DNA from: Trypanosoma brucei | Taxonomy: Eukaryota | DNA length: 64,000 nucleotides | Assembly (NCBI GenBank): GCA_000002445.1 | Contig: CH464491.1 | Span: 3,072,001 to 3,136,000, forward strand | Reading direction: 5' to 3' | The notes under the pieces: model-generated | What the model was told of the DNA's origin: nothing | What the model saw: only the letters and a program-made list of their open reading frames with translations | The model's database searches: none | In this document: one piece after another, positions 1-64,000 of the stretch | Layout: each line of letters starts with the position of its first letter | Numbering within the stretch: the stretch's first letter is position 1 | Translations under genes and position numbers: made by a program

Positions 1-19
1 ACATAATGAAGAAGTGCGG

Positions 20-1480
20 ATGCTCTCTAAGCAGGAGCTTCTCACGGAACACATTAAAGAACTGCAGAAGGACTACTCTATCAAACCACGTCTCGAGTAC
101 ACAACCATCCGTGCAGTTAATGGACCGCTTGTGATTTTAGGGAACGTGCGGCTGCCGACATTTGCGGAGATTGTAAACATTGAGTTGGCTGACGGCACAT
201 TGCGGCGCGGGCAGGTGCTGGAAGTGGACGGTGATAAGGCTGTTGTGCAGGTGTTTGAGGGAACCTCCGGTATTGACGTAATGCGCTCAAAGTGTGAGTT
301 CACAGGGAAGGTGATGGAATTGGGCGTGAGTGAAGATATGCTGGGACGTGTCTTCAATGGCTCCGGCATTCCAATCGACGATGGGCCGCCGGTGTTAGCC
401 GAGCAGTATCGCGATATTCAAGGTATTCCCATTAACCCACGCGCCCGTGTGTACCCGGAGGAAATGATTCAAACCGGTATTTCCTCCATTGATGTTATGA
501 CTTCCATTTCGCGTGGGCAGAAAATTCCCCTCTTCTCCGGCGCTGGTCTTCCACACAATGAAATTGCGGCGCAGATCGTCCGCCAGGCCGGTTTGGTTCG
601 CAGGGAAGGGAAACAGGAGGATTTTTGTATTGTGTTCGCGGCCATGGGTGTAAACCAGGAAACCGCTCGCTTCTTCCGCACCGAGTTCGAGGAGAACGGC
701 TCTATGGAAAAAACCGTTCTGTTCATGAACTTGGCGAACGATCCCACCATTGAACGCATCGTCACGCCTCGCCTTGCTCTTACCACAGCGGAATATCTCG
801 CGTATGACTGCGGGAAACACGTGCTAGTGATCCTCACTGACATGAGCTCGTATGCGGATGCCTTACGTGAGGTGTCTGCGGCGCGTGAGGAGGTCCCTGG
901 CCGTCGTGGTTTCCCCGGTTACATGTACACAGATCTAGCATGCATTTATGAACGGGCCGGGCGTGTGCTGGGTCGTGCTGGATCCATTACACAAATACCA
1001 ATTCTCACCATGCCGAATGATGATATTACACATCCCATTCCTGACCTCACGGGGTACATCACAGAAGGGCAAATATACGTGGACCGCCAGTTGCATAACC
1101 GTCAGTTGTATCCTCCCATTAACATTTTGCCATCACTCAGCCGGCTGATGAAGAATGCCATTGGTGAGGGAATGACACGAAAGGATCACAGCGGAGTCAG
1201 CAATCAAATGTACGCCGCGTATGCCGTGAGTCGCGACATTTTGGCCATGAAGGCTGTTGTTGGTGAGGAGACGCTCAGCAGCGAAGATCTGCTGCATCTG
1301 GAGTTTCTGGAGAAGTTCGAGAAGAAGTTCATTTGCCAAGGTTTTTATGAGTCACGCGATGTGTTTCAGAGCTTGGACCTCTGCTGGCAGTTGCTCCGCA
1401 TTTTCCCGAAGGTGTTGCTCAACAAAATTGATGTGAAGACGAGAAATGAATTTTACGATCGTCAACCCGCCAACCGTTGA
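20..1480 (+). CDS. V-type proton ATPase subunit B (regulatory/non-catalytic B subunit of the V1 sector)
   Basis: The translation aligns almost residue-for-residue with eukaryotic ATP6V1B over the whole length ([125 protein letters not shown]). The ORF-track start at 14 is a GTG, so the first in-frame ATG is at 20. The reading frame is open back to the window edge, so the true N-terminus could lie outside the window. Confidence 0.93.
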
Positions 1481-2448
1481 TTTGCTTCTCCTCCTCCTCG
1501 TTTTCCTCCCCTCTCCGCCCGAAGCAAAAGAAAAAAGCGAGGGAATCATGCAAAGCAAGAAAATGGAAGTAGGAGAAAGAAGTGGGGGAAAAAATGATAG
1601 GAGGCTGATGAGAAGAAAGAGAGGTGTTTGGTTGAAACTGCAGGCGTTGGGCACTGCATACGAAAAGGGAAGCTGGGGACAGTGGAACAACAACAACAAC
1701 AAAAATTATAGAAGAAGCAAAGGAAGGAAAGGAGAGGGAAATGCGTTAAGTTTGAGAACCAAACGGGTGAATGTGGAATCGGTGGGGGAAGAGGAGGAGG
1801 AGGAGGCGGTGGAGTTAAAGCAAGAAAAAACACAATTAAAAGGGGGAAGGAAACAGAAAACACATGAAAATTGCTTCATGTTGATTCATGCATACACGCA
1901 AGGAAAGAAAAGAAAGTCACGGAAGAAAGAGATGTACTCCGTGTGCATCTACGTTTGGGCGTCTGCGTTTACATGCTTGCAAGTGAAAGAAGACGTGAAT
2001 TAAGGAACAAAAGGAAGAGGGGGAGAATGTGTAGCAACGCCGACATTGAACCATTTACAAGGCACACCAATTCTCTTTTTTTGCTACTATTACTGTTATT
2101 TGCTACTGCTTTTGTTATCTCGCGGGGTTTGCTACCTCGCTTGCGTGTCTCTAGTTTTTTTTTTCATTTCTGCTTTCCCCGCTACCACCACGACCACGAC
2201 CAGCGCCAACTAGTTTCATCGAGACTGGCGTATGGGCAGTTCTGTCCCCACCGCCGTGAGACCAGTAAGTCCATTAATACATATGTCTCTGTGGATGCAT
2301 ATATGTGTCCGTGTATATCTGTCGGATTTTTGTAATTCATTTATGTTTCTCCGTATTTTTTTGTGGAAGGAGAGGGGAAGGAGGGTGAGGGGAGAGGGGC
2401 AGGGAGAAGCGTGAGAAAGGCTGATGGTGTGAGAAATGGTACGTGCCG

Positions 2449-2562
2449 CTTTTTCTTTTTTTTTTCTTTCCTCCTTCGTGACTGGTACGAGCTCCACTCA
2501 CTGCGTCATGCAGCTCATTCGACACTCTTTCTCTTCTTTCTCTTTTTTTCTTCTTTCTCTTA
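2449..2562 (+). promoter_or_regulatory. Pyrimidine-rich tracts (candidate polypyrimidine signals for trans-splicing of the downstream gene and polyadenylation of the upstream gene)
   Basis: Two CT-only runs (2449-2477 ctttttcttttttttttctttcctccttc; 2526-2562 tctttctcttctttctctttttttcttctttctctta) on the coding strand, about 300 nt upstream of the 2847 start. Function is inferred from the trypanosomatid model of polyY-AG directed SL addition. Confidence 0.4.
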
Positions 2563-2846
2563 CACTTAACTATTGGCTTCATCGGATTAAATCTGTTAAT
2601 GGAATGGACGTTGTTTTGCTCCGAAATGTGGAAACAAGTGGATGAAATTGAGTGCATTTCACCGAAAACACATTACGTAGTGAAAATAAGTTAACAACTA
2701 ACAAACATAACGAAGTAAGGTACATAAAGCTACGGGAGCGCTGCTATCGCCCTTCAAAAGGTTTACTCAGGATATACATATATATATATTGCCCAGCTAT
2801 ATATTTCACCTGAACAATTTCAGCTGGGTCACGCAGGAGGGTAGAC

Positions 2847-4604
2847 ATGCAAAACCAGGCTCCAGTGGCGCATCCAGTGCTGTCGGCGTCTATTCTCTTT
2901 GATATTGTTGTCTTCGCCGGTGGGAAGGCGCCAGGACTAAATCCTCTTTGTGATAATGAGCCCAAACCCATGCTTTGTATCTGCAACCGCCCAATGATAT
3001 GGTACTGCCTCTCACCATGGATAAAGGCCGGTTGTTCCACATTTTTTGTCTGCGTCAATGAGGATTATGCCGCACTGCAAAGTTACCTTTGCCGTGAGTT
3101 CCCCAAAGTAGCTTTTGTTTTTGTGTTAGTGCCTTTGACGCAAAACCAAACGCCAACGACAACATGTGATGTTGTGCGGGGTTATTTGAAGCACAAGGAA
3201 TCATTGAAGAGTGATCGTCTGAGCAAGCCACGAGACGCATTATTGCTCAGTTGCGACACCTTTCTTCCGGGGGTTGACGTGGAACACTTTATTCATAACT
3301 TTTATGCCTCAGTTGCATCCGTTTCGGTTCTATTGTTTCGTCCGATTTCAAGCAGCAACGGCAACAGTTGCGGAACGCAGCTAGGTCCAACGGCAAGGGG
3401 CAACAGTGCTTCAACGCCAGCAGGCAGTGGAAAAGGCAACAAAGGCAGCCAAGGGAGTGGAGCATGCGCTGCTAAGCCTTACACCCACCACTTTACGTGT
3501 GTAGCCTATGAAGAGAAAAGCGGAGATCACGTCCGTAACGACAATAACAATAACGGCAGTGCATTGTGCCCCGTTGCTAGTGGGGTTACAGAAAACTCAA
3601 ACAAGGGCTCCAATTGTGTGAGTCATCATCGACTTCATTTCATTTGCCCCCGCGAAGATGAACCTGAGCCTTGCATTAGTTTTGGTTTCGCGGCGCGAAG
3701 GCCCAACCTTACTTTTGCCGCTGACGTTGTGGACGTACACGCATACCTTGTGCGGAACTGGGTCCTTCATTACATGGCGGAGTCAACAGGGGAGGGAATG
3801 ACTGTACAGCGGGATTGCATTCCTTTCCTCGCCCGCAGCCAACACAGTACGGTGAATGTGGATCAGGGGGTTCTTTTGAGGCCCGACAACAAGTTGAAAT
3901 ACACTATTCCCAATCACTGGTTATTTGATGAGAGTTCCCCTGTACCTCTCCTTAATGGACGACGAGGCCCTGTTTTACCGGTGGAGGCGGATAATCTTCT
4001 GGTTTGTTGCACGATTTACGAGGAGGATGCGGCGATGCCCATGCGTGCGTTCCGTGCGAAGACAAGAAAAGATTTTGTAGCCCTCAACCACGACATATTG
4101 TTGAGTAAGTGCGAAGTTCTTGGCTTAGCGGAGGGAACCGGTGATCTCCGTAGCACTAAACAACAACACCAAGCTGAACGGCATCACCACCAAAAACAGA
4201 CGGCATCCAACCACAATTGTGAGACGGCAGTTGAGATGTTCCCTTCGTTACCGGCCAGCGCGTTGGCGCTCTGCAATTTGCTTCCCGACTCACCCATTAC
4301 AGTCGTGGTGAAGAATGAATCCTCGAGGGTTCACATCAAGTGTAGTTTCTTACGCTCAGCACCGGCAGGCAGTGCCTTCATCACCAGCAGCATCGTTGGG
4401 AGCAATGTGATATTGGGATCAAACGTGCGTATCACAAATAGCATTATTCTAGATAATGCGGAAATAGGGGCAAACTCAACAATTACGGGTTCCGTCATTG
4501 GATCCTCTGCAATGTTGAACCCAGGGATTCGCGTGGTGAACTGCGTTGTGGGACCGCAGTGTCTTGTGGAGTCTGATAAGAAAGATTCAGTCATCCGTGT
4601 TTGA
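2847..4604 (+). CDS. eIF2B gamma-like protein: N-terminal nucleotidyltransferase-like domain plus C-terminal left-handed beta-helix (hexapeptide repeats)
   Basis: The N-terminus FDIVVFAGGKAPGLNPL...EPKPMLCICNRPMIWYCL resembles the G(G)xGxR(L)xPLT...KPLLP...PLIWYPL motif of eIF2B-gamma/epsilon and NDP-sugar pyrophosphorylases. The C-terminus (GSNVILGSNVRITNSIILDNAEIGANSTITGSVIGSSAMLNPGIRVVNCVVGPQ) is a typical [LIV]-G-x4 hexapeptide repeat array. Length (585 aa) and long insertions fit eIF2B-gamma better than GDP-mannose pyrophosphorylase, but I cannot exclude the latter. Confidence 0.55.
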   Translation: MQNQAPVAHPVLSASILFDIVVFAGGKAPGLNPLCDNEPKPMLCICNRPMIWYCLSPWIKAGCSTFFVCVNEDYAALQSYLCREFPKVAFVFVLVPLTQNQTPTTTCDVVRGYLKHKESLKSDRLSKPRDALLLSCDTFLPGVDVEHFIHNFYASVASVSVLLFRPISSSNGNSCGTQLGPTARGNSASTPAGSGKGNKGSQGSGACAAKPYTHHFTCVAYEEKSGDHVRNDNNNNGSALCPVASGVTENSNKGSNCVSHHRLHFICPREDEPEPCISFGFAARRPNLTFAADVVDVHAYLVRNWVLHYMAESTGEGMTVQRDCIPFLARSQHSTVNVDQGVLLRPDNKLKYTIPNHWLFDESSPVPLLNGRRGPVLPVEADNLLVCCTIYEEDAAMPMRAFRAKTRKDFVALNHDILLSKCEVLGLAEGTGDLRSTKQQHQAERHHHQKQTASNHNCETAVEMFPSLPASALALCNLLPDSPITVVVKNESSRVHIKCSFLRSAPAGSAFITSSIVGSNVILGSNVRITNSIILDNAEIGANSTITGSVIGSSAMLNPGIRVVNCVVGPQCLVESDKKDSVIRV

Positions 4605-5170
4605 AGCTGCTATGTGTGAGGGAAATGTGAGAGAAAGGAGGGGGAAGTATATGCCCTTTCTACGAGTTTTCTTTCCTTTCGTTTATGGTGGGAAGTGATG
4701 ACAGACGATTAGGCTTTTTGCACTCATCGTGGAAGTGGGCGAAAACAAATAAGACAAGGACACCAACAAAAAATAAAATAAAATGAATGCAGCACATTGG
4801 AAGAGCAGGGCAAAGCTCAGGTTGTTTTTAGTGATGGTCGAGTTTATATATATATACATATATATATGTTGGGCGGTGGCGTAAAAAGAAGTTTTCATCA
4901 AGGTGGTTCACAGCTATGATTTTGGAGGAACGGAAACAAATGAACAAAACGGTCCGCTTGTTTGTGCGTGTTTCTCCATTATTCACTTGCGGTGGCTCTT
5001 GTGTTGTCGTCTTCTATACTGAATCTTGGCGTGATGCTTTCCCTCCCTTTTTAAAAAAATTTTTTACGTATATGTTAATTTGCCTCCCTCCTCTTACCTG
5101 TGCTCTTAAGGTAAGGGGACATGCGATGGATAAGTGCGTATTCAAACTCATGGCCTCAGCGGCGAAGTAA

Positions 5171-5216
5171 TCTGCACCTTCTCATCTGCTTGTTTTTTTC
5201 TTTCCTTTTTTTTTTG
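5171..5216 (+). promoter_or_regulatory. Polypyrimidine tract upstream of the DUF676 gene
   Basis: tctgcaccttctcatctgcttgtttttttctttccttttttttttg lies 65-110 nt upstream of ATG 5282. Confidence 0.4.
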
Positions 5217-5281
5217 CGGCAAAACATTAAAAGACCGCAATAACGGCAACGACAGTACATACATCGAATGGATATAGAAAA

Positions 5282-6307
5282 ATGACAGTCGCAAAGAAGT
5301 GTATGGTTGTTTTACAACACGGATCACACGGTACACACCTGGACTTGGCGTGTCTCTCGCAGTACCTAAAAGCGAAGGATCCCCGACTTATCGTGTGGGA
5401 GTCATATAAAAATGAAGGTATGCGCACAGATGATGGTGTGGTCCCTTGTGGAGAGCGACTTGCAGACAACTTAATTCGGGAAATCAAGGAATTATGCTCA
5501 ACACCAACGCAATCCGGGGGCGATGGCGGTCGTGAGAAGGTTGTTGTGCAGATGAGTTTCGTCTGTCACTCGATGGGTGGACTCATCGTGCGTGAGGCGC
5601 TCCCACGGGTTTGGGACAAAGTTGAATCCCAAAAAGGGAAACTCGAAATAGAGTGGAACATGTTTTGTACTATTGCCACACCTCACGGAGGAGTTTGTCA
5701 GATGGCTTCAACCTTACGGTATTATTTGGGTCGGTTGATCTCTTTCTTCTACTCTACTTCGTACCATGACATGTTTCTCGGGTCAGATGTCCTTACGGAT
5801 CGGTTATTATCACCAAAGCACTTGTCATGCCTCGCTGCCTTTAAGCGTCGCCTACTCGTTTCCAGCATAAACGACATCCTCGTGCCGTTGATGAGTAGCG
5901 GCTTTATGCTAACGCCTTCTCAACGCGGGTTACCAGGGGATATGCTGCGGGAGGAGCAAAAACAGCTCTGTGCCTTCAACGAAAGGGAAATGTACGACAA
6001 AATGCGGACAATCACGGAGATTCCAAAGGAGGAATGGCCTGCGAATAAGTTCCTAGCAGAGCGGCGCATTGCGAAAACTCTTGTACAGGCTGTGGGCAAT
6101 TTTGATTCTGTTGTTGTGGATTTGCGCTCCCCGAGGTTGGAGGAACTGTATGAAGACAGAAAGCGTAGAACAACGGCCTGGTATGGTGCGAACAAAAGGT
6201 CCCATCAAGCGATGGTGTGCAAACCCCCATTCGACACAGTGGAGGAAGCCTTCGGTTTTGTCTCTCACATGGTCGGAGACGAAGTGCTGGCAACTTTCCA
6301 GGAGTAG
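5282..6307 (+). CDS. DUF676-type putative serine esterase/lipase (alpha/beta hydrolase fold)
   Basis: Has an N-terminal VVLQHGSHGT motif and a nucleophile-elbow pentapeptide within FVCHSMGGLIVREAL (GHSMGG). The spacing and the later TPHGG motif match the DUF676 putative serine esterase family. Confidence 0.6.
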   Translation: MTVAKKCMVVLQHGSHGTHLDLACLSQYLKAKDPRLIVWESYKNEGMRTDDGVVPCGERLADNLIREIKELCSTPTQSGGDGGREKVVVQMSFVCHSMGGLIVREALPRVWDKVESQKGKLEIEWNMFCTIATPHGGVCQMASTLRYYLGRLISFFYSTSYHDMFLGSDVLTDRLLSPKHLSCLAAFKRRLLVSSINDILVPLMSSGFMLTPSQRGLPGDMLREEQKQLCAFNEREMYDKMRTITEIPKEEWPANKFLAERRIAKTLVQAVGNFDSVVVDLRSPRLEELYEDRKRRTTAWYGANKRSHQAMVCKPPFDTVEEAFGFVSHMVGDEVLATFQE

Positions 6308-6336
6308 AAGGGAAAGACGATGTTTCCCCTCCCCCC

Positions 6337-6338
<2 letters not shown>

Positions 6339-6367
<29 letters not shown>
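6339..6367. repeat. (CA)14 microsatellite
   Basis: Perfect CA dinucleotide run read directly, immediately downstream of the DUF676 gene stop. Confidence 0.95.
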
Positions 6368-6369
<2 letters not shown>

Positions 6370-6478
6370 TCACCCAACTATTTTTAGTGTTAATGAGTTC
6401 ACCGTATTGGAAGGGTGCTGTGTTGACTTATCTGATGGTGTATTTACTGAACTAGGGGTATGGAGAAAAAAATACCTG

Positions 6479-6500
6479 TATATATATATATATATATATA
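6479..6500. repeat. (TA)11 microsatellite
   Basis: Perfect TA run read directly. Confidence 0.95.
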
Positions 6501-7196
6501 CAATGCGTATGCATGTGTGTAGTTTCACTTCACCTTTTTGGGTGCGAATTAAATGTATAGATGGGCAGCCGGTCCGGTGTGTTTGAAACCAAACTCGTGT
6601 GGTATGCACCTTGTGGTGGTATTGGCGGTAGCGGAGGATTTCACGCTGTAAAAAAGAAAAAAAATAACAACAAATGGCGGGTGGCTTTTGGCAGTCGTGT
6701 TTGGGCAGACGCAAAACCATGCAAATGCATGTACTGCCACTCCGCGGCCCCCGTCGATACTGATGCCTGCAGGGATGAGGTGAAAAGTTGTTGCCACGAG
6801 GGGAACTTCCTCGTATCATTTGATTGTTCTGCGCCTTTGCTTTGTCTTTCCTCCCTTTTTTTTCTTGCTTTGTTGGATGCGGTATATCGCCGACTCGTCC
6901 ATTAGCCTGTGCTCCTTGATTGGCCCTATCCTGTTCGATTTTTTCCTTGTTTTCTGTGCCGAGGATGCCGAAGCGGGTTTTTTTTTACCACAACCTTTAC
7001 TTTCAGTTCCTCCCCCCTTCTCATATTTGTTCTCAATCTCCTGCTGATGCGTTGTTAGCAATACTCTTACTGTTTCCACTATCGTTTCTTTTGTTTTTCA
7101 TACGAACACACTTATCAACGCGTCCACTTTGGCAAATACGCGTGTATATTTATATTGTTCTTGCTTACGTGTGAATGCAATACTCGAAGAAAAGGG

Positions 7197-9065
7197 ATGA
7201 ATAGGTGCAATCCTATCTCTCTCATATCTGTGTTGCTTCTATGTTGCAACGCCTGCTTGGCGCAAACGAATTGGGTCAATTCCACTGAACTGCATTTTAA
7301 GCTCCCTCCAAAGGCTCTGCGTGTCACATCGCTTGCGGACTGGAATAACCAAAACCGAGTAGGTTTTATTGGAACATGGGAGGATCGCGCGTCCCTTGTG
7401 TGGTACTGCAGCAAAGAAGGTGGTGATGACCTTTATAGTGTTTGCTGGGAGTCAGCCGAGTTTAGTGAGCCAATTGTCAGCACCATTGTGGCAGATTTGA
7501 ATCGGGATGGCGTGCTGGACATTCTTGTTCAGGGAGAAGGTGGGTCGTTGTTTTTTATTGATGGTAATAACCGTAGTTTGACACCGGCTGCTATTGAGAC
7601 GGGCGGGCCACTTAACTATGATTCCACCATCCCTCAGATAAGCATTGTAAATGTGGATGGCACATGCGGTCTGTCCGATATTGCATTTGTGGACACAAAT
7701 GGTTCGCTCATTGTCCTGTCGGCTACAACGGAGACGTCTAAAGATGGGATGTGCAGAGGAGAGGGTCTACCTACATTCGAACCGGAAGAGTTTGTGACGG
7801 GGGAAAAGGGGGTACGGGAGGTAGTTCCACTTAGCATTATCTCAGATGACATCGACGGAGACTGCGTCGCTGACTTGCTTTACATGGTTCACACCATCTC
7901 GACAAATATAGTTGAGGTCTATGCTTTCTTCCCGCGAACCGCTAGACATGAACTTCTGCTGACTTTATCAGATGCAAATCGGTATGGGTTTCCAAGTACT
8001 GCGGACATCAATGGCGATGGGGCCCCCGATTTGATATTTCCCCTATGCCGTACGGAAGGTGAATTAAAGGTCTTTGGGAACTGTTCTGCCTTTAATGGTG
8101 TTGCGGTATTTCAAAACAACCTGCAGGGATCGACTTCTTGCAGAGGCAGCTCTTGTTGTACCGGGCATCCCTACGGCTTTCTAAAGGATCCCTCATCTAT
8201 ATTCTTGCTTCAAGACAACGCTAATTGTGGTATCGACGTAAGTGCGGACTTTCCATTGTTTATACCTAACTCAAGAGAATCACCGTTGATCCTTCGGGCC
8301 GGTGATTGCGACCGAGATGGTTATGTGGACCTCCTGGTTCCCAGTACGCGCGGCCCGCTGTTGATTCAGAGTGCCGCGAACCCTAATGGGACGTTTCTTG
8401 GGTGTACTCCGGTGGACGATGCACTCACAGACCATTCAAAAAAACAGTCGTTACCATTTGGATCAGCAACGGCGTTCTTTGCCACGATCTCCGGTAAAGG
8501 TCAGCTCGATATTGTTTTAACCTATCACGGTAGTGAGGTTGTTCCACTGACCTTGTATGTTTCCCACACGCCATCACTGGAGCAAAACTACTTCCTTACT
8601 GGAAGTGCACTCAACGGAGTAGGAACTGGTGACCCATGGGGACTGTATCAACCCTCTGCGGTTCATCGCTTTGGATGGAATGATATTACCATGAAGAAGC
8701 GTTGGGCTTACGGGTCGCAGATGTCTCGAAGCCAAGGTCATGCGCTTCAGTCACCACAGTTGTTTTTCGGCTTAGGTCGCACCTTTTCATACGTCCAGGA
8801 ATACACGGTCGGCATTCTTTTTCGTAAGGACGCTCTATATCACCGCTGGTCAGCCAATCTCGTGCCAAATTCTCACGTGTTTACATGGATGCAACCACTG
8901 GCTTCTGCGGACCGGTGGCGCTTGCAGCTTTACTTAGCCTTCGCTACCTACAAGGAACTGCTATTAATCGTGCTGGGAACCGTCCTCGTGTCTGTCGGGT
9001 TGCTTATTGCGTTATTAAGGTGGAGGGAATTACGGCAAGATCAGCGGGAGCTGAAGCTGAGGTAG
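7197..9065 (+). CDS. ITFG1/TIP-like type I membrane protein with FG-GAP (integrin-alpha beta-propeller) repeats
   Basis: Predicted signal peptide (MNRCNPISLISVLLLCCNACLAQ) at the first ATG; the ORF-track start at 7155 lies upstream of the likely signal peptide. Multiple Ca-binding-loop-like DxDxDG motifs typical of FG-GAP repeats (DLNRDGVLDILV, DINGDGAPDLIF, DCDRDGYVDLLV, DIDGDCVADLL). Single C-terminal TM helix (LLLIVLGTVLVSVGLLIALL) followed by a basic tail. Size (about 620 aa) matches ITFG1/TIP. Confidence 0.5.
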   Translation: MNRCNPISLISVLLLCCNACLAQTNWVNSTELHFKLPPKALRVTSLADWNNQNRVGFIGTWEDRASLVWYCSKEGGDDLYSVCWESAEFSEPIVSTIVADLNRDGVLDILVQGEGGSLFFIDGNNRSLTPAAIETGGPLNYDSTIPQISIVNVDGTCGLSDIAFVDTNGSLIVLSATTETSKDGMCRGEGLPTFEPEEFVTGEKGVREVVPLSIISDDIDGDCVADLLYMVHTISTNIVEVYAFFPRTARHELLLTLSDANRYGFPSTADINGDGAPDLIFPLCRTEGELKVFGNCSAFNGVAVFQNNLQGSTSCRGSSCCTGHPYGFLKDPSSIFLLQDNANCGIDVSADFPLFIPNSRESPLILRAGDCDRDGYVDLLVPSTRGPLLIQSAANPNGTFLGCTPVDDALTDHSKKQSLPFGSATAFFATISGKGQLDIVLTYHGSEVVPLTLYVSHTPSLEQNYFLTGSALNGVGTGDPWGLYQPSAVHRFGWNDITMKKRWAYGSQMSRSQGHALQSPQLFFGLGRTFSYVQEYTVGILFRKDALYHRWSANLVPNSHVFTWMQPLASADRWRLQLYLAFATYKELLLIVLGTVLVSVGLLIALLRWRELRQDQRELKLR

Positions 9066-9435
9066 CGAATTACGGGAGCATCATTCAGCTGTGGGGGCTG
9101 GTGTGAGGTATCGAAAGTTTTTAGTGAAAGCGCTGTGTGTCATTTGCTAAAAGAAAATACTTTAGTCAAAAAAAATATATACAATTCGTTATCGCGTTCG
9201 CGACGGTGGTGTGCTATGTCTCAAACGGAGAAGGAACACGCCTCAACGGGCTTTCACTCCTTCATACTACCTGTCTTCCTTCCATGCACTGCTACATGAA
9301 CATGTTGATGTGTTTGGGTTCGTCTATATCTTCTTTGAACGACTTTTAACAATAAAATAAAAAGTTTCCCCAAGAAGGATTGAGAAGGAAAGACCTCCTG
9401 CTTAGTAGCAGCACAAAGCAAAAGGAAGTAGACAA

Positions 9436-9609
9436 ATGGGTCACCTCCACCAATGGCGCTCCCGCCAAAAGATTGGCATGGGCAAAGGATCCCGCCACTG
9501 CGTCATTTGCTCCAACCAAAAGGCTCTCATCCGCAAGTATGAACTGAACGTCTGTCGTCAGTGCTTCCGTGAGAATGCCGAGAACATTGGTTTCGTCAAG
9601 CTGCGTTAA
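9436..9609 (+). CDS. RPS29: 40S ribosomal protein S29 (uS14, zinc-binding)
   Basis: Manual translation gives the 57-aa protein [57 protein letters not shown]. It contains the C-x2-C ... C-x2-C zinc knuckle and the conserved RKYxLNxCRQCFRE core of eukaryotic RPS29. It is below the 60-aa cutoff of the supplied ORF track, hence absent there. Same strand as the neighbouring genes. Confidence 0.85.
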
Positions 9610-9865
9610 GATCGCTGACACGTCATCGAATGATGAGCGAAATGGAGGGACTGACGACTCCCGTGATTGGCTGTATGGAAGGCCCTTCTCTTTTTGTCTT
9701 TTCTTTCACTGATAGGGGTACGCAACTTACGTGCTTTTTTTCCTCTTTTTTCCTTTACCTCGTGAAGATGCGAGGGTAACTGTCCTTTCCACCACCCCAC
9801 TTATTTCTCCCTTGGCTTATCAACTGCATTCAGGGAATTTGTCGTACAACTAGTCGGGAATATTG

Positions 9866-9910
9866 CCTCCCTTCCCTTCCCTTCCCTTCCTTTTCTTTCT
9901 TTTTCTTTTC
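9866..9910 (+). promoter_or_regulatory. (TTCCC)n-like polypyrimidine tract upstream of the Mrp/NBP35 gene
   Basis: cctcccttcccttcccttcccttccttttctttctttttcttttc read directly, followed by AG dinucleotides before ATG 10068. Confidence 0.4.
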
Positions 9911-10067
9911 AAACCAGGGGGGTAGATTCGTGCAGTCCACTACAGGGTTTTCAGAACCGCCTGCAAGTGGAGGCACAGACATAACCTCTGGTACCAGTGG
10001 CGAAAAAGGCGGTGGCATCTGAAAGAAGAGGTGGAGGCCGCTACGTTGAGGGCGCAGGGTTACACTA

Positions 10068-10922
10068 ATGAAGTTTTCACGCGTTGCCATACCAGGGGTG
10101 AAGCATGTTATAACACTGTGTAGTGCGAAGGGGGGAGTGGGAAAGTCCACTTGTTCCGTTAATGTTGCACTTGCTTTGAAAAATATCGGGTTTAATGTTG
10201 GTGTAGTGGATGCAGACATCACGGGACCGTCCATTCCTACGATGATGGGCGTGGACTCGTCCCAAGTGGAAACTTACCGCGTGGCGGGGAGTGACCGATT
10301 TGCACCACCTACCAATTTTGGGGTGAAGGTTATGAGCATGGGTCTTATCGTTCCTCATGATGAAGCTATAGCTGTGCGAGGACCAATGGTGAATAAGTAT
10401 ATCCGGGCCTTACTGTTTCAAACAGACTGGGATGAGTTGGACTACCTGGTGATTGATATGCCCCCGGGAACGAACGATGTCCACCTCACAATTACACAAG
10501 AGGTGGTTTTGAGGGGTGCCGTTATCATTTCTACACCACAGAAGATTGCCCTAGTAGACGTCAGGCGTGGCATAGATATGTTTGCAGCAGTAAACACGCC
10601 TATAATTGGGATTGTGGAAAACATGAGTTACTTTAAGTGTACCCAATGCGAGACAAAGCATTATCTTTTCGGTACTGGTGGAGTCAAGGCGACGGCGGAG
10701 GAGCTTGGGGTTCCATACCTCGGTGAGGTGCCTTTCCAACAACGCATTATGTCAGACACAGACGAAGGATACCCGCCGGCACTAAGGGGGGACCGCTCTC
10801 TAGATGCTGCCCTCCCATTTTATGAGCTTGCCGAGCGTATTGACACTGCAGTAAATGCTCTGGTAGCTGGTAACGACGGGCGCAAGCAAACGGTAGAAAC
10901 ACCTACCATAACGTTTCAGTAA
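10068..10922 (+). CDS. Mrp/NBP35-family P-loop ATPase, Cfd1/NUBP2-like Fe-S cluster carrier
   Basis: Deviant Walker A CSAKGGVGKST immediately at the N-terminus, with no N-terminal 4-Cys ferredoxin-like segment, so Cfd1/NUBP2-type rather than Nbp35/NUBP1. Shows the Mrp signature region (VVDADITGPS, GLIVPHDEAIAVRGPMV, IDMPPGT) and the conserved C-terminal CxxC (CTQCETK). Length is 284 aa. Confidence 0.8.
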   Translation: MKFSRVAIPGVKHVITLCSAKGGVGKSTCSVNVALALKNIGFNVGVVDADITGPSIPTMMGVDSSQVETYRVAGSDRFAPPTNFGVKVMSMGLIVPHDEAIAVRGPMVNKYIRALLFQTDWDELDYLVIDMPPGTNDVHLTITQEVVLRGAVIISTPQKIALVDVRRGIDMFAAVNTPIIGIVENMSYFKCTQCETKHYLFGTGGVKATAEELGVPYLGEVPFQQRIMSDTDEGYPPALRGDRSLDAALPFYELAERIDTAVNALVAGNDGRKQTVETPTITFQ

Positions 10923-11281
10923 AAACGATAATCCGAAAAGGTGAGTCGTTCACACAAGCCGTAACGCAGTCTTTTCCCTACGACGGCAACTTACTTTGTT
11001 ATTATACCATTTTTCAATAAAATAAATCATTACCGATCCCTCTCTGCGTTTAAGCGCAACCCCACTCTTTCGAAATGCCCTTTGCACCGATCACTAAAAG
11101 CTCCACACGCGCATACATACATATTTTTTCTTCTTTCTCCTTCCCATTCCCTCCAATGTGTATTGCTGTAAGACTATTAACTACATCAAGGGCACAAACA
11201 TTTAAAAGAGTTGATAAACACAAAGTTCATACAAAAGGAATTAAACTGATCAGCTGAATTCTAAACCCCGGCATTATATCG

Positions 11282-12769
11282 ATGATGCGTCCACTCTCAC
11301 TTGTGTGGTGGGCTATCTTCGTACTCCTCGCTGCTACAGGCGCAAATTGCTCGTACGTGCTGGAGCTTGTCCAGGTGGTTCATCGTGGTGGAATCACCCC
11401 GCCGCCCGTCGGAACACCCGATCGCGAAAAACTATGCAGCCCCGACAGCGGGAGCAGTTGTGCCGCCATCGCAAATCATGGCGTGCAACAGCTTATCGAC
11501 ATGGGTGCCTACATTGAGAAACTTTACAAAAATGATGATGAAACAGAAGGGGCCAAAGCATGGTTGGGCTCCACATATGATTCGGCCGCTGTGTACACTC
11601 ATTCCTTTGCTGATCCCGCACTGGTGCAGGCTGCAACAGCTTTACTGAAGGGTATATACGCCGAGGAGCAGGGTAATATCACACCTGCAGTGATTTCAGC
11701 ACCTCCCGCGGATGATACGCTACTCAATGTTAATGCTCTCCCTTCGTTTGTCCTCGGGAACGAGGCAAAAGCGCAGCATTTCAATAAGACAATGGAAGAA
11801 GCTGTAGACGAGCAGTTCCCCGACAGCAGTGTTATTGGTACGATGGGGAGGGAGGTTGGGTTAAGCGAAGCGTGTTCGTCAGCCGACAACCGTGTTTGGT
11901 GCTGCCACCGTCTGCAGCAACTCGCAACGATGTACTCTGCAATGAAGGATGGTGGTAGTGGTGCGCCAACGGTGATGGAAAATGTGGGACGACTGGATGC
12001 TGTTGCAACTGTTCGCTCCCATACGCTTTACGGTTACTCTACTGAGGATGAACTGGCGAAAGCCCGTGGGAGCCTTGGACAACCATTGGCACAGGAACTT
12101 CTTTTGGGAATGCGTCGCAAGATGTTGCAAAAGGATGATGTCAATTACAACACTCACAAAGTAATGCAGTATGTTCACAACACTCCAATCCGTACTACTG
12201 TTGGGTACCAACCAACGGACCTAGTGCCAGTTGCTGAAACCTTTCTTATTGACCTTCTCCGTGACGACACTACGGAAGTGTACTTTGTACGCCTACGCCA
12301 CGCTGTTGTGAAAACGGAGCCCGCTGCCATGCCGTCAGCCGCTGACTTCCCGTTTCGATGTGTCAATGCTGCGGGGGATTCGAGTGGGGTAAAGTCAAAG
12401 GATGGCTTCATTTGCCCCTTCGATGACTTTGTGCGCTTCGTGGACAGCAGCAAGGGTACAGGTGCTGGCGGTGCCATTTGTCATTTAGACACCAGTACGG
12501 CAGATAATTTACAGTGTAGTGTAGTGGGTCCGCCCACATCACCACAGTGTGAGCGTTACCGGAGGCTGTGTCCACGCCTGGCATGCCCGGATGGCCACAT
12601 TTACGACGTGGTGAGTGGTATGTGCACATCTCTTTATGCGGATGAAGCGATTCTCACAGGTGGCGTTGTTGCGTCCCTCTGTATCGCTCTCTTATTCTCG
12701 GGGGTGATGCTCGGCATTATCATGGTTGAAATGTACCCGGTGATGTTTAAACAAAAGATGGCTGTCTAA
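11282..12769 (+). CDS. Type I membrane glycoprotein, possibly a degenerate histidine-phosphatase-like (membrane-bound acid phosphatase-like) protein
   Basis: Clear signal peptide (MMRPLSLVWWAIFVLLAATGANC). A large lumenal domain carries several N-glycosylation sequons, followed by a cysteine-rich membrane-proximal segment and a single C-terminal TM (GGVVASLCIALLFSGVMLGIIMV). Near the N-terminus VQVVHRGGITPP is similar to, but not identical with, the RHGxRxP histidine-phosphatase signature. No canonical HD second motif was seen, so any enzyme assignment is weak. Confidence 0.4.
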   Translation: MMRPLSLVWWAIFVLLAATGANCSYVLELVQVVHRGGITPPPVGTPDREKLCSPDSGSSCAAIANHGVQQLIDMGAYIEKLYKNDDETEGAKAWLGSTYDSAAVYTHSFADPALVQAATALLKGIYAEEQGNITPAVISAPPADDTLLNVNALPSFVLGNEAKAQHFNKTMEEAVDEQFPDSSVIGTMGREVGLSEACSSADNRVWCCHRLQQLATMYSAMKDGGSGAPTVMENVGRLDAVATVRSHTLYGYSTEDELAKARGSLGQPLAQELLLGMRRKMLQKDDVNYNTHKVMQYVHNTPIRTTVGYQPTDLVPVAETFLIDLLRDDTTEVYFVRLRHAVVKTEPAAMPSAADFPFRCVNAAGDSSGVKSKDGFICPFDDFVRFVDSSKGTGAGGAICHLDTSTADNLQCSVVGPPTSPQCERYRRLCPRLACPDGHIYDVVSGMCTSLYADEAILTGGVVASLCIALLFSGVMLGIIMVEMYPVMFKQKMAV

Positions 12770-13410
12770 ATTTTTTACAGGTCGCTATGCACTGCGGTGG
12801 CCAGTATGCCGTGTTTGTATTTTTTTCCTTTTTTTTTCTCTGACATCATTGTTAAATATTCAATGTTTTGCCGAGATATGATGGCATGAATATTTATCAG
12901 TGATGTGCAGTTGTACAGGGGTCATAGGCACGGGGGGGTGGGGGAGAAGGACGGACATTGTCGTGAGTTGTGGATGGTGGAAGCGTTAAAAAGCGCCCTC
13001 CTCACGATAAACACGTAAATTGTTATTTATTTATTTAAATATCAGGTATTATATAATCGTTTATTTATTATTATTATTTTTTTGTGTTCGTGCGTTTGGT
13101 TTTTGAGGTTGTCGGCCCCTCAAACAGTAGTAGACTAGACCACGGAAGGGGAAGGGGTCTAAAAGAAATCCACTTAAATTTAGGAACTCTGTGGCAGTGC
13201 GTTTTATTTTTCATTTGTATGTAATTCTTTGTTTTTTAAATTTTTGTTACCTTCAAAGCTCAGGCTCTGCACACGTTGGAGTGTGTGTTGTACTGTTTAC
13301 TTTGCACATTGTGTTAAGGTTACGATAACAGAGGTAACAAGTGAAGCGGAGGATGAAATAGAGAATTAAATGAAGAATGACGGGGAGAGGAAGGGAGGAA
13401 CGAATTCGAA

Positions 13411-13432
13411 TATATATATATATATATATATA
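13411..13432. repeat. (TA)11 microsatellite
   Basis: Perfect TA run in the 1.6-kb spacer after the 11282..12769 gene. Confidence 0.95.
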
Positions 13433-13589
13433 TTGATATAGTGGCTGGCCATCCTATTTTGTCCGTAGCATGTTTTTTTCTTATCGTATTTGTTATTCAT
13501 ATTATTTGTTTTATCAGGAGGAAAGAAGTATTAAGGGGGAAATGAAAGATTTATTTCTTGGGGGCGAGGGGATCTTTTGTTCGCGGATC

Positions 13590-13603
13590 GGGGGGGGGGG
13601 GGG
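13590..13603. repeat. G14 homopolymer
   Basis: 14 consecutive G residues read directly, on the + strand of an otherwise AT-rich spacer. Confidence 0.9.
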
Positions 13604-14448
13604 TAGACGACCAGCTGTTTTTTAAACATTTTTATCAGGTTGTTGTTGAGGAGGAACAAGGAAAGTATTTAACAGGCGTTGTGATGTTTGAAGCACGTGT
13701 ATCCAACGGTTCAAGCACAACTAAAGCCAAAAGCTCGTACAATCAAGTACGCAGTGGAGGGAAAACTGTTTCCTCTCTCTGTTCTATTAAGAATACTTAA
13801 CAATAAGAAATAAGCGAACCATGTGATGAATGTTACACTGCGGGACTTTTAAACTATGACCTCCACAATAGTGGCTGCGCTAATGCCCCTCACTGCCCCA
13901 CTGAACCGCAGCAACGTTACATGACACCTTCCATTGTCGCGGTCATGTGGTTCGTGGACACTGTTTGGTATTTCTTATTACTATCATTTTGTGTTCTTTA
14001 CTTTTTTGTGTGCGTGCTATTGTGTTTGCTTTTCGTACTTTTACTGTAAGCACCGGATGCACACGCGAGTTTTCCCTGTGGTGCAATTCCTTTTCCTCTG
14101 CTTCTTATCATCCTCGACGAGGCCACGCACTAACACACCTCAACCCACATTTTTTATTTTTTTTTTACGACAACTTCTACCTCCACCACATTCTCGCGCG
14201 CTGAGTGTGTGTATGGCTACCATGGAAAGGACAGAAGAAGGGAAACTTCTTTTTTTTTTTTTGTACTCTGCAGGTAGCTTTACAGCGGCTGCTCCTCTCA
14301 CACCTCCTTTAGTTCATCTAGTTGTCCATCAGCCCTCTGCACATACGCGGGGGTGCTAGCGGTGGCAAACAGTGAAGGCGAGTGCGACGGCTGCTCTAAC
14401 CAAGAGGAAACTCGTTCAATCTTTTGTTTGCTCTCTCTCTCTCTACTG

Positions 14449-15486
14449 ATGGATTTTGGCACGGATGTAGCAGCATTGCCAGCGCGCCGCACAAAACTTG
14501 TATTCCTCTACAGCAGCGATGACGAAGACGATGATAAGGGAACTGTGGCATCCACAGCAATGGGGACGCCTATGATGGGGGAAGTTTGTGGGGTTCTCCA
14601 TAATGGTAACGGGTGCAGTGGTTCAATTGCCGTTGAGGTGGAGGAAGAGGCATGCCTGAGGCCACCAGCGGAGGATCTCATGGTCATGCGTCAGGAAGCG
14701 GATGCGTTGAAGCAAAAGGAAGAAAAGGAGGACCCCGATTTCGTGGAGGATGTTGAGGGGGTTGCGGAGGTGCCGACGCGCCCCCGTGTGAAAGTTGTCG
14801 ATGCACCAGCCTTGTGGGAAACTGCGGCAGGGCTGCGGAATTATTTGCGTGCGGAGGAGGTTGGGACCCTCTCGAATTCACACAAACGTTTCCGCGAGGA
14901 GGAAAAAGACGAATTGAATGCGTGCGCTACCGGGGTGGAAAGGAGGCCTCGGCCACTGTTTGATGATGATGGACTTGTCCGAGCCGTGGCGGTAGATGGT
15001 TACACGCTCACAGTTGACGAAACTGAATTGCAACAAGTGTGTGGTTCTGAAGGGACGCGTGAGCGTTGTGCCGAAGACAGGGAACTCCATGATTATCTTG
15101 ACTGTGATGAGCGCTGTGAGCTGGGCGGTGAAGATGCGGATGAGGGGCGGGAAGAAGAGGAAGGTGAATACGGTGATGATGAGGAAGATGAAGATGACGA
15201 GGAGGAGGATGAGGAGCTAGACGCCGCGCTGGTTGTTGCCGTTGTCGAGCAGTTGGTTCGCTGCTGCGAAAGCGATGAACTTGACGAAGCCCTGCGTGGT
15301 GACGGAGATCAGTTCCTGGAGCGTGCGCGTCCACTGCTCCATCAAGTAAACTCCGGTGAAATGGAACCCTTGGCGTTTGGCGAGGAGGTAAGGAAGGACA
15401 TACTGAAGTTGCAGCGTGCATTTAGGCGTGTGAGCCGCCCTCGGGACGAGCCAGTTGTTATTGATGGAGTTGTGATGGACATCTGA
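14449..15486 (+). CDS. Acidic (D/E-rich) hypothetical protein
   Basis: Long ORF in the same orientation as its neighbours. The ORF-track start at 14353 is GTG, and the first ATG at 14449 sits directly after a (CT)n pyrimidine tract. The product is strongly acidic (DDEDDDK, EEEEGEYGDDEEDEDDEEEDEE) and I recognise no domain. Coding status is inferred from length and context only. Confidence 0.4.
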   Translation: MDFGTDVAALPARRTKLVFLYSSDDEDDDKGTVASTAMGTPMMGEVCGVLHNGNGCSGSIAVEVEEEACLRPPAEDLMVMRQEADALKQKEEKEDPDFVEDVEGVAEVPTRPRVKVVDAPALWETAAGLRNYLRAEEVGTLSNSHKRFREEEKDELNACATGVERRPRPLFDDDGLVRAVAVDGYTLTVDETELQQVCGSEGTRERCAEDRELHDYLDCDERCELGGEDADEGREEEEGEYGDDEEDEDDEEEDEELDAALVVAVVEQLVRCCESDELDEALRGDGDQFLERARPLLHQVNSGEMEPLAFGEEVRKDILKLQRAFRRVSRPRDEPVVIDGVVMDI

Positions 15487-16308
15487 AACCGAAGCAAGCC
15501 ATTCCGAGCTGGACGACCCCTGTGGAGACAAAGGAGGAAAATAAGAACCGTGTAAAGGCTTGGGCATGCGATTTAAGAATCACGTTGTTGGTGCTTGTGC
15601 CGCAAAGAACTGATTCCTCTACTGAACAGCATCTACTACACAATGCAGTGCACTGCACCTGTTAGTCCCTACACCCTTGTTAGTTTCTTTTCCATTTTTT
15701 TTTCCGCTCTTCTAGCTGTGTCCTCATTTCGGTTGTCAGCACCCTAGCTTTTCACACCGTAAGACCGGTGACCAGCAATACACGTATCTTTCTACCCAAC
15801 AAGTCGGACAGAGGTGGCGAGGAGGGAAAGCCATTGCTCTTTTGGGTACTCGAGAACATAAAGTTAACAGAAGGAAGCTGCCGACCACAACGATAAGGGA
15901 GTGTAAATGAACAAGGGGGACGCTGGGACCCGTGATGTGCGTCCCAAAGGCTGACAAGGGAAAGAGGCAATTGGAGAGGTGAGGGACGGTGGGGTGCCGT
16001 GTCACATTGGTGTTTTCGTAGGTTTGGTATGAAAAAATTATGTTTTACGCGTGAGTGTTGTGGGGGCGGCTCGTTTCCATACACCCGGAAGCTTTACCTC
16101 ACGCACAGTTAGGTCCAAATAGTTTCATCGTCGGAGCCAGCATACGTTTCTCTCCAAAAGTGGTGTGGTGCTTCACAACGGAGTTGTTGTGCACTTGTAA
16201 TTTCACCCTTATTTTTTGTCATTTCTTTGTTCTCTAGTTTTCAGGGAGAAGGTAACAGTTGGTAAACCTCCGACATAAGGGAGAGTAGCAAACAGGCAGC
16301 GAGGTTAT

Positions 16309-17637
16309 ATGAATCCAGAAGCGGAGGAATTTGTACCGAAGGGGAACCGCACACCAGGATCCGGTGGTCGGCGTGGAAACGGTGGTGGCTCCCGGCAGAT
16401 TCCGGTCCGCGGGGAACGTCAACAACCACCACCACCACCACCACCACCACAGCAGCAACAGCAGCAGGTGGCGCCGTCGTCACAGACAACACTTCGCGCG
16501 AGTGCAGAGCCATTCCAGCCTAAGGGCTCCCAAGGATTTGGGCTCGTTGGGCAAGTACTTCCATATGTTGCCGGCCCACCAGGCGGTGTCCCACAAGCGT
16601 GGGAGTCTGTGGAGCCAGTGCCTCCGCTTTCTGTGTGGAAGAGTGATTCAGTGCAGCAAGCGGGCGCAAAACCGCTGTCACTTAGCGCCACACCCTATAC
16701 GCCTACTAACCCAAAGATTTCGTCCAAGTTCCCAGCCACTCCTGAGGCTCAGCGGGGCCCTTCAACAGAGTTTAAGGACACGACACCAGCGTCACTTCAG
16801 CCTCAGGAAAAGGAAGTGGTAGAGGTAGGTGAAAAGGCTGTGGCTATAGCCTCGCCCCCGGAGGAAGATGCTGTTGCCGCCAATGGTGGCTCTGTTGATG
16901 CCAGCGGCGCACCATCAACGCAGAACTTCACCGTAGGTGAGATAGTGGAGAACGACTTTAGCGGATCGATGCTTCCCAGTTTGTTTCAGGTAGAGGTGCT
17001 AGACAAGCCGGCCCCTGCCGAGCCTGTTCGGTTTAATACAGTGTGGGCCCTCTATGCCGACGAGCATCCAACACCGTTTGGAGCTCCGTTAGCGTATCAC
17101 CCGGTTCTCGTCCACCTTGTTGGGGATGTTGAGTGCTTCTGGCGCCTGTGGAGGCACCTGCCCCCTCCATCCACGTTGCTGCCCGCCTTCACATATCACT
17201 GGTTCCGTCGGGACATTAGGCCGAACTGGGAGCACACCCGTAATAAGAATGGTGGAACAATCACCTTCGTAATATTTGACAGAGACAAGCCGGGTTTGAA
17301 TAACAAGCAGACAATGGATGATGCTTTCATGGCGATGCTCATGGCATGCAGTGGGGAATCTTTGGCGGAGAGTACAACGAACCTCAACGGCGTGATGCTC
17401 AAGGTGCGACAGAACAAACCCACAACGCTGCAGATTTGGACAGCCAGCTCAGATGAGTTGAAGCTCAGGTCCTTAGCCCGTAGTCTGAGGACTTTATTAG
17501 AAAAGGTTATTGGGCCCAAGCCACTGCAAAAGCTAGAATATTTCTCGCATCAAAGGACGCAGGTTGGTGCCCCCGGTAGTCTGGCCGGAAGGATGAAAGG
17601 AAAACCGTCGAGGATAACACCCGACTTCACGCTTTAG
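16309..17637 (+). CDS. EIF4E3: eIF4E-family cap-binding protein with long N-terminal extension (trypanosomatid EIF4E3/EIF4E4 class; length matches EIF4E3)
   Basis: The C-terminal about 200 aa align with the eIF4E core. VRFNTVWALY matches HPLQNRWALWFF, VECFWRLWRHL matches VEDFWALYNHI, and YHWFRRDIRPNWEH matches YSLFKDGIEPMWED. NKNGGTITFV matches NKRGGRWLITL, and GVMLKVRQNKPTTLQIWTAS matches GAVVNVRAKGDKIAIWTT. The N-terminal 230 aa are low-complexity, with a PAM2-like MNPEAEEFVPKG motif at the extreme N-terminus and poly-Pro/poly-Gln. The 442-aa length matches what I recall for T. brucei EIF4E3, but this is from memory, not a search. Confidence 0.8.
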   Translation: MNPEAEEFVPKGNRTPGSGGRRGNGGGSRQIPVRGERQQPPPPPPPPQQQQQQVAPSSQTTLRASAEPFQPKGSQGFGLVGQVLPYVAGPPGGVPQAWESVEPVPPLSVWKSDSVQQAGAKPLSLSATPYTPTNPKISSKFPATPEAQRGPSTEFKDTTPASLQPQEKEVVEVGEKAVAIASPPEEDAVAANGGSVDASGAPSTQNFTVGEIVENDFSGSMLPSLFQVEVLDKPAPAEPVRFNTVWALYADEHPTPFGAPLAYHPVLVHLVGDVECFWRLWRHLPPPSTLLPAFTYHWFRRDIRPNWEHTRNKNGGTITFVIFDRDKPGLNNKQTMDDAFMAMLMACSGESLAESTTNLNGVMLKVRQNKPTTLQIWTASSDELKLRSLARSLRTLLEKVIGPKPLQKLEYFSHQRTQVGAPGSLAGRMKGKPSRITPDFTL

Positions 17638-18316
17638 TAATCGCTGCTTGCGTACACGTACCGTAAACAGAACATGTTTTTCTTTTGTGTGTGTGTGTGT
17701 GCATGTATGGTGGGCGTATGCCATGTTATGTGGATGGGAGGGGAGACATTAGGTGGAACGCACAGACAAGATGCGATTCTCACCGATGGTGGGGAAATGA
17801 CACACATATAATATCTATATCTATATATATATATATATAGATGTTAAGGATGGGAGGAAGTAGAGTGGAAGGTGATGGATGGGACTTTCCTTCACACACC
17901 AAGGGAAAAAAGTGGGGAGGGGAGTGTAACGGTGCCTTTCTTGCCCTTTAAACTCGAGTCCGCTAGTGCATTTGAGGCGTGTTGTCTCCAACCACTTGTT
18001 TGTTTTCTCCTATAAAAGCTGTAGCACCATTGTTTGGAGTGTCCGACGCAGTGAGCAAACGAAACCGGAGAAAATGTGTTGCATGTGTTCACTGAAGCGC
18101 TCGGGCGGTATTGTAATCGGGAAAAGGTCACGACCCCATAACAAGAGAAAAATTGAAAATAGGTCGTGGTCGCCCGCATGCACTTCGCTTTTCCTTTTAC
18201 GGGTAAGGTTTTTTTTTTCCATCACCATGTGGTGTTTTACTTATCAGCTCCTCTGTTTGTAGCCCATGTGTCTTTGTGACCAGTGGCTCGTTATGTTGCT
18301 TTATATATTTATGTAC

Positions 18317-18339
18317 ATATATATATATATATATATATA
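18317..18339. repeat. (AT)n microsatellite
   Basis: atatatatatatatatatatata read directly. Confidence 0.9.
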
Positions 18340-18772
18340 AGGAAGACAATAAAAGGGATGTTTTCGGCGTTAGTAAACAGACATTTCACTATTGTTTTTG
18401 TTACTCTTATTATTGTTACCGTTACTGTTGTTGTTTTGTTTTCGGTTCTTGACCTCTTTTCCTTCTCACGTGAATGCATCGCAGTATCGCCAGTGCGGAA
18501 TTCCATCACCGCCACCACTACGACCACCAACGAGCACGTAAGCTTATCGCGAGGTTGTTAGGCTGCAGCACAGTTATTTCTTTTTTTTTTTTAGTGCATA
18601 GCCGTTACCAAAGCGACCAACGGGCTCTCCAGTTTTCGCACACATGAAGAGGGAACGAGGAAGGGTGGGTGTAAGCGCAAGGTTTCAATTCGGTGTGATG
18701 TGTGTTTGATATTATGAATGTTTGTTTATTTATTTATACATGTTTCCTATCCTTGTGTGCGTGCCTGCGTGC

Positions 18773-18806
18773 GTGTGTGTGTGTGTGTGTGTGTGTTTGT
18801 GTGTGT
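18773..18806. repeat. (GT)n microsatellite (12 perfect repeats, then imperfect)
   Basis: gtgtgtgtgtgtgtgtgtgtgtgtttgtgtgtgtag read directly within the large 17.6-21.0 kb spacer. Confidence 0.9.
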
Positions 18807-20244
18807 AGTTCTTGTGGTAGGCAAAGATGTGAACACAGAGGTGTAGGGGAGGGAACATAGGAGTCACTGTCATAATTTCTTTAACCTTTCCTACCGCTCC
18901 TCATCCTTTTCCTTCATTTTATTTTCTCCTTTTCAGTTGATACACTTCGTTGCCCTTAAGGAGGGTTGGGTGGTAGGAGAGGTGAAGTGAAACTTTCTGG
19001 TTTGTAGCTGTGGGTATTTGACTGTGGGGGAAAGAGGGAGGCGGGTGGTGGATGAGAGGTGATGAGGTCCTTCCTCAGGTTTACTTGTAATCGTTGGGAT
19101 TGTGATTGTGCCCATTGATGTCATAAGAGAGGAAAGGGGGGAGGAGTATTGTGGGCGTAATTAATGGGAATGGGAACGATGATGTGTGGTGCGCGTGCCG
19201 GCTGGGAATCCACGCTACCAAGTACATCAACTCTTAGTTTTGGCTACTCCTTGTTACCCCGCGTTTCGTTTCTTTTTGTTTGTTTTATTATTATTTTCAT
19301 AGTGCCCCGTTCCCGTTTTTGTGTTCCGCTCTGCGTGTCTATTAGGGCTTTTGATTGATTCCGGTGGTTCTTTCGGTGTGGTACGTTGGGTGTCGCTTTT
19401 GGCCTACCGAGGGAGCGTAAAAGCAAACTAATAAAGATAATAGTGAATGGATCTTTTTATTGTCAGCAAGAGAAAAGAGGTAACAGAGAGGAAGGAATGA
19501 AAAAAAAAATTATGAAGGGAGTAGTGTGTGGTGTTGACGGCGTTTGGGGTGCGATGCGTCAGCACAATGAAGGTCGCGCAATATGTCGCTTTCTTTCATT
19601 TGTGCATAACCGCGCTAAGCAAAATTCAGATATGTGAGGCGAATAGGAGGGGAGGGGGACGGAGGCGGAGGCAGAGGCAGAGCCGCCCCCCTTTTTTTTC
19701 TTTTCTCTAATCCCTGCTGTTCGCAACACGTTTCACCGCTCTTTAGTTTATTTTCTTGAACGAGATCGAGTTAAGGGGTGGCGAGGGAAATGTATGAATA
19801 ATGAGTAATAACTAATACTAACGGCAATAGTAACTAAAGTAACGAAACAAAAGGAAAAAAGGCAACAAAAAGAATGGATAATGACAAGAGAGGAGGTAGA
19901 TAGGGCGACTAACACTAACGTAATGTGATTCGCGCGTACATTATACACATATAGGTACAACTGTACTTGTGTGTTCCACGTGAGGAAGAAAAGGAACAAA
20001 GGAAGGTGCAAGGAAGATAAGGTAAGATGAGAAGGAGGGGGCGGCGCTAAAGAAAAGAAACGGAGGAGGGAGGAAAAGAAAAAAATAAAGCGTTTAAAAC
20101 GGAAAGAAAGGAAAAAAAAATGAGAAAAAAAATACTGTAAGGAAACAAATAGCGATACAGTTCGACTATGGTGATGCGAGGGGTGGGTATAAAAAGATAC
20201 GAAGCGCGAGAGGGCAAGTTGGTAGCCTTAATTTTTGGTTATTC

Positions 20245-20336
20245 GTTTCCTTCCTTCCTTCTCTTCTCTTCTCTCTTCCCCCCTTTCTTTTCCTTTTATC
20301 CGTTTTCTCTTCCCTCATTTTGCTTTTTTATTGTTA
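20245..20336 (+). promoter_or_regulatory. About 90-nt CT-rich tract in the large spacer upstream of the ACAD-like gene
   Basis: A nearly pure C/T run (ttccttccttccttctcttctcttctctcttccccccttt...) lies about 670 nt upstream of ATG 21005, immediately after a purine-rich block (19990-20160). Confidence 0.35.
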
Positions 20337-21004
20337 CGTTGGGTGGGGGGATTGCATAGGTGAGAAGGAAGAGAAAGGTGGTAGCAAGCTGAGTAAGATG
20401 TGCCACAACATTTTGTTTTTTTTTCTTTCTCTGGGTTCAAAGATATCCTGATGGTTCGAACTACGGAAAGAAGGAAAGAGCAGTGGCGTGGTACCCAGCA
20501 CGCTGCTTTCCGCTAATGTTTGAAGTGGTTGTTAGCCGTTGGCGCGAGATTAAAGCGTAATGAAGACACGTTTCCCCCTTTCCCCCTCCTGTGTCCATCT
20601 TCCTTTCGGTAGTTCTGCCGTCAGTGCCGTTTGCGGAATACCATTTTAGTTTGTTAGATGACATATCAACCTGTTGGGCTCTTTTTCTTTACCGGACCAA
20701 ACCAATATTTAATAAAGAACACATATATATAAATTATACTGGTTTTCGTATTTGAAAGCCCTGAGCGAGCGCAGGAAATCCACCCTTTTCGCAACCGCAG
20801 CGTGCGGTGGAATCTTACAGAGTTCGGGAAAAAGAACAGGAGGCTCGCACAAAACCACGATTGGCTTTCAGTGTTTATCAAAGCGGAGGTAAATAACAGA
20901 AGGCATTGGGAGAGGCTGGTTTTCAGATAGGGAGGAAGTCTTGGAGGCATTCAAAGGATTAAAGAGGGAGGAAGGTGTGGAGGGAGCGTAACAAACACTA
21001 AGCC

Positions 21005-22828
21005 ATGTTTCGTCGTAGCCTTTCCCGCCGTAGTCTGCAGTATCAACCATGCTTCAAGGACCTTAGCTTCCTCGTGGAAGACGTGTTTAACATGTATGCG
21101 CACTATGAAAAACTTGGGTACACCAACGTCAAGAGGGAATTTCTTACCAACCTTCTTGCTGAAGCTGGAACCCTCGCCACAACGTCACTTCTGCCGCTAT
21201 ACTCTTCTAGTGACGTTGAGGGATGTCAGTGGCTGCAGAATAGCCAAGTTGGTACACCAAAAGGTTTCGAGGCCGCTTATAAGACACTGTGCAGTAAGGG
21301 ATGGATCGGTATTAGCCAACCACTGGAGTTTGGCGGCAAAGCGTTGCCATACTCAGTTGGTAGTATCACGCGAGAGGTCATGGAAACAGCAAATCCACCA
21401 CTTTTAACGTATGCCACCCAAAGCATAGGAGCAGCTGAGGCGCTGATGACATGTGTAAGCGCGAAGAAACATGAAATGTTTCTCAGGCGGCTAGTTTCTG
21501 GGGAATGGAGCGGTTCGTTGAGCCTCACCGAGGGGCAAAGCGGAGCGGCTGAAGGAGTGGTTACGGCAGAGCGGGCACAAGATGGGACATACAACTTGAC
21601 GGGGACGAGGAATTTTATCTTGGCCGGGGACCATAACCTCACAGCAAATGTGCTTTATGTTGTGCTGGCACGATTACCTTCCTCACAGGCGACAGGCACC
21701 GACTTGTCGCTGTTCCTGGTTCCGCGCCACGTACCAAAGTCGGATGGATCGCTGGAAACTGAAAGGAATGTAAAATGCCTTGGATTAGAGGCCACCATGG
21801 GCATGAAGGGTAGCTCCATCTGTCGAATGGGGTTCGACAATTCGACCGGCTACTTTGTTGGGGAGTTCAATTCGGGTGTGAAGCGGACGGTAACTACCAC
21901 GAACACGGCGGCCGTTGCAGCTGCAGTGCAGGGTGTCTGCCACGCTGAACTTGCTTTTCAAAATGCCCTTTCACGAACTCGTGGGTGCAACTCACAGTGC
22001 ACGTCGGAGAGTAGTACATGTGCAGAAGGTACCAGCACCGTATTAATACCCGACGCGAACATGCGTTTGAGTATACTCTTTGCCAAAGCCGTGGCCGAGG
22101 GAGGTAGGGCGCTTTCGTTAGATGTTTCACGACTTCTTGACATTTACCACAACACGACGGATGCCACCGCGCGTGAGGGGATGGGGAACAAAATTAACTT
22201 TTACTCCACTATAGCCAATACGTGCCTAACCACATGGAATTTTCAGGCCATCTCCCGTTGCCTGTGGATGTGGAGTCCGCAAGGTGTTGTGAAGGGCAAT
22301 GATATGGAGCAGATTTTGCGCGACGCCCGCGCTGCTGCGCAGCACAGTGGTGTTATGACGTCCAATTCAGTTGAATTCCTCAATCGGCACATATTGCCTC
22401 TGCACACGGAGGAGGTCGCAACCTTTGGCAGTAATGTTCGTGCGCTGGTGCGGCCATATCTTTTTTCGAGGGGTACCATCGGTCAGTGTGCCCGGCGTCT
22501 GTGGCTACTCCAAAAACAGTGGCGGTTGGGTATTGCCAAGGTGAAGATGTTAGCCATGCAAGAGCCCGATAGCGTCGGCGCTGTGTCGGAGGATGTAATC
22601 ATGTACGCGGGTTACATGGTGTTGGCGTACAATTGGTTACGTATGGCCACAGTGGCACAAAAACTTATTGACTCTGGGAAAGATGTAGACGGCTTCTATC
22701 GGTGTAAGGTGGATGTTTGTCAGTATGTCTTTCAGTACTTGGTACCGTACGCGGATGCGCACTTTCAGATTATGCAGAACGGCGCCAGCGTCATGAAAAG
22801 TTGCGAGTCGACATGGGATCTTAGGTGA
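21005..22828 (+). CDS. Acyl-CoA dehydrogenase-family (ACAD/AidB-like) protein, probable mitochondrial presequence
   Basis: The N-terminus MFRRSLSRRSL is an Arg/Ser-rich presequence. The ACAD N-domain motif GWIGISQPLEFGGKAL matches GxxGxxxPEEYGGxG. The middle beta-domain SLSLTEGQSGAAEGVVTAERAQDGTYNLTGTRNFI matches xLTEPxAGSDxxxxxTxAxxxGDxYxLNGxKxFI. The C-terminal helical domain has FSRGTIGQ where ACADs have YEGT. Several catalytic positions look substituted, so it is a divergent member. Total length is 607 aa. Confidence 0.6.
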   Translation: MFRRSLSRRSLQYQPCFKDLSFLVEDVFNMYAHYEKLGYTNVKREFLTNLLAEAGTLATTSLLPLYSSSDVEGCQWLQNSQVGTPKGFEAAYKTLCSKGWIGISQPLEFGGKALPYSVGSITREVMETANPPLLTYATQSIGAAEALMTCVSAKKHEMFLRRLVSGEWSGSLSLTEGQSGAAEGVVTAERAQDGTYNLTGTRNFILAGDHNLTANVLYVVLARLPSSQATGTDLSLFLVPRHVPKSDGSLETERNVKCLGLEATMGMKGSSICRMGFDNSTGYFVGEFNSGVKRTVTTTNTAAVAAAVQGVCHAELAFQNALSRTRGCNSQCTSESSTCAEGTSTVLIPDANMRLSILFAKAVAEGGRALSLDVSRLLDIYHNTTDATAREGMGNKINFYSTIANTCLTTWNFQAISRCLWMWSPQGVVKGNDMEQILRDARAAAQHSGVMTSNSVEFLNRHILPLHTEEVATFGSNVRALVRPYLFSRGTIGQCARRLWLLQKQWRLGIAKVKMLAMQEPDSVGAVSEDVIMYAGYMVLAYNWLRMATVAQKLIDSGKDVDGFYRCKVDVCQYVFQYLVPYADAHFQIMQNGASVMKSCESTWDLR

Positions 22829-23952
22829 TAACTCGAGCTTTTTTTCCTTCGCAACATTTCGAATGCTTAACAGGACGACGGATTGAAGTTTCTTTGTTCA
22901 TGTGCAGGAAAGGAGACACGTAAGCTGTGTACTTGCGTTGTTGTTGTTACTGTGATAATTTGACGTTGAATTCACGAAAAAAAACTCTGTCAGGGAGGGG
23001 AATGTTACGTGGAAGACACGTACTCACCTACTTTAGTTTTGATGTGCTTACCCCACTAATTATTTTTCTATGAGGTGGCAAGGAAGGAAAGGTTGTTGTT
23101 TTATCGTTATTGGACTAACTTCGCATCAATCAGGAAGGCTGTGGGGGCGAACGAATGCTCCAACAAAGTTCAGGTGAACTCTGGTTCTGTTTCTAGTTGG
23201 TGAAAAGGAAGAAAGAGAGGCACCCGTGTTTCTGTTTATGTAGTTGTTTACGTTGCTGGAAACAAGCTTATAGTGGCCACTTCTTGTTATTACTATTATT
23301 TATTTTATTTTACTGTTTTCGAGTTTCGAATATTCATAGCATGACGTTTGTCGAACCGGCGAAAGATTCGAAACATCGTCGTTGATCCACCGAGTAGGTT
23401 TGTTCAACGGTTCTACTCCTTTCATGTCGTTTTTAACTATCGAATTCATTCCATTTATTAATCACCACGGCAGCGACTTCCCTTACGTGTCTTGGGATCG
23501 TTGCTGTTGAGCGCAGCGGGGATTTGAAGTGGGGAGGCAAATGAATAGCATTATCTGCACGATTGCACGAGCGGTGGCGGACATTGACTTCCTGAATCCA
23601 GGGCGAGGTATTAGTTCGCTACTGCAGTGCTGCTACCCGCCAATAGGTGTGGCTAACTTATTTTAACTTGCGTTCCCCCACTTTTTTTTACCTCCAAGAT
23701 GCCAAGTGGCCATTAGAAATGCTACTCTTGTTGATTTCTTTTTTTTTGTTGTTGTTGTTGTTCTTTATGTTTTCCGCCAAAATTTTAATGGTGCCTAACA
23801 AAAGGAAGGGAGAGGGAAGAGAACTCACCATTACCATACTTGGGGTAGACGAATAGTGGGATATATATTTCTTTGCTCCTTACTTGCAGGAGACACGAAG
23901 AGAGGGAGAAAAGGTGAATTCTCTGCCGCACACGGCTCAGATTCCATTCTAA

Positions 23953-25614
23953 ATGGCGGCAACAGGTTCACGAGAAGAAATGATGGAGGCCTTGAATAAG
24001 GCAAGACAGGCAATGGCCCGTCGTGTTCCGACTCCAACGGCGTCAACAGTACAATCATCATCCGAACATGATCCGTCGGCGAATGTCGGCGTTTTACAGA
24101 TATATGATGCTGCAGATACCTCGTTATGTCGCCATGCTCGCCCGTCGGAAGCAAAAGACAATCGCGCCCACTTCTTCGAAACATGGTGTAAGAAGATCGA
24201 GGTGTTCGTTGCGGATCCGACTAAAACGACGTTAGAGCTTCCCCCTGAACTGTGCGCGAACGACCGTAGGGAGCTTCACAATCTTGCGGAGAAATATAAT
24301 CTCAGTCACCATTCCCGTGGCACGGGGGCGACACGACATCTTGTGCTGAAGAAAGATGCGCTGCACTATAGAATGCCTGATGCTGCTCCAGCCAACATTG
24401 AAGCAATAAAGCGGGACCCTGGAACGAAAGAGTCTAAATTTCACCTTCGTCGCGTAAAGCAGAACCCTGAGGCCCCAGCTGGGTCGATGGGCGCCTTCGG
24501 TGATGAAACGACTGCCGCAATGGTGCACCGCTTGGTGCGTGCAACAGACGAGTATCGAAGAGCAGTCAATGTTGGGTATACTCAAGATGAGCTACTCGCT
24601 TTCGAAACCGGTGAATCAGTTGAGGGAATCCTCCGTAGCGGCGGAGAGCGAGACGCACAGCCCGCAACAAATGCCGATGTTGAGGATCCCACGGGATTAT
24701 GTGCTTCGCCCCCCCGCGCGCGAATTACCGGCGGAGCGGATTACGAGGCGCGCGCGAAGGACTCTTCCGCTGGGGAGAAGTCGAAGGCGGTCTACGATGA
24801 GATGTGTCTTCGGTGCCAGACTCGGTCTCGTGTGGATTATGATATACAGAAATGGGATTGCAATGGGTATTGTGCGAAGTGCACTGCGCAGACCATTTGG
24901 AAACTTGTGGAGGTAGAAAATAGCACGGGAATGAGAAGTGCTCAGCGGAAGCATACTCGCGAAGAGTTCGAGAAAGCCGACGAAGCGCTTCCGCAAGAGG
25001 TGCAGCAACCCGAAGAAATCGATAAGGATAACGATGAGGATGATACGATCACGGTGGAAGATGTGGTGGATATGGCGAGCATGAATGACTTTAGCGCTGC
25101 GGATGTGAATTGGATTCGCCGCTTTGCAGTACATCACAGTTCAAAGGAGGTTTGCTGCTCTCTCAGCACACACATAGTGTTTTGCATCGAATTCAACGAC
25201 TTATTGACCATGCGTATTTTCCGTCCCTTCCTTAAGCTACAGGGGAGCACAGACAGCAGCGATGAAAAGAAACGAACAAAGAACGAGTGTGGAGCGTCCT
25301 CTGATGGTTCAACTCTTACTGAAACTCATGGCGCATGGTTTGTGTGGCTACGCGAAGTGAAGCCGGCGGGTGTGGCGCTTTCCACACTGCTAGATGAATT
25401 GGCGGGTTGTACGCCCGAGGGCTACGACCGACTTTGCGTCGCCTTCCCGAACATGTCTGTGTACGGCACGGAGGCAAGCTGTGTGTGCCTTGTCAAACCA
25501 GGCGTGCTGAATATGGAGGGCCTTCAAGCAATGCGGCAGAAGTACGGTGAGCAGAATTTCCGCCTCGCCCAGGAGTTGGAGGTTGCTCTTGCGGGCGATA
25601 GCAAGCCCGCGTAA
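23953..25614 (+). CDS. R3H-domain protein with a C-terminal Cys cluster (putative single-stranded nucleic-acid binding)
   Basis: LELPPELCANDRRELHNLAEKYNLSHHSRGTGATRHLVLKK fits the R3H pattern (L-x-F/L-P-x-L-x3-R-x2-I/L-H-x-L-A-x3-G/N-L-x-S-x-S-x-G-x-G-x2-R-x-V/L-x-V/L). Downstream lies CLRCQTRSRVDYDIQKWDCNGYCAKCTAQ, a possible zinc-binding module. I recognise no other homology. Confidence 0.55.
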   Translation: MAATGSREEMMEALNKARQAMARRVPTPTASTVQSSSEHDPSANVGVLQIYDAADTSLCRHARPSEAKDNRAHFFETWCKKIEVFVADPTKTTLELPPELCANDRRELHNLAEKYNLSHHSRGTGATRHLVLKKDALHYRMPDAAPANIEAIKRDPGTKESKFHLRRVKQNPEAPAGSMGAFGDETTAAMVHRLVRATDEYRRAVNVGYTQDELLAFETGESVEGILRSGGERDAQPATNADVEDPTGLCASPPRARITGGADYEARAKDSSAGEKSKAVYDEMCLRCQTRSRVDYDIQKWDCNGYCAKCTAQTIWKLVEVENSTGMRSAQRKHTREEFEKADEALPQEVQQPEEIDKDNDEDDTITVEDVVDMASMNDFSAADVNWIRRFAVHHSSKEVCCSLSTHIVFCIEFNDLLTMRIFRPFLKLQGSTDSSDEKKRTKNECGASSDGSTLTETHGAWFVWLREVKPAGVALSTLLDELAGCTPEGYDRLCVAFPNMSVYGTEASCVCLVKPGVLNMEGLQAMRQKYGEQNFRLAQELEVALAGDSKPA

Positions 25615-25939
25615 GCACCGATGCAGTGCTTTCGCATCTTTTTTTTTGTACGGGACGTTCACGGATTTAGTACGTGTTTCACTAAGAGTACAGTGATTCC
25701 TCCCTGTTCACTTTTTCTTCTTTTATTATTCTCTGTGTGCTGTGGAATATGCAAACGCGGATAGGTCTGCTTACACGAGCCTCTACGCGTTTACATTCTC
25801 AGTCAGTCTCAGCGATGAACCGTCGGTAATAAAAGCTTTACGGTTCTTCCCCCAAGAGAAGAAAACAAAAAAAGATAAGCTAACTTACGAGGGAAGGGAA
25901 GAAAGGCCTCCTCTTGTGCATTCATCTCCCACCTGCTGC

Positions 25940-28378
25940 ATGCGCCTGGCTGCTGAATCTTCTCTTGTCTTCTTTGTATCACACTTTTACTTTGAACGTT
26001 TTTTTTCTTTTGTGATGGTTGCTTACACACTTGATACGCTGTTTGCGTCAGACATAGACAGTGCGACTTTGTTTTATTCAGAAGGTTGTGGCCCCATTCG
26101 CCTTGTGGCCCTGTCAGCACAGATGCGGCGCTTAGTGCGTCTCGGGCCTATTCGCGTCGCGAAGGCGTGCGTTGAAGTGCGGCCAATGGCACCCACAAAA
26201 GAATTTTTTGAGGAAGGCCGTCAGTTGCAGCACATTGAGGCTGCTGGCGTTGGTGATTTCCCCGATAGTGAACGCAGCGGTGACACCTTTGTCAATCCAT
26301 TCACAGGACGCCTTACGCCAACTTGGGGGCGTGTGGCGAAGGAACTTTTCTCCCTTGGGTTTGAACACAGCATTGTGAACCCCTTTCGGCTTGTTTGGAA
26401 TCCCACGAAAGCTGCACTGGTAAGCGACGCTGCACTGCAACCGTTCCGGACTTCAACGGTAACGTGGCGAAGAAACCTCGCAGCACTACTGTCCCGGAGA
26501 GATGCTGCGGATGCGGTGGGGGAAGAGATCCATCGTCTGTACAATGAAATCACAAGCGCGTATTTACCACCCAAATTGGATACCATGCATGACCCTCGTC
26601 TGTCGACGATGACAATGACACCCGATCAGCAAAATGTTATTAGGTGTGCTCTCCGCGGGTACAGCATGTTCATTGGTGGAAGTGCCGGAACAGGTAAAAC
26701 GGTGCTGCTAAAGGCAATTCACAGAAAACTTACTGAGATGGGATTGCGAGTGGCCATGACAGCAACGACGGGCGTCGCGTCCGTACAGTTAGGTGGCTGC
26801 ACGTTTCATCTGGCATTTGGTGTACCCATCAAGGGGGAAGAGGGAACAAGGAAACGATGGGACTCCAATGCGTTTCGTGCAGTGGATGTGGTGATTATTG
26901 ATGAGGTTTCGTTACTGGACGCAGAACTGTTTGAAACCTTTGAGGAAGAGGCCCGAATGGCTCGATTGCAACAGTCGCCGTTTGGTGGGCTTCAGGTGAT
27001 CGCGTGTGGAGATTTTCTGCAGCTTGCAATGATGGACGTAAGCATTGGTGGCCCGTGCTATCAAAGTCATGCCTTTCGACATCTTATTCCCGTCTGTTTA
27101 GTTACTTCAATGCGCCAAGCGCAGGGCGATCCATTCTGCGAGTTGCTAGGGCAGCTGCGTGTGGGCAAGTTTGACAAGAAAGCCTTCAAAGCATTGGATC
27201 GTCCCGTAAGTGGGGACGCAAACAATGTTACGTACATATTCCCAAGGCGCTGTGATGCACAGAGGTTGAACGATGAGAAACTGTGCGAGTTGCGAAGCGA
27301 AGAAATGATATTTGCTCCACAGCGGGGTCCCCTTCAGCTGGTTGGGAATTTCACTCCAGCTGGTCTGGTAGACTGGGGACGGAAAAAGGACTTTCCCAAG
27401 CGTGAAAAGATCATTACAGTACTTTCTGAGGAAATCAAAAGAATTACCGGAGTGGACATTGTGGACCATAATATTGTAGTGATGCCCGCCGGTGGGGAGA
27501 AGAACGCGGTTCTCATTCGTCTCCGCCACTCAGAAGATAGAAATGTGCTGATATGCAAGAATGGCGGGTCCAAAGAACACGGTGCTAGCAATGAAGGGGG
27601 CGCTGAAGAGAGTCATTGGAGAGCTATATTAGAAGCAACTGCTGGGCGACTCAAGGGAAAGCTTCATCAGATTTACAATCAGGATCCGCACAACTTTATT
27701 CCTCCAAGTGTGTCTTTAATGCTTGCCGATGCTTCTTTGCATCCCAATGCCGAACTCATCTCACCACTTCGACTAAAGCTTGGCTGCCGCGTAATGATTA
27801 ACAGAAACCTCTCACGAACTGTATCCAATGGTAGTGTAGGTATTGTAGAGGCGTTTGCTGCACCCAACTTGGATCTATTTCCCCGCCGCCATGAGACATC
27901 ACCAAAAGCATTCCACACTTGGTCTTTGGAGAGGAATGGATTCCAGCGACTGCCTATTGTCCGTCTACTCAGTGGTGAAGTGGTGCAGCTCCCACCTCTT
28001 TCTGTCATGATTGGTGGCACTCCATCGACTTATTTTTACGGTCATGAACTGTTCGTGCTCCCACTGCAGTTAGGTTACGGCTTCACAGTACACAAAGTCC
28101 AGGGGCTAACACTTGAGGGAACTGTGGTCCTGGATTGTAAGAAATTTTTCGAGTGCCCACATCTCGTCTACGTGGCCTGCTCCCGCGTACGTTCTATGGA
28201 CCAACTGATCGTCAGGAACGTGCGGAGTGATATGATTATTGTTCGACAAAGTGCTTTGGACTTCACAAATGCACTGAGGGATGCGTCTGTGATGTCAAGC
28301 CTCGATCCGCCGGATGGCTGCACCCGAGCCTCTTGGGTGCGCCGTCTCAGTCCGTTACTTGTTGGTTTGACGGACTGA
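25940..28378 (+). CDS. PIF1-family 5'-3' DNA helicase
   Basis: Walker A (GSAGTGKT), motif Ia (MTATTGVASVQLGG), Walker B (VVIIDEVSLLDAELFE) and the PIF1-signature-like LQVIACGDFLQL all fall in the expected order. C-terminal helicase motifs (GFTVHKVQGLTLE, YVACSRVRS) are also present. The ORF-track start at 25742 is GTG, and in-frame ATGs occur at 25940, 26015 and 26123. The 26123 ATG gives MRRLVRLGPIRVAKA, a presequence-like N-terminus, so the 5' boundary is uncertain. Confidence 0.8.
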   Translation: MRLAAESSLVFFVSHFYFERFFSFVMVAYTLDTLFASDIDSATLFYSEGCGPIRLVALSAQMRRLVRLGPIRVAKACVEVRPMAPTKEFFEEGRQLQHIEAAGVGDFPDSERSGDTFVNPFTGRLTPTWGRVAKELFSLGFEHSIVNPFRLVWNPTKAALVSDAALQPFRTSTVTWRRNLAALLSRRDAADAVGEEIHRLYNEITSAYLPPKLDTMHDPRLSTMTMTPDQQNVIRCALRGYSMFIGGSAGTGKTVLLKAIHRKLTEMGLRVAMTATTGVASVQLGGCTFHLAFGVPIKGEEGTRKRWDSNAFRAVDVVIIDEVSLLDAELFETFEEEARMARLQQSPFGGLQVIACGDFLQLAMMDVSIGGPCYQSHAFRHLIPVCLVTSMRQAQGDPFCELLGQLRVGKFDKKAFKALDRPVSGDANNVTYIFPRRCDAQRLNDEKLCELRSEEMIFAPQRGPLQLVGNFTPAGLVDWGRKKDFPKREKIITVLSEEIKRITGVDIVDHNIVVMPAGGEKNAVLIRLRHSEDRNVLICKNGGSKEHGASNEGGAEESHWRAILEATAGRLKGKLHQIYNQDPHNFIPPSVSLMLADASLHPNAELISPLRLKLGCRVMINRNLSRTVSNGSVGIVEAFAAPNLDLFPRRHETSPKAFHTWSLERNGFQRLPIVRLLSGEVVQLPPLSVMIGGTPSTYFYGHELFVLPLQLGYGFTVHKVQGLTLEGTVVLDCKKFFECPHLVYVACSRVRSMDQLIVRNVRSDMIIVRQSALDFTNALRDASVMSSLDPPDGCTRASWVRRLSPLLVGLTD

Positions 28379-29207
28379 TTACTAGGTATATTCTTCACTA
28401 TCCATATACTGTAGCGCATCATTGGTCCAATGTCCAACACGCCAGTAGACGACCCCTTTTGTTACATAGGGACCAACAGCTCCAGTTGTGCCTACACATT
28501 TCTCACGGAATGGTTTTTACTCATCTCTTTCCCATTTTCCTTTTTTTTCTTCTTGAAATTTGCCTTCTTGCTTGACTGTCCGCTTGCCATAATGGCTGTC
28601 CCTTTTTTTGTTTTCACACTTATCGTGTTCCCGTGTACCTCTATCGAAGGAGGCGATGCACTTACTGATTCTTCCCTATTTTTTTTTCGTTTTAATCACA
28701 GACCCTGTAATTCATCACAAAAGTGACCTCTCTGAGGTTTCATTTGTTTATATGTTTTTATTTACTTGTTTTCCTTGTCATCTACACTATTTATAGTTTG
28801 TCACTTTCTTCCCCCACATGTTGTGTGCCGTGATGAACGGCACATAATCCAATCGGATGCGAACACACGTCATACCAAGTGTTGGATCCAATGCTTATTA
28901 ATTTTTTTAAGTCTCCGTAACAAAAGCCCGTGCGCCGTGTCCGCGCTTTACTACCGTTTTTTTTTGCTCTGTAATCACTCTCTTAACTGCAATGTTATTT
29001 CTTCGCCTCCCTTGCTGCCCCGCTCCTTAAATGAAGGAAACAATTTCACAAACACGAGAGGTCAATAATTGCATGAATACTTCCCATAACTGAAGAAGAC
29101 GTTTCAACAGAAGTAGAGAACAAACTCTAACGAAGCAACATAAACCCAACTGGGCTGCAGGCATACATACACCCGCATACACCAACACATAAAAATAGAC
29201 AGATAAC

Positions 29208-29229
29208 ATATATATATATATATATATAT
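29208..29229. repeat. (AT)11 microsatellite
   Basis: Perfect AT run about 60 nt upstream of the 29292 start codon. Confidence 0.9.
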
Positions 29230-29291
29230 TTGCGTATAGAGGTCGTTCGTAAAGAAGCGAAAGAAAAAAACGAAAAAAAACCAGGAAAGGA

Positions 29292-32200
29292 ATGAGCAGG
29301 GCACTTTTATCTAGGAACTCGTGTCTGCTGCGCGCTTATGCCGTGTTGCACCAAGTAGAAGTACTAAGGCAGGAAAATATTCTTAGCCCACTGCCGTCTG
29401 ATAGCGAGGTGAGTTCCGCCAGCGGTAGCAGCGGCGCGTGTTCACCTGTGCTAACTGAAATTAAAGCTGACAGCTCAGCCCACTTGTCGGCATCTGCGGA
29501 TGGCGGTGGAGAATTCAGTTGCAATGGGGATAGTGAAGCGCCTGTCGCGAGCAAGGAAGTAAGTGACGCCGTAAAGAAACTAAGCGATGTCAACACAAAA
29601 GGAGAGGAAGTGATGCCAGTGGAGGACGTTCCGTACAAATGTAGCATTCAACCACAGGAAGATGCTGAGAAAAGACTCTCTCCGAGCTTGTACGCACGTA
29701 CCAAAGTACAGGAGGGGAAAGTGAATAACAACAACATGATGGGGTTCCACTCTCCATGCGCGGTATCCCCGAGATCCCGCTCGGCTTCAGTCTCACCGGA
29801 GGGAGACAAGAAAGTCAAGGTGGGAAGGAATGTCACTGCAGTGGCTGACAGGATTCTACAGCGCTATGGAATTCGCAAAACTGACGAGTGTGCAATGAGC
29901 GATGATAATAATGATGGAAGCGCACTGCAGTCCATGGAGTCTTCACCTTTACGCAGGGAAGAAGAGGATATACGCTCGTCGTTTGGGCCGCGGCAGAACT
30001 GTACGGCTTTAAAGGAATTCAGCTGTATCGATCCTACAACAGCGAAATCGACAGGAGCCCTAGTAAGTTCGTACACCGACTTACAAGAATTCCATAAGCG
30101 GAGCTTACAGAAGAAAGAAAAAGACGAGGAAGATTCCCATCGGGAGCGCCTTGACGAAAAAAAAAAGATGCCGCCGAACGTCTCCCCGTTAGAAACCCAG
30201 ACGTACGACGGTAGTGAGGACCATGAAGACAGATGTGCGACCACCGCCAACGCTGATGTTGACGCCGATGCTAACGGGGATGGTGTACCATTGAAGCCGT
30301 CACTGATGACATCCGCTACCGAAATCCTCGCGTTAAACTCAAAGCGGCTGCAAGAGAAATTGCGGATGATGAAAAGTAGTGCTGGAGGAAACACTACTCA
30401 CTGCCACACATGGTTTGCCGTCACAGCGCTTATGAACACCGACGACGCCATACAACACATTGTCGTTCCCCTTCTTCTTGAGTTGTTGTTGCAGCAGGTT
30501 CCGGAATCTCAACCTGCACCGGCAGACGACAACCCCGTTGTCGCAAGCATTCTTTGTGCCCTCGCTGGCCTCGGGGAACGGGCGATGTCTGCACTACCGA
30601 CACTCTTGCGTTTAATCCATTTGCAGGTTAGCTGCTTGAAGCTTGTTGCACTCACTATACGGGCTGTGGGTGGCGACAGGGGCATGCGCGAACTTTGCAC
30701 CCTCGCGCGCACCGGTTGCGATGGCGGGGAAGCCGGTACCAGGGGCAACCCCGATGTGTGGGCGGCGGTGGTTTACGGCATCAGCGCAATGGCACGGCCT
30801 CTCGTTGGATACACCGCTGTCCACTGTTTACCCACCTTGGAGCACGACGATAGCAGTAACAACCACGAGGCAAGTGGTGTTACCTTTTATCAAAAGCCCA
30901 GTTGTGTAAATTTTGAAAAGTATTGTGGCGGCGATCCCTTAAGGCAGGAGTTAGCTCCTCAGACTCAGCCAACATACGTACCTACGCATGTTGTGATGGA
31001 CGTTGAGCTAGCTCGGTGCAGACTGCAAGGGCTAATTGCCTCATCTCCGTTGCAACCCACTTCAAATAGTTACTTACCGTTGTCCGTTATTCTTCGGGAT
31101 TTCGTGCAGGTCGTAACCCTTCTGTGGAATCAGCGAATGCAGTGCCTGCTTCCAGAAACGGTAAGGTTGGAACTTCAACCCCGTGGAGATGAAGTTGACC
31201 CTAGTTTGAACACGGCGGAGTATCACCTGCCGTACTCATATGACCCGCACTATATTGGGCGTGAGGACGACCTATTTGCGATCGAAGAGACGCTCGTAAC
31301 CCTACTTCTTGAGCGCTTCACTCCAACAGTTGTGTTGGAGCAGACGCTGCTTTCTCTTGCGTCGCTTCCTGCCTTCGCCACGACACACGTGGCGGCCCCC
31401 GTGCTCGACTTTTTGGAACAATTCACGGAACGGTTTCTGAGGCAGCAACAAGAGTGTGCCGGCAAGGGGTTCGCTTACATCAACCAGGAGGCTGTTGTTG
31501 TTGTGGGACTTGTTGCACTGGGTCGACTTGCTCGTAATGCTAAAACACCGCAAGCAGTAGCCGATGCAGCATGCGAGTTGCTCCTGCAAAACATTTCCTC
31601 CCCACATTGGCGGGTGCGCGATGCCGCATGCGCAGGGTTGGGGGAGCTGGGTGTTACGACTAATAGAGCAGACACAGTTATACAAGTCGTTACCGATTGT
31701 TTAAACGATGCTGGAGTGAACCCAGAGACGGCCGCTTGGGCACTCTCTCGCATGGGGGCACGGGGTGTTCGCATTCTACTGGATCGAGTTGTGACTCAAC
31801 CGGGGGGTGCAACGGCTGAAGCTGACTCATACGGCGTCGGTGAAACTGAGCCCCTGTCCGCGTCGACGCGGATTGCTTGTGTACGCGCCCTTCCGAAGGC
31901 TGAGGTGTTGGCTATGCCGTCAGGTGGATCTGACAGAGTCCGGGGCCTTCGCGAAGAGGTTCTCAGGCAGCTTGGGGTTTTTATAACTGTGAACAATGGG
32001 GAAGAAAGCATTGCGTTAGAATGTGTTTATGCCCTCGCTGAGCTTCTGCGAATGAGTTGTGGCGACCCAGACAAGGTTGATGTTTCACGGGGCGAGGAGG
32101 CGCTTGCCTGTTGCCTGACCTACGAGCCTAGCGAGACGTTTGACGTGTTCAAAACCCTGATAGAGGCAACGGATTTGCCATGTTCGATTCTGAAGGCCCT

Positions 32201-32576
32201 CTTCTTCTCACTTTGTGCTTTTGGTGGCCACCATGGTGAATTGTACACATCACAAACGTCCGTTCAACATCCCTCTGCTGCATTCCGTTCTGCGGCAGTG
32301 TTTGGGCTACGAGCCTGCGGCGGGAGAGCTGTCCGGTCTATTGCTCTCGCGCTCAACGATGACTGCGCAGCTGTGCGACTGGAGGCATTTGAGACAGTGG
32401 ACGCCGTTGGTGTCACTGAATTCATGTCTGTTTTGCGATTGCGGCCGCAAAGCCATACGCGCCAGGTTGCTGCTGCTCTAAGGGACTCCCTGCTCCGAGA
32501 TGTTAGTCGCGGTGCGGAGAGGAAGACGGCACATGAACTCTACGTGGCTCTCACGAGTGGATGCGCCACGTCTTAA
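29292..32576 (+). CDS. Large HEAT/ARM-repeat hypothetical protein (1094 aa)
   Basis: Uninterrupted 3.3-kb ORF in the polycistron orientation. The C-terminal two thirds carry recurring helical-repeat patterns (LLELLLQQVPES, LLRLIHLQVSCLKLVALTIRAVG, PHWRVRDAACAGLGELGV, RSAAVFGLRACGG, VRLEAFETVDAVG) typical of HEAT repeats. The N-terminal 350 aa are Ser/Asp/Glu-rich low complexity. No specific family recognised. Confidence 0.5.
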   Translation: MSRALLSRNSCLLRAYAVLHQVEVLRQENILSPLPSDSEVSSASGSSGACSPVLTEIKADSSAHLSASADGGGEFSCNGDSEAPVASKEVSDAVKKLSDVNTKGEEVMPVEDVPYKCSIQPQEDAEKRLSPSLYARTKVQEGKVNNNNMMGFHSPCAVSPRSRSASVSPEGDKKVKVGRNVTAVADRILQRYGIRKTDECAMSDDNNDGSALQSMESSPLRREEEDIRSSFGPRQNCTALKEFSCIDPTTAKSTGALVSSYTDLQEFHKRSLQKKEKDEEDSHRERLDEKKKMPPNVSPLETQTYDGSEDHEDRCATTANADVDADANGDGVPLKPSLMTSATEILALNSKRLQEKLRMMKSSAGGNTTHCHTWFAVTALMNTDDAIQHIVVPLLLELLLQQVPESQPAPADDNPVVASILCALAGLGERAMSALPTLLRLIHLQVSCLKLVALTIRAVGGDRGMRELCTLARTGCDGGEAGTRGNPDVWAAVVYGISAMARPLVGYTAVHCLPTLEHDDSSNNHEASGVTFYQKPSCVNFEKYCGGDPLRQELAPQTQPTYVPTHVVMDVELARCRLQGLIASSPLQPTSNSYLPLSVILRDFVQVVTLLWNQRMQCLLPETVRLELQPRGDEVDPSLNTAEYHLPYSYDPHYIGREDDLFAIEETLVTLLLERFTPTVVLEQTLLSLASLPAFATTHVAAPVLDFLEQFTERFLRQQQECAGKGFAYINQEAVVVVGLVALGRLARNAKTPQAVADAACELLLQNISSPHWRVRDAACAGLGELGVTTNRADTVIQVVTDCLNDAGVNPETAAWALSRMGARGVRILLDRVVTQPGGATAEADSYGVGETEPLSASTRIACVRALPKAEVLAMPSGGSDRVRGLREEVLRQLGVFITVNNGEESIALECVYALAELLRMSCGDPDKVDVSRGEEALACCLTYEPSETFDVFKTLIEATDLPCSILKALFFSLCAFGGHHGELYTSQTSVQHPSAAFRSAAVFGLRACGGRAVRSIALALNDDCAAVRLEAFETVDAVGVTEFMSVLRLRPQSHTRQVAAALRDSLLRDVSRGAERKTAHELYVALTSGCATS

Positions 32577-33134
32577 GTGAGCAAAAGATGGGGAGGGGGG
32601 GCGTGCTCTTGTGTGTACGCTGTTTCTGCCAACATCACCTGTAGCTGCCTCTTTTCCATATTCCTTAAGTCATAACTCCGTGGGTTGGCGTTAGTGCTCA
32701 ACTACACGAAATGAAATGAACTCTGATATTTCACACAATGGCACGGAAGCATCTGAATCTTTTAGTTGATTTCTTTGCTGTCGTCCATCCCCGCTGTAGT
32801 GAGGAATGGCTGATCACTGGTCTCGCCCGCGCCTAAACGACGTTAATGCCCATTCCGAATTACTTTAAACGTGGTGGGCTTTCACACGGTTGGATTGTGT
32901 TTCCATCCGTTAAACTGGCGGGCTCCGAAGTACTTCACGCCAAAGAGCAAAAAACGTTGCTAATCAAGGCAGCTATGCTGCGTTTGGTAATGTGTACCTC
33001 TCGCTCATTTTTTTTTTACCTTACTCTCCTAAATTTTTACTTGTTTTCATTTGGTTCGTCTGTTGTTCCACTTCTGAACGTTAGAACTTCACGTATCTTT
33101 AAAAAGAAAGGGAAGGCACTGTTTCTTAGGAACT

Positions 33135-33563
33135 ATGGGCAAGATCCGCACGAAGACCGTGAAGCGCGCGTCCAAGCAGATCGTGGAGAAGTACTTCTCC
33201 AAACTGAACAAGGACTTCTACCAAAACAAGCGCATTGTTATGGATGTCACTATTGCCCGCTCCAAGAAGCTGAAGAATAAGATTGCCGGTTACGCCACAC
33301 ACATTATGAAGCGTCTCGCCCGCGGCCCTGTCCGTGGTATCTCGCTGAAACTGCAAGAAGAGGAGCGTGAGCGCCGCATGGACTACGTGCCGGAGGTTTC
33401 TCATGTTGACCAGGCTATCCAGGACGGCATCCGTGTCGACAAGCAGACACTTGCCATGCTGAAGCGTATGGAGACTGGCGTTCCGCGTCACGTCCTGCCT
33501 AATGTTGTGGCGGCACCGAACGTCTCGAAGGGCGCTCGCCGCGGTGGTCCAGCGCGCAAGTAA
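33135..33563 (+). CDS. RPS17: 40S ribosomal protein S17 (eS17), copy 1 of tandem pair
   Basis: [89 protein letters not shown] is the conserved eukaryotic RPS17 sequence. The product is 142 aa. Confidence 0.95.
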
Positions 33564-33891
33564 AGCACTAGTGAATAGCCACTAGCTCAACCCGTGGGTT
33601 GCTCATTTTGACTTTTCCATTTCAAAAAAGATATCATTTGTGAGGTTCTGTGTTTTCGTTTCCTTTCACAACAGTGCTCGGTGGTTTAGCATGCCCTGTA
33701 TTGCTGATGTTCCTTTGCGTTTTTTTTCTCTAAGTGGGGGTTCTGCTTTCTCATCTGGTACGGAATCTTTATGTCGTGCACGTACTTGTACTGCTCTTTT
33801 TTTTCTCTTTTCTCCTTTACGCTTTGTTTTCACTTGATTTCGGTCATTACCGCTCCCTCTGCACTAACGGAAGTGAGATCGAACAGCGACT

Positions 33892-34320
33892 ATGGGTAAG
33901 ATCCGCACGAAGACCGTGAAGCGCGCGTCCAAGCAGATCGTGGAGAAGTACTTCTCCAAACTGAACAAGGACTTCTACCAAAACAAGCGCATTGTTATGG
34001 ATGTCACTATTGCCCGCTCCAAGAAGCTGAAGAATAAGATTGCCGGTTACGCCACACACATTATGAAGCGTCTCGCCCGCGGCCCTGTCCGTGGTATCTC
34101 GCTGAAACTGCAAGAAGAGGAGCGTGAGCGCCGCATGGACTACGTGCCGGAGGTTTCTCATGTTGACCAGGCTATCCAGGACGGCATCCGTGTCGACAAG
34201 CAGACACTTGCCATGCTGAAGCGTATGGAGACTGGCGTTCCGCGTCACGTCCTGCCTAATGTTGTGGCGGCACCGAACGTCTCGAAGGGCGCTCGCCGCG
34301 GTGGTCCAGCGCGCAAGTAA
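33892..34320 (+). CDS. RPS17: 40S ribosomal protein S17 (eS17), copy 2 of tandem pair
   Basis: The protein is identical to copy 1, and the CDS differs by a synonymous GGC/GGT at codon 2. About 48 nt of 3' flank are also identical (one mismatch), whereas the 5' flanks differ. Confidence 0.95.
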
Positions 34321-34649
34321 AGCACTAGTGAATAGCCACTAGCTCAACCCGCGGGTTGCTCATTTTGATCTCTACTAGTTGACTTTGTTTTATGTTTTTC
34401 CTTAAACTCTCATAACAGCAAGGGCACAAATACGGTTCCCTATTGCACGTACCTTTTGGTGTGCTCGCTGCCCCTTATTTTAGGCTTCCTCCCACCACGA
34501 TGCGGGGGAAGAACTGAAGTGGGGGGTCGACTGTAGTTTGCCTCTGACGCTGATAACAGCGTTTGCTGCACACGCCCTTTGCTCACGTTTACGTTTTCTC
34601 CCTTGTTTTCTGCAGGTTTTGCCAGTTGAGTATAGGTGTATTGAAGGGC

Positions 34650-35024
34650 AAAGTGATGAACGAGCCTGATGCCATGAAACTGTGTAACCTGTCAAAGGTC
34701 CTTCCTAACATTCCATATGCTAGACATTCTGCTGGGTTTGGGGTGAGCAGGAGCGCATCATCCTCAGCCCCGTTTACTTCACGGAGTCAAACCAATATAA
34801 AGGTGGTGGGCCTTTATTGTAGTCGTGCACCTACAGAAGAAAAGGTTGTGGCCCAGGTGAAAGAGGAGGATGGAAGAGGGACAGGATCTTCTAGTAGGCG
34901 AAACATTTACGTTCGTGTACAGATTGACAAAATGACCATCGAAATGCTTCCACTCGACGTTATGCGAAGGAAGTATCCACAGGTGCTCATTGACTATTTG
35001 CTAGCAACAGCTGCATGGGTGTGA
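34650..35024 (+). CDS. Possible small hypothetical protein (weak)
   Basis: Only + strand ORF in the 1.5-kb spacer between RPS17 copy 2 and SF3B1. The ORF-track ORF spans 34563..35024, and I set the start at the in-frame ATG at 34650 (MNEPDAMKLCNLSKV...). No recognisable domain; called from position and length only. Confidence 0.2.
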   Translation, partial: KVMNEPDAMKLCNLSKVLPNIPYARHSAGFGVSRSASSSAPFTSRSQTNIKVVGLYCSRAPTEEKVVAQVKEEDGRGTGSSSRRNIYVRVQIDKMTIEMLPLDVMRRKYPQVLIDYLLATAAWV

Positions 35025-35808
35025 CGGTAGCGTCTTTACTGCCATTGGTCGGATGCAGTTTCATGATGGGGTTATCATGGTTTTCTTTTCGGGCGATATT
35101 TAGCTTGATCGCATTTGACTCTTCCAGTTTAGCGCTTGGGCTGTTGGCTTACATTTTATCTTCATATGAGAAGGAGAAAAGGGGGCACAGTGCATCTGAT
35201 TGCATATGACTTAATTGGTAAAATATGGGTTGGTCGCAAAGGAGTGGAGACAGTGGTGGGGCGCCCACGTGTATGCGACGGGATATACTACCGGAGGGGA
35301 AGAGTCAAACGTTGTCTTGTCGAAAGGTTATACTCCTTTTGGTGTCCGCTAAAGGGGTGTATTCATTGAGGATGATGATACCTCATTGCCAAACGGCAGC
35401 AGGGGAGAACACTTACACGTGCATGTAGTAATTCTCAAAACTTTACCACATTAGCTTACAGAAGAGCTGTTTGTCCGTGTGTCCTTAGGCTTTTCTGTGG
35501 GGCCCTTTGATTCCTGCTGGAGGACGGCCGCTTTCCGTTCTTCGATGTCATAGTGGGTTTTGTTTAGATCTCTGTGACATGATTTTATTTTATTTTCTTT
35601 ACTGCACTCTTCTCCGTCTGGCATTTGTCTTGCCTTTTGACCAACCGCCACTCAGTAGTGCGCACGCGTAGGTGCACCAACGAAGACAAGGGAAGTAGCA
35701 ACAGTGACAAGGGGAAGCACTGAGGAATACTGTGTGGGACCCCAAGGTGTACGGAGTTAAAGGGGTGGAGATAGTGATAGGTATAAAAGGAACTTATACA
35801 CTAGGGAG

Positions 35809-38800
35809 TTGGGAGAGGGTGGAGCCATGGCCGATGAAGACGGTTCTGTTGAACCGACGTTAAAAGCGCATCGCTGGGAGATGTCCTCCTCCGCATCTGC
35901 AGCTCCCACAACATCGCGGTGGGGCGCGGGGACGCCACGGCAGCGTGGTGGCGACACCCCAAAAGTGGTCGTCAACACGGAGTTGTCGGCGTGGCGTGGG
36001 CATGCAACACCAACACCGAGTGCGTACGCGATGGATCCTGCGAAGACCCCAACCATGCGTGCCACTGGTGGTGCGACACCGGTGCAAGGAGGTCAAACTC
36101 CGATGTTTGGTGGGCAGACACCGGTATTTGGAGGTCAGACACCGGCATTCGGTAGTGGAACACCCATGTTCACGGGGGCAACACCCGCCGCTGGCATGGC
36201 CTTTGGTGCAACTCCGAATTACCAGTTTGAAGGGACAACGCCTGTGCAGTCCCACTTTGCGGGGGGTGAGTCACAATCAGCTGTTACGGCTAACATCGGA
36301 GCCCAGGCAAGGAAATTGGAAATGCAGTGGCGCGTTAAGAATAAGCGTCTTACAGAGGAGTATCTCGACTCGATCCTTCCACCGGAATTTAAGCTTGTGG
36401 AACCACCAGCCGATTACAACCCACCGCCCACGGAAGAGCCTAACTTCTACGAGCTTGCCAGTAAGTCGTTGGATGTCTTTGTTGTGAACCAAAACAGCGA
36501 TGCGGCAGCTTCTATGACTTATGATATACCAGAAAGTCTGGGAGACGGTATGCCACAAATGCAAACTCAAGATGCGCCTGTTTTCGAGGTTCTGCTCAAG
36601 TACCATAACGTGAACCCGATACCTGACGAGGTGCTTCCCTCCTACATGCTGATGAAGAACCTCTTCAAGATCAAGAATGGCGATACCAACCAACGGCGGA
36701 TCGCCATGCGGTACTTGCTAGACAAGGCACGTATTTTTGGGAGTGGACCTCTTTTCCAGTTTACATTTCACGTTTGGCGTTCGGGAATCCTCGACGTGAT
36801 TGAGCAACATTACTATGTGGACCTTGTGAAAGGTGCGATTTCCAGGTTACAGAAAGACGTCCGTGGCTCGAGCAAGGAGATCGTTCACATGATGGAAGTC
36901 TTGCTCTCCGCCCAGGAGCGGGTGCTACGAGATGATGGCAAGGAGGTTCTCATTTTGCTCACGCGTGTGGTAGGCTATGAAGCAGTTTTTGAGGCAATTA
37001 AGGAGGACTTTGCCCACGCGGAAAGCGGTGTGCGTCGTCACACCGCTAAAGTTGTTGCAATAATAGCGTTTGCTGTGGGGCCAGAAATAGCGATAAAGAT
37101 AATTCATGGTATGTCACTGTCTCCGGTTGCCCTCGCTCGTCAGACGTCTGCGCGGGCCATAACTGAAATGGCAACCATCCTCATGCACGCCATCACTGGA
37201 GAATTAGTGGAGCTTGTACCTATTTTTGAAAAACTTCTGCGGGATGAACCGCGGGTGAAACGGGAGGCCGCAAGCGCGCTTGCTCACGTGGCGGAGGCAA
37301 CCTACCCTTATGGAATTGAGGAGTTGGATTCCCTCGTTTATATTGTGCGAGAGGAATGTAAGCGCGGCATCGGTACCACCACGGGGTTGTTCGTCCGCGC
37401 GTTCGGTGCGCTCATTCCGCTAATGGCCCCATATGATGCTCAAAAATACACATCAGATATGCTTCCAACGCTTGTAAATCAGTTTAACACGCCAGACGAT
37501 GAGCATCGCCGCGTTTTGCTTCAAGTGGTGCGACAATGCGTCTCGGCTGATGGAGTGACTGTGGATTTCATTCGTAACGTCATCTTGAGGCCGTTTTTTG
37601 AAGGATTTTGGACCATCCGTCGCGTAGCTGCTGATAGGAAAACAGCCGGTATCCTTATTGATACGACGGTGGGAATTGCACGGCGTATTGGCAGCACGGA
37701 GATTCTTCAATACCTCGTTCAAGACATGAAAGACGAGAATGAGCATTTCCAACGTATGGTTGTTGAGACGGTAAGACGTGTTATTGCAAACGTGGGTGCA
37801 GTTGGTGTTCCCGACACTCTTGTTGCGCTGTTGATGGACGGTGCGATCGCGGCCGTAAAACAGGACGAGACTGGCTTGAACCGTGTGGTGATGGAAGGCC
37901 TGGCGACCATCTGTAATGCCCTCGGTACTCGCCTGAAGCGGCACTTACGGCAGATATTTGATCTCATAAAAAGCCGTCGCGACATGCCTGGGATGATCCG
38001 GATGCAGGCAGCCGAGCTGGCGGCTCGCATTGCCACAACCGTGAAGGATGCAGGAGGAGCGTTGTTCCTGCAGGATCTGGGGCGAAGCCTCTTTGACCGC
38101 CTAGAAGACGACGAGGCCGCCGTGATGAGTGCCAACCTCAAGGCAACACGTGTCATCTTGGTGGAGCTTGGTGCTGCGAGGTACCAACCGCCAGTGCGAG
38201 AGCTCTTAAAGAAGTTGATGTACATAATTCCGAATCGCAATAGCAATGTGCAGCTGAACACCATTTTACTTGTGGAGGAGATCGCAACTAATTGTGACGA
38301 GGACGTCGAGGCCATTCACTTACAAGAGTTGGCGACGAAAGGGTTGTTTGAGCTCCTTGATGCCCACCGTCGTGAAACACGGCGGGCATGCACACGCACA
38401 TTTGGTGTTATTGCGCGGAAGATTCGACCATTTGCCATAATCCTGGAGCTCGTCGATAACTTTAAGCAGGATAAACGTAAGATTCGTATTTGCACAGCGG
38501 TGGCCCTAGGGGCGATAGCCCGCGAATGCGGTGCCTTTACTGTTATTCCTTACCTCCTGAACGAAAGCAAAATATGTGAGGGGGAGCAGGTGGCCACGAT
38601 TGTGCAGCACTCCATTCTTAAGGCCGTTCGATACATCTTCGAAGCTATTGGTGCAGCCGGAAAGGACTTTGTGTATCCTCTCGTACCGCTGTTAGTGCGA
38701 GCACTGACGGAAATGGAGATCCAGCACCGGCGTATGGCGGTTGAGGCATGTCGGTCAATTGTGCTGGCGGTCGCCGGCAACGACGGATTCGAGGATCTGG

Positions 38801-39126
38801 TGATCCACTTCCTCAACTTTATCCACCCCAACATTGTGGAACTTCTTTCGCGGAACGAGACGAAAATAAGTGAGGAGAGGCTTAAGATGGTCACGGCGGT
38901 TGTTGGTTATTACGAGGCAGCGCGCCTGGTAATTGGTTCGGGGAAGTTGTTTCAGTATTTGCTTCAGGGGTTATTCCACCCAGCAAAGAAAGTACGTGAC
39001 ATTTACCGTAGGACATATAACATGGTATATATGGCAAGCCCAGAGGCCCTTGTGCCATATTACCCGCGACTGGGGGATGACAATGAGCATACATATGTAC
39101 GGCACGAGTTGGAGGTGCTACTGTAA
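35809..39126 (+). CDS. SF3B1: Splicing factor 3B subunit 1 (SF3b155/SAP155)
   Basis: The N-terminal region carries TP-dipeptide-rich repeats (GGATPVQGGQTPMFGGQTPVFGGQTPAFGSGTPMFTGATPAAG), as in the SF3B1 N-terminus. The first HEAT region MKNLFKIKNGDTNQRRIAMRYLLDKARIFGSGPLF matches human SF3B1 [32 protein letters not shown]. About 800 aa of HEAT repeats follow, and total length is 1105 aa. Confidence 0.85.
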   Translation: MGEGGAMADEDGSVEPTLKAHRWEMSSSASAAPTTSRWGAGTPRQRGGDTPKVVVNTELSAWRGHATPTPSAYAMDPAKTPTMRATGGATPVQGGQTPMFGGQTPVFGGQTPAFGSGTPMFTGATPAAGMAFGATPNYQFEGTTPVQSHFAGGESQSAVTANIGAQARKLEMQWRVKNKRLTEEYLDSILPPEFKLVEPPADYNPPPTEEPNFYELASKSLDVFVVNQNSDAAASMTYDIPESLGDGMPQMQTQDAPVFEVLLKYHNVNPIPDEVLPSYMLMKNLFKIKNGDTNQRRIAMRYLLDKARIFGSGPLFQFTFHVWRSGILDVIEQHYYVDLVKGAISRLQKDVRGSSKEIVHMMEVLLSAQERVLRDDGKEVLILLTRVVGYEAVFEAIKEDFAHAESGVRRHTAKVVAIIAFAVGPEIAIKIIHGMSLSPVALARQTSARAITEMATILMHAITGELVELVPIFEKLLRDEPRVKREAASALAHVAEATYPYGIEELDSLVYIVREECKRGIGTTTGLFVRAFGALIPLMAPYDAQKYTSDMLPTLVNQFNTPDDEHRRVLLQVVRQCVSADGVTVDFIRNVILRPFFEGFWTIRRVAADRKTAGILIDTTVGIARRIGSTEILQYLVQDMKDENEHFQRMVVETVRRVIANVGAVGVPDTLVALLMDGAIAAVKQDETGLNRVVMEGLATICNALGTRLKRHLRQIFDLIKSRRDMPGMIRMQAAELAARIATTVKDAGGALFLQDLGRSLFDRLEDDEAAVMSANLKATRVILVELGAARYQPPVRELLKKLMYIIPNRNSNVQLNTILLVEEIATNCDEDVEAIHLQELATKGLFELLDAHRRETRRACTRTFGVIARKIRPFAIILELVDNFKQDKRKIRICTAVALGAIARECGAFTVIPYLLNESKICEGEQVATIVQHSILKAVRYIFEAIGAAGKDFVYPLVPLLVRALTEMEIQHRRMAVEACRSIVLAVAGNDGFEDLVIHFLNFIHPNIVELLSRNETKISEERLKMVTAVVGYYEAARLVIGSGKLFQYLLQGLFHPAKKVRDIYRRTYNMVYMASPEALVPYYPRLGDDNEHTYVRHELEVLL

Positions 39127-39753
39127 GAGCATGGATAAAGACGCACCGGGTCTGTTGCTTGGTGGTGATGGTGGGTGCATGCTTGTTGCTGACGTAAAGA
39201 GGTCGCAACGGAAAAGAAAAAAAAAGATGAATGAATGAGGATTCCCGTACATGGCGAACGAATGGGAAGGCACTGCAGACAGAGAAGATTAAGGGAGGAA
39301 GAGGAGGTAACACCAGTGGTAGCTATTTGGTATCTCGATTGAGTTACTGACAAATCCGAATGATATCGACTCTTGCCTCGCTCTTTTGCACGAGCCCCCG
39401 TCTCTTTCCACGTGACGGATTCCGTTTATCCGGTGGTGGTGGTGGTGGTGATAGCTTCTGTAAGGTGATCAGACTTCCGTGTATTCAATGTGGAAGCTTG
39501 TCGATCGCCGGCAGTAGGGCGGCTGGTTGATGGCACCCGTTTGACCTCTTTCGAGAAAGTACCGTGGTTGGAGCCATCTCCTTCCTCCGCTTGATTATGC
39601 TAGCGAAAGTAATGTTGTAAATAAACAATTTAAAACACGCATACTGCCACTGTGCACGCGCATTACTTTATTTGTTATCATGCTGTACCTGTTTACTTGA
39701 TGTTTATTTCCTTCTACTACTTCAAAAGGGTCTTCCTCGTTTGCCAGGTAAAA

Positions 39754-41847
39754 ATGAGAGAAAAGGAAGCACATAAGGGTAGGAATGGTGTGCTAAATGT
39801 TTCAAATCTTCCTGGTGAACATACATCTCTGGACAGCATAGGACAGCTGCACGACGCTCTTACCGGTGGCAATTGCAAGAGATATGTGTCCATTACCGCG
39901 CAGCACGACAGTCTTCTGTCTCTCACCCTCTCCCCTTCCCTTGCGAGTGCTGTTCAGCACATTACATCTCTCACTGCATCGCACAACCGGTTGAGCACAC
40001 TTCAGGGTATTGAGGCGTTTGTGTGCCTTGAGTTTCTTGACCTGAGCCACAACGCACTACGCATCTTAGACGCGCACTCAACAACGCTGCTGCGGAAACT
40101 TCGGTGCCTCAAGCGATGCAATTTTTCATATAATGAGATATGTATGGCTGACTTCGACACGACATTCCGCTGTGGTATTTCACATAATGAGTCAGGCGCA
40201 AATAAGGAAGGTGGTATTGCCTCAGCAGCAACACCGATGGCATCAGCCGGATCGGTGGGACCCGCAGTTCCCGGATTTTTAGAAGAACTCACCCACCTCG
40301 ATTTGTCTCACAATCAGCTCATTGAGGTGCCGGATCTTCGTTGTATACCAGTATTAGAGGAACTGAATCTTAGCTACAATCGCATCGATCTCATTGCAGA
40401 TCTTGATAACCGTTTGCCACTTCTGCGGCTCTGCTCGTTCTCCATCAGCCACAACTCACTTGCCGTTCTGCCGTCATTACTTCCCCTCACCGTGTTGGCA
40501 GGGACACTTTGCGTTCTGAATGTCGCGGGGAACCCCTGCGTACAGGACTTTGAATCAACTGATCCCGCGATGGGGGGTATTCGCGCTTGGTTGTTGTGGC
40601 TTCTGCCTTACCTCGAGTTGTTAGACGAGGTGCCCCTCACCACAGAGGAACGCCAGATAGCCTGCAAGCTTTTCCGTAGGAACAATAAACTTAGTTATGA
40701 GCTTATGGATGTGATGAATACCAATAATGGTACCCAGCTGGTTTCGTACTTGCGAAAGTTCACTCAGAGGACCACTTCAAGGTCACTTGTTGGCGCGAGA
40801 GAGTCGGTAAGAGAGAAGTCTCCACCTTCGCCCAACCCGGCCGTCGGTGCTGTAAACGGAGGCGTCATCAACAATGTTGGTGGAATCCGCTTTGCCACCG
40901 GTGCCGTGTTCCCCTCCGCCTCGCCCTCGCCGGCGGCGGATGGCACCGTGCGGAGAACGAGCTCGAAGCCACAGCCCATTGAGCTTGTTGTGCAGATGCT
41001 CCAGTGGAAGGTAAGGCAACTGTCAAACGTCATGGAGGTTCTTTGGCAAGAGAGTATGGCAAGACGCGTATTTGCCGTAAGGGTGCTACAGAGGCACGTT
41101 CGGGGGTTCTTGGCCCGGCGACAACTTCCAGAAGTCGTCCACAGAACCTGTACGCGCATAAGGACCAACATGTTAGCCAGTGGGCAACGACCTTATTTCC
41201 CTGACCAACGGAGGTCAGCGAAAGCCGATACCACCTTGAGTGTTGTGCGTTCGTTGGGCTGCGAAAGTATCAGTACCGCTGAAAGCGAACACAGTGTTCA
41301 CACCGAAATTATGCAGCGCATCGACAACTTCGACCATTTGTTCCGGCAAATGGAGGAGGAGTTGCACAAATTTAGGATATTCTGGGCCCGTACCAGAGAA
41401 AAGTCTGTCGTCGTGGTTCAGAAGTACTACCGCGGCTACCTTGACCGCAAACGGTGGCGAAACCTCAAGGAGAGCTATGATGTCTTCATCGACTCGCTGC
41501 GACCGTACGTTGTTGAATTGCAACGGGTATCCCGTGGTTATGTATCGCGAGCTCGGCTGGCGAAAGATTCCCGGCAGTTAAGGGAGATGAGCCGGCTTCG
41601 AGGAGAGGTGGCGGGGCTGCGTGCTGCCGTGGATGAAATGAGGGCCATACTGCAGCAGTATGCGCAAAAGCAACGACGTGGGGATCCGGAAAGCCCAGTG
41701 GTAGAGTCGCCCACAAAGCGTGCAGTTGCGCATAGCATCCCCCTCGCCAAAAACAGCGCAGCCAACACGGGCACCACACTTACCGCTGCCGCTACTGCAG
41801 CCGCCGCGCAGGCATCCGCTGTGGCTCGTATCAGCCCGGAACTTTGA
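39754..41847 (+). CDS. Leucine-rich-repeat protein with IQ calmodulin-binding motifs
   Basis: The ORF-track start at 39652 is GTG, and the first ATG at 39754 gives MREKEAHKG. SDS22-like LRRs are present (LDLSHNALRILD; LDLSHNQLIEVPDLRCIPVLEELNLSYNRIDLIADL; SISHNSLAVLPSLLPLTVL). At least two IQ motifs follow (RVLQRHVRGFLARRQL; VVVQKYYRGYLDRKRWRNL), then a coiled-coil-like tail (RLRGEVAGLRAAVDEMRAILQQYAQKQ). Confidence 0.6.
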   Translation: MREKEAHKGRNGVLNVSNLPGEHTSLDSIGQLHDALTGGNCKRYVSITAQHDSLLSLTLSPSLASAVQHITSLTASHNRLSTLQGIEAFVCLEFLDLSHNALRILDAHSTTLLRKLRCLKRCNFSYNEICMADFDTTFRCGISHNESGANKEGGIASAATPMASAGSVGPAVPGFLEELTHLDLSHNQLIEVPDLRCIPVLEELNLSYNRIDLIADLDNRLPLLRLCSFSISHNSLAVLPSLLPLTVLAGTLCVLNVAGNPCVQDFESTDPAMGGIRAWLLWLLPYLELLDEVPLTTEERQIACKLFRRNNKLSYELMDVMNTNNGTQLVSYLRKFTQRTTSRSLVGARESVREKSPPSPNPAVGAVNGGVINNVGGIRFATGAVFPSASPSPAADGTVRRTSSKPQPIELVVQMLQWKVRQLSNVMEVLWQESMARRVFAVRVLQRHVRGFLARRQLPEVVHRTCTRIRTNMLASGQRPYFPDQRRSAKADTTLSVVRSLGCESISTAESEHSVHTEIMQRIDNFDHLFRQMEEELHKFRIFWARTREKSVVVVQKYYRGYLDRKRWRNLKESYDVFIDSLRPYVVELQRVSRGYVSRARLAKDSRQLREMSRLRGEVAGLRAAVDEMRAILQQYAQKQRRGDPESPVVESPTKRAVAHSIPLAKNSAANTGTTLTAAATAAAAQASAVARISPEL

Positions 41848-42063
41848 CGGGGGAGCGTAGGGTTAAGTGCCTCATTGTTTTAACCGTTTCTGTAATTGTT
41901 CCATCTACGTAATTTGTATGAGGTGCTATCTCTACAGCCACGGCACCAATGTGAGTTTTCGCGAGAATGCACTGTCCGTATGAGAGGGGGCTGTGTATAT
42001 ATAAGCATGCGTATTTCAACACACATGCACGCACACACGCGTGCACACGTATACATATGTATC

Positions 42064-42098
42064 TATATATATATATATAGATATATAGATATATATGT
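42064..42098. repeat. Imperfect (TA)n/(ATAG)n microsatellite
   Basis: tatatatatatatatagatatatagatatatatgtgtgt read directly in the spacer after the LRR-IQ gene. Confidence 0.85.
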
Positions 42099-42463
42099 GT
42101 GTACATATGCGTATGAGTGTTCGTCTGTGTCTCTGTGTGTGTGTGTCCCATTGCCATAATGTTTCGTTGAATTTCGTGAATGTTTATCAAACTGCTTCTC
42201 ACGTTAATACTACCCTTGTTTCTTTTTCTTTTCCATCCCTCTTTATGGCTTCGCACCCTCTACTTCCTGCACACCGGTACACTACATGATTCACATGTTT
42301 AGGGGGGGCCTCTGCCCGTTACTGCCAAATTATTCTCGTGTTTAACACTCGGTGTATGCGTTCTTGCTTCTTCCCCGTCTTCCCTTGAAATTGATGCACA
42401 CTTCAATTCTCCAGGGCGGAGTAAAGTAAGCGTGCCGGTAAAGGATATATAGCGCATCAGTAA

Positions 42464-43513
42464 ATGGTAGCGAAGCTGCAGCACAATCCAGCTCCCACGA
42501 CACTTAACTTCTATGAGAAAAGCTTCCAACAGCTTAGTGACGTCCAACAGCGGCAAACCGGCCTTCTCATTGGAGCCGCCGTGGGAGATGCGGCGGCACG
42601 CGCCCTCGATGGCTACACGGCCGAGGAGGTTGCCGCCGTCGCAGCTGAGAGTGGGTCATTGCAGGATGAGGACGAAGATCCCGTAGTATTCGCTTCTGTT
42701 ACCCCACGTGAGCATAAGTCTGGTTTGCTTCGTCACCACTCTTACACGTTTTACCTCTTTTCACAGCTACTGCGGGTCATGGCTACTTCCCGTGGTGACT
42801 TCCCCGTACAATACGTGAAAAACGAATGGGTGGCCACCGCCAGGGCTCATCCTGATTGCTTTGTCCGCGAGCACGCTTCACTGCTGCATGTTTTGTGCAT
42901 CACCATGCAACTACCGGTCATTTACCCATGGGCTGACGACAGCACGTTGCGTGAATACGCGAGTGACTTTTTGGAGTTCCTCACGGAAACGCCGGCGGAA
43001 CGGGCAGTCGCCTCACGCGAAGACGTGTATGCCTACACTAATAGTGTCTTGGGCGTTGCTCTTCGCTGTCTGCAAAGTAATCCTGATCCGTATCGGAATG
43101 CCGCATTTATGGCCGCTCCCGGGACCGCTCATGTCTTTCCCGACGACCTGGCATTGTATTGCCCACCGGCTCTGGTGGGATCTTCACACTCTCGTACCGA
43201 AGAATTAAGTGAAGCAGACAGCAAAACAGTTCCCTTGTTTCCTGCGCGGCTCCTCGAGAGCGATGTACGCGTCGTGCGTGAATGTTTAGTTGTGGCGCGA
43301 GGGGCAGCATCGTTCGCCGAGGGCATTAAAGCAGCCATTCACCTCGGTGGACCCGTCTGTCAACGTAGCCTTATTGTAGGTGCACTACTTGGAGCACGAA
43401 TGGGAGTCCGCCGCATTCCCATAAGCTGGTTAAGTGCGACCTACGACCATGTCCCCCTCGTCACACTTGCGTTGCAGGTTGCACAGTGGAGTTGGAATCC
43501 ACCGCACCACTGA
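42464..43513 (+). CDS. ADP-ribosylglycohydrolase-fold protein, probably non-catalytic (metal-binding motif lost)
   Basis: The N-terminal GLLIGAAVGDAAARALD matches the ARH family GxLxGxAxGDAxG motif. The C-terminal GGPVCQRSLIVGALLGARMGVRRIPISWL matches the family motif GGDTDT(I/N)AAIAGALxGAxxGxxxIPxxW. The DTDT divalent-cation ligands are replaced by PVCQ. Confidence 0.6.
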   Translation: MVAKLQHNPAPTTLNFYEKSFQQLSDVQQRQTGLLIGAAVGDAAARALDGYTAEEVAAVAAESGSLQDEDEDPVVFASVTPREHKSGLLRHHSYTFYLFSQLLRVMATSRGDFPVQYVKNEWVATARAHPDCFVREHASLLHVLCITMQLPVIYPWADDSTLREYASDFLEFLTETPAERAVASREDVYAYTNSVLGVALRCLQSNPDPYRNAAFMAAPGTAHVFPDDLALYCPPALVGSSHSRTEELSEADSKTVPLFPARLLESDVRVVRECLVVARGAASFAEGIKAAIHLGGPVCQRSLIVGALLGARMGVRRIPISWLSATYDHVPLVTLALQVAQWSWNPPHH

Positions 43514-43969
43514 AAGGGTGGGATGGGACACCGCGTCTCGAGGGTTAGGGAAAGGGGGGAAATGGAAATAAGAGGAACTGACCTTGACCTTCTCCCTTGT
43601 CCGTTACGGCTCTGCTTGCCATTGGGCTGCATTGTCTACTCAAAATGTGAGTATGAGCAGTACAGGTTAATTATTTATGCTTTAGGTAAGTTATTTTCGT
43701 GTGGGGGTGGATGCACTCCTTTTTTTTCTTTTGTCTTTTTATAATTCTTATAGTAAACTCGTGTCGTGGACACTCGGGTGCTCCTCTTCCTGATTGTAGT
43801 AGAGGGAAGAAGTCCGCAGAAACTCAAAGTAGGACTCGGGGCCCTGACCACCGCATTGGTGTAGCTCCTCAGGAGTGCAATTAGGGGATTATAGAGTAAG
43901 GGAAGGGTCCATCAGACAGAAGAGCAACTGCTGTGAATTAAAGGAAAAGAAGGGTCTAGTTGCACAACA

Positions 43970-45439
43970 ATGGGCACCGTGTCTCCGGCACGGCGTGTTG
44001 CGTCACCAGGCAAGGGAAAGCGGTCACCTTCGCGGGGGGAAACTCCAAGTGAAGGCAGAACACGACGTGCGGGGTCAAGTCCTTCCTCACGGCCGGGAAT
44101 GCAAACGGCATCGCAGCGTGCGGCAAGGAAAAAGGAGGTCCGGCGACTCCGTGATGCAGAGCTTCTTCTTGATGAAGCGCCGCTGAGCATGGTGGGAGAA
44201 CGCGCACAGGATGCACTTGAGGCAATGCTACGTGCTTTGGACATACGCCGCAACGCGTCGGCAACGCCCAAGAAAATGCAGCCGGTATGGCATCACGTAA
44301 AAGCGCTTGTTGTCACTGCTAATCGAGAGGGCCTTCGCCGCGCCTATGCCGCATTTCCGGCAGAGGAAGGTCACTACTTTTTCGGGAAGGCTCTGTCCAC
44401 ACTTGAGTATTCTGCAAGCACCGTCAACACAGCAGCGGACGGTGGTGAGTTTGCGGAGTGTCCGCTGCTTCTCAGTCACCTAATGGAGGCGACGCTCAAC
44501 AACATTGCTTTTCAACAATATATCGCGCATGAGCCTCCGGAGGCCATTTTGAAAACCCTCCAGCGGGCACTGAAGGTGCAGCACCATCAAGCGTTTAGAA
44601 CCTTGACATTGTATAACATGGCTGTTGCTTTTCTAGCCGCGCGACGGTATGAAGATGCTACAGAATTTGTTGCACGTTGCAGTCAAGTGGCCGAAGTGTG
44701 CTTGGAACTTGAAGTTTCGCTGACACGGGAGATATCATCACTCTACAAGGAATATCACACAATGGTCGCTACCCACGCCATTATGTGTCATCATTTACTT
44801 GCAGGGCTAGCAGCGTGGAGTGGAGAAAGTGACATGGAGGTGTACCACGCTCAGCTTGCTCTGTGCTGCGCAACGAAGTTCCTTGCAGAGGGTAGCGCGC
44901 TCGTCTCGCGCTGTCAGCAACGACTTACTGCCGCCAAAAGCGGAAACTCGGCAGCTGTGATTGCACAGAGTGACGAACCGCCACGTATGCAAATGATGAC
45001 CGATGACCTCGAGATTCTTGCAAGTCCACTTTTTTTACAGTTTTTACTGGAGACGCAGCGGATGCAGCGAATTGTTTTCCCACCGCTGAAGGGGTTACAA
45101 AGGCGTAAAACGGTAGTGAAACGTGGACAGAGATTAGGATCCGGTAAGTCATCGCCCGAAGTCGAGGCCGAGGACACCGGCCTCACCGGCAGCGCCCCGC
45201 ATCAACCAGCGGTCGACGGTAACGGAGAAGAAGAAAAAGCGGGTACCCACGCTTCCATCAGTTATTCAAGATCTCCGTCGCAGGGGGTCGGTGCAACCAC
45301 CGACGTACGGATTGTATGCTCCCCCGTCGCATGTATTGCCACTGGTTGTGACATGCGTACCGGAGACGGCGTACGAGTGTTACAAAGGTCTTCGCAAGGA
45401 CGTAAGGGGGCTGATGTGCTCTTTGGGTCGACTGCATGA
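43970..45439 (+). CDS. Hypothetical protein with basic S/R/P-rich N-terminus and TPR-like helical region
   Basis: 489-aa ORF in the polycistron orientation. The N-terminal 70 aa are basic and Ser/Pro-rich, and the middle carries helical-repeat-like segments (LYNMAVAFLAARRYEDATEFVARCSQVAE). The last about 50 codons overlap the next ORF (45291..) in another frame, so the 3' end and the relationship to the downstream gene are uncertain. Confidence 0.45.
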   Translation: MGTVSPARRVASPGKGKRSPSRGETPSEGRTRRAGSSPSSRPGMQTASQRAARKKEVRRLRDAELLLDEAPLSMVGERAQDALEAMLRALDIRRNASATPKKMQPVWHHVKALVVTANREGLRRAYAAFPAEEGHYFFGKALSTLEYSASTVNTAADGGEFAECPLLLSHLMEATLNNIAFQQYIAHEPPEAILKTLQRALKVQHHQAFRTLTLYNMAVAFLAARRYEDATEFVARCSQVAEVCLELEVSLTREISSLYKEYHTMVATHAIMCHHLLAGLAAWSGESDMEVYHAQLALCCATKFLAEGSALVSRCQQRLTAAKSGNSAAVIAQSDEPPRMQMMTDDLEILASPLFLQFLLETQRMQRIVFPPLKGLQRRKTVVKRGQRLGSGKSSPEVEAEDTGLTGSAPHQPAVDGNGEEEKAGTHASISYSRSPSQGVGATTDVRIVCSPVACIATGCDMRTGDGVRVLQRSSQGRKGADVLFGSTA

Positions 45440-45458
45440 ACTGAATGCTGCAGATGAA

Positions 45459-48086
45459 ATGATTGAACCGGGAACGTTGGAATCGGGATGTGGACGATCG
45501 CTCTGGAAGCTGAACGACAATACCGCGGAGAGTGCGCCGCCGCCGGGAAGGTACCTCCGAATAACTGATAGGAGACTACGCATGTTGTCCGCCCTTGTGC
45601 GCGACCTTCGCTTCGAAAAACTTCTTGAGGCCGCAATTCTGGCACAAAGCTACTGGCGGGGAATCTTGTCACGCCGGGAGAATAAACACAGGCTGCCGAT
45701 GCTACAGGAACGAATGCGGCAGAGGGAAGCCGTAGAGCTTATACAACATGCGTACCGTAATCATCTTGCCACTCGCGGACCCATCAAAGAGAAGCACGAG
45801 CTTCGGGCTCACCGTCTCTTGGTACAGCGTCTAGTGGTAATTCAACGGCACCTTCGCGGTAGGCAGAGTGTAGTGGAGGAGCGAAACCGTGGCCTAGGTG
45901 TAATTGTGCAATTAAATGAAGCCATTTTAGAGGCCCGACGCCGGGTTGCGGCATCCATTGTCATACAATCTTCCTGGCGCATGTGTGCTGTCCGCATCCG
46001 CATCCTGAGGCTGCTCGCCGCCACAATTCGGGTTCAGTCCGTGTGGCGAGGTCACGTGGGTCGGGTGGAAGCACGTGAGAGGCGGGTCCGTGAGCGGCTG
46101 CGAAAGCAGGACCGATTGGCGGTGCTCCTCCGTCATGTTTATCCGGTCCAAAAGCGGTGGAGAGGTGTGCTGGCGATACGAAAGGCGAAAGAATACGTGG
46201 AAGGTTTGAAGAAAAATGTCGTGGCGTATTTAGAAGAACAAGAGAGGATAGTAGATGCCATGTGGGGTAGATTCAAGTGCGTGGCAAATGTAGAGTTGTC
46301 CGTGTTGAAGATATTGGATGTGCTGCGTGCTTACCGTTCGCGAGAGGAATGTGCTAAAATGTATCCTTCGATGCTCACGCGACGTCGCTTTTTGTTACGC
46401 ATAGTATGGAAGAAACGCGCAACTCATATTGCTGGGATCATGCGTGAGCAGCAACTAACGAAATGGATGTTGCAGCGGCGCCGCGAGGAGGTGGCGGACG
46501 CTGTTCTGCTCCTTCAGTGCGCCGTGCGCCGATGGTTTGCCCAAAGGAAAAGTATGGCCCTGCGCCGGGCGTTAGACTGGACGCATGTATGTGCCCGCAA
46601 GATACAATCCATGTACAAACGTCAAATGGGCCGCCGTATGTTCTTAGAAGCCAAGATGGCTACCAAACTGAGGGAGGAGCAACGTATGATCTCTCAACTG
46701 AGGCACTACTGCGCCTCCAAGATACAGGCAACATGGCGTATGTTCACCGTGTGGCATGAGAATAAGGACTACCTTCATTTCTTGCACCATGGTCGTCATA
46801 AATATGCAACAACTATCAGGAATGCTTGGATCACCTACAGAGAGCGGCAACAGAAGAAAGTAATCATCGGGATGCGTCTTATGGAGCACCAGCAAAAACA
46901 GAGCGCTCAAGAGCAGCTTTTGTCAGTTTTGCGTATCCAAGCCATGGTCCGCATGTTCCTCGTTCGATCCCGAATGCTGCGAGATGGTGTGCAACTGCGA
47001 CCGACGCTGGCCAAGCTGCATCGCTCCGCGAGAAGTATTCAGATGTCCTGGCGTCGACACGCTGCCTATGAGTACGTTTCGCAACTCCGCTTTTCGCGTG
47101 CGTACTACGACCAACACAAGGTGAACATGGAGTCCCTGCACACGTACGCAACCATGATCCAATCTCTGGTGCGGGCAAAGGTCATCAACCCGTGGCTGGT
47201 AGCGGTACGGGAGCTGGAGCTCGAGCAAGCTAGCACAGAAGAGAAAGAAAGAAGACGGGAGAAAATGTTAAAAACATATGCTCTATTTACAAAAGAAAAT
47301 ATGTTCCCCGGCGCAGGTAACAGACTTTCCGCATGCGGCCCCGAAGCCCTTGTGGCGGGAGGAAGAACGTCACTCGATACCGGCTCTTTTGTGACTCCCC
47401 TCCGGAACACAGGTACGAGTTATATCTCTGAGGGTCCATGTTCATTCAGTGTGAAGCTATGTGAAACGTGCGTATTGCCAACTCGGTCAGTGAGTCGCTC
47501 TTGTCTGTCGGGCACGTCGCAATCCGCAGATATTTGCGCGCAGAAGGGTGACGAGCACCAATCGTTGGACACTACTAGCTTACACCAAGTCGATGGCCAG
47601 AGATCACCCTCCTCGGACCAATTAGACGTAGTCAAGTCTTGCACCGCAAACGCTGTTCACCCGCCTTTGCGCAACATGGACACGAGGTCAACTACTATTC
47701 TCGGTTCCTTGTCAGCTATCTTTTCAGGACGCCCTGATCTGGAGGGTTCTGCCGATGGACGCAGAACCTCTGCAGGGTTGAGGGGGAGGGAAACTTCGCA
47801 TTCTTCGTGTCCAGCAGGGTCTGAGTTTGCAAGCGTCACAACATCTGAATATTCTTCCTCTCTATGCTATGATCCAGTTGTTCTTGCCGCGGTGGTTGCA
47901 TTAATTCAGCGCTGCGGTCGTGGATTTCTTTCGCGGGCTTCCACACGACGGAGCCTTCAGAAAAGTGATCGGTGGCTGGCCGCCGTTGATATACAGCGGA
48001 TGTGGCGTGGGTTCTGCGCTCGGCAGCTGGTTGAGGTTTACTACGAGTTCTACACGGAAGAGGTGGAGGTAGCCGCAGCCGAGTAA
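45459..48086 (+). CDS. IQ-motif array protein (at least 14 IQ calmodulin-binding motifs)
   Basis: Repeated [IVL]Q-x3-[RWY]-[GR]-x3-R motifs throughout, for example ILAQSYWRGILSRR, IQHAYRNHLATR, VIQRHLRGRQSV, IVIQSSWRMCAVRIR, IRVQSVWRGHVGRVE and VQKRWRGVLAIRK. The array continues with LQCAVRRWFAQRK, ARKIQSMYKRQMGRR, ASKIQATWRMFTV, LRIQAMVRMFLVRSR, ARSIQMSWRRHAAY, IQSLVRAKVI, LIQRCGRGFLSR and VDIQRMWRGFCARQ. The ORF is open from 45291, overlapping the upstream ORF. 45459 is the first in-frame ATG after the upstream stop at 45437-45439, so the true start is unresolved. Confidence 0.55.
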   Translation: MIEPGTLESGCGRSLWKLNDNTAESAPPPGRYLRITDRRLRMLSALVRDLRFEKLLEAAILAQSYWRGILSRRENKHRLPMLQERMRQREAVELIQHAYRNHLATRGPIKEKHELRAHRLLVQRLVVIQRHLRGRQSVVEERNRGLGVIVQLNEAILEARRRVAASIVIQSSWRMCAVRIRILRLLAATIRVQSVWRGHVGRVEARERRVRERLRKQDRLAVLLRHVYPVQKRWRGVLAIRKAKEYVEGLKKNVVAYLEEQERIVDAMWGRFKCVANVELSVLKILDVLRAYRSREECAKMYPSMLTRRRFLLRIVWKKRATHIAGIMREQQLTKWMLQRRREEVADAVLLLQCAVRRWFAQRKSMALRRALDWTHVCARKIQSMYKRQMGRRMFLEAKMATKLREEQRMISQLRHYCASKIQATWRMFTVWHENKDYLHFLHHGRHKYATTIRNAWITYRERQQKKVIIGMRLMEHQQKQSAQEQLLSVLRIQAMVRMFLVRSRMLRDGVQLRPTLAKLHRSARSIQMSWRRHAAYEYVSQLRFSRAYYDQHKVNMESLHTYATMIQSLVRAKVINPWLVAVRELELEQASTEEKERRREKMLKTYALFTKENMFPGAGNRLSACGPEALVAGGRTSLDTGSFVTPLRNTGTSYISEGPCSFSVKLCETCVLPTRSVSRSCLSGTSQSADICAQKGDEHQSLDTTSLHQVDGQRSPSSDQLDVVKSCTANAVHPPLRNMDTRSTTILGSLSAIFSGRPDLEGSADGRRTSAGLRGRETSHSSCPAGSEFASVTTSEYSSSLCYDPVVLAAVVALIQRCGRGFLSRASTRRSLQKSDRWLAAVDIQRMWRGFCARQLVEVYYEFYTEEVEVAAAE

Positions 48087-48727
48087 GCTTCATGAGGTCA
48101 TCACGGAAGAATAGCAGCTGCCGACGTACATAGGAAACACACCTTTCCCACCCGCTCATTCACATGCGCTGGTCACGCGTGGACTTTTGTTTAAACTTGT
48201 CTTTCTGCTGCTGGAAAGAGTGAGATGTACCCAATAAAGATGAAATGCCGTCATGGTTATCACCGCTACGGCAAGGACCGGGCGTGTAGATATATTGTAC
48301 ATGTTTCTATTAGTTACTTTTCATGTTCTACTCCTCAATCGTCCCAACATACACCCCTCTTTTTCTACTTTAAATTCCCTCCCCTGGGGGTGTGCACACA
48401 GGGCCACAACAACGCTGTATTTCCGATCTCCTTCTTACCTTCTTCATTCATTCCCTTTACTGCTACCTCCTTCTAACACCGTGGCCAGCATATCCCGAGG
48501 CTTTATATATAGGTATATACGCCGGCGTCCGGGAAGATAAGTGATTTTTTTTAAAAAAAGGAAAAAAGAAGGGGTTTCTGCTGGAGCGGTAGCAGGGACA
48601 ATCGTGAAGATAAAAGAGAAAACAGAACTTAATTGGGAAGTCGCTCTTGTGGGGAACGAAAGAGAGGAGAAAAGAGGGAAGGCGCCCGAGGGGAAAGAGC
48701 CAGAAAACTATTGGAGAGGAAGGCATC

Positions 48728-51364
48728 ATGCAACACGACCGTGACCGGTACGACAGCGAGGAAGATGATGAGGAATCTCTCCCTTTCGATGGTATTGAGA
48801 AGGCTTCTGTGCTTCAGCAGTGCCGCGTGTTCAACGACGTGCAGCTCGATATCTCAGCCTGCCTGCGCTGTTTGACGGAGTGCTTATACCTCATTTATAC
48901 GGGAACTACATTTACAGAAGCAGAAGCCACGGAACTTTTCTTTATGTCAACAAAGCTGCTTCAGTCAAATAGATCAAGGTTGCGACGGTTGCACTACGTG
49001 CTGATGAAGGAGCTCAGCCCATTTGTCGAGCAGAGCTTTATTGCATCCAACTCACTTATGGGTGACACCAAAAGCAACAATGAGTCTAATAAGCGAAATG
49101 GTATGCGTACCCTCTGCAAGGTAATGAATCCTTCACTTTACCCTTTGTTGGACCGTACCATCGTGGAGTCCCTCACGTCGCGGAGCGAGAAGGTCCTATT
49201 AGCCTCTCTCATTACAGGCTTCCACGTGGCATTGAGCCACCCCGATTTAGCGCGCAAGTGGAGTACGCAGCTGAACGAAGCCATTCGAGTGCTGGGAAAC
49301 ACGCAATACCTGACTGTCGCGATCATGCATATTATCCGCAAGAGCGACCGCGTTACTGTTAAGCGGTTCATTGAGCAGGTAAGAAATGGGGTGGTTCGGT
49401 CTCCCCTTGCTCTCTCTTTCCTCGTGAAGTTGACAACCGACGTTCTGCAGGAGGGGTTCGAGGAAGATCCCGAGGTCAAAAAATACATTGCCACTATGAG
49501 GCATAGCAGCAGTGAAATTGTGGTGTTTGACACGCTGAGGTGTATGTGTGTGGCCGGCAACGCGTCGCCGCAGCAATTTGCGTTAGTTGCCTCGGTCGCG
49601 CAGATATATTTGAACGCGAAAACCAGTGTATCGCGTTTCTGCGCCATTCGCGTTCTGCACGATCTCGCCGCAATATACCCTGACGCGGTAACACCCATCA
49701 GTTCCGATATTGAGCAGCTCATAATGGATCAAAACCGCTTCACCGCCTCTTTTGCAATGCTAACATTATTGAAAACTGGCACGGAAGCATCTGTTGAGCG
49801 GCTTATCGGTGCGCTTGGTAGTGTGGGACAACTGCGAGAATTACCCGATGAATTCAAGGTGGCTATTACACTCGAACTGCGGAGCGTGAGTGCGAGATTT
49901 CCACAAAGGTATAACTTGTTCCTCGGCTTCCTTGTCAAGCTGCTAAGTGATGATGGCAGCAGCACCTTTAAGGAAAGCATCGTTGAGGTGATTACGAGCG
50001 TAGCAAAAGCGAATGATGGCGCAAGGGAGGCCGCGCTCAAACACCTTGTCGATTATGTCGAAGACTGCGCCCACGTTAGCATTCTTCACCGAGTGCATAT
50101 GTACCTGGGCGATGAAGTTCCACGGTCCGAAAACCCAGCCCTTTTCATCCGCTATATTAACAACCATGCTGCTCTGGAGTTCCCGGAGGTGCGGGCCGCC
50201 GCCGTCAGCACATTCGCGAGAATCGCTGCCCGCGTTCCATCGCTGCGCCGATCTATTCTCCCGTTGTTGAAGCACAAATGTAGCGACGAGGATGACGAGG
50301 TGCGAGACCGCGCCATTATGTACACAAAAGTGTTCTTGCTGGGCGACGAAGACGTGATTCATTCAATGGTGACGGAGGTTTCCAATACCGTGGCCGCGAG
50401 GCGAAAGTTGATAACCCCCATGACCCCCACGCCACTTCTGGAGCCAGTCAAGCGAAGGATGTGCCAAGCGGACCACTCGACGGTGGCGGTTGAAACAGGA
50501 ATTGGTAAAGAAGCGGCTCACAGTAGCAGTGGAGGCGGTTCAGTTCCGGGCAACCAGTACTCCTCGGCAATATCGGAGGGACGTGCAAAACTACTGAAAA
50601 TCAAGCAGTTGCAGGAGCTGGGTGAACCTCGTGCGTCAAGTGAGCCGGTGCCCCTATCAGATCCCGACAGCGAGTACTTTGTAACACTCATTAAGCACGT
50701 ATATGTCGCCCATGTGGTGTTGCAATTTAGGGTCAAAAACACCATGGATAGTGTGGTCTTCCGTCGCGTTACGGTGGAGATGGACACGGAAGAGTTGGAT
50801 GCAGAGCCGCTCTATGCAATACCCATCAGCGCCATCGAGCCTGGAGCTACAGAGTATGCTTATGCGGTTCTACAATACAGCGAAGGGAGGTACCCAAGTG
50901 GGACGCTGGGCTGCCGTATCAAGTTCGCTTTACAGGAGCGTGATGGCAGTAGTGTCGCTGGTGAAGGTGAAGAAGAGTACCCACTTGAGGATTTCGAAGT
51001 CAACGTGAGTGACTTCATTACGCCAATCGATCTTGGTGAATGTTTTCAACAGAAGTGGGAGGAACTTCGGCAAGAGGAAACATGTGGGACGTATGCCTTG
51101 AGCTCCATGCGCAACCTCACTGCTGCCGCGCACGAGCTGGTAGAATTCTTCGGCATGCATGTAGTTGGGGGGAAAGTGGATAAAATTACAGCGGCATCCC
51201 ATACACTTCTTATGTCGGGAAGTATGGTAGATGGCGCAAGTTCGCTCGTGATGATTAACGCTCGTCTGTTCATTGCCACAGACAACACTGTGGCCCTGCA
51301 ACTAACTTTGAGGGGTGGTAGTTCCGAATTGCGTGAATATCTCTCTGGTGCGCTGCTGTCGTAG
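48728..51364 (+). CDS. COPG: Coatomer (COPI) subunit gamma
   Basis: The ORF-track ORF begins at 48647, and I place the start at the ATG at 48728 (MQHDRDRYDSEEDDEESLPF). The N-terminus EKASVLQQCRVFNDVQLDISACLRCLTECLYLIYTGTTFTEAEATELFFMSTKLLQSNRSRLRRLHYVLMKEL aligns with COPG [73 protein letters not shown]. An adaptin-N-like HEAT trunk follows, then a C-terminal appendage. The product is about 878 aa. Confidence 0.85.
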   Translation: MQHDRDRYDSEEDDEESLPFDGIEKASVLQQCRVFNDVQLDISACLRCLTECLYLIYTGTTFTEAEATELFFMSTKLLQSNRSRLRRLHYVLMKELSPFVEQSFIASNSLMGDTKSNNESNKRNGMRTLCKVMNPSLYPLLDRTIVESLTSRSEKVLLASLITGFHVALSHPDLARKWSTQLNEAIRVLGNTQYLTVAIMHIIRKSDRVTVKRFIEQVRNGVVRSPLALSFLVKLTTDVLQEGFEEDPEVKKYIATMRHSSSEIVVFDTLRCMCVAGNASPQQFALVASVAQIYLNAKTSVSRFCAIRVLHDLAAIYPDAVTPISSDIEQLIMDQNRFTASFAMLTLLKTGTEASVERLIGALGSVGQLRELPDEFKVAITLELRSVSARFPQRYNLFLGFLVKLLSDDGSSTFKESIVEVITSVAKANDGAREAALKHLVDYVEDCAHVSILHRVHMYLGDEVPRSENPALFIRYINNHAALEFPEVRAAAVSTFARIAARVPSLRRSILPLLKHKCSDEDDEVRDRAIMYTKVFLLGDEDVIHSMVTEVSNTVAARRKLITPMTPTPLLEPVKRRMCQADHSTVAVETGIGKEAAHSSSGGGSVPGNQYSSAISEGRAKLLKIKQLQELGEPRASSEPVPLSDPDSEYFVTLIKHVYVAHVVLQFRVKNTMDSVVFRRVTVEMDTEELDAEPLYAIPISAIEPGATEYAYAVLQYSEGRYPSGTLGCRIKFALQERDGSSVAGEGEEEYPLEDFEVNVSDFITPIDLGECFQQKWEELRQEETCGTYALSSMRNLTAAAHELVEFFGMHVVGGKVDKITAASHTLLMSGSMVDGASSLVMINARLFIATDNTVALQLTLRGGSSELREYLSGALLS

Positions 51365-52547
51365 GCGTGTTTTCGCAATCGACGACTAACTGTGCTTAAT
51401 TGTGCCGCAGTTTTCAGCGAACAGAACACTACCTTCGTTTTACGTGTTTGCATACACACAAGCCGCGTAGGCACACACCGACGCCAAGCCTTCGTTTTCG
51501 TGTAGGCATGTATTTTTGGAGGTTTGTCTTTCGACACTCTTTGCATTCCATCTGTGATTGTGGAGAGATGAGATAGTGCATGAGGAACCGTCAAGAAGAG
51601 AGGATAAATTGGGGATGGTGTGTGACGGATTGTCATTTGCATTGAGGCACGAAAACTGGGGAGGGAAACATGCCAGGGATGCGAGAAAGTCACCAGGTGG
51701 CGCGGTTCTCCCAGTGTTTCTTCTTTCCCTCCGTGCTCTTTTTCTGTGTGCATTTCCAAACGTGCAGACCATTCCCTTCTACCTCGTTACTTCCTTCATT
51801 GCATTTGGTATGGTGTTGTTGCCGTGCCGGTGCGCGGGGCTTCGTGTCTTTTGTATTCCTTACTCTATATTGCTGTGCCGGTCGGTCGCCAGTAACCTAG
51901 GATGTTGCTGGCACTTTTTCGCTTGCTTGTGGCACAGTGGCCTGTGGGAGAGGGCGAGCTATTTAAACTCGTCCATAAGAAGAGGGAGAAAAAAATAACA
52001 GAAAGGAAAGAAAATAAAAAGGGTCCGCTGAGGAATTGAAAAGAGGTGACTGAACATACGAAATTACGCGACACAAGGAGAGGAAAGGGGTAATACGAAG
52101 AAAAACGAAACGAGATGCAAAAGAAATATATATATACTTATTTTAGAGGAGGTCTTAGTGCTTTTAATACCTCTGCTGTTAATGGAAGGATGGCGGAGGC
52201 AACCAAACAGGCAGCAGGATTATGATGTGCGGCAGTTTGGTGTGTGTGCTAAGAATTTGTCAGAATCGTCCTGCATCATCCGTTTGTGAGTGTGTTTGTG
52301 CGTACGCATTCGTGCTCGAAGGACGTATGGGGTAATTCCCTTGTTTCTTTCTACCATTGTGCCAATAAAAATATATCTCGCCTCCTCAAATTTTCCTCGT
52401 CTTCCCTCCACATGTGCGTTTCCCCCCAGTACTCACTGGAGCGCACTCAATCATCGTGATAAACATACGTGGACATACACGTCAGGCGCTGCACTGAGGG
52501 TATTTCGCATAACGTAGAATTAGAGTGGCCAACTTCAGAAGCTGTCG

Positions 52548-53093
52548 ATGGATAGTGGGACCAAAAGGGAATTCGGTCGCAACGTGACGAATGTGGACGA
52601 CTTTAAGGGTGCCAAGTTAACGCCTTCAAAGATCCACCACCAGAAGTTTGAGGGCAGTGACAAACGCCATGGAGTCAGGTTGGCCGACGAAGGCAAGTGG
52701 TGTATTCACAAACGGAGCCGGGTGGAGCCTGTCGCCGCCGGGCCTTCACGTGAGAGGAGCGTGGAGGAGACAAAATCCACAACGACGTGCTGCTCCTTAC
52801 CTCTGCCAAGTCAGGAAACAAACCTCTGCAGCATTCGTGGCGACAGCAACACCTGCAGTAGCGATGACAGCAGCATTGAAAGGTACTTTGACGAAAGTTG
52901 CGAGGCTATCGAAGCTCCCACAGCTCCGGCGCCGCGACCTCCGTCACCGACATGGAATAATGCCTTGCGTACCGTATCGGGGACAGCTGCTGCCGTATTG
53001 CAGGACCTAAAAAATGCGGCATCCCTGCAAACTGACCAGAGCAGCAGTAGCGAGGTGCTGCCATCACCACCAGTAATTCCACTTATCTTGTAA
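52548..53093 (+). CDS. Small Ser/Thr/Pro-rich hypothetical protein
   Basis: 181-aa ORF in the polycistron orientation, in a 1.2-kb gap after COPG. It is low-complexity (SSSS, PAPRPPSP) and I recognise no domain. Called from position and length only. Confidence 0.3.
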   Translation: MDSGTKREFGRNVTNVDDFKGAKLTPSKIHHQKFEGSDKRHGVRLADEGKWCIHKRSRVEPVAAGPSRERSVEETKSTTTCCSLPLPSQETNLCSIRGDSNTCSSDDSSIERYFDESCEAIEAPTAPAPRPPSPTWNNALRTVSGTAAAVLQDLKNAASLQTDQSSSSEVLPSPPVIPLIL

Positions 53094-53672
53094 CAGGTTA
53101 TATCCCCTGACCTCTGATCCCGTGAGAGGTGAGCGTGCAAAGTACAAGGGGAATCTTCTGCAGCATGCATACAGGTGCTCGTTGAGTGTTGAGAATCTTT
53201 TCGAAAGCGCGGCACGAAGTGAAGGCTTCTGATCGGTTGTTGTTAACTTTCCTCACGCTTGTGAGTACAGACCCACACTTTCTCCTTAAGATCATTTTTG
53301 TACCCCCTTTTTATTCATTCACTGGTTGGGGAACTCTTCAGATAGATCCCGCTATCTTCAAAGCCTAAAGTTAAAGGGGCTTGATCATAGAGAGTGGGTA
53401 GCAGATCGTGAATGCAGGCTAGAAGAACGAGGAAGTTTCCCTCTTCTTCTGCATCGCAAGCGGATTGATTTGGTAGATAGCGGTTCATTGTTAAAGTTTC
53501 TAGCTTTGCCACTTTGTGGTCGAAGAAATTTTGAACATTTTGCTGTGTACTGCTCCCCCCGAAAATAAGTGTATATTTCCTTGTTGCCTTACGTCGGTGA
53601 CTGCTCGTACATTATTTTATTTTATTTTACTTGTCTATGGTTACTGTTTACGACACCACTGTCACCTAAAGT

Positions 53673-56129
53673 GTGAGACGGCGCAGCAGACCGCGGGCAC
53701 TGCACTTGTGGTCAGTATTGACTAATAAAGTAAATATCAGCCGAGCAAAAAGGCATCATACGGCAAGGGTAGGTCCAAACACATACACGCGTCTTCTGCA
53801 TATGTTGCGGCTCGTGCTGACGCTGCTAGCGAAGAAGAAGGTGCCACCTCCGCCAAAGCGGGGGCGACCCGCGACCCCCCAGCGAGGGAAGTCGAAGTTA
53901 GTTCCAAAGGGGCGCTCACCGTCGTTGACCCGAAAAGTGACACCGAAGGTCGTCAGCCGTCAGTCGCCTGCGAAAAAGAGCACGATCAAGGTATCCACTG
54001 CGAGGGTTAGCCGTAGGAGCGATAATAAAGGTAGGGGGAGCAAACTGATCGACGATGTGGACAGCTTTCCCGTGGCGGCTGCCGTGGAGCATGCGCCCGC
54101 CGTCGTCCCGTCAGTTGAGGTTGCAGCTACATCCACCGCGATGACGGTGACTAGAAAACCACACTACTCTCTCGCCACAGCTGTTTCAACTGTTATTGTC
54201 CCTCCCTGCGCGAACGCCGTGCTGGAGACGATGAAACAGACGCTCTCACCTTCCGTGAGATCTCCAAGTGAGGCTGGTGTCGACCTCTGCGGTGATGGGA
54301 GCGGTGTCGAGCAGGGCGGGGAGCCACCGTCACAAATGGAAGAATTTTACACGCCAAAGAAAGGACCTCTCTTTGCCACCGCTGTCATTGCCGGCACTAA
54401 TGCGGTTAAACAAACCAGTCAATTGATCCCCTTCTGCCACCCAGCGCGCATACACAAGTGCTCCTTTACCTTTAGGCGGCGCGTGCTTGGCGGCCTTACA
54501 CGCATTTCCTCCCTTCCTCATCGTGTTGTTTTGAGGAAAAGAGCAACACCTTCCCCTCATTCGAGCCGCAACCGTCCTGAGTGCAGCGTTATTTACTGCT
54601 TTTGTACGGTGGCAACAGATGATGAGACACGTTCCGGGGTAGAAATGGAGGCACTAGCTGGAGCAACGATGGCAGCACTCACAATGTACGACATGCTGCG
54701 CGCCCTTCCGTCTGCGCAGGAAGATGGAATCAGCGTTGGCGAAGCCTTTGTGCTGGCAAAGAGAGGTTCCCGTGGGGACTTTACGAAGCTCCTCGTATCT
54801 GAGCTTCCAGCGGAGGACTCGGCTGGTGCCATGGGCGAGGTAAGAAGAGCGGCATTAACCACAGGACGGGAGGATAACGCAAGTGAGGACAATTTCACAT
54901 ACGCTGATGACTATGAAAATCTAAGTGGTGGGGAAGGGCTGGAAACTGGAGTGGAGGAACACAGGAAAGTTGGAACTCTACAAACCTCCGGGTCGCGATG
55001 CGGAGGGTTAGACGATGGAGAGCACCAGTCAGAAGAATTCCACGGCGCTGCAGATGCCATTGATGGTGATGCTGCGAGGCGGGAGCGTCAGCGTGAGCGT
55101 GATGCAATTCTTGGTGAGGCAGAGGAAATGGAGGCGGAAGGGAGTGTTACCAACCCGGAAGAAGAGGAAAGGGCAATGCCGGAAGAGGCTGCCACTCTGA
55201 TAGATCGGAGCGCTTGGTGGAGGTCCACCGCACGGGATCGGAGACTGCAACATTTGCAGCAAAATATGAGACATGAAGGGAACTCAAATCGGTCGGCACC
55301 TCAGGCTCCGGCACACAAGTCACCGGAGGTGAGGCCACCGATGCAGAAGGATGCGATGAAGAAGTTAGGTGTGAAAAACAAACCTCAGGAGTTGCCGTTT
55401 CAAAGGCCAAAGATTATACCGGTGAGTAAAAAATCTGTGAAGCTTGTGGATAAGAATGGTGGTATCGCTGTTCCGAAGGGGCAGCGCGTAGTTGTGGTGG
55501 AGGACGAGTATTATGAGGAGAATGGGGATGAAGCACACGCCGACGATGAGATTTACGGTGGTGATGATAGTGAATATGAGGAACTTTACAACGACGATGA
55601 TGCTTTGGGGGACGAAACTGCATTGGAGTCCGAGGCGCAGCATAAGAAGTTGCTGAGGTACAAAAGTGGTGAGTCTGTTAGAGCGCAGACCACATCCAGG
55701 GGTGCCGTCAGCGTCCACAAGAAAGGAAGGGACTACCGTGATAATGACAGCTACAACGACGAGAATGCCAGCGAGGACGGTTTGTTTGAAGAGGAGATGG
55801 AGATGGGTTCACGACAGAAGGTTAAAAAGGGTAAAATAGTTCAGTCATTGCTTTCCCGAAGGGGAAATGCCAGGGCGACCGACGATAGCTACGATCACGA
55901 CAACCAGTCTGTGACATCTCCCAAACACGAATCGTGGGATGCCGAGGAAGCAAAGGAATGGGAAAGCGAAGAGGATGATTGGAGTAATATAAATATGCAC
56001 AATGAAACCGAGAGTGTAGCGAAGGGGCATCTGCACGCCAAAAGGCGTAATCCCCTCCCACTACCGAAGAAAAAGGAGATGAAATTCAAGAAGACTATCA
56101 AACAGAAACAACGCCCTGAGAAACGGTAG
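53673..56129 (+). CDS. MoaC-domain protein (cyclic pyranopterin monophosphate synthase MoaC fold) flanked by a basic AT-hook-like N-terminus and a long acidic C-terminal tail
   Basis: The central segment aligns with bacterial MoaC. [31 protein letters not shown] matches [59 protein letters not shown] matches [39 protein letters not shown] matches LLAKSGGKSGDF. A roughly 35-aa basic insertion lies between the first two blocks. The N-terminus has [22 protein letters not shown] (RGRP AT-hook core). The C-terminal about 430 aa are highly acidic and low-complexity. An alternative start ATG lies at 53802. Confidence 0.65.
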   Translation: [818 protein letters not shown]

Positions 56130-56867
56130 CGTTCGTGTTTAGATTTACAACGGCAGTTGTGCGCAAGGTCATCTTGCAGTATCGCCAAGGTCACACTGTG
56201 AGCCTCCCGAGAAACTCAGTGGGGCTGCTGCAGTTGTGAAGCAGCAAAATAGAGTAACTCGCAGGTTAGAAGCACAGTGACCACATAGAGTTTCAAACAA
56301 TCATATACTTTTCCCTTCTGCGTCACAGATAGAGGCATGTCGCACAAAGCAGCTACGGAAGTATTTAGTGACGGCGTTGGCACCTGTGTTTGTTCGTGAC
56401 TTTCTGTATCTCCATTGTAAGCATGCTCAGCGCGTTCCTTAGCGATTTTGCAGCATGTCCATACATTGGTGCATATGATGGGGGAAGGGGATGTTTCCCC
56501 ACGTACTACCATTAGACCAAAAAGAGCACATATTTATATCCCGTAATTTGTACGTTAGTAATACATTGAACTTTCGGCCGCTTTGTTGTGTGCCTCCCAC
56601 AGCTTCTGTTTTTTTTTCTTTTTTACCCTTCCTCATCAACTGCTTTTTTTTTTTTGGTGCCCTTTCTTTCGCTCAACTGGGAGACTGATATGTGTGGATT
56701 TTCGCGAAAAAAAAAATCCGGTGGTGTAAAGTGGTGTGGAACTGAGGAGAGAGGGCTTAAGTAAAACCATACCATTAAAAGTTGCACATGCGCAGCAGGA
56801 ACCTGTCCCCGTTTTCTACCTCCACATCGTGGCGGCGAGCACTTTGTATCAGTACAGCGGCTGAAAC

Positions 56868-56909
56868 GCCCTCTTATTTTTCCTGCCTTCTCTTCTATAC
56901 TGTACGGCA
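56868..56909 (+). promoter_or_regulatory. Polypyrimidine tract plus AG immediately upstream of the MsrB start codon (candidate SL acceptor)
   Basis: ccctcttatttttcctgccttctcttctatact, then ...gcAG at 56908-56909, then ATG at 56917. This is the basis for preferring 56917 over the ORF-track start at 56782. Confidence 0.45.
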
Positions 56910-56916
56910 GTCATCA

Positions 56917-57339
56917 ATGACACACTGCGCAAGTAAGAAGCAGGCAGATGGATCAAAAGATATTGGAGATGCCGCATGGAGGGAGAAGTTAACCACACAA
57001 GAGTACCGCGTGCTCCGTCAGAAGGCCACGGATCCGCCATTCGGGGCTTACAATACCCATTTTGAAACTGGGACATATCACTGCGCCGGCTGCGGAACAC
57101 TGCTTTATAAATCATCCATGAAGTTTCCCTGTGAGTGCGGCTGGCCAGCGTTCTTTGACTGCGTGCCGTTGGCTGTCCGTGAGGAGCCCGACAGTGATGG
57201 GGTCCGAACGGAAATTTTATGCAATGCGTGTGGAGGGCACTTGGGCCACGTGTTTCGTGGAGAGGGCTTCAATAATCCACCACCTAACGAACGACATTGT
57301 GTGAATGGAACAGCTATTCGTTTTCAATCCGAGAAGTAA
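56917..57339 (+). CDS. MSRB: Peptide methionine-R-sulfoxide reductase MsrB (SelR domain)
   Basis: Shows the Zn-binding CxxC pairs and catalytic motif in canonical order (GTYHCAGCGTLLYKSSMKFPCECGWPAFF ... ILCNACGGHLGHVFRGEGF ... RHCVNGTAIRF). The ORF-track ORF starts upstream at 56782. The ATG at 56917 lies just after a pyrimidine tract and an AG, and gives a 140-aa product of typical MsrB size. Confidence 0.85.
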   Translation: MTHCASKKQADGSKDIGDAAWREKLTTQEYRVLRQKATDPPFGAYNTHFETGTYHCAGCGTLLYKSSMKFPCECGWPAFFDCVPLAVREEPDSDGVRTEILCNACGGHLGHVFRGEGFNNPPPNERHCVNGTAIRFQSEK

Positions 57340-58071
57340 TATGTGTTTTAGAACCCCATACCACCTGACGTACGTGCAAAAAAAAAAAAGAAAAAGAAAA
57401 GTAATATCGCAACATGTTGTTCCTCTTATTGTTATTATTTCTTTTTGCACTAAACCCTCTTCACTACATGCTTTGGTTGCGTCTGCTTTGACTGACTCTT
57501 TTTTTTTCCCCCCTTTGTCCACTATTTTTCGACGCCTTATTGCCGGTTAGGGTCACACTGGCGGTTAAGGGAAGTGGTGGAAATGGAACGGGAGGGAGTT
57601 CCCGAAAGGAACGTAGAGATAAATAAAGGTGGGATGGGGAATTAGTATTAGTCGATGATTTGTCACAAACTAAGCCGGCGTACATTTCCTCATGTGGTTC
57701 AACTGTTCAACGCGCTACTCGATAATTTTTCAAAGCGTTAGTGTAACCCGCTCTCTAAAACTGCCACTTCTCTTTTTCTTCGGTATTTTCGCACTCCCAC
57801 TCTCAGCTTCACACACTAACCCCCAGCGCTTGTGGAGTTGCTCACCCAGGACCTGAAGGAGGGGGCAAAGGAGCAAAGGTAAAAGATAGACAAGGGTTAT
57901 TTTAAACAACCTCATAAACAAACTTGTTTTTTTTTTAAGAAAAAAAAAGTGTCACTATCCCGCACTTTCTTACCTTATCCGTTTCGTCGCCCGCGCGGGG
58001 GTGGTGTGCACTTGCTTAACTTTCTTTTCCTTTAAGAGGGGAGCGGTTTAAAGTGGTCACGCGACCAACAG

Positions 58072-58992
58072 ATGAGCGACTTAAACGCCATGATAGAAAC
58101 TTTGTATGCCGGCCGCCTAATTACAGAGAGGCAGGTGGTGCAATTGTGTGACTGGTGCAAAGACATCTTCCTGGAGGAAGGTAATGTTGACGTGGTGTTT
58201 GCACCGGTTACCCTTTGCGGGGACATTCACGGTCAGTTCTTTGATTTGTTGGAATTATTTCGTCACGGCGGGCGTGTGCCGGACACAAGTTATGTCTTCA
58301 TGGGCGACTACGTGGACCGCGGTTACCATAGTGTTGAGACGCTTATATTGCTTCTTCTCTTGAAGGTCAGATATCCTGACCGCATCACACTCTTACGTGG
58401 AAATCACGAGTCTCGGCAGATCACGCAGGTGTACGGATTCTACGATGAATGTTATCGCAAGTTTGGTAGTGCGACTGTTTGGCGCCTGTGCACGGACCTG
58501 TTTGACTACATGCCACTTTCGGCGGTTGTGGAGGGCAGTGTTTTTTGTGTGCATGGCGGTCTCAGCCCACATATCGCCACATTAGACGAAATACGGGCAC
58601 TAGACCGCAAGCAGGAAGTGCCACATGACGGTCCAATGAGTGACCTCCTTTGGTCTGACCCAGACGAGATGGAGGGTTGGGGTGTTAGTCCACGCGGCGC
58701 TGGTTTCATCTTTGGTGGTGATGTGGCTAAAACATTCAATCACAAGAACGGCCTGAGCCTTATAGCTCGTGCACATCAACTCGTTTTTGAGGGATACAAA
58801 TCGATGTTCGACGATAACTGCTGCACTGTGTGGTCAGCACCCAACTACTGCTACCGTTGTGGCAACGTCGGATCCATCATGCGCATAGGTGAGCAGTCAC
58901 TGACGGACCGAAGCTTCATCACATTTGGCGCTGCTTCCGCTGAAACCCGTGGCCACCTGACGAAACAAACGCCACCGGAGTATTTCCTATAA
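58072..58992 (+). CDS. PPP-family Ser/Thr protein phosphatase catalytic subunit, PP2A/PP4/PP6 subfamily
   Basis: All PPP motifs are present: GDIHGQ, GDYVDRG, LLRGNHE ([19 protein letters not shown]), HGGLSP, and [11 protein letters not shown]. The C-terminal ...PPEYFL tail matches the methylatable xDYFL terminus of the PP2A subfamily. It is about 80% identical to human PP2Ac/PP4c over the core. I cannot assign PP2A versus PP4 versus PP6. Confidence 0.9.
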
Positions 58993-59531
58993 GCAATGGT
59001 TTCTTTTTTTTTTCTTTTAGGAGTTTTTACGGCAGTGGGCAGAGGTGCTCCGGCAGTGGTGGGCGCTGGGGAGGGAAGGAGTGCGAGGTTTGGGGAGTTT
59101 CAGTGGTGCAAAGGGCGTTTGCCGTCTGCCTTTTTTTTTGTTGGTTATTTCATTCCGCGGCTCGAGTACGGAGGGAGTTGGGCTAGGAACCGGAGAGTAA
59201 AGAAACGCTAAAATGGGTGAGTGACACGTTATTGTGTGTGCGTGAGTGCGCTCTTTTTTATTTTTGCTCGCGCTCTTCAGGGCTCCGTGAAACAACCACA
59301 CTCCGTGCATTCAGCGGGGTACTTTCCCCTTTGTTAATAAAGCAATGTCATACACTACAGTGCGATGTGTCTGAGGGTCTTAACTGCTGATGTTTTCACA
59401 TTGCTCTTACTTAGGCACCGACCGACTGGTTGAGGAATTGCAGAGCAAAAAAAAAAACAAAGCTAAGAAAACTCAGTTACTACTTCTGTCGAAGGGTTGG
59501 GGCGAGTGACTGTGATCACAGATCGATTTCA

Positions 59532-60713
59532 ATGATTCGCCTTCGTTATCGTGCGCGGGAAGTGGCATTCGGGTGGTCGAGGGGACCGGCGCTGTGGTCT
59601 ACGCGGCGGTTGGAATCGATGGGATCCACCTCGTGGCGCGTTCCGTCAACAAACAAAGCTGTGGCGCAGTGGTTGTACGGCTCAGCTGCGGTGGTGGGAT
59701 GCGTTGTTGTAGTTGGTGGTGTCACACGACTCACTGAGAGTGGTCTGAGCATAGTCGACTGGAAGCCGGTGACTGGCGTAAGGCCACCCACCACACAAGA
59801 TGAATGGGAGGAAGAGTTCGCGAAATACCAGAACTTCCCTGAGTTCAAACAAAGAAACACCATGACGCTTGAGGAGTTTAAGTTCATATTCTTTTGGGAG
59901 TGGGCCCACCGGGTGTTAGCGCGCAGCGTGGGAATTGTCTATGGTGTGCCCCTCTTGTACTTTGTTTGCAGGGGCAGATTCAGAGCGCAGCCTGCGCTTT
60001 TGGCCACGCTGAGTGGTATACTTGCACTTGGAGGGGCGCAGGGAGCTATGGGATGGTACATGGTGCGAAGTGGCCTCGACCCTCAGTTACTTGATGAGAG
60101 GCGGAAAGCTAGAGTTTCCACCTACCGACTAGCCGCCCACTTAGTATTGGCCTTCACCATTTACGCCTCTTTGATGCGTGTTGGGTTTGGGCTAAAAATG
60201 CCGCGGATGGCACACTTTCCCGGAAGGACGCGCATTCAGGCTTGCGCTCGCTGTTGCTTTGCGGCGGTGCTTTGCACAGTAATTTCAGGGGCTTTTGTGG
60301 CAGGCCTCGGCGGGGGTCTCATGTACAACGATGAGCTCCCGTGGATGGGTGGCGGCTTCATTCCACCGCGGGACCACCTTATGGTTGTGGAGCCGTGGTG
60401 GCGTAACGCACTGGAGAACCCCGCGGCGGCGCAGACGTGGCACCGTTTGATGGCGGCTGTCAGCACCACCGCCATCATGGCGATGAATGCCACATGTTTT
60501 CGCTACCGTGTTGCCATTCCGCTCAGCGTCTGGAAGAGTGTGGCAGCCGTTAATGCCATGCTAATCGCGCAGGTGTCACTGGGGGTTTGGACTATTGCTT
60601 CTTATGTGGATCTCCCCGTAGCGGTAAGTCACCAACTGGGGTCGCTGCTGCTTCTTACAACAACAATCCGAGTGTGTGCCGTTCTCGGATCTCGAGGGTT
60701 GGTACTTGTGTAA
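59532..60713 (+). CDS. COX15: Heme A synthase COX15 (cytochrome c oxidase assembly protein)
   Basis: [52 protein letters not shown] aligns with human COX15 [51 protein letters not shown]. The heme-ligand region [19 protein letters not shown] is also conserved, and multiple TM helices are present. The ORF-track start at 59430 is TTG. The first ATG at 59532 gives an Arg-rich presequence-like [13 protein letters not shown]. Confidence 0.85.
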   Translation: [393 protein letters not shown]

Positions 60714-61369
60714 GGTGACATGCCTCATCTCACATCCACCGAAACATTTATGCGTCAGGCGGCGTCTGCGATGGATTTGAATGTAACCCCCGTTGGTGAT
60801 AATGGGGATTTCTCCATTATTGTTCTCAAAGTTGGAACCAAGGGGAACACCTTCGAAAAGAGGGAAGAAAGTGAAGTAAAAGTATGGCGGGTTAGCTTCA
60901 TCATTTCGTTCCCCTTGCCCCCGTCCTCCGAACCCTCAGCGTAGGGGAAATGGGAGGATGGGGAGATATAACAGTTAAACGCATTTAACTTACATCGGTG
61001 CACTGCGAGAATCATGTACGTGAACCGTGTTATTATTATTTTTTTTTTCTGGTAACGTAGTTGATTTTATTTCCCTTAGCCTTTTCACCGCCACCGCCAC
61101 CGCGCACACACATATGACGTATCGGGTGACGAGGTGCACAAATTCATGAAAGAACACTCATGTGGCATTATCGCATAACAGGTAACCAGGGATCCCTTGT
61201 CCTGAAGTTTCGGCATGGAATGGCCGCGTTTTCTCTGTAACCACCCAACCTGGTGATTCTGATTCCTTCGTCCGTTTGTCACACACCTACCAATAAAACC
61301 AGACTGCATCCTCAGTTGAACCCTTGTGTGGTTTCTATTTAAAAAAAAATAAATAGTAGAAGGTCTGAG

Positions 61370-62335
61370 ATGATGATATGGCTGCAACGCAAAGTGTTCC
61401 TATTAGGGCTCTTTTGTGTCTTGGTGGGTATGATTGCGTGTGTGAATGGCCACGCAAATGCAAGCTGTCCGGAGAGTTGCGATACCGCGGGTCGCTGGTG
61501 CGAAATCCGTTTTAACCGCGGCGGCAGGGTCAGTGTTGGTGAATGTAACGCTTCATCGTTCACATGCGTTTGCAATGATGCCGTGGACATTACCGTAACA
61601 AGAAATGAAGAGTCCTGCTGGTGGAGTGGCTCCTTCGATATGACGAATAATGTGAGTGAAGAAAGCCTGTGTTCAGCAGACACTGCGCAGTGTCCCCAGA
61701 CCTGCCAACAGGCGGGCGAACAGATTACCCGATGCGCGGGGAGTGTATTATGCACCGAGGATGGGGACGGATACATTTTTACCTGCGCCATCTCGGAAGG
61801 GACGATACTCCATATCAATAAAAGTGTATATGGCTGTTTGACAACAATTGTAGAGCCGGAACTCCACTGCAATCCAAAAGTGACTTGTAGTGGTCACGGG
61901 TACTGTGTGAACCCTCACACGCTATCGAACAGTTGCGTTTGCTTCTCAGACCCTATCAACGGCTATTGGGTTGGAGCGAATTGCTCGGAATGCCATGCAG
62001 ACTACGGCCCTGGTGGGGGTAACTGTACCCAACGGACATCAACAATACGGATTATTCTTTCATCGATTGGGAGCACGTGGGCCATGGTGTTGCCCAACAT
62101 GGTGGTGCTCTTTCTATTTGTGGTGCTTGGCCTGATGCGCAGAGAATCGGAATCTGATAGGAGCTTTCAGTCGACCGTGTTGCGTAAAACGGGATTATCA
62201 GCTGTACAGGTGGCGCGGCGCAATCGGTGCGGCCTTTTCAACCCAAAGCTCATCCCCCCACGACCACCACAAAGCCGATGCTTCCTGAACGAAGGGGAAG
62301 GACGAGCGAAGAGGCGGGGCCCCCCCGCTTATTAA
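61370..62335 (+). CDS. Cysteine-rich type I membrane protein with EGF-like module(s)
   Basis: Has a signal peptide (MMIWLQRKVFLLGLFCVLVGMIACVNG). The ectodomain is cysteine-rich, with EGF-like spacing (CSGHGYCVNPHTLSNSCVCFSDPINGYWVGANCSEC) and several NxS/T sequons. A single TM (WAMVLPNMVVLFLFVVLGLM) follows, then a basic cytoplasmic tail. No specific family recognised. Confidence 0.5.
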   Translation: MMIWLQRKVFLLGLFCVLVGMIACVNGHANASCPESCDTAGRWCEIRFNRGGRVSVGECNASSFTCVCNDAVDITVTRNEESCWWSGSFDMTNNVSEESLCSADTAQCPQTCQQAGEQITRCAGSVLCTEDGDGYIFTCAISEGTILHINKSVYGCLTTIVEPELHCNPKVTCSGHGYCVNPHTLSNSCVCFSDPINGYWVGANCSECHADYGPGGGNCTQRTSTIRIILSSIGSTWAMVLPNMVVLFLFVVLGLMRRESESDRSFQSTVLRKTGLSAVQVARRNRCGLFNPKLIPPRPPQSRCFLNEGEGRAKRRGPPAY

Positions 62336-64000
62336 TTGGCGAAGCGCTTGTAAGCACTGCTCAAAAGCATTTCCACACACACACACACACCTTCACGTTG
62401 TCGCGGAAACGGGGGAGGGGGGAAGGAAGGGGTGCATTTCCCTGTCGGAAAGTTTGCAATAAGTGGAAAGAGCTCGGGCATGCATAACCAAACGAAGCCG
62501 CTGTGTGCTTCTGTTTGTATTCTGCATAAAGTGCAAATATGAGTGGAACTGAAGGTGACTAGTCGTTTCTGACCCTTATCGTAGCGCACTCGTCCCGTCT
62601 CTGTAATTGCGCTGCCGCCGCATATAACCAACTTTGCAGGACCCACCCCTGCGCTGCGTTGCGCAGCGGCAAGAGTGAGGGCAAGGACGCAGTATTGCAC
62701 CCTTCCTTGCCCTATTATCGAAATCCTTTTGTGCGTACGCTTTGATTTGTGTGAATCCCTTTCTGCATTGGAAAATTGAAAACAAAAAAATACTTACACG
62801 TACCCGAAGAAGAGGCAAAAAAAGCCTTTTGATTTTGAATAACATACGTGGGCGCGTTGTTACTTGAATCGTGTTGATGCGGCGCCCATGGTGAAAAGCG
62901 TTGCAAAGGCGTTGTATCTCTATGGGGGTGCATCTCCTGCGTTCGACCTCCTCCCCACTTGATGAATTTGACAAGACACGATAGCGGCCAAATGAAGCAA
63001 GGGTAATTGAGTTTCTTGCGACGCCGGGAGGGCACGCATTCGGAGGGGAAGTTCCAAATTAGTTCAATAGCACAGGAGAGAATGGAAAGGAAGTAAACCG
63101 CGTGAATGTGATTCCTCCCACGGACCCGCCCCCCCCCCAGGATGTGAAAAAGGGCCAATGTTCCATGCCGGCGCTAAATTTCTCAGAGGGAAGGTCAGCA
63201 GCCTGCGGGAGCGGCGGGGTTGCGAGACACAAGTCAAAGCCAACGCACCGCGACTCGGAAAAGGTAGCGAAGGGCGAGGTTCATGAGGTGCTGCGCTTAG
63301 CAAAACCCCACAAACTCCGTTCCGCACTCCACACACCCACATGCCTCGCGCAAAACAAAAAACTGAGCACCCCGGAGCCTGTTTATTGGTACTCGTTTCA
63401 CCCCATCCGGGTGAACATTCACGATGTCGCCAACCCAAGCTGCCAGGTCCACAACCGGTAACAGCTTTGACAAAATGGCAAGCGGCTTTGCAGTGCTGAT
63501 CGATGCCCCGTTTGCCTTGCGACTCACGGCACTCCTCATCTGTGGAACATACGTTGAACCCCTAGAACATGCCAGCCGTAGACGAGTGCCACCGTCGACC
63601 ACGGGCCCTCACACCGGTTACCGCAGGTCACTCGGAAAGGAAGGGGGAGGCGGTCACGGGATGGCGAAGTCGGAGCGCAGGTCAGCGTGACAGAAAAGGA
63701 TAGCCGCATATCATCCGCATGAGCAATGTGGAAAACAACTGGGCGATTGGTTGAATGCAAGTGGGCACTGAAGAATCATGGGGCGTTTCCCCGCACCATC
63801 TCAAACCCCTGGAGGGTATCGTTACACGTGGAGATGCCGAATTTAGGCACCACCAATACAGCCGCACATACTTGCGTGACAGCCAAGTTCACTAGCCACA
63901 ACACGAAGAAGGCAGAATAGGTTAGATAAACCCAGAAGACTGGAAGAAGGATATTGGAAAACAGGAACGGTGCTGAACGGAAGGCCACCGGTGGTGTCTT

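What the first reader, a model, noticed from the sequence alone, without database searches (positions are those of the whole stretch)
42464..43513. ADP-ribosylglycohydrolase-fold protein with the DTDT metal-binding motif replaced (likely pseudoenzyme)
Both terminal signature regions of the ARH/DraG family are recognisable: the N-terminal GxxGxAxGDA, and the C-terminal GG----(S/I)-I-GAL-GA--G----IP--W. The C-terminal motif reads GGPVCQRS instead of GGDTDT. In characterised ARH enzymes those Asp/Thr residues coordinate the catalytic Mg ions, so this protein is unlikely to hydrolyse ADP-ribose in the canonical way. It may be a binding or reader module, or have diverged to another chemistry.
Basis: partly seen in the sequence, partly recalled or inferred. 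Interest (0 to 1): 0.5.

Follow-up and report, generated by a model that had tools for sequence, protein, structure and literature searches.

The report
Known trypanosome mitoribosome assembly factor mt-SAF23
This gene encodes mt-SAF23, an already structurally characterised helper protein for building the small subunit of the Trypanosoma brucei mitochondrial ribosome; it keeps the shape of an ADP-ribose-removing enzyme but has lost the metal-binding residues, so the finding is correct but already explained.

Summary

The pseudoenzyme reading holds and extends:
- **All three metal-ligand motifs are gone.** Glu becomes D/N/E/Q (D49). Thr-Asp-Asp becomes S93-Y94-T95. Asp-x-Asp-Thr becomes P297-V-C299-Q300.
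- **The loss is ancestral.** None of 51 orthologues keeps the motifs, including a syntenic positional orthologue from a distant kinetoplastid-like metagenome organism.

One addition: the nearest relatives outside the group are the selenoprotein J / J1-crystallin branch (GGCNCSR), which also lacks the Asp ligands. The motif may therefore have been lost before the protein was recruited to the mitoribosome.

Verdict: observation confirmed, interpretation supported, biology already known, low interest.

The parts
42464..43513 (+). Coding sequence of mt-SAF23 (349 aa plus stop), an ARH-fold mitoribosomal small-subunit assembly factor. Identical to T. brucei brucei TREU927 XP_829249.1 / UniProt Q382Z4.
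42560..42610 (+). N-terminal ARH signature G33-LLIGAAVGDAAARAL-D49. The glycine/Asp42 framework is kept. The canonical metal-ligand Glu (GDALGxPxE) is replaced by D49, which is not conserved (D20/N13/E7/Q3 of 51 orthologues).
   Evidence: posterior >0.99.
42734..42751 (+). H91-H92-S93-Y94-T95-F96. This is the position of the canonical Thr-Asp-Asp metal-ligand motif, now S-Y-T (S in 49/51, F/Y, T/S across orthologues). There is no acidic residue.
   Evidence: Transitive hhalign mapping through the SelJ-type family, and direct mapping with the 51-sequence alignment at posterior about 0.48. Conservation.
43346..43366 (+). G295-G296-P297-V298-C299-Q300-R301, replacing canonical GGD(T/A)D(T/S). P297, Q300 and R301 are invariant in the 17 aligned orthologues (16 trypanosomatid sequences plus the window protein). 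C299 is Ser in several Trypanosoma species.
   Evidence: posterior about 0.98.
43379..43429 (+). G306-ALLGARMGVRRIPIS-W322. This is the retained C-terminal ARH helix framework (G...GA..G...IP..W), which drives the Pfam match.
   Evidence: posterior 1.0.
43481..43510 (+). Family-specific C-terminal tail A340-QWSWNPPHH-349. It is nearly invariant in orthologues and is not among the columns conserved in canonical ARHs. It is a candidate docking element in the assemblosome (inference).
42361..42414 (+). Polypyrimidine tract followed by the first AG, about 50 nt upstream of the ATG. It is a candidate trans-splice acceptor region, inferred from the sequence only.
   Evidence: sequence read directly.

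Best explanation
The gene encodes mt-SAF23, a nuclear-encoded, catalytically dead ARH-fold protein. It works as a structural assembly factor for the kinetoplastid mitochondrial small ribosomal subunit. [quoted passage not shown] This cluster prevents the binding of ribosomal proteins that form a large part of the mature body. In the late intermediate it is replaced by mS42, mS43, mS47, mS48, mS60, mS61, mS64 and mS66. Shown here: the ARH fold and its glycine-rich helix framework are retained, but every canonical metal-ligand motif is replaced, and this holds in all orthologues found. Inferred: it does not hydrolyse ADP-ribose and acts as a scaffold or placeholder. Its family-specific N- and C-terminal blocks and the conserved HHS / GGPxCQR surface serve protein-protein or protein-RNA contacts. 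It descends from the already non-canonical SelJ/J1-crystallin branch of the superfamily.
Against: No biochemical assay of mt-SAF23 was found, so inactivity is inferred from sequence. I could not read coordinates. I therefore could not confirm that no other acidic residues reach the former metal site, nor see what occupies the cleft in 6SGB/9HNY. The T-D-D mapping has only moderate posterior (about 0.48). The original description (Saurer et al. 2019, Science) is not in the held library, so any RNAi phenotype specific to mt-SAF23 is unverified. The SelJ affinity is modest: median 73 vs 61 bits, and for the T. brucei protein itself 72.7 vs 71.2.
Confidence: 0.85

Rival explanations
1. mt-SAF23 keeps a ligand-binding cleft and acts as a reader or sensor of ADP-ribose or a related NAD-derived metabolite, coupling SSU assembly to metabolic state.
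For: The ARH fold is intact. The replaced loop is under strong constraint in trypanosomatids: P297, Q300 and R301 are invariant, as are H92 and S93. That is more than a merely decayed site would need.
Against: The conserved substrate-loop motif NG..M..P and the T-H motif of canonical ARHs are not recognisably kept, though the posteriors there are low. In more distant orthologues the GGPxCQR loop is replaced by long variable insertions. The ligand list of the re-modelled structure mentions GTP, phosphate, SAM, Fe4S4 and CoA-like densities in other chains, and none for this chain.
Confidence: 0.07
2. It is still an enzyme with a different chemistry, for example using Cys299, His91 and His92 instead of a di-metal centre.
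For: The nearest outside relatives (SelJ type) carry several conserved Cys at the former ligand positions: SCY and GGCNCSR. Fish members are annotated as selenoproteins, which hints at redox chemistry in that branch.
Against: Of those Cys, only C299 survives in mt-SAF23. It is Ser in T. congolense, T. theileri, T. melophagium, T. conorhini and P0029, and it is absent in many distant orthologues. The protein is a stoichiometric structural subunit (PMC8784144).
Confidence: 0.05
3. The missing DTDT is a sequencing error or a strain-specific degenerate allele of an otherwise active enzyme.
For: None found.
Against: The same motif state occurs in T. b. gambiense, T. congolense, T. vivax, T. cruzi, Leishmania, Leptomonas and about 30 more distant orthologues. 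The ORF is intact, and its sequence matches the chain sequence of the cryo-EM model entry 9hny.
Confidence: 0.01

Closest known systems
mt-SAF23 of Trypanosoma brucei (PDB 6SGA/6SGB/7PUA chain FP; 9HNY chain FP)
   Different: Nothing substantive. The five substitutions relative to 6SGA are presumably strain differences (inference).
Canonical ADP-ribosylhydrolases (DraG, ARH1, ARH3, MJ1187, T. thermophilus ARH; Pfam PF03747)
   Different: All metal-ligand residues are replaced: Glu, Thr-Asp-Asp and Asp-x-Asp-Thr. The substrate loop is not recognisable. There are extra family-specific N- and C-terminal blocks. Sequence identity is only 11-16%. The DraG equivalog model scores 10.6 bits against a cut-off of 337.
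Selenoprotein J / J1-crystallin subfamily of ARH-like proteins (fish, molluscs, amphioxus, hemichordates and many unnamed eukaryote-like metagenome sequences)
   Same: These are the nearest relatives outside the orthologue group. Shared features: the N-terminal 'L(S/T)xxQQRxVxxxxGAxVADAAxR' block, an inserted segment with a conserved Phe after helix 2, Cys and Arg in GGxxC(S/Q)R, and loss of the Asp ligands. J1-crystallins, like mt-SAF23, are used as structural proteins. SELENOJ is functionally uncharacterised and a structural role has been suggested (PMC13134290).
   Different: The SelJ type has the invariant 'RPLHWxY', 'SPFY..TG..SCY.D' and 'GGCNCSR' motifs, which mt-SAF23 lacks (it has ARALDGY, HHSYT and GGPVCQR). 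The score margin over canonical ARHs is modest. No mitoribosomal role is known for SelJ proteins.
Other enzyme-derived architectural proteins of mitoribosomes and their precursors (e.g. mt-SAF35 photolyase-like, mt-SAF36 acyltransferase-like, mt-SAF38 thioesterase-like; Diplonema LSU proteins with dead hydrolase/macrodomain)
   Same: The same principle: a metabolic-enzyme fold is recruited as a structural part, usually without catalytic residues (PMC8784144; PMC10325924; PMC11785013).
   Different: They have unrelated folds, so the likeness is functional only.

Membership tests
ARH/DraG superfamily (Pfam PF03747 ADP_ribosyl_GH) | Sequence match above Pfam's curated gathering score | tested here: met
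   35.3 bits vs cut-off 26.2, E 1.3e-8. The best stretch is only residues 277-319.
ARH/DraG superfamily (Pfam PF03747 ADP_ribosyl_GH) | All-alpha ARH fold | tested here: met
Catalytically competent ADP-ribosylhydrolases (DraG/ARH1/ARH3 type) | Binuclear Mg/Mn site: Glu of GDALGxPxE, Thr-Asp-Asp, and Asp-x-Asp-Thr of GGDTDT | tested here: not met
   E->D49 (variable D/N/E/Q). TDD->S93-Y94-T95. DxDT->P297-V-C299-Q300. No orthologue keeps them.
Catalytically competent ADP-ribosylhydrolases (DraG/ARH1/ARH3 type) | Hydrolysis of protein- or metabolite-linked ADP-ribose | not testable with these tools
   This needs an enzyme assay. No published assay was found.
DraG (NCBIfam TIGR02662 equivalog) | Score above the equivalog cut-off | tested here: not met
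   10.6 bits vs cut-off 337.
mt-SAF23 (kinetoplastid mt-SSU assembly factor) | Sequence identity with the protein modelled as chain FP in the T. brucei assemblosome | tested here: met
   100% to 9hny_FP and 344/349 to 6sga_FP. Exact match to XP_829249.1.
mt-SAF23 (kinetoplastid mt-SSU assembly factor) | Physical presence in mt-SSU assembly intermediates and release before the late intermediate | not testable with these tools
   Taken from PMC8784144 and the PDB entry names. Not re-derived here.
mt-SAF23 (kinetoplastid mt-SSU assembly factor) | Conserved single-copy orthologue across kinetoplastids | tested here: met
   There are 23 trypanosomatid homologues and about 25 more distant full-length relatives. 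One distant relative sits in a four-gene syntenic block. The taxa of most distant members are unknown because they come from metagenomes.
Selenoprotein J / J1-crystallin subfamily | Closer by profile comparison to this subfamily than to canonical ARHs | tested here: met
   hhalign E 1.4e-35 vs 1.4e-24. 48 of 51 orthologues score higher on the SelJ-type HMM, but the median margin is only about 12 bits. The reciprocal best PDB hit of the SelJ profile is mt-SAF23.
Selenoprotein J / J1-crystallin subfamily | Signature motifs ADAAxRPLHWxY, SPFY..TG..SCY.D and GGCNCSR | tested here: not met
   mt-SAF23 has GDAAARALDGY, HHSYT and GGPVCQR. Only ADAA.R and the C..R of the last motif are shared. It is therefore a relative of the subfamily, not a member.

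The most novel reading that the evidence does not exclude
The conserved surface that replaced the di-metal site (His91/His92-Ser93 plus Pro297-x-Cys299-Gln300-Arg301) may not be mere debris. It could be a functional site inherited from the SelJ/J1-crystallin branch. It might bind a defined partner, such as a metabolite, a peptide segment or rRNA, and so time the release of the solvent-side assembly-factor cluster. If so, the mt-SAF23 cryo-EM model would be the first experimental structure informing the uncharacterised selenoprotein J family. It would also show that this branch was recruited twice for structural jobs: jellyfish lens crystallin and kinetoplastid mitoribosome assembly.
Probability: 0.12. 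Interest if true: 0.5.

Novelty: already known. Interest (0 to 1): 0.2.

Why it matters
The main value is closing the finding. The 'odd ARH without DTDT' is the published mitoribosomal assembly factor mt-SAF23, one more enzyme fold reused as scaffolding in the very protein-rich kinetoplastid mitoribosome. Two small additions may be useful to specialists. First, all three metal-ligand motifs are lost in every orthologue found, so the inactivity inferred from sequence is ancestral rather than a T. brucei quirk. Second, the family appears to stem from the selenoprotein J / J1-crystallin branch, which had already exchanged the Asp ligands for Cys/Arg. That links a solved structure to a functionally uncharacterised selenoprotein family.

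Tried and rejected
- **Papers not available.** Saurer et al. 2019 (Science), the original mt-SAF23 description, and Castellano et al. 2005 (the SelJ paper) are not in the held library. Statements on mt-SAF23's position come from PMC8784144, and statements on SelJ from PMC13134290.
- **Empty literature searches.** Searches combining ADP-ribosylglycohydrolase with mitoribosome and trypanosome terms, and searches by accession number, found nothing. The supplement of PMC11785013 does not mention the protein.
- **A misplaced T-D-D alignment.** A first global hhalign against canonical ARHs put the T-D-D motif on the acidic loop Q67-D68-E69. I rejected this for four reasons: the confidence there was low, the loop is not conserved among orthologues, its pLDDT is below 50, and the deeper alignment places T-D-D on S93-Y94-T95 instead.
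- **AlphaFold database comparison.** Foldseek against the AlphaFold database was not available, so the SelJ relationship rests on sequence profiles only.
- **Position of the selenocysteine in SelJ.** The database sequences carry no U or X, so I dropped this question.
- **Taxa of the distant orthologues.** The last named-database search, with the distant-orthologue profile, returned only five proteins. The taxa of most distant orthologues remain unknown.
- **Possible split gene downstream.** I tested whether ORFs 43970-45439 and 45291-48086 are one gene split by a frameshift. Only a weak match was found (E 0.12), so this is inconclusive.
- **Coordinates.** The tools give no access to coordinates of the model or of PDB entries, so I could not measure which residues line the former metal site.

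Full report
**1. Observation.** An ATG-to-stop ORF lies at exactly 42464..43513 on the + strand and encodes 349 aa. The window has about 50% G+C and a steadily positive cumulative GC skew. All long ORFs are on the + strand, as expected for a trypanosomatid polycistronic unit. The protein passes Pfam's curated threshold for ADP_ribosyl_GH (PF03747): 35.3 bits against 26.2, E 1.3e-8. The match is driven by residues 277-319. It falls far below the DraG equivalog model, at 10.6 bits against 337.
- G33-LLI-G37-AAV-G41-D42-A43, at nt 42560-42610.
- G295-G296-PVCQR-SLIV-GALLGARMGVRRIPISW, at nt 43346-43429.

**2. Identity.** A sequence search of the PDB finds the protein itself. It is 100% identical over all 349 residues to chain FP of 9HNY ("ADP-ribosylglycohydrolase"). 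It is 344/349 identical to chain FP of 6SGA/6SGB/7PUA ("mt-SAF23"). An exact-sequence look-up identifies it as XP_829249.1 / EAN80137.1 / UniProt Q382Z4 of Trypanosoma brucei brucei TREU927. The same sequence occurs in T. equiperdum, on a 5.26 Mb contig.

Lenarčič et al. 2022 (PMC8784144) list mt-SAF23 among ten assembly factors carried over from the mt-SSU assemblosome: mt-SAF2, 5, 21, 23, 26, 27, 29, 31, 32 and 33. In the middle assembly intermediate these cover the solvent-exposed side. [quoted passage not shown] In the late intermediate they are replaced by mS42, mS43, mS47, mS48, mS60, mS61, mS64 and mS66. 9HNY is a re-modelling of the same assemblosome map (PMC11785013). That paper's ligand list names GTP, phosphate, SAM, Fe4S4 and CoA-like densities in other chains, and mentions none for this chain.

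**4. Metal ligands.** From established knowledge of DraG, ARH1 and ARH3, the binuclear Mg/Mn centre is built from three elements: a Glu after the GDALG motif, a Thr-Asp-Asp motif, and the Asp-x-Asp-Thr of GGDTDT. In 35 canonical relatives recovered here these positions are 100% conserved.

| Canonical ligand | mt-SAF23 residue | Posterior | State in 51 orthologues |
|---|---|---|---|
| Glu (GDALGxPxE) | D49 | 0.996 | D in 20, N in 13, E in 7, Q in 3 |
| Thr-Asp-Asp | S93-Y94-T95 | about 0.48 | S in 49; F/Y; T/S |
| Asp-x-Asp-Thr | P297-V298-C299-Q300 | about 0.98 | P in 35; C in 33, S in 7; Q in 33, H in 8 |

The T-D-D mapping is supported independently by the transitive alignment through the SelJ-type family. 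An earlier global alignment put T-D-D on the acidic loop Q67-D68-E69. I rejected it because that loop is not conserved and is poorly predicted. The NG..M..P substrate loop and the T-H motif of canonical ARHs also have no recognisable counterpart, though the posteriors there are low. What the protein keeps is the glycine/alanine helix-packing framework: G33, G37, A39, D42, A43, F284, G295, G296, G306, G310, A311, G314, I318, P319 and W322.

**5. Orthologues.** All 23 homologues in the named database are trypanosomatid: T. b. gambiense, T. congolense, T. grayi, T. vivax, T. theileri, T. cruzi, T. rangeli, Leishmania, Leptomonas, Porcisia and Angomonas. All carry GGP(V/T)(C/S)QR(S/A) and HHS(Y/F)(T/S). 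P297, Q300, R301, H92 and S93 are invariant in the 17-sequence alignment.

An exhaustive profile search of 1.84 billion representatives adds about 25 more distant full-length relatives, at E 1e-84 to 1e-18. They share the family's own N-terminal block (F/Y-x-x-S-F-K-Q-L-S-x-x-Q-Q-x-Q-V-G) and C-terminal block (W-L-S-A-T-x-D-H ... Q-W-S-W-N-P). In many of them the GGPxCQR loop carries long, variable insertions. None of the 51 sequences has T-D-D or D-x-D-T.

One distant relative is P0034, 33% identical, from an environmental metagenome scaffold. It sits in a collinear four-gene block that matches the window at 34650-35018, 39982-41676 (an LRR+IQ protein), 42479-43501 and 44231-44941. It is therefore a positional orthologue. 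The loss of the catalytic motifs is ancestral to the whole orthologue group.

**6. Nearest outside relatives.** After the orthologues, the first hits of the exhaustive search (E 1e-16 to 1e-10) are not canonical enzymes. They form a family with the N-terminal block "QQRxVAxxxGAxVADAAxRPLHWxY", with "SPFY..TG..SCY.D" at the T-D-D position, and with "GGCNCSR" at the GGDTDT position. A profile of that family retrieves proteins named selenoprotein J and crystallin J1A/B/C, from fish, molluscs, amphioxus and a hemichordate.

The evidence for the relationship is as follows:
- Profile-profile comparison gives E 1.4e-35 (score 194) for mt-SAF23 against this family, and E 1.4e-24 (score 134) against canonical ARHs.
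- 48 of 51 orthologues score higher on the SelJ-type HMM. The median is 73 against 61 bits, but the T. brucei protein itself scores only 72.7 against 71.2.
- The best solved-structure match of the SelJ-type profile is mt-SAF23, at 71.8 bits, just above MJ1187 at 69.2 bits.

SELENOJ and the J1-crystallins are described as a distinct subfamily that is functionally uncharacterised and possibly structural (PMC13134290). I therefore propose, with moderate confidence (about 0.6), that mt-SAF23 derives from this already non-canonical branch. On that view the Asp ligands were lost before the protein was recruited to the mitoribosome. mt-SAF23 does not carry the branch's own signature motifs, so I call it a relative and not a member.

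**7. Mechanism.**
- **Shown by published structures:** the protein is a stoichiometric component of mt-SSU assembly intermediates. It sits on the solvent side of the body and leaves between the middle and late intermediates.
- **Shown here:** the ARH fold is kept without the canonical metal-ligand residues, and this is conserved across the group.
- **Inferred:** it is a non-catalytic placeholder or scaffold. The conserved replaced surface and the invariant C-terminal AQWSWNPPHH tail are interfaces.
- **Rivals:** a metabolite reader (0.07), a new chemistry (0.05) and an artefact (0.01). Each is weighed in its own section.

Enzyme folds that lack catalytic residues are a recurrent source of mitoribosomal architecture (PMC10325924; PMC11785013).

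**8. Verdict.** The object is an already named protein with a solved structure, so novelty is "already known" and interest is low (0.2). The SelJ/J1-crystallin link and the family-wide mapping of lost ligands are minor additions.

Noticed in passing
window 39652-41847 (+), and L001 840-2795: The upstream neighbour is an LRR + IQ-motif protein (Pfam LRR_4, LRR_8, IQ). The same LRR+IQ gene directly precedes the mt-SAF23 orthologue in a distant kinetoplastid-like metagenome scaffold. Four genes are collinear between the two.
   Followed up: yes
window 43970-45439 and 45291-48086 (+); L001 4276-7161: Two overlapping ORFs in different frames (489 aa, and 931 aa with IQ motifs) occupy the position where the metagenome scaffold has one 1423-aa gene with IQ hits. 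The first ORF matches residues 118-345 of that gene (E 2.7e-30). The second gives only a weak match (E 0.12). This may be a frameshift or split gene, or just an artefact of listing ORFs from a GTG start.
   Followed up: partly
window about 42000-42147 (intergenic): There is a stretch rich in (CA)n, (TA)n and (TG)n microsatellites between the LRR-IQ gene and mt-SAF23. Downstream, polypyrimidine tracts at 42213-42243 and 42361-42386 are followed by AG. This is typical trypanosome intergenic and trans-splicing architecture.
   Followed up: no
proteins P0056-P0068, P0075 etc. (alignment A2): In the selenoprotein J / J1-crystallin family, the canonical Asp ligands are replaced by conserved Cys: SCY for TDD and GGCNCSR for GGDTDT, plus another near-invariant Cys in G..C..PGSF. 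Intermediate forms GGD(N/S/I/T)C(S/G)R also exist. This looks like a Cys-based metal or redox site in place of the di-Mg site. The position of the Sec residue could not be recovered from the database sequences.
   Followed up: partly
   Followed up: no
PDB 6sga_FP vs window protein: There are five substitutions between the window protein (TREU927) and the 6SGA chain: P10S, D167G, R179Q, A249T and K252E. All lie outside the conserved motifs and are presumably strain differences.
   Followed up: no
window 35809-39126, 48647-51364, 53673-56129 (+): Other genes of the same + strand unit are an SF3b1-like HEAT-repeat protein, a coatomer gamma subunit (Adaptin_N plus COP-gamma platform) and a protein with a MoaC domain. 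They are functionally unrelated to mt-SAF23, as expected for trypanosome polycistrons.
   Followed up: partly
protein P0069 (canonical ARH hit): This 329-aa representative contains the block 'AIARGGDADTNRCIVGALIG' twice, at positions 234 and 291. It looks like an internal duplication or an assembly chimera. I removed it as alignment master for that reason.
   Followed up: no

Follow-up and report, generated by a model that had tools for sequence, protein, structure and literature searches.

The window, a 64,000-nt stretch of chromosome 11 from Trypanosoma brucei brucei TREU927, contains two overlapping ORFs in different frames, as the original prediction had described: ORF1, which opens with ATG and encodes 489 amino acids, and ORF2, which opens with GTG and encodes 931 amino acids (Table 1). 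GenBank still holds the corresponding split models of the 2005 annotation, EAN80138.1 (489 aa, Tb11.01.3720) and EAN80139.1 (875 aa, Tb11.01.3730). Truncated records derived from this locus are also found in RefSeq (XP_829250.1 and XP_829251.1) and UniProt (Q382Z3 and Q382Z2), and both UniProt entries map to Tb927.11.11880. The gene order at the locus is SF3B1 (11850), LRRP (11860), 11870, 11880 and coatomer gamma (11900). In a genome-wide table, Tb927.11.11880 is likewise followed by 11900, and 11890 is absent (Marques et al., 2022; PMC9464253).

Table 1. Features of the Tb927.11.11880 locus, with positions given in the window.
Feature	Position	Strand	Remarks
Pyrimidine tract (CTCCTCTTCCT) followed by AG dinucleotides	43781..43802	+	about 170 nt 5' of the ATG
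Whole gene Tb927.11.11880	43970..48086	+	old split models Tb11.01.3720 and Tb11.01.3730
ORF1	43970..45439	+	489 aa, ATG
TPR-like domain, all-helical, conserved	44108..45079	+	residues 47-370; colinear with all orthologues
Frameshift site	45153..45155	+	CCC in the window, CC in three sister genomes (alignment)
Spurious out-of-frame ORF1 tail	45156..45439	+	94 codons and stop; no alignment to any orthologue
Genuine coding sequence in the ORF2 frame, 5' of the annotated ATG at 45459	45156..45458	+	conserved
ORF2	45291..48086	+	931 aa, GTG
IQ-motif region	45642..48059	+	12 IQ-like motifs at residues 558-1063; conserved C-terminal pair at 1312 and 1341
Codons for T1137 and S1139	47379..47387	+	published cell-cycle-regulated phosphosites

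The ORFs had been reported to overlap over 45291-45439 (149 nt), which is correct when counted from the first start codon of ORF2; frame 3, however, is open earlier, from 45138. A TAG at 45135 precedes this frame, and both frames are open over 45138-45439, approximately 300 nt. The length of the ORF1 tail is ordinary, with other off-frame runs in the gene reaching 103 and 89 codons. Any significance of the long double-open overlap was rejected on account of these comparable runs.

The locus was compared with three sister genomes, T. b. gambiense DAL972, T. b. equiperdum IVM-t1 and T. equiperdum OVI. All three encode one ORF of 1371 amino acids, spanning 4116 nt compared with 4117 nt in the window, and all three conserve the neighbouring genes, an ADP-ribosylglycohydrolase-like gene upstream and coatomer gamma downstream. 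The alignment shows an extra C at the frameshift site as the sole indel across the 4.1-kb gene, accompanied by 1 to 13 substitutions depending on the genome. When one C is deleted, the window encodes 1371 amino acids. This product matches the T. equiperdum OVI protein at every residue (100% identity), with only 1 other nucleotide difference over 4.1 kb, and differs from that of T. b. gambiense at 2 residues, arising from 13 nucleotide substitutions. No break occurs in the 982 codons of the downstream frame, and further disabling changes are absent.

Single-protein orthologues were also identified in T. congolense (1379 aa), T. cruzi (1497 aa), T. vivax (1452 aa), T. rangeli (1356 aa), T. c. 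marinkellei (1343 aa), T. melophagium (1399 aa) and Leishmania (1782-1789 aa). Both halves of the window gene align colinearly with one continuous orthologous protein across the junction. ORF1 matches the five aligned Trypanosoma orthologues up to residue 395 only and diverges directly after ...GSGKSSP. The ORF2-frame sequence that lies 5' of the annotated ATG contains the conserved linker motif ...VTCVPETAYECYKGLRKDVRGLM and the invariant residues P464, C470 and R479, at about 45360-45407. Together, the sister ORFs, the orthologues and the product of the C deletion bear out the first of the two alternatives between which the earlier account had not decided, a frameshift that splits one gene of about 1400 codons. 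When ORF1 alone was used as query, no relatives were retrieved, the word-based candidate step having missed them; relatives were found with the ORF2 query and a profile search. In the profile search, the N-terminal TPR-like domain was confined to 22 kinetoplastid-like representatives, and the protein is restricted to kinetoplastid-like organisms.

The locus shows the pattern of a wrongly split gene: the adjacent same-strand models in TREU927 form a single ORF elsewhere and have no transcripts of their own to set them apart. A similar case is Tb927.2.5860/5870, described as 'wrongly split' in the TREU927 assembly (Cosentino et al., 2021; PMC8445201), where contiguous same-strand TREU927 models also form one ORF in another assembly. 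That pair represents a different locus and protein, and its case was backed by TrypTag tagging data. In TriTrypDB, Tb927.11.11880 is a merged model annotated as 'conserved protein', and its locus, 1371-aa numbering, two UniProt halves and gene order all match the window, whereas in the window and the GenBank record the third C persists, together with the two separate models. The single-gene model is already in use in the community database, and the split, although real, is an ordinary finding. Its importance is chiefly housekeeping, as users of the GenBank or RefSeq TREU927 records obtain two truncated proteins instead of one of 1371 residues.

Five transcript-sized Logan contigs (from ERR79291xx runs, which may be RNA or DNA) span 43758-48344 without interruption and with the ORF intact, each with exactly one gap relative to the window. 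Their first positions fall within 43758-43892 and their last within 48278-48344; neither spliced-leader sequence nor poly(A) was found when the contig ends were searched. The pyrimidine tract and AG dinucleotides upstream of the ATG (Table 1) are likely to be the spliced-leader acceptor region of a single mRNA, judging from the sequence. Strains YTat 1.1 and Lister 427, rather than TREU927, were the source of the published RNA-seq and phosphoproteomic data.

Collectively, we consider it highly probable that the locus holds one gene, Tb927.11.11880, which is split by an extra C, expressed as one mRNA and encodes a protein that may serve as a TPR-IQ scaffold. The extra C is most likely an error in the reference sequence, or at most a feature of one allele. 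CC would have been recorded as CCC through a mistake in base calling or assembly when the 2005 Sanger reference was made, or at most because one of two alleles carries the third C, rather than by a fixed pseudogenising mutation. With CCC the frame shifts past codon 395, and ORF1 reads through 94 codons without meaning until it meets a stop by chance at 45439, with the true frame running on to 48086. A single mRNA of about 4.5 kb would arise from the gene, and its translation would yield 1371 residues.

Alternatively, the extra C could be a genuine TREU927 mutation, heterozygous or homozygous, in which case at least one allele would be a recent pseudogene with a TPR-only product of 489 residues that lacks the IQ array. 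The C is present in the given sequence, and premature stops caused by allele-specific indels are documented in T. brucei, where such mRNAs are not degraded. Trypanosomes have no nonsense-mediated decay, which is why T. brucei tolerates allele-specific frameshifting indels and would also tolerate such a truncation. However, the C is absent from every other copy in the collections, including that of the near-identical T. equiperdum OVI, and no other disabling changes have built up in the gene. Exact look-ups of the 489-, 875- and 931-aa products returned no record from any assembly in an index that apparently excludes TREU927, a result with little bearing on the allele, and curators use the 1371-aa product for the TREU927 gene. 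We regard a genuine mutation as unlikely. It is slightly less probable still that TREU927 itself, or a single haplotype of it, is a natural truncation mutant retaining the TPR head only; if it were, the allele would offer a ready-made tool to probe the role of the IQ array.

The 2005 annotation treats the locus as two independent genes, and the ATG at 45459, which lies 20 nt past the ORF1 stop as originally predicted, marks where the 875-aa GenBank model begins. Such a downstream gene would be trans-spliced through signals inside the upstream coding sequence. However, there is no pyrimidine tract of at least 10 nt between 43792 and 47851, and hence none close to the junction, in agreement with the earlier remark that the junction leaves no room for trans-splicing signals. 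By RNA-seq, Tb11.01.3730, but not Tb11.01.3720, is among the annotated ORFs without a transcript of their own (Kolev et al., 2010; Table S2). In addition, the ORF2-frame residues 5' of 45459 are conserved across species and the ORF1 tail is not. Since all orthologues are continuous single proteins (the outcome that the initial description had named as contradicting two genes), the ORF2 frame is conserved upstream of 45459 and the downstream model has no own transcript, the two-gene model is refuted, and with it the suggestion of processing signals within the upstream gene; we give it hardly any credence. Programmed ribosomal frameshifting at CCC would account for two long overlapping ORFs one base apart, but such recoding is unnecessary because sister strains, whose flanks are otherwise identical, have CC and read the same protein from one uninterrupted frame, making this reading extremely improbable.

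The single 1371-aa protein begins with the TPR-like domain. The AF2 model of this domain contains 14 helices (pLDDT 81.7, pTM 0.85), and Foldseek matched it to the TPR domains of KLC (kinesin light chain), LGN and BtubC (E-values 7e-4 to 1e-2, probability of about 1), with TM-scores of only 0.3-0.5. The Pfam TPR_12 match in the protein is below threshold (15 bits against a cut-off of 30.1), and only 3 of 18 relatives match TPR_12 at E≤0.01.

The earlier count of at least 14 IQ motifs holds under a loose definition ([ILVMA]Q..[hydrophobic][RK]-type motifs), by which 14 are found at residues 558-1341, but Pfam recognizes 7 even at E≤10. Under the strict IQxxxRGxxxR pattern the count falls to 3, and the G at +6 is frequently replaced by M, R or A. 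Over the whole protein, Pfam PF00612 is matched with an E-value of 2.6e-14 (52 bits against a gathering cut-off of 20.3), and this family is matched in 16 of 18 family members. The hydrophobic-Q...R core is kept at 12-13 of the 14 motif positions among the 18 family members. The motifs are spaced 23-41 aa apart. AF2 predicts helices of 82, 132, 130, 63 and 59 residues for the IQ region and no compact fold (pTM 0.22). The supplementary tables of Benz & Urbaniak (2019), who searched TriTrypDB v37 proteins, list the phosphosites T1137 and S1139 in Tb927.11.11880 as cell-cycle-regulated and map them to Q382Z2 and Q382Z3. Their numbering agrees with that of the C-deleted 1371-aa protein.

From these motifs and the predicted structure, the protein would comprise a TPR-like head, then a conserved linker, then a stretch of very long helices (about 550 residues) with 12 IQ-like motifs, followed by a low-complexity phosphorylated segment and the conserved C-terminal IQ pair. 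It is likely to act as a scaffold, in which calmodulin or calmodulin-like light chains would clad the long helices and the TPR head would dock a partner; calmodulin binding is putative. There is nothing surprising in kind about the Tb927.11.11880 protein. It is conserved from Trypanosoma to Leishmania and functionally uncharacterised, and it may interest researchers of calcium/calmodulin signalling in kinetoplastids.

The initial description of the array as resembling ASPM or myosin necks is broadly right, and repeated IQ-type motifs on long helices (predicted here) are common to these arrays, but it overcounted the motifs relative to Pfam, and the spacing is looser than the regular 23-25 aa or so of ASPM and myosin necks. 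In contrast to those proteins, the kinetoplastid TPR-IQ protein has an N-terminal TPR-like domain, often replaces the G at +6 and, according to Pfam, has neither a motor nor a CH domain, nor any other catalytic domain. A sequence search of the PDB gave only weak IQ-level matches (the myosin-Ic neck and Chlamydomonas FAP305), and no solved trypanosome structure contains the protein.

A role in flagellar or cytoskeletal structures, which had also been suggested, found no support, and the sole location term found for the gene is 'cytoplasm'. Neither old nor new gene IDs were found in the main texts of the literature searched. The paraflagellar rod protein Tb927.10.970, which has a TPR motif and a string of IQ motifs, causes endoreduplication when knocked down (Marques et al., 2022; PMC9464253). 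Tb927.11.11880 resembles it in overall architecture, with a TPR-type N-terminal part and multiple IQ motifs thereafter, and in cell-cycle-regulated phosphorylation, and differs from it in being listed as cytoplasm. In the genome-wide table of the same study, the values in the Tb927.11.11880 row show no marked shift on our reading, and the sole flag on that row is a 'yes' for cell-cycle-regulated phosphorylation.

In the T. b. brucei TREU927 sequence, the gene Tb927.11.11880 is represented by two reading frames, an upstream frame (ORF1) and a downstream frame (ORF2). As the original prediction described, these frames overlap; its figure of about 150 nt holds when counted from the first start codon. 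The ORF2 frame is already open at 45138, preceded by TAG at 45135, and the doubly open stretch is therefore about 300 nt. The ORF1 stop codon occupies 45437-45439, with ATG 45459 following 20 nt later, and no pyrimidine tract of at least 10 nt is present within 43792-47851. The 94-codon tail of ORF1 falls within the length range of off-frame runs that occur by chance elsewhere in the gene.

Features of the window and orthologues of the Tb927.11.11880 product
Feature	Position	Strand	Length (aa)	Remark
LRR protein	39652-41847	+		two genes upstream of Tb927.11.11880
Tb927.11.11870	42464-43513	+	349	weak ADP-ribosylglycohydrolase match (PF03747, E=1.3e-8)
ORF1	43970-45439	+	489	from ORF listing
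ORF2	45291 (GTG)-48086	+	931	different frame from ORF1; from ORF listing
Coatomer gamma	48728-51364			protein identical in T. b. gambiense DAL972 chromosome 11 and two T. equiperdum/T. b. equiperdum assemblies
R3H-domain ORF	23953-25614	+
ORF with PIF1-like helicase	25742-28378	+
T. congolense orthologue			1379	single protein
T. cruzi orthologue			1497	single protein
T. vivax orthologue			1452	single protein
T. rangeli orthologue			1356	single protein
T. c. marinkellei orthologue			1343	single protein
T. melophagium orthologue			1399	single protein
Leishmania orthologues			1782-1789	single proteins

The region 43970-48086 is 4117 nt long, versus a single 4116-nt ORF encoding 1371 aa in three sister genomes (T. 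b. gambiense DAL972, T. b. equiperdum IVM-t1 and T. equiperdum OVI). The sole length difference is CCC at 45153-45155 versus CC; besides this extra C, the genes differ by 1-13 substitutions. With one C deleted, the region again reads as a 1371-aa ORF, and its translation matches the T. equiperdum OVI protein at 100% identity. Thus, a frameshift dividing one gene, the first explanation offered by the original prediction, is the correct diagnosis: the split is a real anomaly in the sequence, where one base shifts the frame in an old reference. The corrected protein differs from that of T. b. gambiense at 2 residues, with 13 nucleotide differences between the genes. That only 2 of 13 substitutions change an amino acid fits purifying selection acting on the two halves in a single frame.

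In all three sister genomes, the single ORF lies between an ADP-ribosylglycohydrolase-like gene and coatomer gamma, with SF3B1 (Tb927.11.11850) three genes upstream. In the alignment, orthologue N-termini are colinear with ORF1 to residue 395 (...GSGKSSP), beyond which ORF1 similarity is wholly gone. The ORF2 frame 5' of ATG 45459 carries conserved residues, e.g., P464, C470 and R479, at approximately 45360-45407. No other carrier of the 489-, 931- or 875-aa split products was found in the collections searched, whose look-up index apparently lacks TREU927.

Two GenBank TREU927 proteins, members of the same protein cluster as the IQ protein, correspond to the split models: EAN80138.1 ('hypothetical protein Tb11.01.3720', 489 aa) is identical to ORF1, and EAN80139.1 (875 aa) to the product of 45459-48086. 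Table S2 of Kolev et al. (2010; PMC2936537) collects ORFs that are annotated but 'not producing a detectable transcript'; according to the authors, such ORFs often lie within a neighbour's transcript. Tb11.01.3730 (Tb927_11_01_v4 3117459-3120086) is included and Tb11.01.3720 is absent. From these coordinates, the window spans 3,072,001-3,136,000 of Tb927_11_01_v4. Five Logan contigs of 4.4-4.6 kb (runs ERR7929156-64) are unbroken over 43758-48344 and encode the intact 1371-aa protein, and coatomer gamma contigs from the same run series start at 48411 or later. This pattern fits gene-sized transcripts, though the runs could be RNA or DNA.

The RIT-seq table published by Marques et al. (2022) runs from 11850 (SF3B1) through 11860 (LRRP), 11870 and 11880 ('conserved protein') to 11900 (coatomer gamma), with 11890 missing. 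Benz and Urbaniak (2019), who searched TriTrypDB v37 TREU927 proteins, reported phosphosites T1137 and S1139 (peptide ...GGRTSLDTGSFVTPLR...) for Tb927.11.11880, mapped to UniProt 'Q382Z2;Q382Z3'. Both site numbers match the corrected protein exactly. These table entries, the numbering and the joint mapping indicate that community annotation had merged both models by 2018-19; the split is already settled there.

T. brucei has genuine allele-specific frameshifts, which nonsense-mediated decay leaves in place, and Tb927.2.5860/5870 is another wrongly split TREU927 pair (Cosentino et al., 2021). A real, possibly heterozygous, TREU927 allele is the less likely origin of the extra C. A base-calling or assembly error is more likely, because the near-identical OVI genome lacks the C, the gene has gathered no other lesion and curators use the full-length product.

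Residues 47-370 are confidently predicted as all-helical (pLDDT 81.7, pTM 0.85). The best structural matches are the TPR domains of kinesin light chain and LGN, with modest scores, and the Pfam TPR_12 match is sub-threshold. Of 1.84 billion representatives, a profile of this domain retrieved only 22, with lengths of 1260-1790 aa in nearly all cases; Pfam IQ was found in 16 of 18 family members tested. The IQ region matches PF00612 (E=2.6e-14; seven stretches at a lenient cut-off). A loose pattern gives 14 motifs spaced 23-41 aa apart, with the hydrophobic-Q...R core kept at 12-13 positions across the family. For residues 535-1100, AlphaFold predicts helices of 82, 132, 130, 63 and 59 residues without a compact fold (pTM 0.22), which would fit a light-chain-clad scaffold. 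No close relative was found in PDB, only weak IQ-level matches to FAP305 and the myosin-Ic neck. The functional data found for Tb927.11.11880 are limited to phosphorylation regulated over the cell cycle, a location term ('cytoplasm') and RNAi screen values; in our reading of the table values, the RNAi cell-cycle screen shows no marked shift.

Among the relatives, P0003 (T. cruzi YC6) carries the conserved C-terminal module LVQLVQRCGRG...DIQRVWRGYCSRQLVEVYYEF three times in tandem (alignment columns ~1560-1869) and other species once, either because the duplication is genuine or through an effect of the assembly. Clusters P0019 and P0021, from metagenome/ENA contigs, occur in two to three adjoining pieces per contig (450+337+432 aa; 804+546 aa); this long gene is thus split by the same kind of frameshift in other sequences too.

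The LRR protein contains LRRs and an IQ motif (Pfam LRR_4/LRR_8 plus IQ; E=1.3e-10) and is annotated at 715 or 697 aa in different genomes, presumably owing to start-codon choice. Tb927.11.11870, labelled 'Mitoribosomal SSU assembly factor 23' in a 2022 table, looks like a ribosome assembly factor built on a reused enzyme fold. The gap between the R3H-domain and helicase ORFs is only 128 nt, probably due only to upstream extension of the mechanically called ORF to a GTG.

Follow-up and report, generated by a model that had tools for sequence, protein, structure and literature searches.

The forward strand of the 64-kb window, the whole stretch of Trypanosoma brucei DNA that we analysed, carries at positions 53802..56129 the coding sequence of Tb927.11.11920. 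The preliminary description of this locus had placed an 818-aa protein in the longer frame 53673..56129 (+), and that frame is indeed uninterrupted; however, its GTG start was read under the bacterial code (table 11), and translation by eukaryotic rules from the first ATG, at 53802, gives 775 aa plus the stop. The 775-aa translation is 100% identical to XP_829254.1 of T. b. brucei TREU927, which is annotated as 'molybdenum cofactor biosynthesis protein, putative', and the mass given in an ATOM40 RNAi proteomics table is 85.372 kDa. Three synonymous and three non-synonymous coding differences separate TREU927 from DAL972, the non-synonymous ones all lying in the C-terminal tail, and with 3 + 3 differences a dN/dS ratio for this pair is uninformative. 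None of the solved structures contains a T. brucei chain of this protein, and our literature searches (main text) found no functional study of Tb927.11.11920 or of a trypanosome MoaC.

Tb927.11.11920 encodes a genuine MoaC domain set in a non-canonical architecture. The sequence blocks from which MoaC had been recognised were borne out by the profile searches, in which Pfam PF01967 (MoaC) matched the T. brucei protein at 76.3 bits against a cutoff of 27 (E=3.1e-21) and also matched 19 of 19 orthologues, and phmmer aligned the protein to E. coli MoaC in two blocks. The Pfam match covers only profile positions 35-135, and the NCBIfam equivalog cutoffs were not reached (TIGR00581, 72.1 vs 141.5 bits; NF006870 (PRK09364), 77.9 vs 162). 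The structure prediction that had been recommended also returned MoaC: the core elements of the domain were modelled by AF2 with pLDDT of 70-93, and the top 28 matches of this core in a Foldseek search of the PDB were all MoaC, with a probability of 1.00 and TM (target) of 0.59-0.75. Based on Pfam, AF2 and Foldseek together, the MoaC-fold core spans residues 113-335 (54138..54806, +), including a degenerate first strand, and mean pairwise identity among the orthologues is 0.79 and 0.77 in its two halves. A scan of the open reading frame for the radical-SAM signature CxxxCxxC found none, as previously noted.

Two insertions interrupt the fold. The basic insertion of roughly 35 aa described earlier proved to be 31 aa long, at residues 230-260 within a beta-hairpin (54489..54581, +; insertion 2), and it is conserved across the long trypanosomatid orthologues, or long family, with an identity of 0.55 and a near-invariant 10-aa core. 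The residues around it (225-262) have a net charge of +9, and its pLDDT is low at residues 236-255. Insertion 1, which had been missed, lies at residues 146-178 (54237..54335, +), where some 33 aa separate helix 1 from the K51 loop, and is variable, predicted to be disordered (pLDDT <50) and poorly conserved (identity 0.23).

The fold is followed by a 440-aa tail (54807..56126, +) that is predicted from its composition and from pLDDT values below 50 to be disordered, bar one helix (residues 477-489, pLDDT ~65). Its earlier characterisation as about 430 aa of strongly acidic low complexity held for the approximate length and the net acidity (net charge -27, pI 5.07) but not for uniformity, as acidic and basic blocks alternate and the tail ends in a basic run. 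Three short motifs stand out in it. The first, AWW (GD..AWWxS..EKRLQEL.PRRKYG), is a predicted helix at 55209..55274 (+) with an identity of 0.50, in which W472 and W473 do not vary among 19 sequences; the second, (V)xHxSWD, lies at 55917..55949 (+), also with an identity of 0.50; and the third, delimited by the orthologue alignment, is the basic C-terminal end (PPPxxKKxKK..RR; 56055..56126, +). Insertion 2 and the tail motifs have identities of 0.50-0.55, in contrast to 0.11-0.14 for the linkers. No Pfam domain was identified in the tails of the 19 orthologues, and a profile of the AWW motif alone had no match at E<=10. Origin of the tail as a tandem-repeat expansion was considered and rejected, as it contains no tandem repeats.

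An architecture of this kind could be produced by a gene-model error in which a short MoaC gene is joined to a neighbouring open reading frame through a missed stop or a frameshift. Such errors do occur, since EukProt model P0027 wrongly fuses this protein with the downstream MsrB, and another gene in the window is frameshifted. However, a single frame is open here from ATG to stop, and more than 15 species have long orthologues in which AWW, HxSWD and the basic terminal motif follow one another in the same order. Comparison of orthologues had been proposed as the check on this point, and it showed that the flanking extensions recur across the trypanosomatids; as the extensions are real and conserved, there is no missed stop or fusion artefact, an explanation we regard as scarcely credible. 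The long orthologues range from 403 to 1138 aa and have in common the N-terminal helix, the 31-aa insertion and the tail motifs (AWW, HxSWD, PPPxKKK). They form a discrete clade, represented among 1.84 billion proteins by 14 cluster representatives at E<=1e-97, followed by a gap to 1e-39, and the synteny of the locus is conserved.

The protein begins with what looks to be a conserved helix of a mitochondrial presequence. This putative presequence (residues 1-13; 53802..53840, +) was modelled by AF2 as a helix at residues 2-10 (pLDDT ~73), and its pattern, MxRLxxLLAKKK, is common to the long orthologues, is predicted to be amphipathic and has an identity of 0.50 among them, vs 0.14 for the linker that follows. 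The MoaC of Bodo saltans has an N-terminus of the same type (MLKRSLLQFAKKR). The linker (residues 14-112; 53841..54137, +) is rich in K, R, S and P and predicted to be disordered (pLDDT <50), and residues 1-82 have a net charge of +24 and a pI of 12. Within this region a 14-aa stretch (53856..53897, +) holds the only RGRP of the protein, which had been described as an AT-hook core and had led to a comparison with chromatin-associated proteins.

We consider it very improbable that the product of Tb927.11.11920 is an AT-hook protein that associates with chromatin in the nucleus and carries an acidic tail. There is a likeness to proteins of the HMGA type, consisting of one KRGRP in a basic, Pro-rich context and an acidic C-terminal region, and when the 82-aa basic region is shuffled, RGRP arises only about 1% of the time. 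However, RGRP is specific to T. brucei, being absent from all 22 other orthologues checked, and the AT-hook Pfam model had no match in the T. brucei protein at E<=1. What the orthologues without RGRP do keep is the basic composition of the linker (K+R 18-64 vs D+E 4-11). A nuclear-proteome supplement did not list the gene description in its accessible part, which weighs little, and the published fractionation evidence, considered below, is mitochondrial.

In one T. brucei hyperLOPIT data set the protein was assigned to 'mitochondrion - matrix 2' (p=0.999999), in the other to 'microtubule structures 1', and a further table lists it as 'unknown'. Its abundance in organelle fractions fell upon ATOM40 RNAi with a fold change of 0.49 (p=0.012), the same as that of the matrix protein MRB4150. 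The localisation is based on 2-3 peptides. Neither the gene nor its description turned up in the accessible parts of the supplements from TrypTag, the nuclear proteome and the mitoproteome, an absence of little weight. The features of a presequence-type matrix protein were thus found in the predicted N-terminal helix, the ATOM40-dependent abundance and the 'matrix 2' assignment in one of two T. brucei data sets. The protein is therefore probably mitochondrial rather than chromatin-bound, and the choice between nucleus and cytosol posed in the preliminary description would give way to a third compartment.

The hyperLOPIT authors described the same split, between bloodstream and procyclic forms, for proteins of the tripartite attachment complex (TAC), and the matrix 2 markers include TOP2. 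It is conceivable, though in our estimation doubtful, that Tb927.11.11920 likewise encodes a protein of the mitochondrial nucleoid (kDNA) or TAC, in which a MoaC oligomer, bearing several basic N-linkers and acidic tails, would serve as a charged hub or as a chaperone for basic kDNA proteins. The charge of the N-terminal linker (+24), the conserved basic insertion and the charge of the tail (-27) are consistent with such a role, as is the split between 'microtubule structures 1' and 'mitochondrion - matrix 2'; on the other hand, the gene is unmentioned in two recent screens for kDNA proteins, and highly charged disordered proteins may co-fractionate non-specifically. Taken further, and with an equally low expectation of its being correct, we speculate that a MoaC hexamer could act as a multivalent charged hub of the nucleoid or attachment complex, with six basic N-linkers and hairpin insertions on kDNA or RNA, six acidic AWW/HxSWD tails chaperoning or recruiting basic kDNA proteins, and the old active site perhaps sensing nucleotides or pterins. 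As a rule MoaC is a small enzyme with a single purpose, and we know of no second job for it; the charged hub, if true, would be the first known non-Moco function of its fold. Bacterial MoaC is a hexamer (PMC9026282). Nucleoplasmin and nucleophosmin, which also combine an oligomerising core with long acidic and basic disordered parts, provide an analogy only, as there is no kinship in sequence or fold and the T. brucei oligomer is inferred.

The six catalytic residues of MoaC are, as reportedly set out by Hover et al. in 2015, K51, H77, E112, E114, D128 and K131. Five of these six are identical in the T. brucei protein, including Lys187 (E. coli K51; 54360..54362, +), which is invariant in the family, and His213 (H77; 54438..54440, +), both placed by alignment. 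The sixth is K131R: the position equivalent to E. coli Lys131 is Arg300, in YDMLRA (54699..54701, +), as first noted. K67 and K147 are also identical to the canonical residues, the changes K131R, K21R and T109S being conservative. A review (PMC9026282) sets out what K51, K131, D128 and E112 do in catalysis and describes the N-terminal loop closing the active site, over loop 3. This loop and strand (canonical THxD...MVDVS.K..T.R.A.A) is kept in Angomonas and Bodo but degenerate in most lineages of the long family; the first strand of the T. brucei protein is still present, yet D17 is lost and R26 is Ser, where the Angomonas equivalent reads MVDISNKRPSYRLATAV.

As a reference for conservation we took 107 canonical MoaCs, in which 49 columns are conserved to at least 95%. 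Of these, 32 are kept by the long family, among them K51, K67, E112, E114, D128 and K147, which are invariant in 17 of 17 long orthologues. The remaining 17 columns are relaxed, including H77, K131, T109, T69, K21, R26 and M15-D17, and the substitutions differ between lineages. H77, a His in 107/107 canonical sequences, reads H9 Y5 Q2 N1 in the 17 long orthologues, with Tyr in Leishmania and Leptomonas, Gln or Asn in further lineages and His in T. brucei. K131, likewise Lys in 107/107, reads R9 K8, so that the change to Arg affects only part of the family: Trypanosoma and one further clade have Arg, and Leishmania, Leptomonas, Phytomonas and Angomonas have Lys. T109 is invariant in 107/107 canonical sequences and varies in the long family. 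In the long orthologue of Angomonas all canonical residues examined are kept except T69.

The survey of Peng et al. (2018) scores eight of eight trypanosomatid genomes negative for Moco biosynthesis and for molybdoproteins; in T. brucei, T. cruzi and five Leishmania the Moco pathway, Mo transporters and molybdoproteins are all scored absent, and T. grayi has a single '+' in one column and 0 molybdoproteins. The absence of the pathway in trypanosomatids, MoaA included, rests on this one published survey, and Jackson et al. (2016) make no mention of molybdenum. The remark that kinetoplastids vary in their retention of Moco can thus be refined, with eight trypanosomatids scored as lacking it and the free-living Bodo saltans keeping a short, canonical-looking MoaC. 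No Moco-pathway gene or molybdoenzyme was found within the 64-kb window.

A functional cPMP synthase is expected to be a hexamer, a trimer of dimers with its active site at the dimer interface, and to receive 3',8-cH2GTP from the radical-SAM enzyme MoaA, with MPT synthase, Mo insertase and molybdoenzymes further along the pathway. Eukaryotic MoaC (Cnx3/MOCS1) works in the mitochondrial matrix, in step 1 of Moco synthesis, and is targeted there by an N-terminal extension. A location in the matrix would hence suit a protein that is still a working cPMP synthase, or that performs closely related chemistry on a cyclic nucleotide or pterin precursor, with the extensions serving only targeting or regulation. 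This explanation, which we judge unlikely though by no means negligible, is also favoured by the six residues invariant in the long family, by the retention of H77 and the conservative nature of the other changes in T. brucei, and by the fully canonical Angomonas sequence, T69 excepted. Against it stand the score of 72 bits where the NCBIfam equivalog cutoff is 141.5, the variation of H77, K131 and T109 in the long family, and the degeneration in most lineages of the N-terminal loop that closes the active site. In addition, T. brucei, T. cruzi and Leishmania are reported to lack the Moco pathway as well as Mo transporters and molybdoenzymes, so that the enzyme would have no MoaA product to use as substrate.

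The reading we prefer, to which we give somewhat less than an even chance, is that Tb927.11.11920 encodes the trypanosomatid orthologue of mitochondrial MoaC (Cnx3 / MOCS1B type), now an orphan, repurposed module. The homology, fold, conservation pattern, architecture and orthology come from the present analysis, and the pathway loss and mitochondrial fractionation from the literature; as this MoaC is conserved in a group reported without the rest of the Moco pathway, it probably has another job. We propose that the conserved presequence would direct import into the mitochondrion, where the MoaC fold appears to be held by strong purifying selection despite the reported loss of the rest of the pathway and of all molybdoenzymes, most likely no longer producing cPMP for Moco. 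The protein would form an oligomeric module whose kept pocket (K51, K67, E112, E114, D128, K147) probably still binds a phosphate-bearing ligand, and the basic N-linker, the basic hairpin insertion and the mixed-charge tail with its three motifs probably recruit partners or nucleic acid. The catalytic set of T. brucei is nearly intact, which speaks against such an orphan role, and the near-canonical Angomonas sequence implies that the tails arose on a canonical-looking enzyme and that activity may persist. Of the two possibilities raised at the outset, a repurposed or pseudo-enzymatic domain is the better supported, and some enzyme activity may remain.

Compared with canonical MoaC (E. coli, PDB 1EKR/4PYD, PF01967), which is about 160 aa long, the 775-aa T. 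brucei protein has the same fold and the 32 of 49 columns of its family, and differs in its two insertions, its degenerate first strand and N-terminal loop, and K131R; its family is relaxed at H77, T109 and T69, and its lineage is reported to be without MoaA and without any molybdoenzyme. With Cnx3 and the MOCS1B part of human MOCS1 it shares an N-terminal extension, putatively for mitochondrial targeting, and it shows mitochondrial fractionation, but unlike them it has no MoaA fusion or reported MoaA partner and has a 440-aa charged tail and basic hairpin insertion of its own. As the parasite form is strongly unlike human MOCS1B, the gene could mark a parasite-specific mitochondrial process. 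A strongly conserved, expressed and apparently mitochondrial MoaC with conserved, lineage-specific additions, in parasites reported to lack the rest of the pathway, represents either a clean repurposing of an enzyme as a scaffold or sensor, or a trypanosomatid Moco/pterin metabolism that has been mis-scored; both matter, and the role of Tb927.11.11920 is directly testable in T. brucei by existing genetics.

The nearest relatives of the long clade, in an unbootstrapped neighbour-joining tree, were the Bodo saltans orthologue P0110, which is short (228 aa), canonical-looking and without a tail, and the short metagenomic sequences P0033-P0036. The possibility that the Bodo gene is a truncated model was rejected, as the next downstream open reading frame encodes an unrelated M16-peptidase-like protein. 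These short forms resemble the long family in their presequence type and their YDMLKG.PGAQ signature, and the two sites of insertion are also the same. They differ from it in their length, in keeping the THVD..MVD.S.K N-terminus and in having neither the conserved core of insertion 2 nor the long tail, and these 'intermediate' forms retain nearly all of the columns relaxed in the long family. Two of the metagenomic sequences, P0033 and P0034, end in a miniature tail that is Ser-rich and acidic and then basic.

The open reading frame at 53673..56129 on the + strand was present as in the preliminary description, but its proposed length of 818 aa was not upheld, as this requires a GTG start, which the bacterial code permits. 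The first ATG, at 53802, gives a product of 775 aa that matches T. brucei brucei TREU927 XP_829254.1 at every residue and departs at 3 residues from its T. b. gambiense DAL972 counterpart. The gene is already annotated in public databases ("molybdenum cofactor biosynthesis protein, putative"), and a published table lists it as Tb927.11.11920 (old ID Tb11.01.3750, UniProt Q382Y9, 85.4 kDa) (Peikert et al. 2017). Literature searches found no paper discussing Tb927.11.11920, and its protein is in no solved structure. The locus order is gamma-COP (48647..51364, +), two small ORFs, Tb927.11.11920 (53802..56129, +), MsrB (SelR; 56782..57339, directly downstream), a metallophosphatase and COX15 (59430..60713, +). 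Elsewhere in the window are an eIF4E-family protein (16309..17637, +), a PIF1-like helicase (25742..28378, +), an SF3b1-like protein (35809..39126, +), V-ATPase B and a NUBP-type Fe-S P-loop NTPase. Each of the 22 ORFs in the window that reach 250 aa or more lies on the + strand, and the cumulative GC skew climbs steadily, consistent with one trypanosome polycistronic transcription unit.

The MoaC domain of Tb927.11.11920 is real. It matched the Pfam MoaC profile at 76.3 bits (cutoff 27; profile positions 35–135), the core elements of an AlphaFold2 model of residues 105–345 were confident, and the top 28 Foldseek matches of that model in the PDB were all MoaC (probability 1.00, TM on target 0.59–0.75). 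The protein scored far under the NCBIfam equivalog cutoffs. Its first strand lies outside the Pfam match, yet is recognizable when the 16-residue T. brucei segment is set against orthologues (Angomonas deanei, THVDPETNMVRMVDISNKRPSYRLATAV; T. cruzi, TVDTSEKKPPYCLATAV). E. coli MoaC aligned as two blocks flanking an insertion, in line with the earlier view that an insertion splits the fold.

Long-type orthologues, those with extensions, were found at 403–1138 aa in T. vivax, T. cruzi, T. rangeli, Leishmania, Leptomonas, Phytomonas, Angomonas and several other assemblies, one of which had the same synteny. A EukProt model from a relative (P0027) joins a MoaC-like protein to MsrB; this fusion is a gene-model artefact, and it indicates that the synteny of the two genes is conserved. 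That the T. brucei extensions might likewise stem from a faulty gene model is scarcely conceivable, as the long architecture is conserved among orthologues and synteny is kept. Across nine long orthologues, pairwise identity averaged 0.79 and 0.77 in the two MoaC halves, 0.50 in the first 13 residues, 0.14 in the basic linker, 0.23 in insertion 1 (residues 146–178), 0.55 in insertion 2 (residues 230–260, with a 10-residue core), 0.11–0.12 in the tail linkers and 0.50 in each of the AWW and HxSWD tail motifs. The full-length model confined order to an N-terminal helix (2–10), the MoaC core and a helix (477–489) just downstream of the invariant WW, inside the AWW motif, with pLDDT below 50 for 562 of the 775 residues. 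The tail has a net charge of −27 with alternating acidic and basic blocks, no tandem repeats, and no Pfam domain in any orthologue. Of the otherwise conserved tail motif GD..AWWxS..EKRLQEL.PRRKYG, T. brucei (55209..55274) and T. vivax retain the invariant WW but have lost the half with PRR(K/R)Y.

The RGRP sequence, previously taken as an AT-hook core, occurs once, and only in T. brucei; the matching positions read RAQRER in T. vivax, RRGRAA in T. cruzi and T. rangeli, and RRHVLR in Leishmania. In the N-terminal region of the other 22 orthologues that were checked, neither RGRP nor even GRP was present, and there was no match to an AT-hook model, so the chromatin reading fails. The basic composition of the N-terminal region is conserved and the motif is not. 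A nuclear AT-hook protein is thus very improbable.

When 1.84 billion representatives were searched exhaustively with a profile, 14 clusters of the long type scored E<=1e-97; after a gap came short forms with insertions (1e-39 to 1e-29), followed by canonical MoaC (~1e-25). Bodo saltans MoaC (228 aa) is tailless, with a similar N-terminus (MLKRSLLQFAKKR) and the canonical start THVD..MVNIQAK, and the next gene, 140 nt downstream, is unrelated. In an unbootstrapped neighbour-joining tree the long forms were one clade adjoining the short forms. Together, these data indicate that the long form derives from an ordinary mitochondrial MoaC. Two short metagenomic forms (P0033, P0034) keep all canonical MoaC residues and finish with a run of Ser/Glu/Asp and then one of Lys/Arg. 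This ending is the trypanosomatid tail in miniature and may represent a precursor of it. A full-length query returned 28 matches, because low-complexity tail words filled the candidate list, against 7759 for the core alone; charged tails can therefore conceal homologues in word-indexed searches.

We compared 107 canonical MoaCs with 17 long-type sequences in E. coli numbering, with the reference sequence checked against the E. coli alignment beyond its N-terminal 48 residues. Conservation among the canonical sequences reached 95% or more in 49 columns, of which the long type retains 32 (including K51, G52, T57, A58, K67, P74, C76, E112, E114, D128, K147, G149, G150 and D154) and varies at 17 (including M15, V16, D17, K21, R26, T69, H77, T109 and K131). 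The substitutions are lineage-specific. The Lys131-to-Arg change noted previously holds for Trypanosoma but not family-wide; Leishmania and Leptomonas have H77Y, other clades carry H77Q or H77N, in some cases together with K131R, and Angomonas retains K131, lacking only T69 among the variable positions listed. At 403 aa, the A. deanei protein (P0031, from an endosymbiont-bearing species) is the shortest of the long type, and it alone combines a fully canonical N-terminal loop with H77, T109 and K131. Near-canonical Angomonas indicates that tails arose on a canonical-looking enzyme and, with the lineage-specific substitutions, that relaxation came later and independently per lineage. In MoaC, mutation of K51 or of K131 stalls the reaction at an intermediate, K51 is paired with D128 in the closed state, and loop 3 is covered by closure of the N-terminal loop (PMC9026282). 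The T. brucei changes are mostly conservative (K131R, K21R, T109S), the exceptions being R26S and the loss of D17. Judged from these residues, the protein may still be an enzyme, which we consider rather unlikely.

Eukaryotic MoaC normally acts in the mitochondrion. Published proteomics and the conserved N-terminal helix point to the same compartment for Tb927.11.11920, and not to the chromatin association suggested earlier. Knockdown of ATOM40 lowered the protein to 0.49-fold in organelle-enriched fractions (log2 −1.02, p=0.012; 2 peptides, 2/3 replicates), equal to the adjacently listed matrix protein MRB4150, and Tb927.11.11920 was absent from the authors' earlier mitochondrial reference set (Peikert et al. 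2017, Supplementary Data 4). Of the two T. brucei data sets of Moloney et al. 2023, one places it in "mitochondrion - matrix 2" (p=0.999999) and the other in "microtubule structures 1" (p=1), and a further table lists it as "unknown". The matrix 2 call is probably from the procyclic data set, because COX15 (Tb927.11.11950) occurs there only. Some TAC proteins split exactly so between bloodstream and procyclic forms, and TOP2 is among the markers of matrix 2, alongside RNA-editing and Fe-S assembly proteins (Moloney et al. 2023). That the protein is specifically a charged hub associated with kDNA or the TAC is improbable.

Kinetoplastida appear to have lost molybdenum utilization, with every column negative and zero molybdoproteins tabulated for T. 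brucei, T. cruzi and five Leishmania (Peng et al. 2018). The 64-kb window holds no other Moco genes, and the ORF has no radical-SAM motif, in agreement with the MoaA signature having been described as absent. The most likely reading, which we hold tentatively at somewhat under even chances, is that Tb927.11.11920 is an orphan mitochondrial MoaC kept for a new role. Its fold is conserved, as is part of its pocket, and the new work would be performed by the lineage-specific basic insertion and the motif-bearing charged tails.

Elsewhere in the window, ORFs at 43970..45439 (489 aa) and 45291..48086 (931 aa) overlap in different frames. Their counterpart is a single IQ-motif gene of 1371 aa in T. 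b. gambiense and a single gene of 1252 aa in a related assembly. From 43970 to 48086 there are 4117 nt, a length not divisible by 3, indicating that the window carries a 1-nt frameshift. Strain variation, a sequencing error and a pseudogene are each possible explanations.
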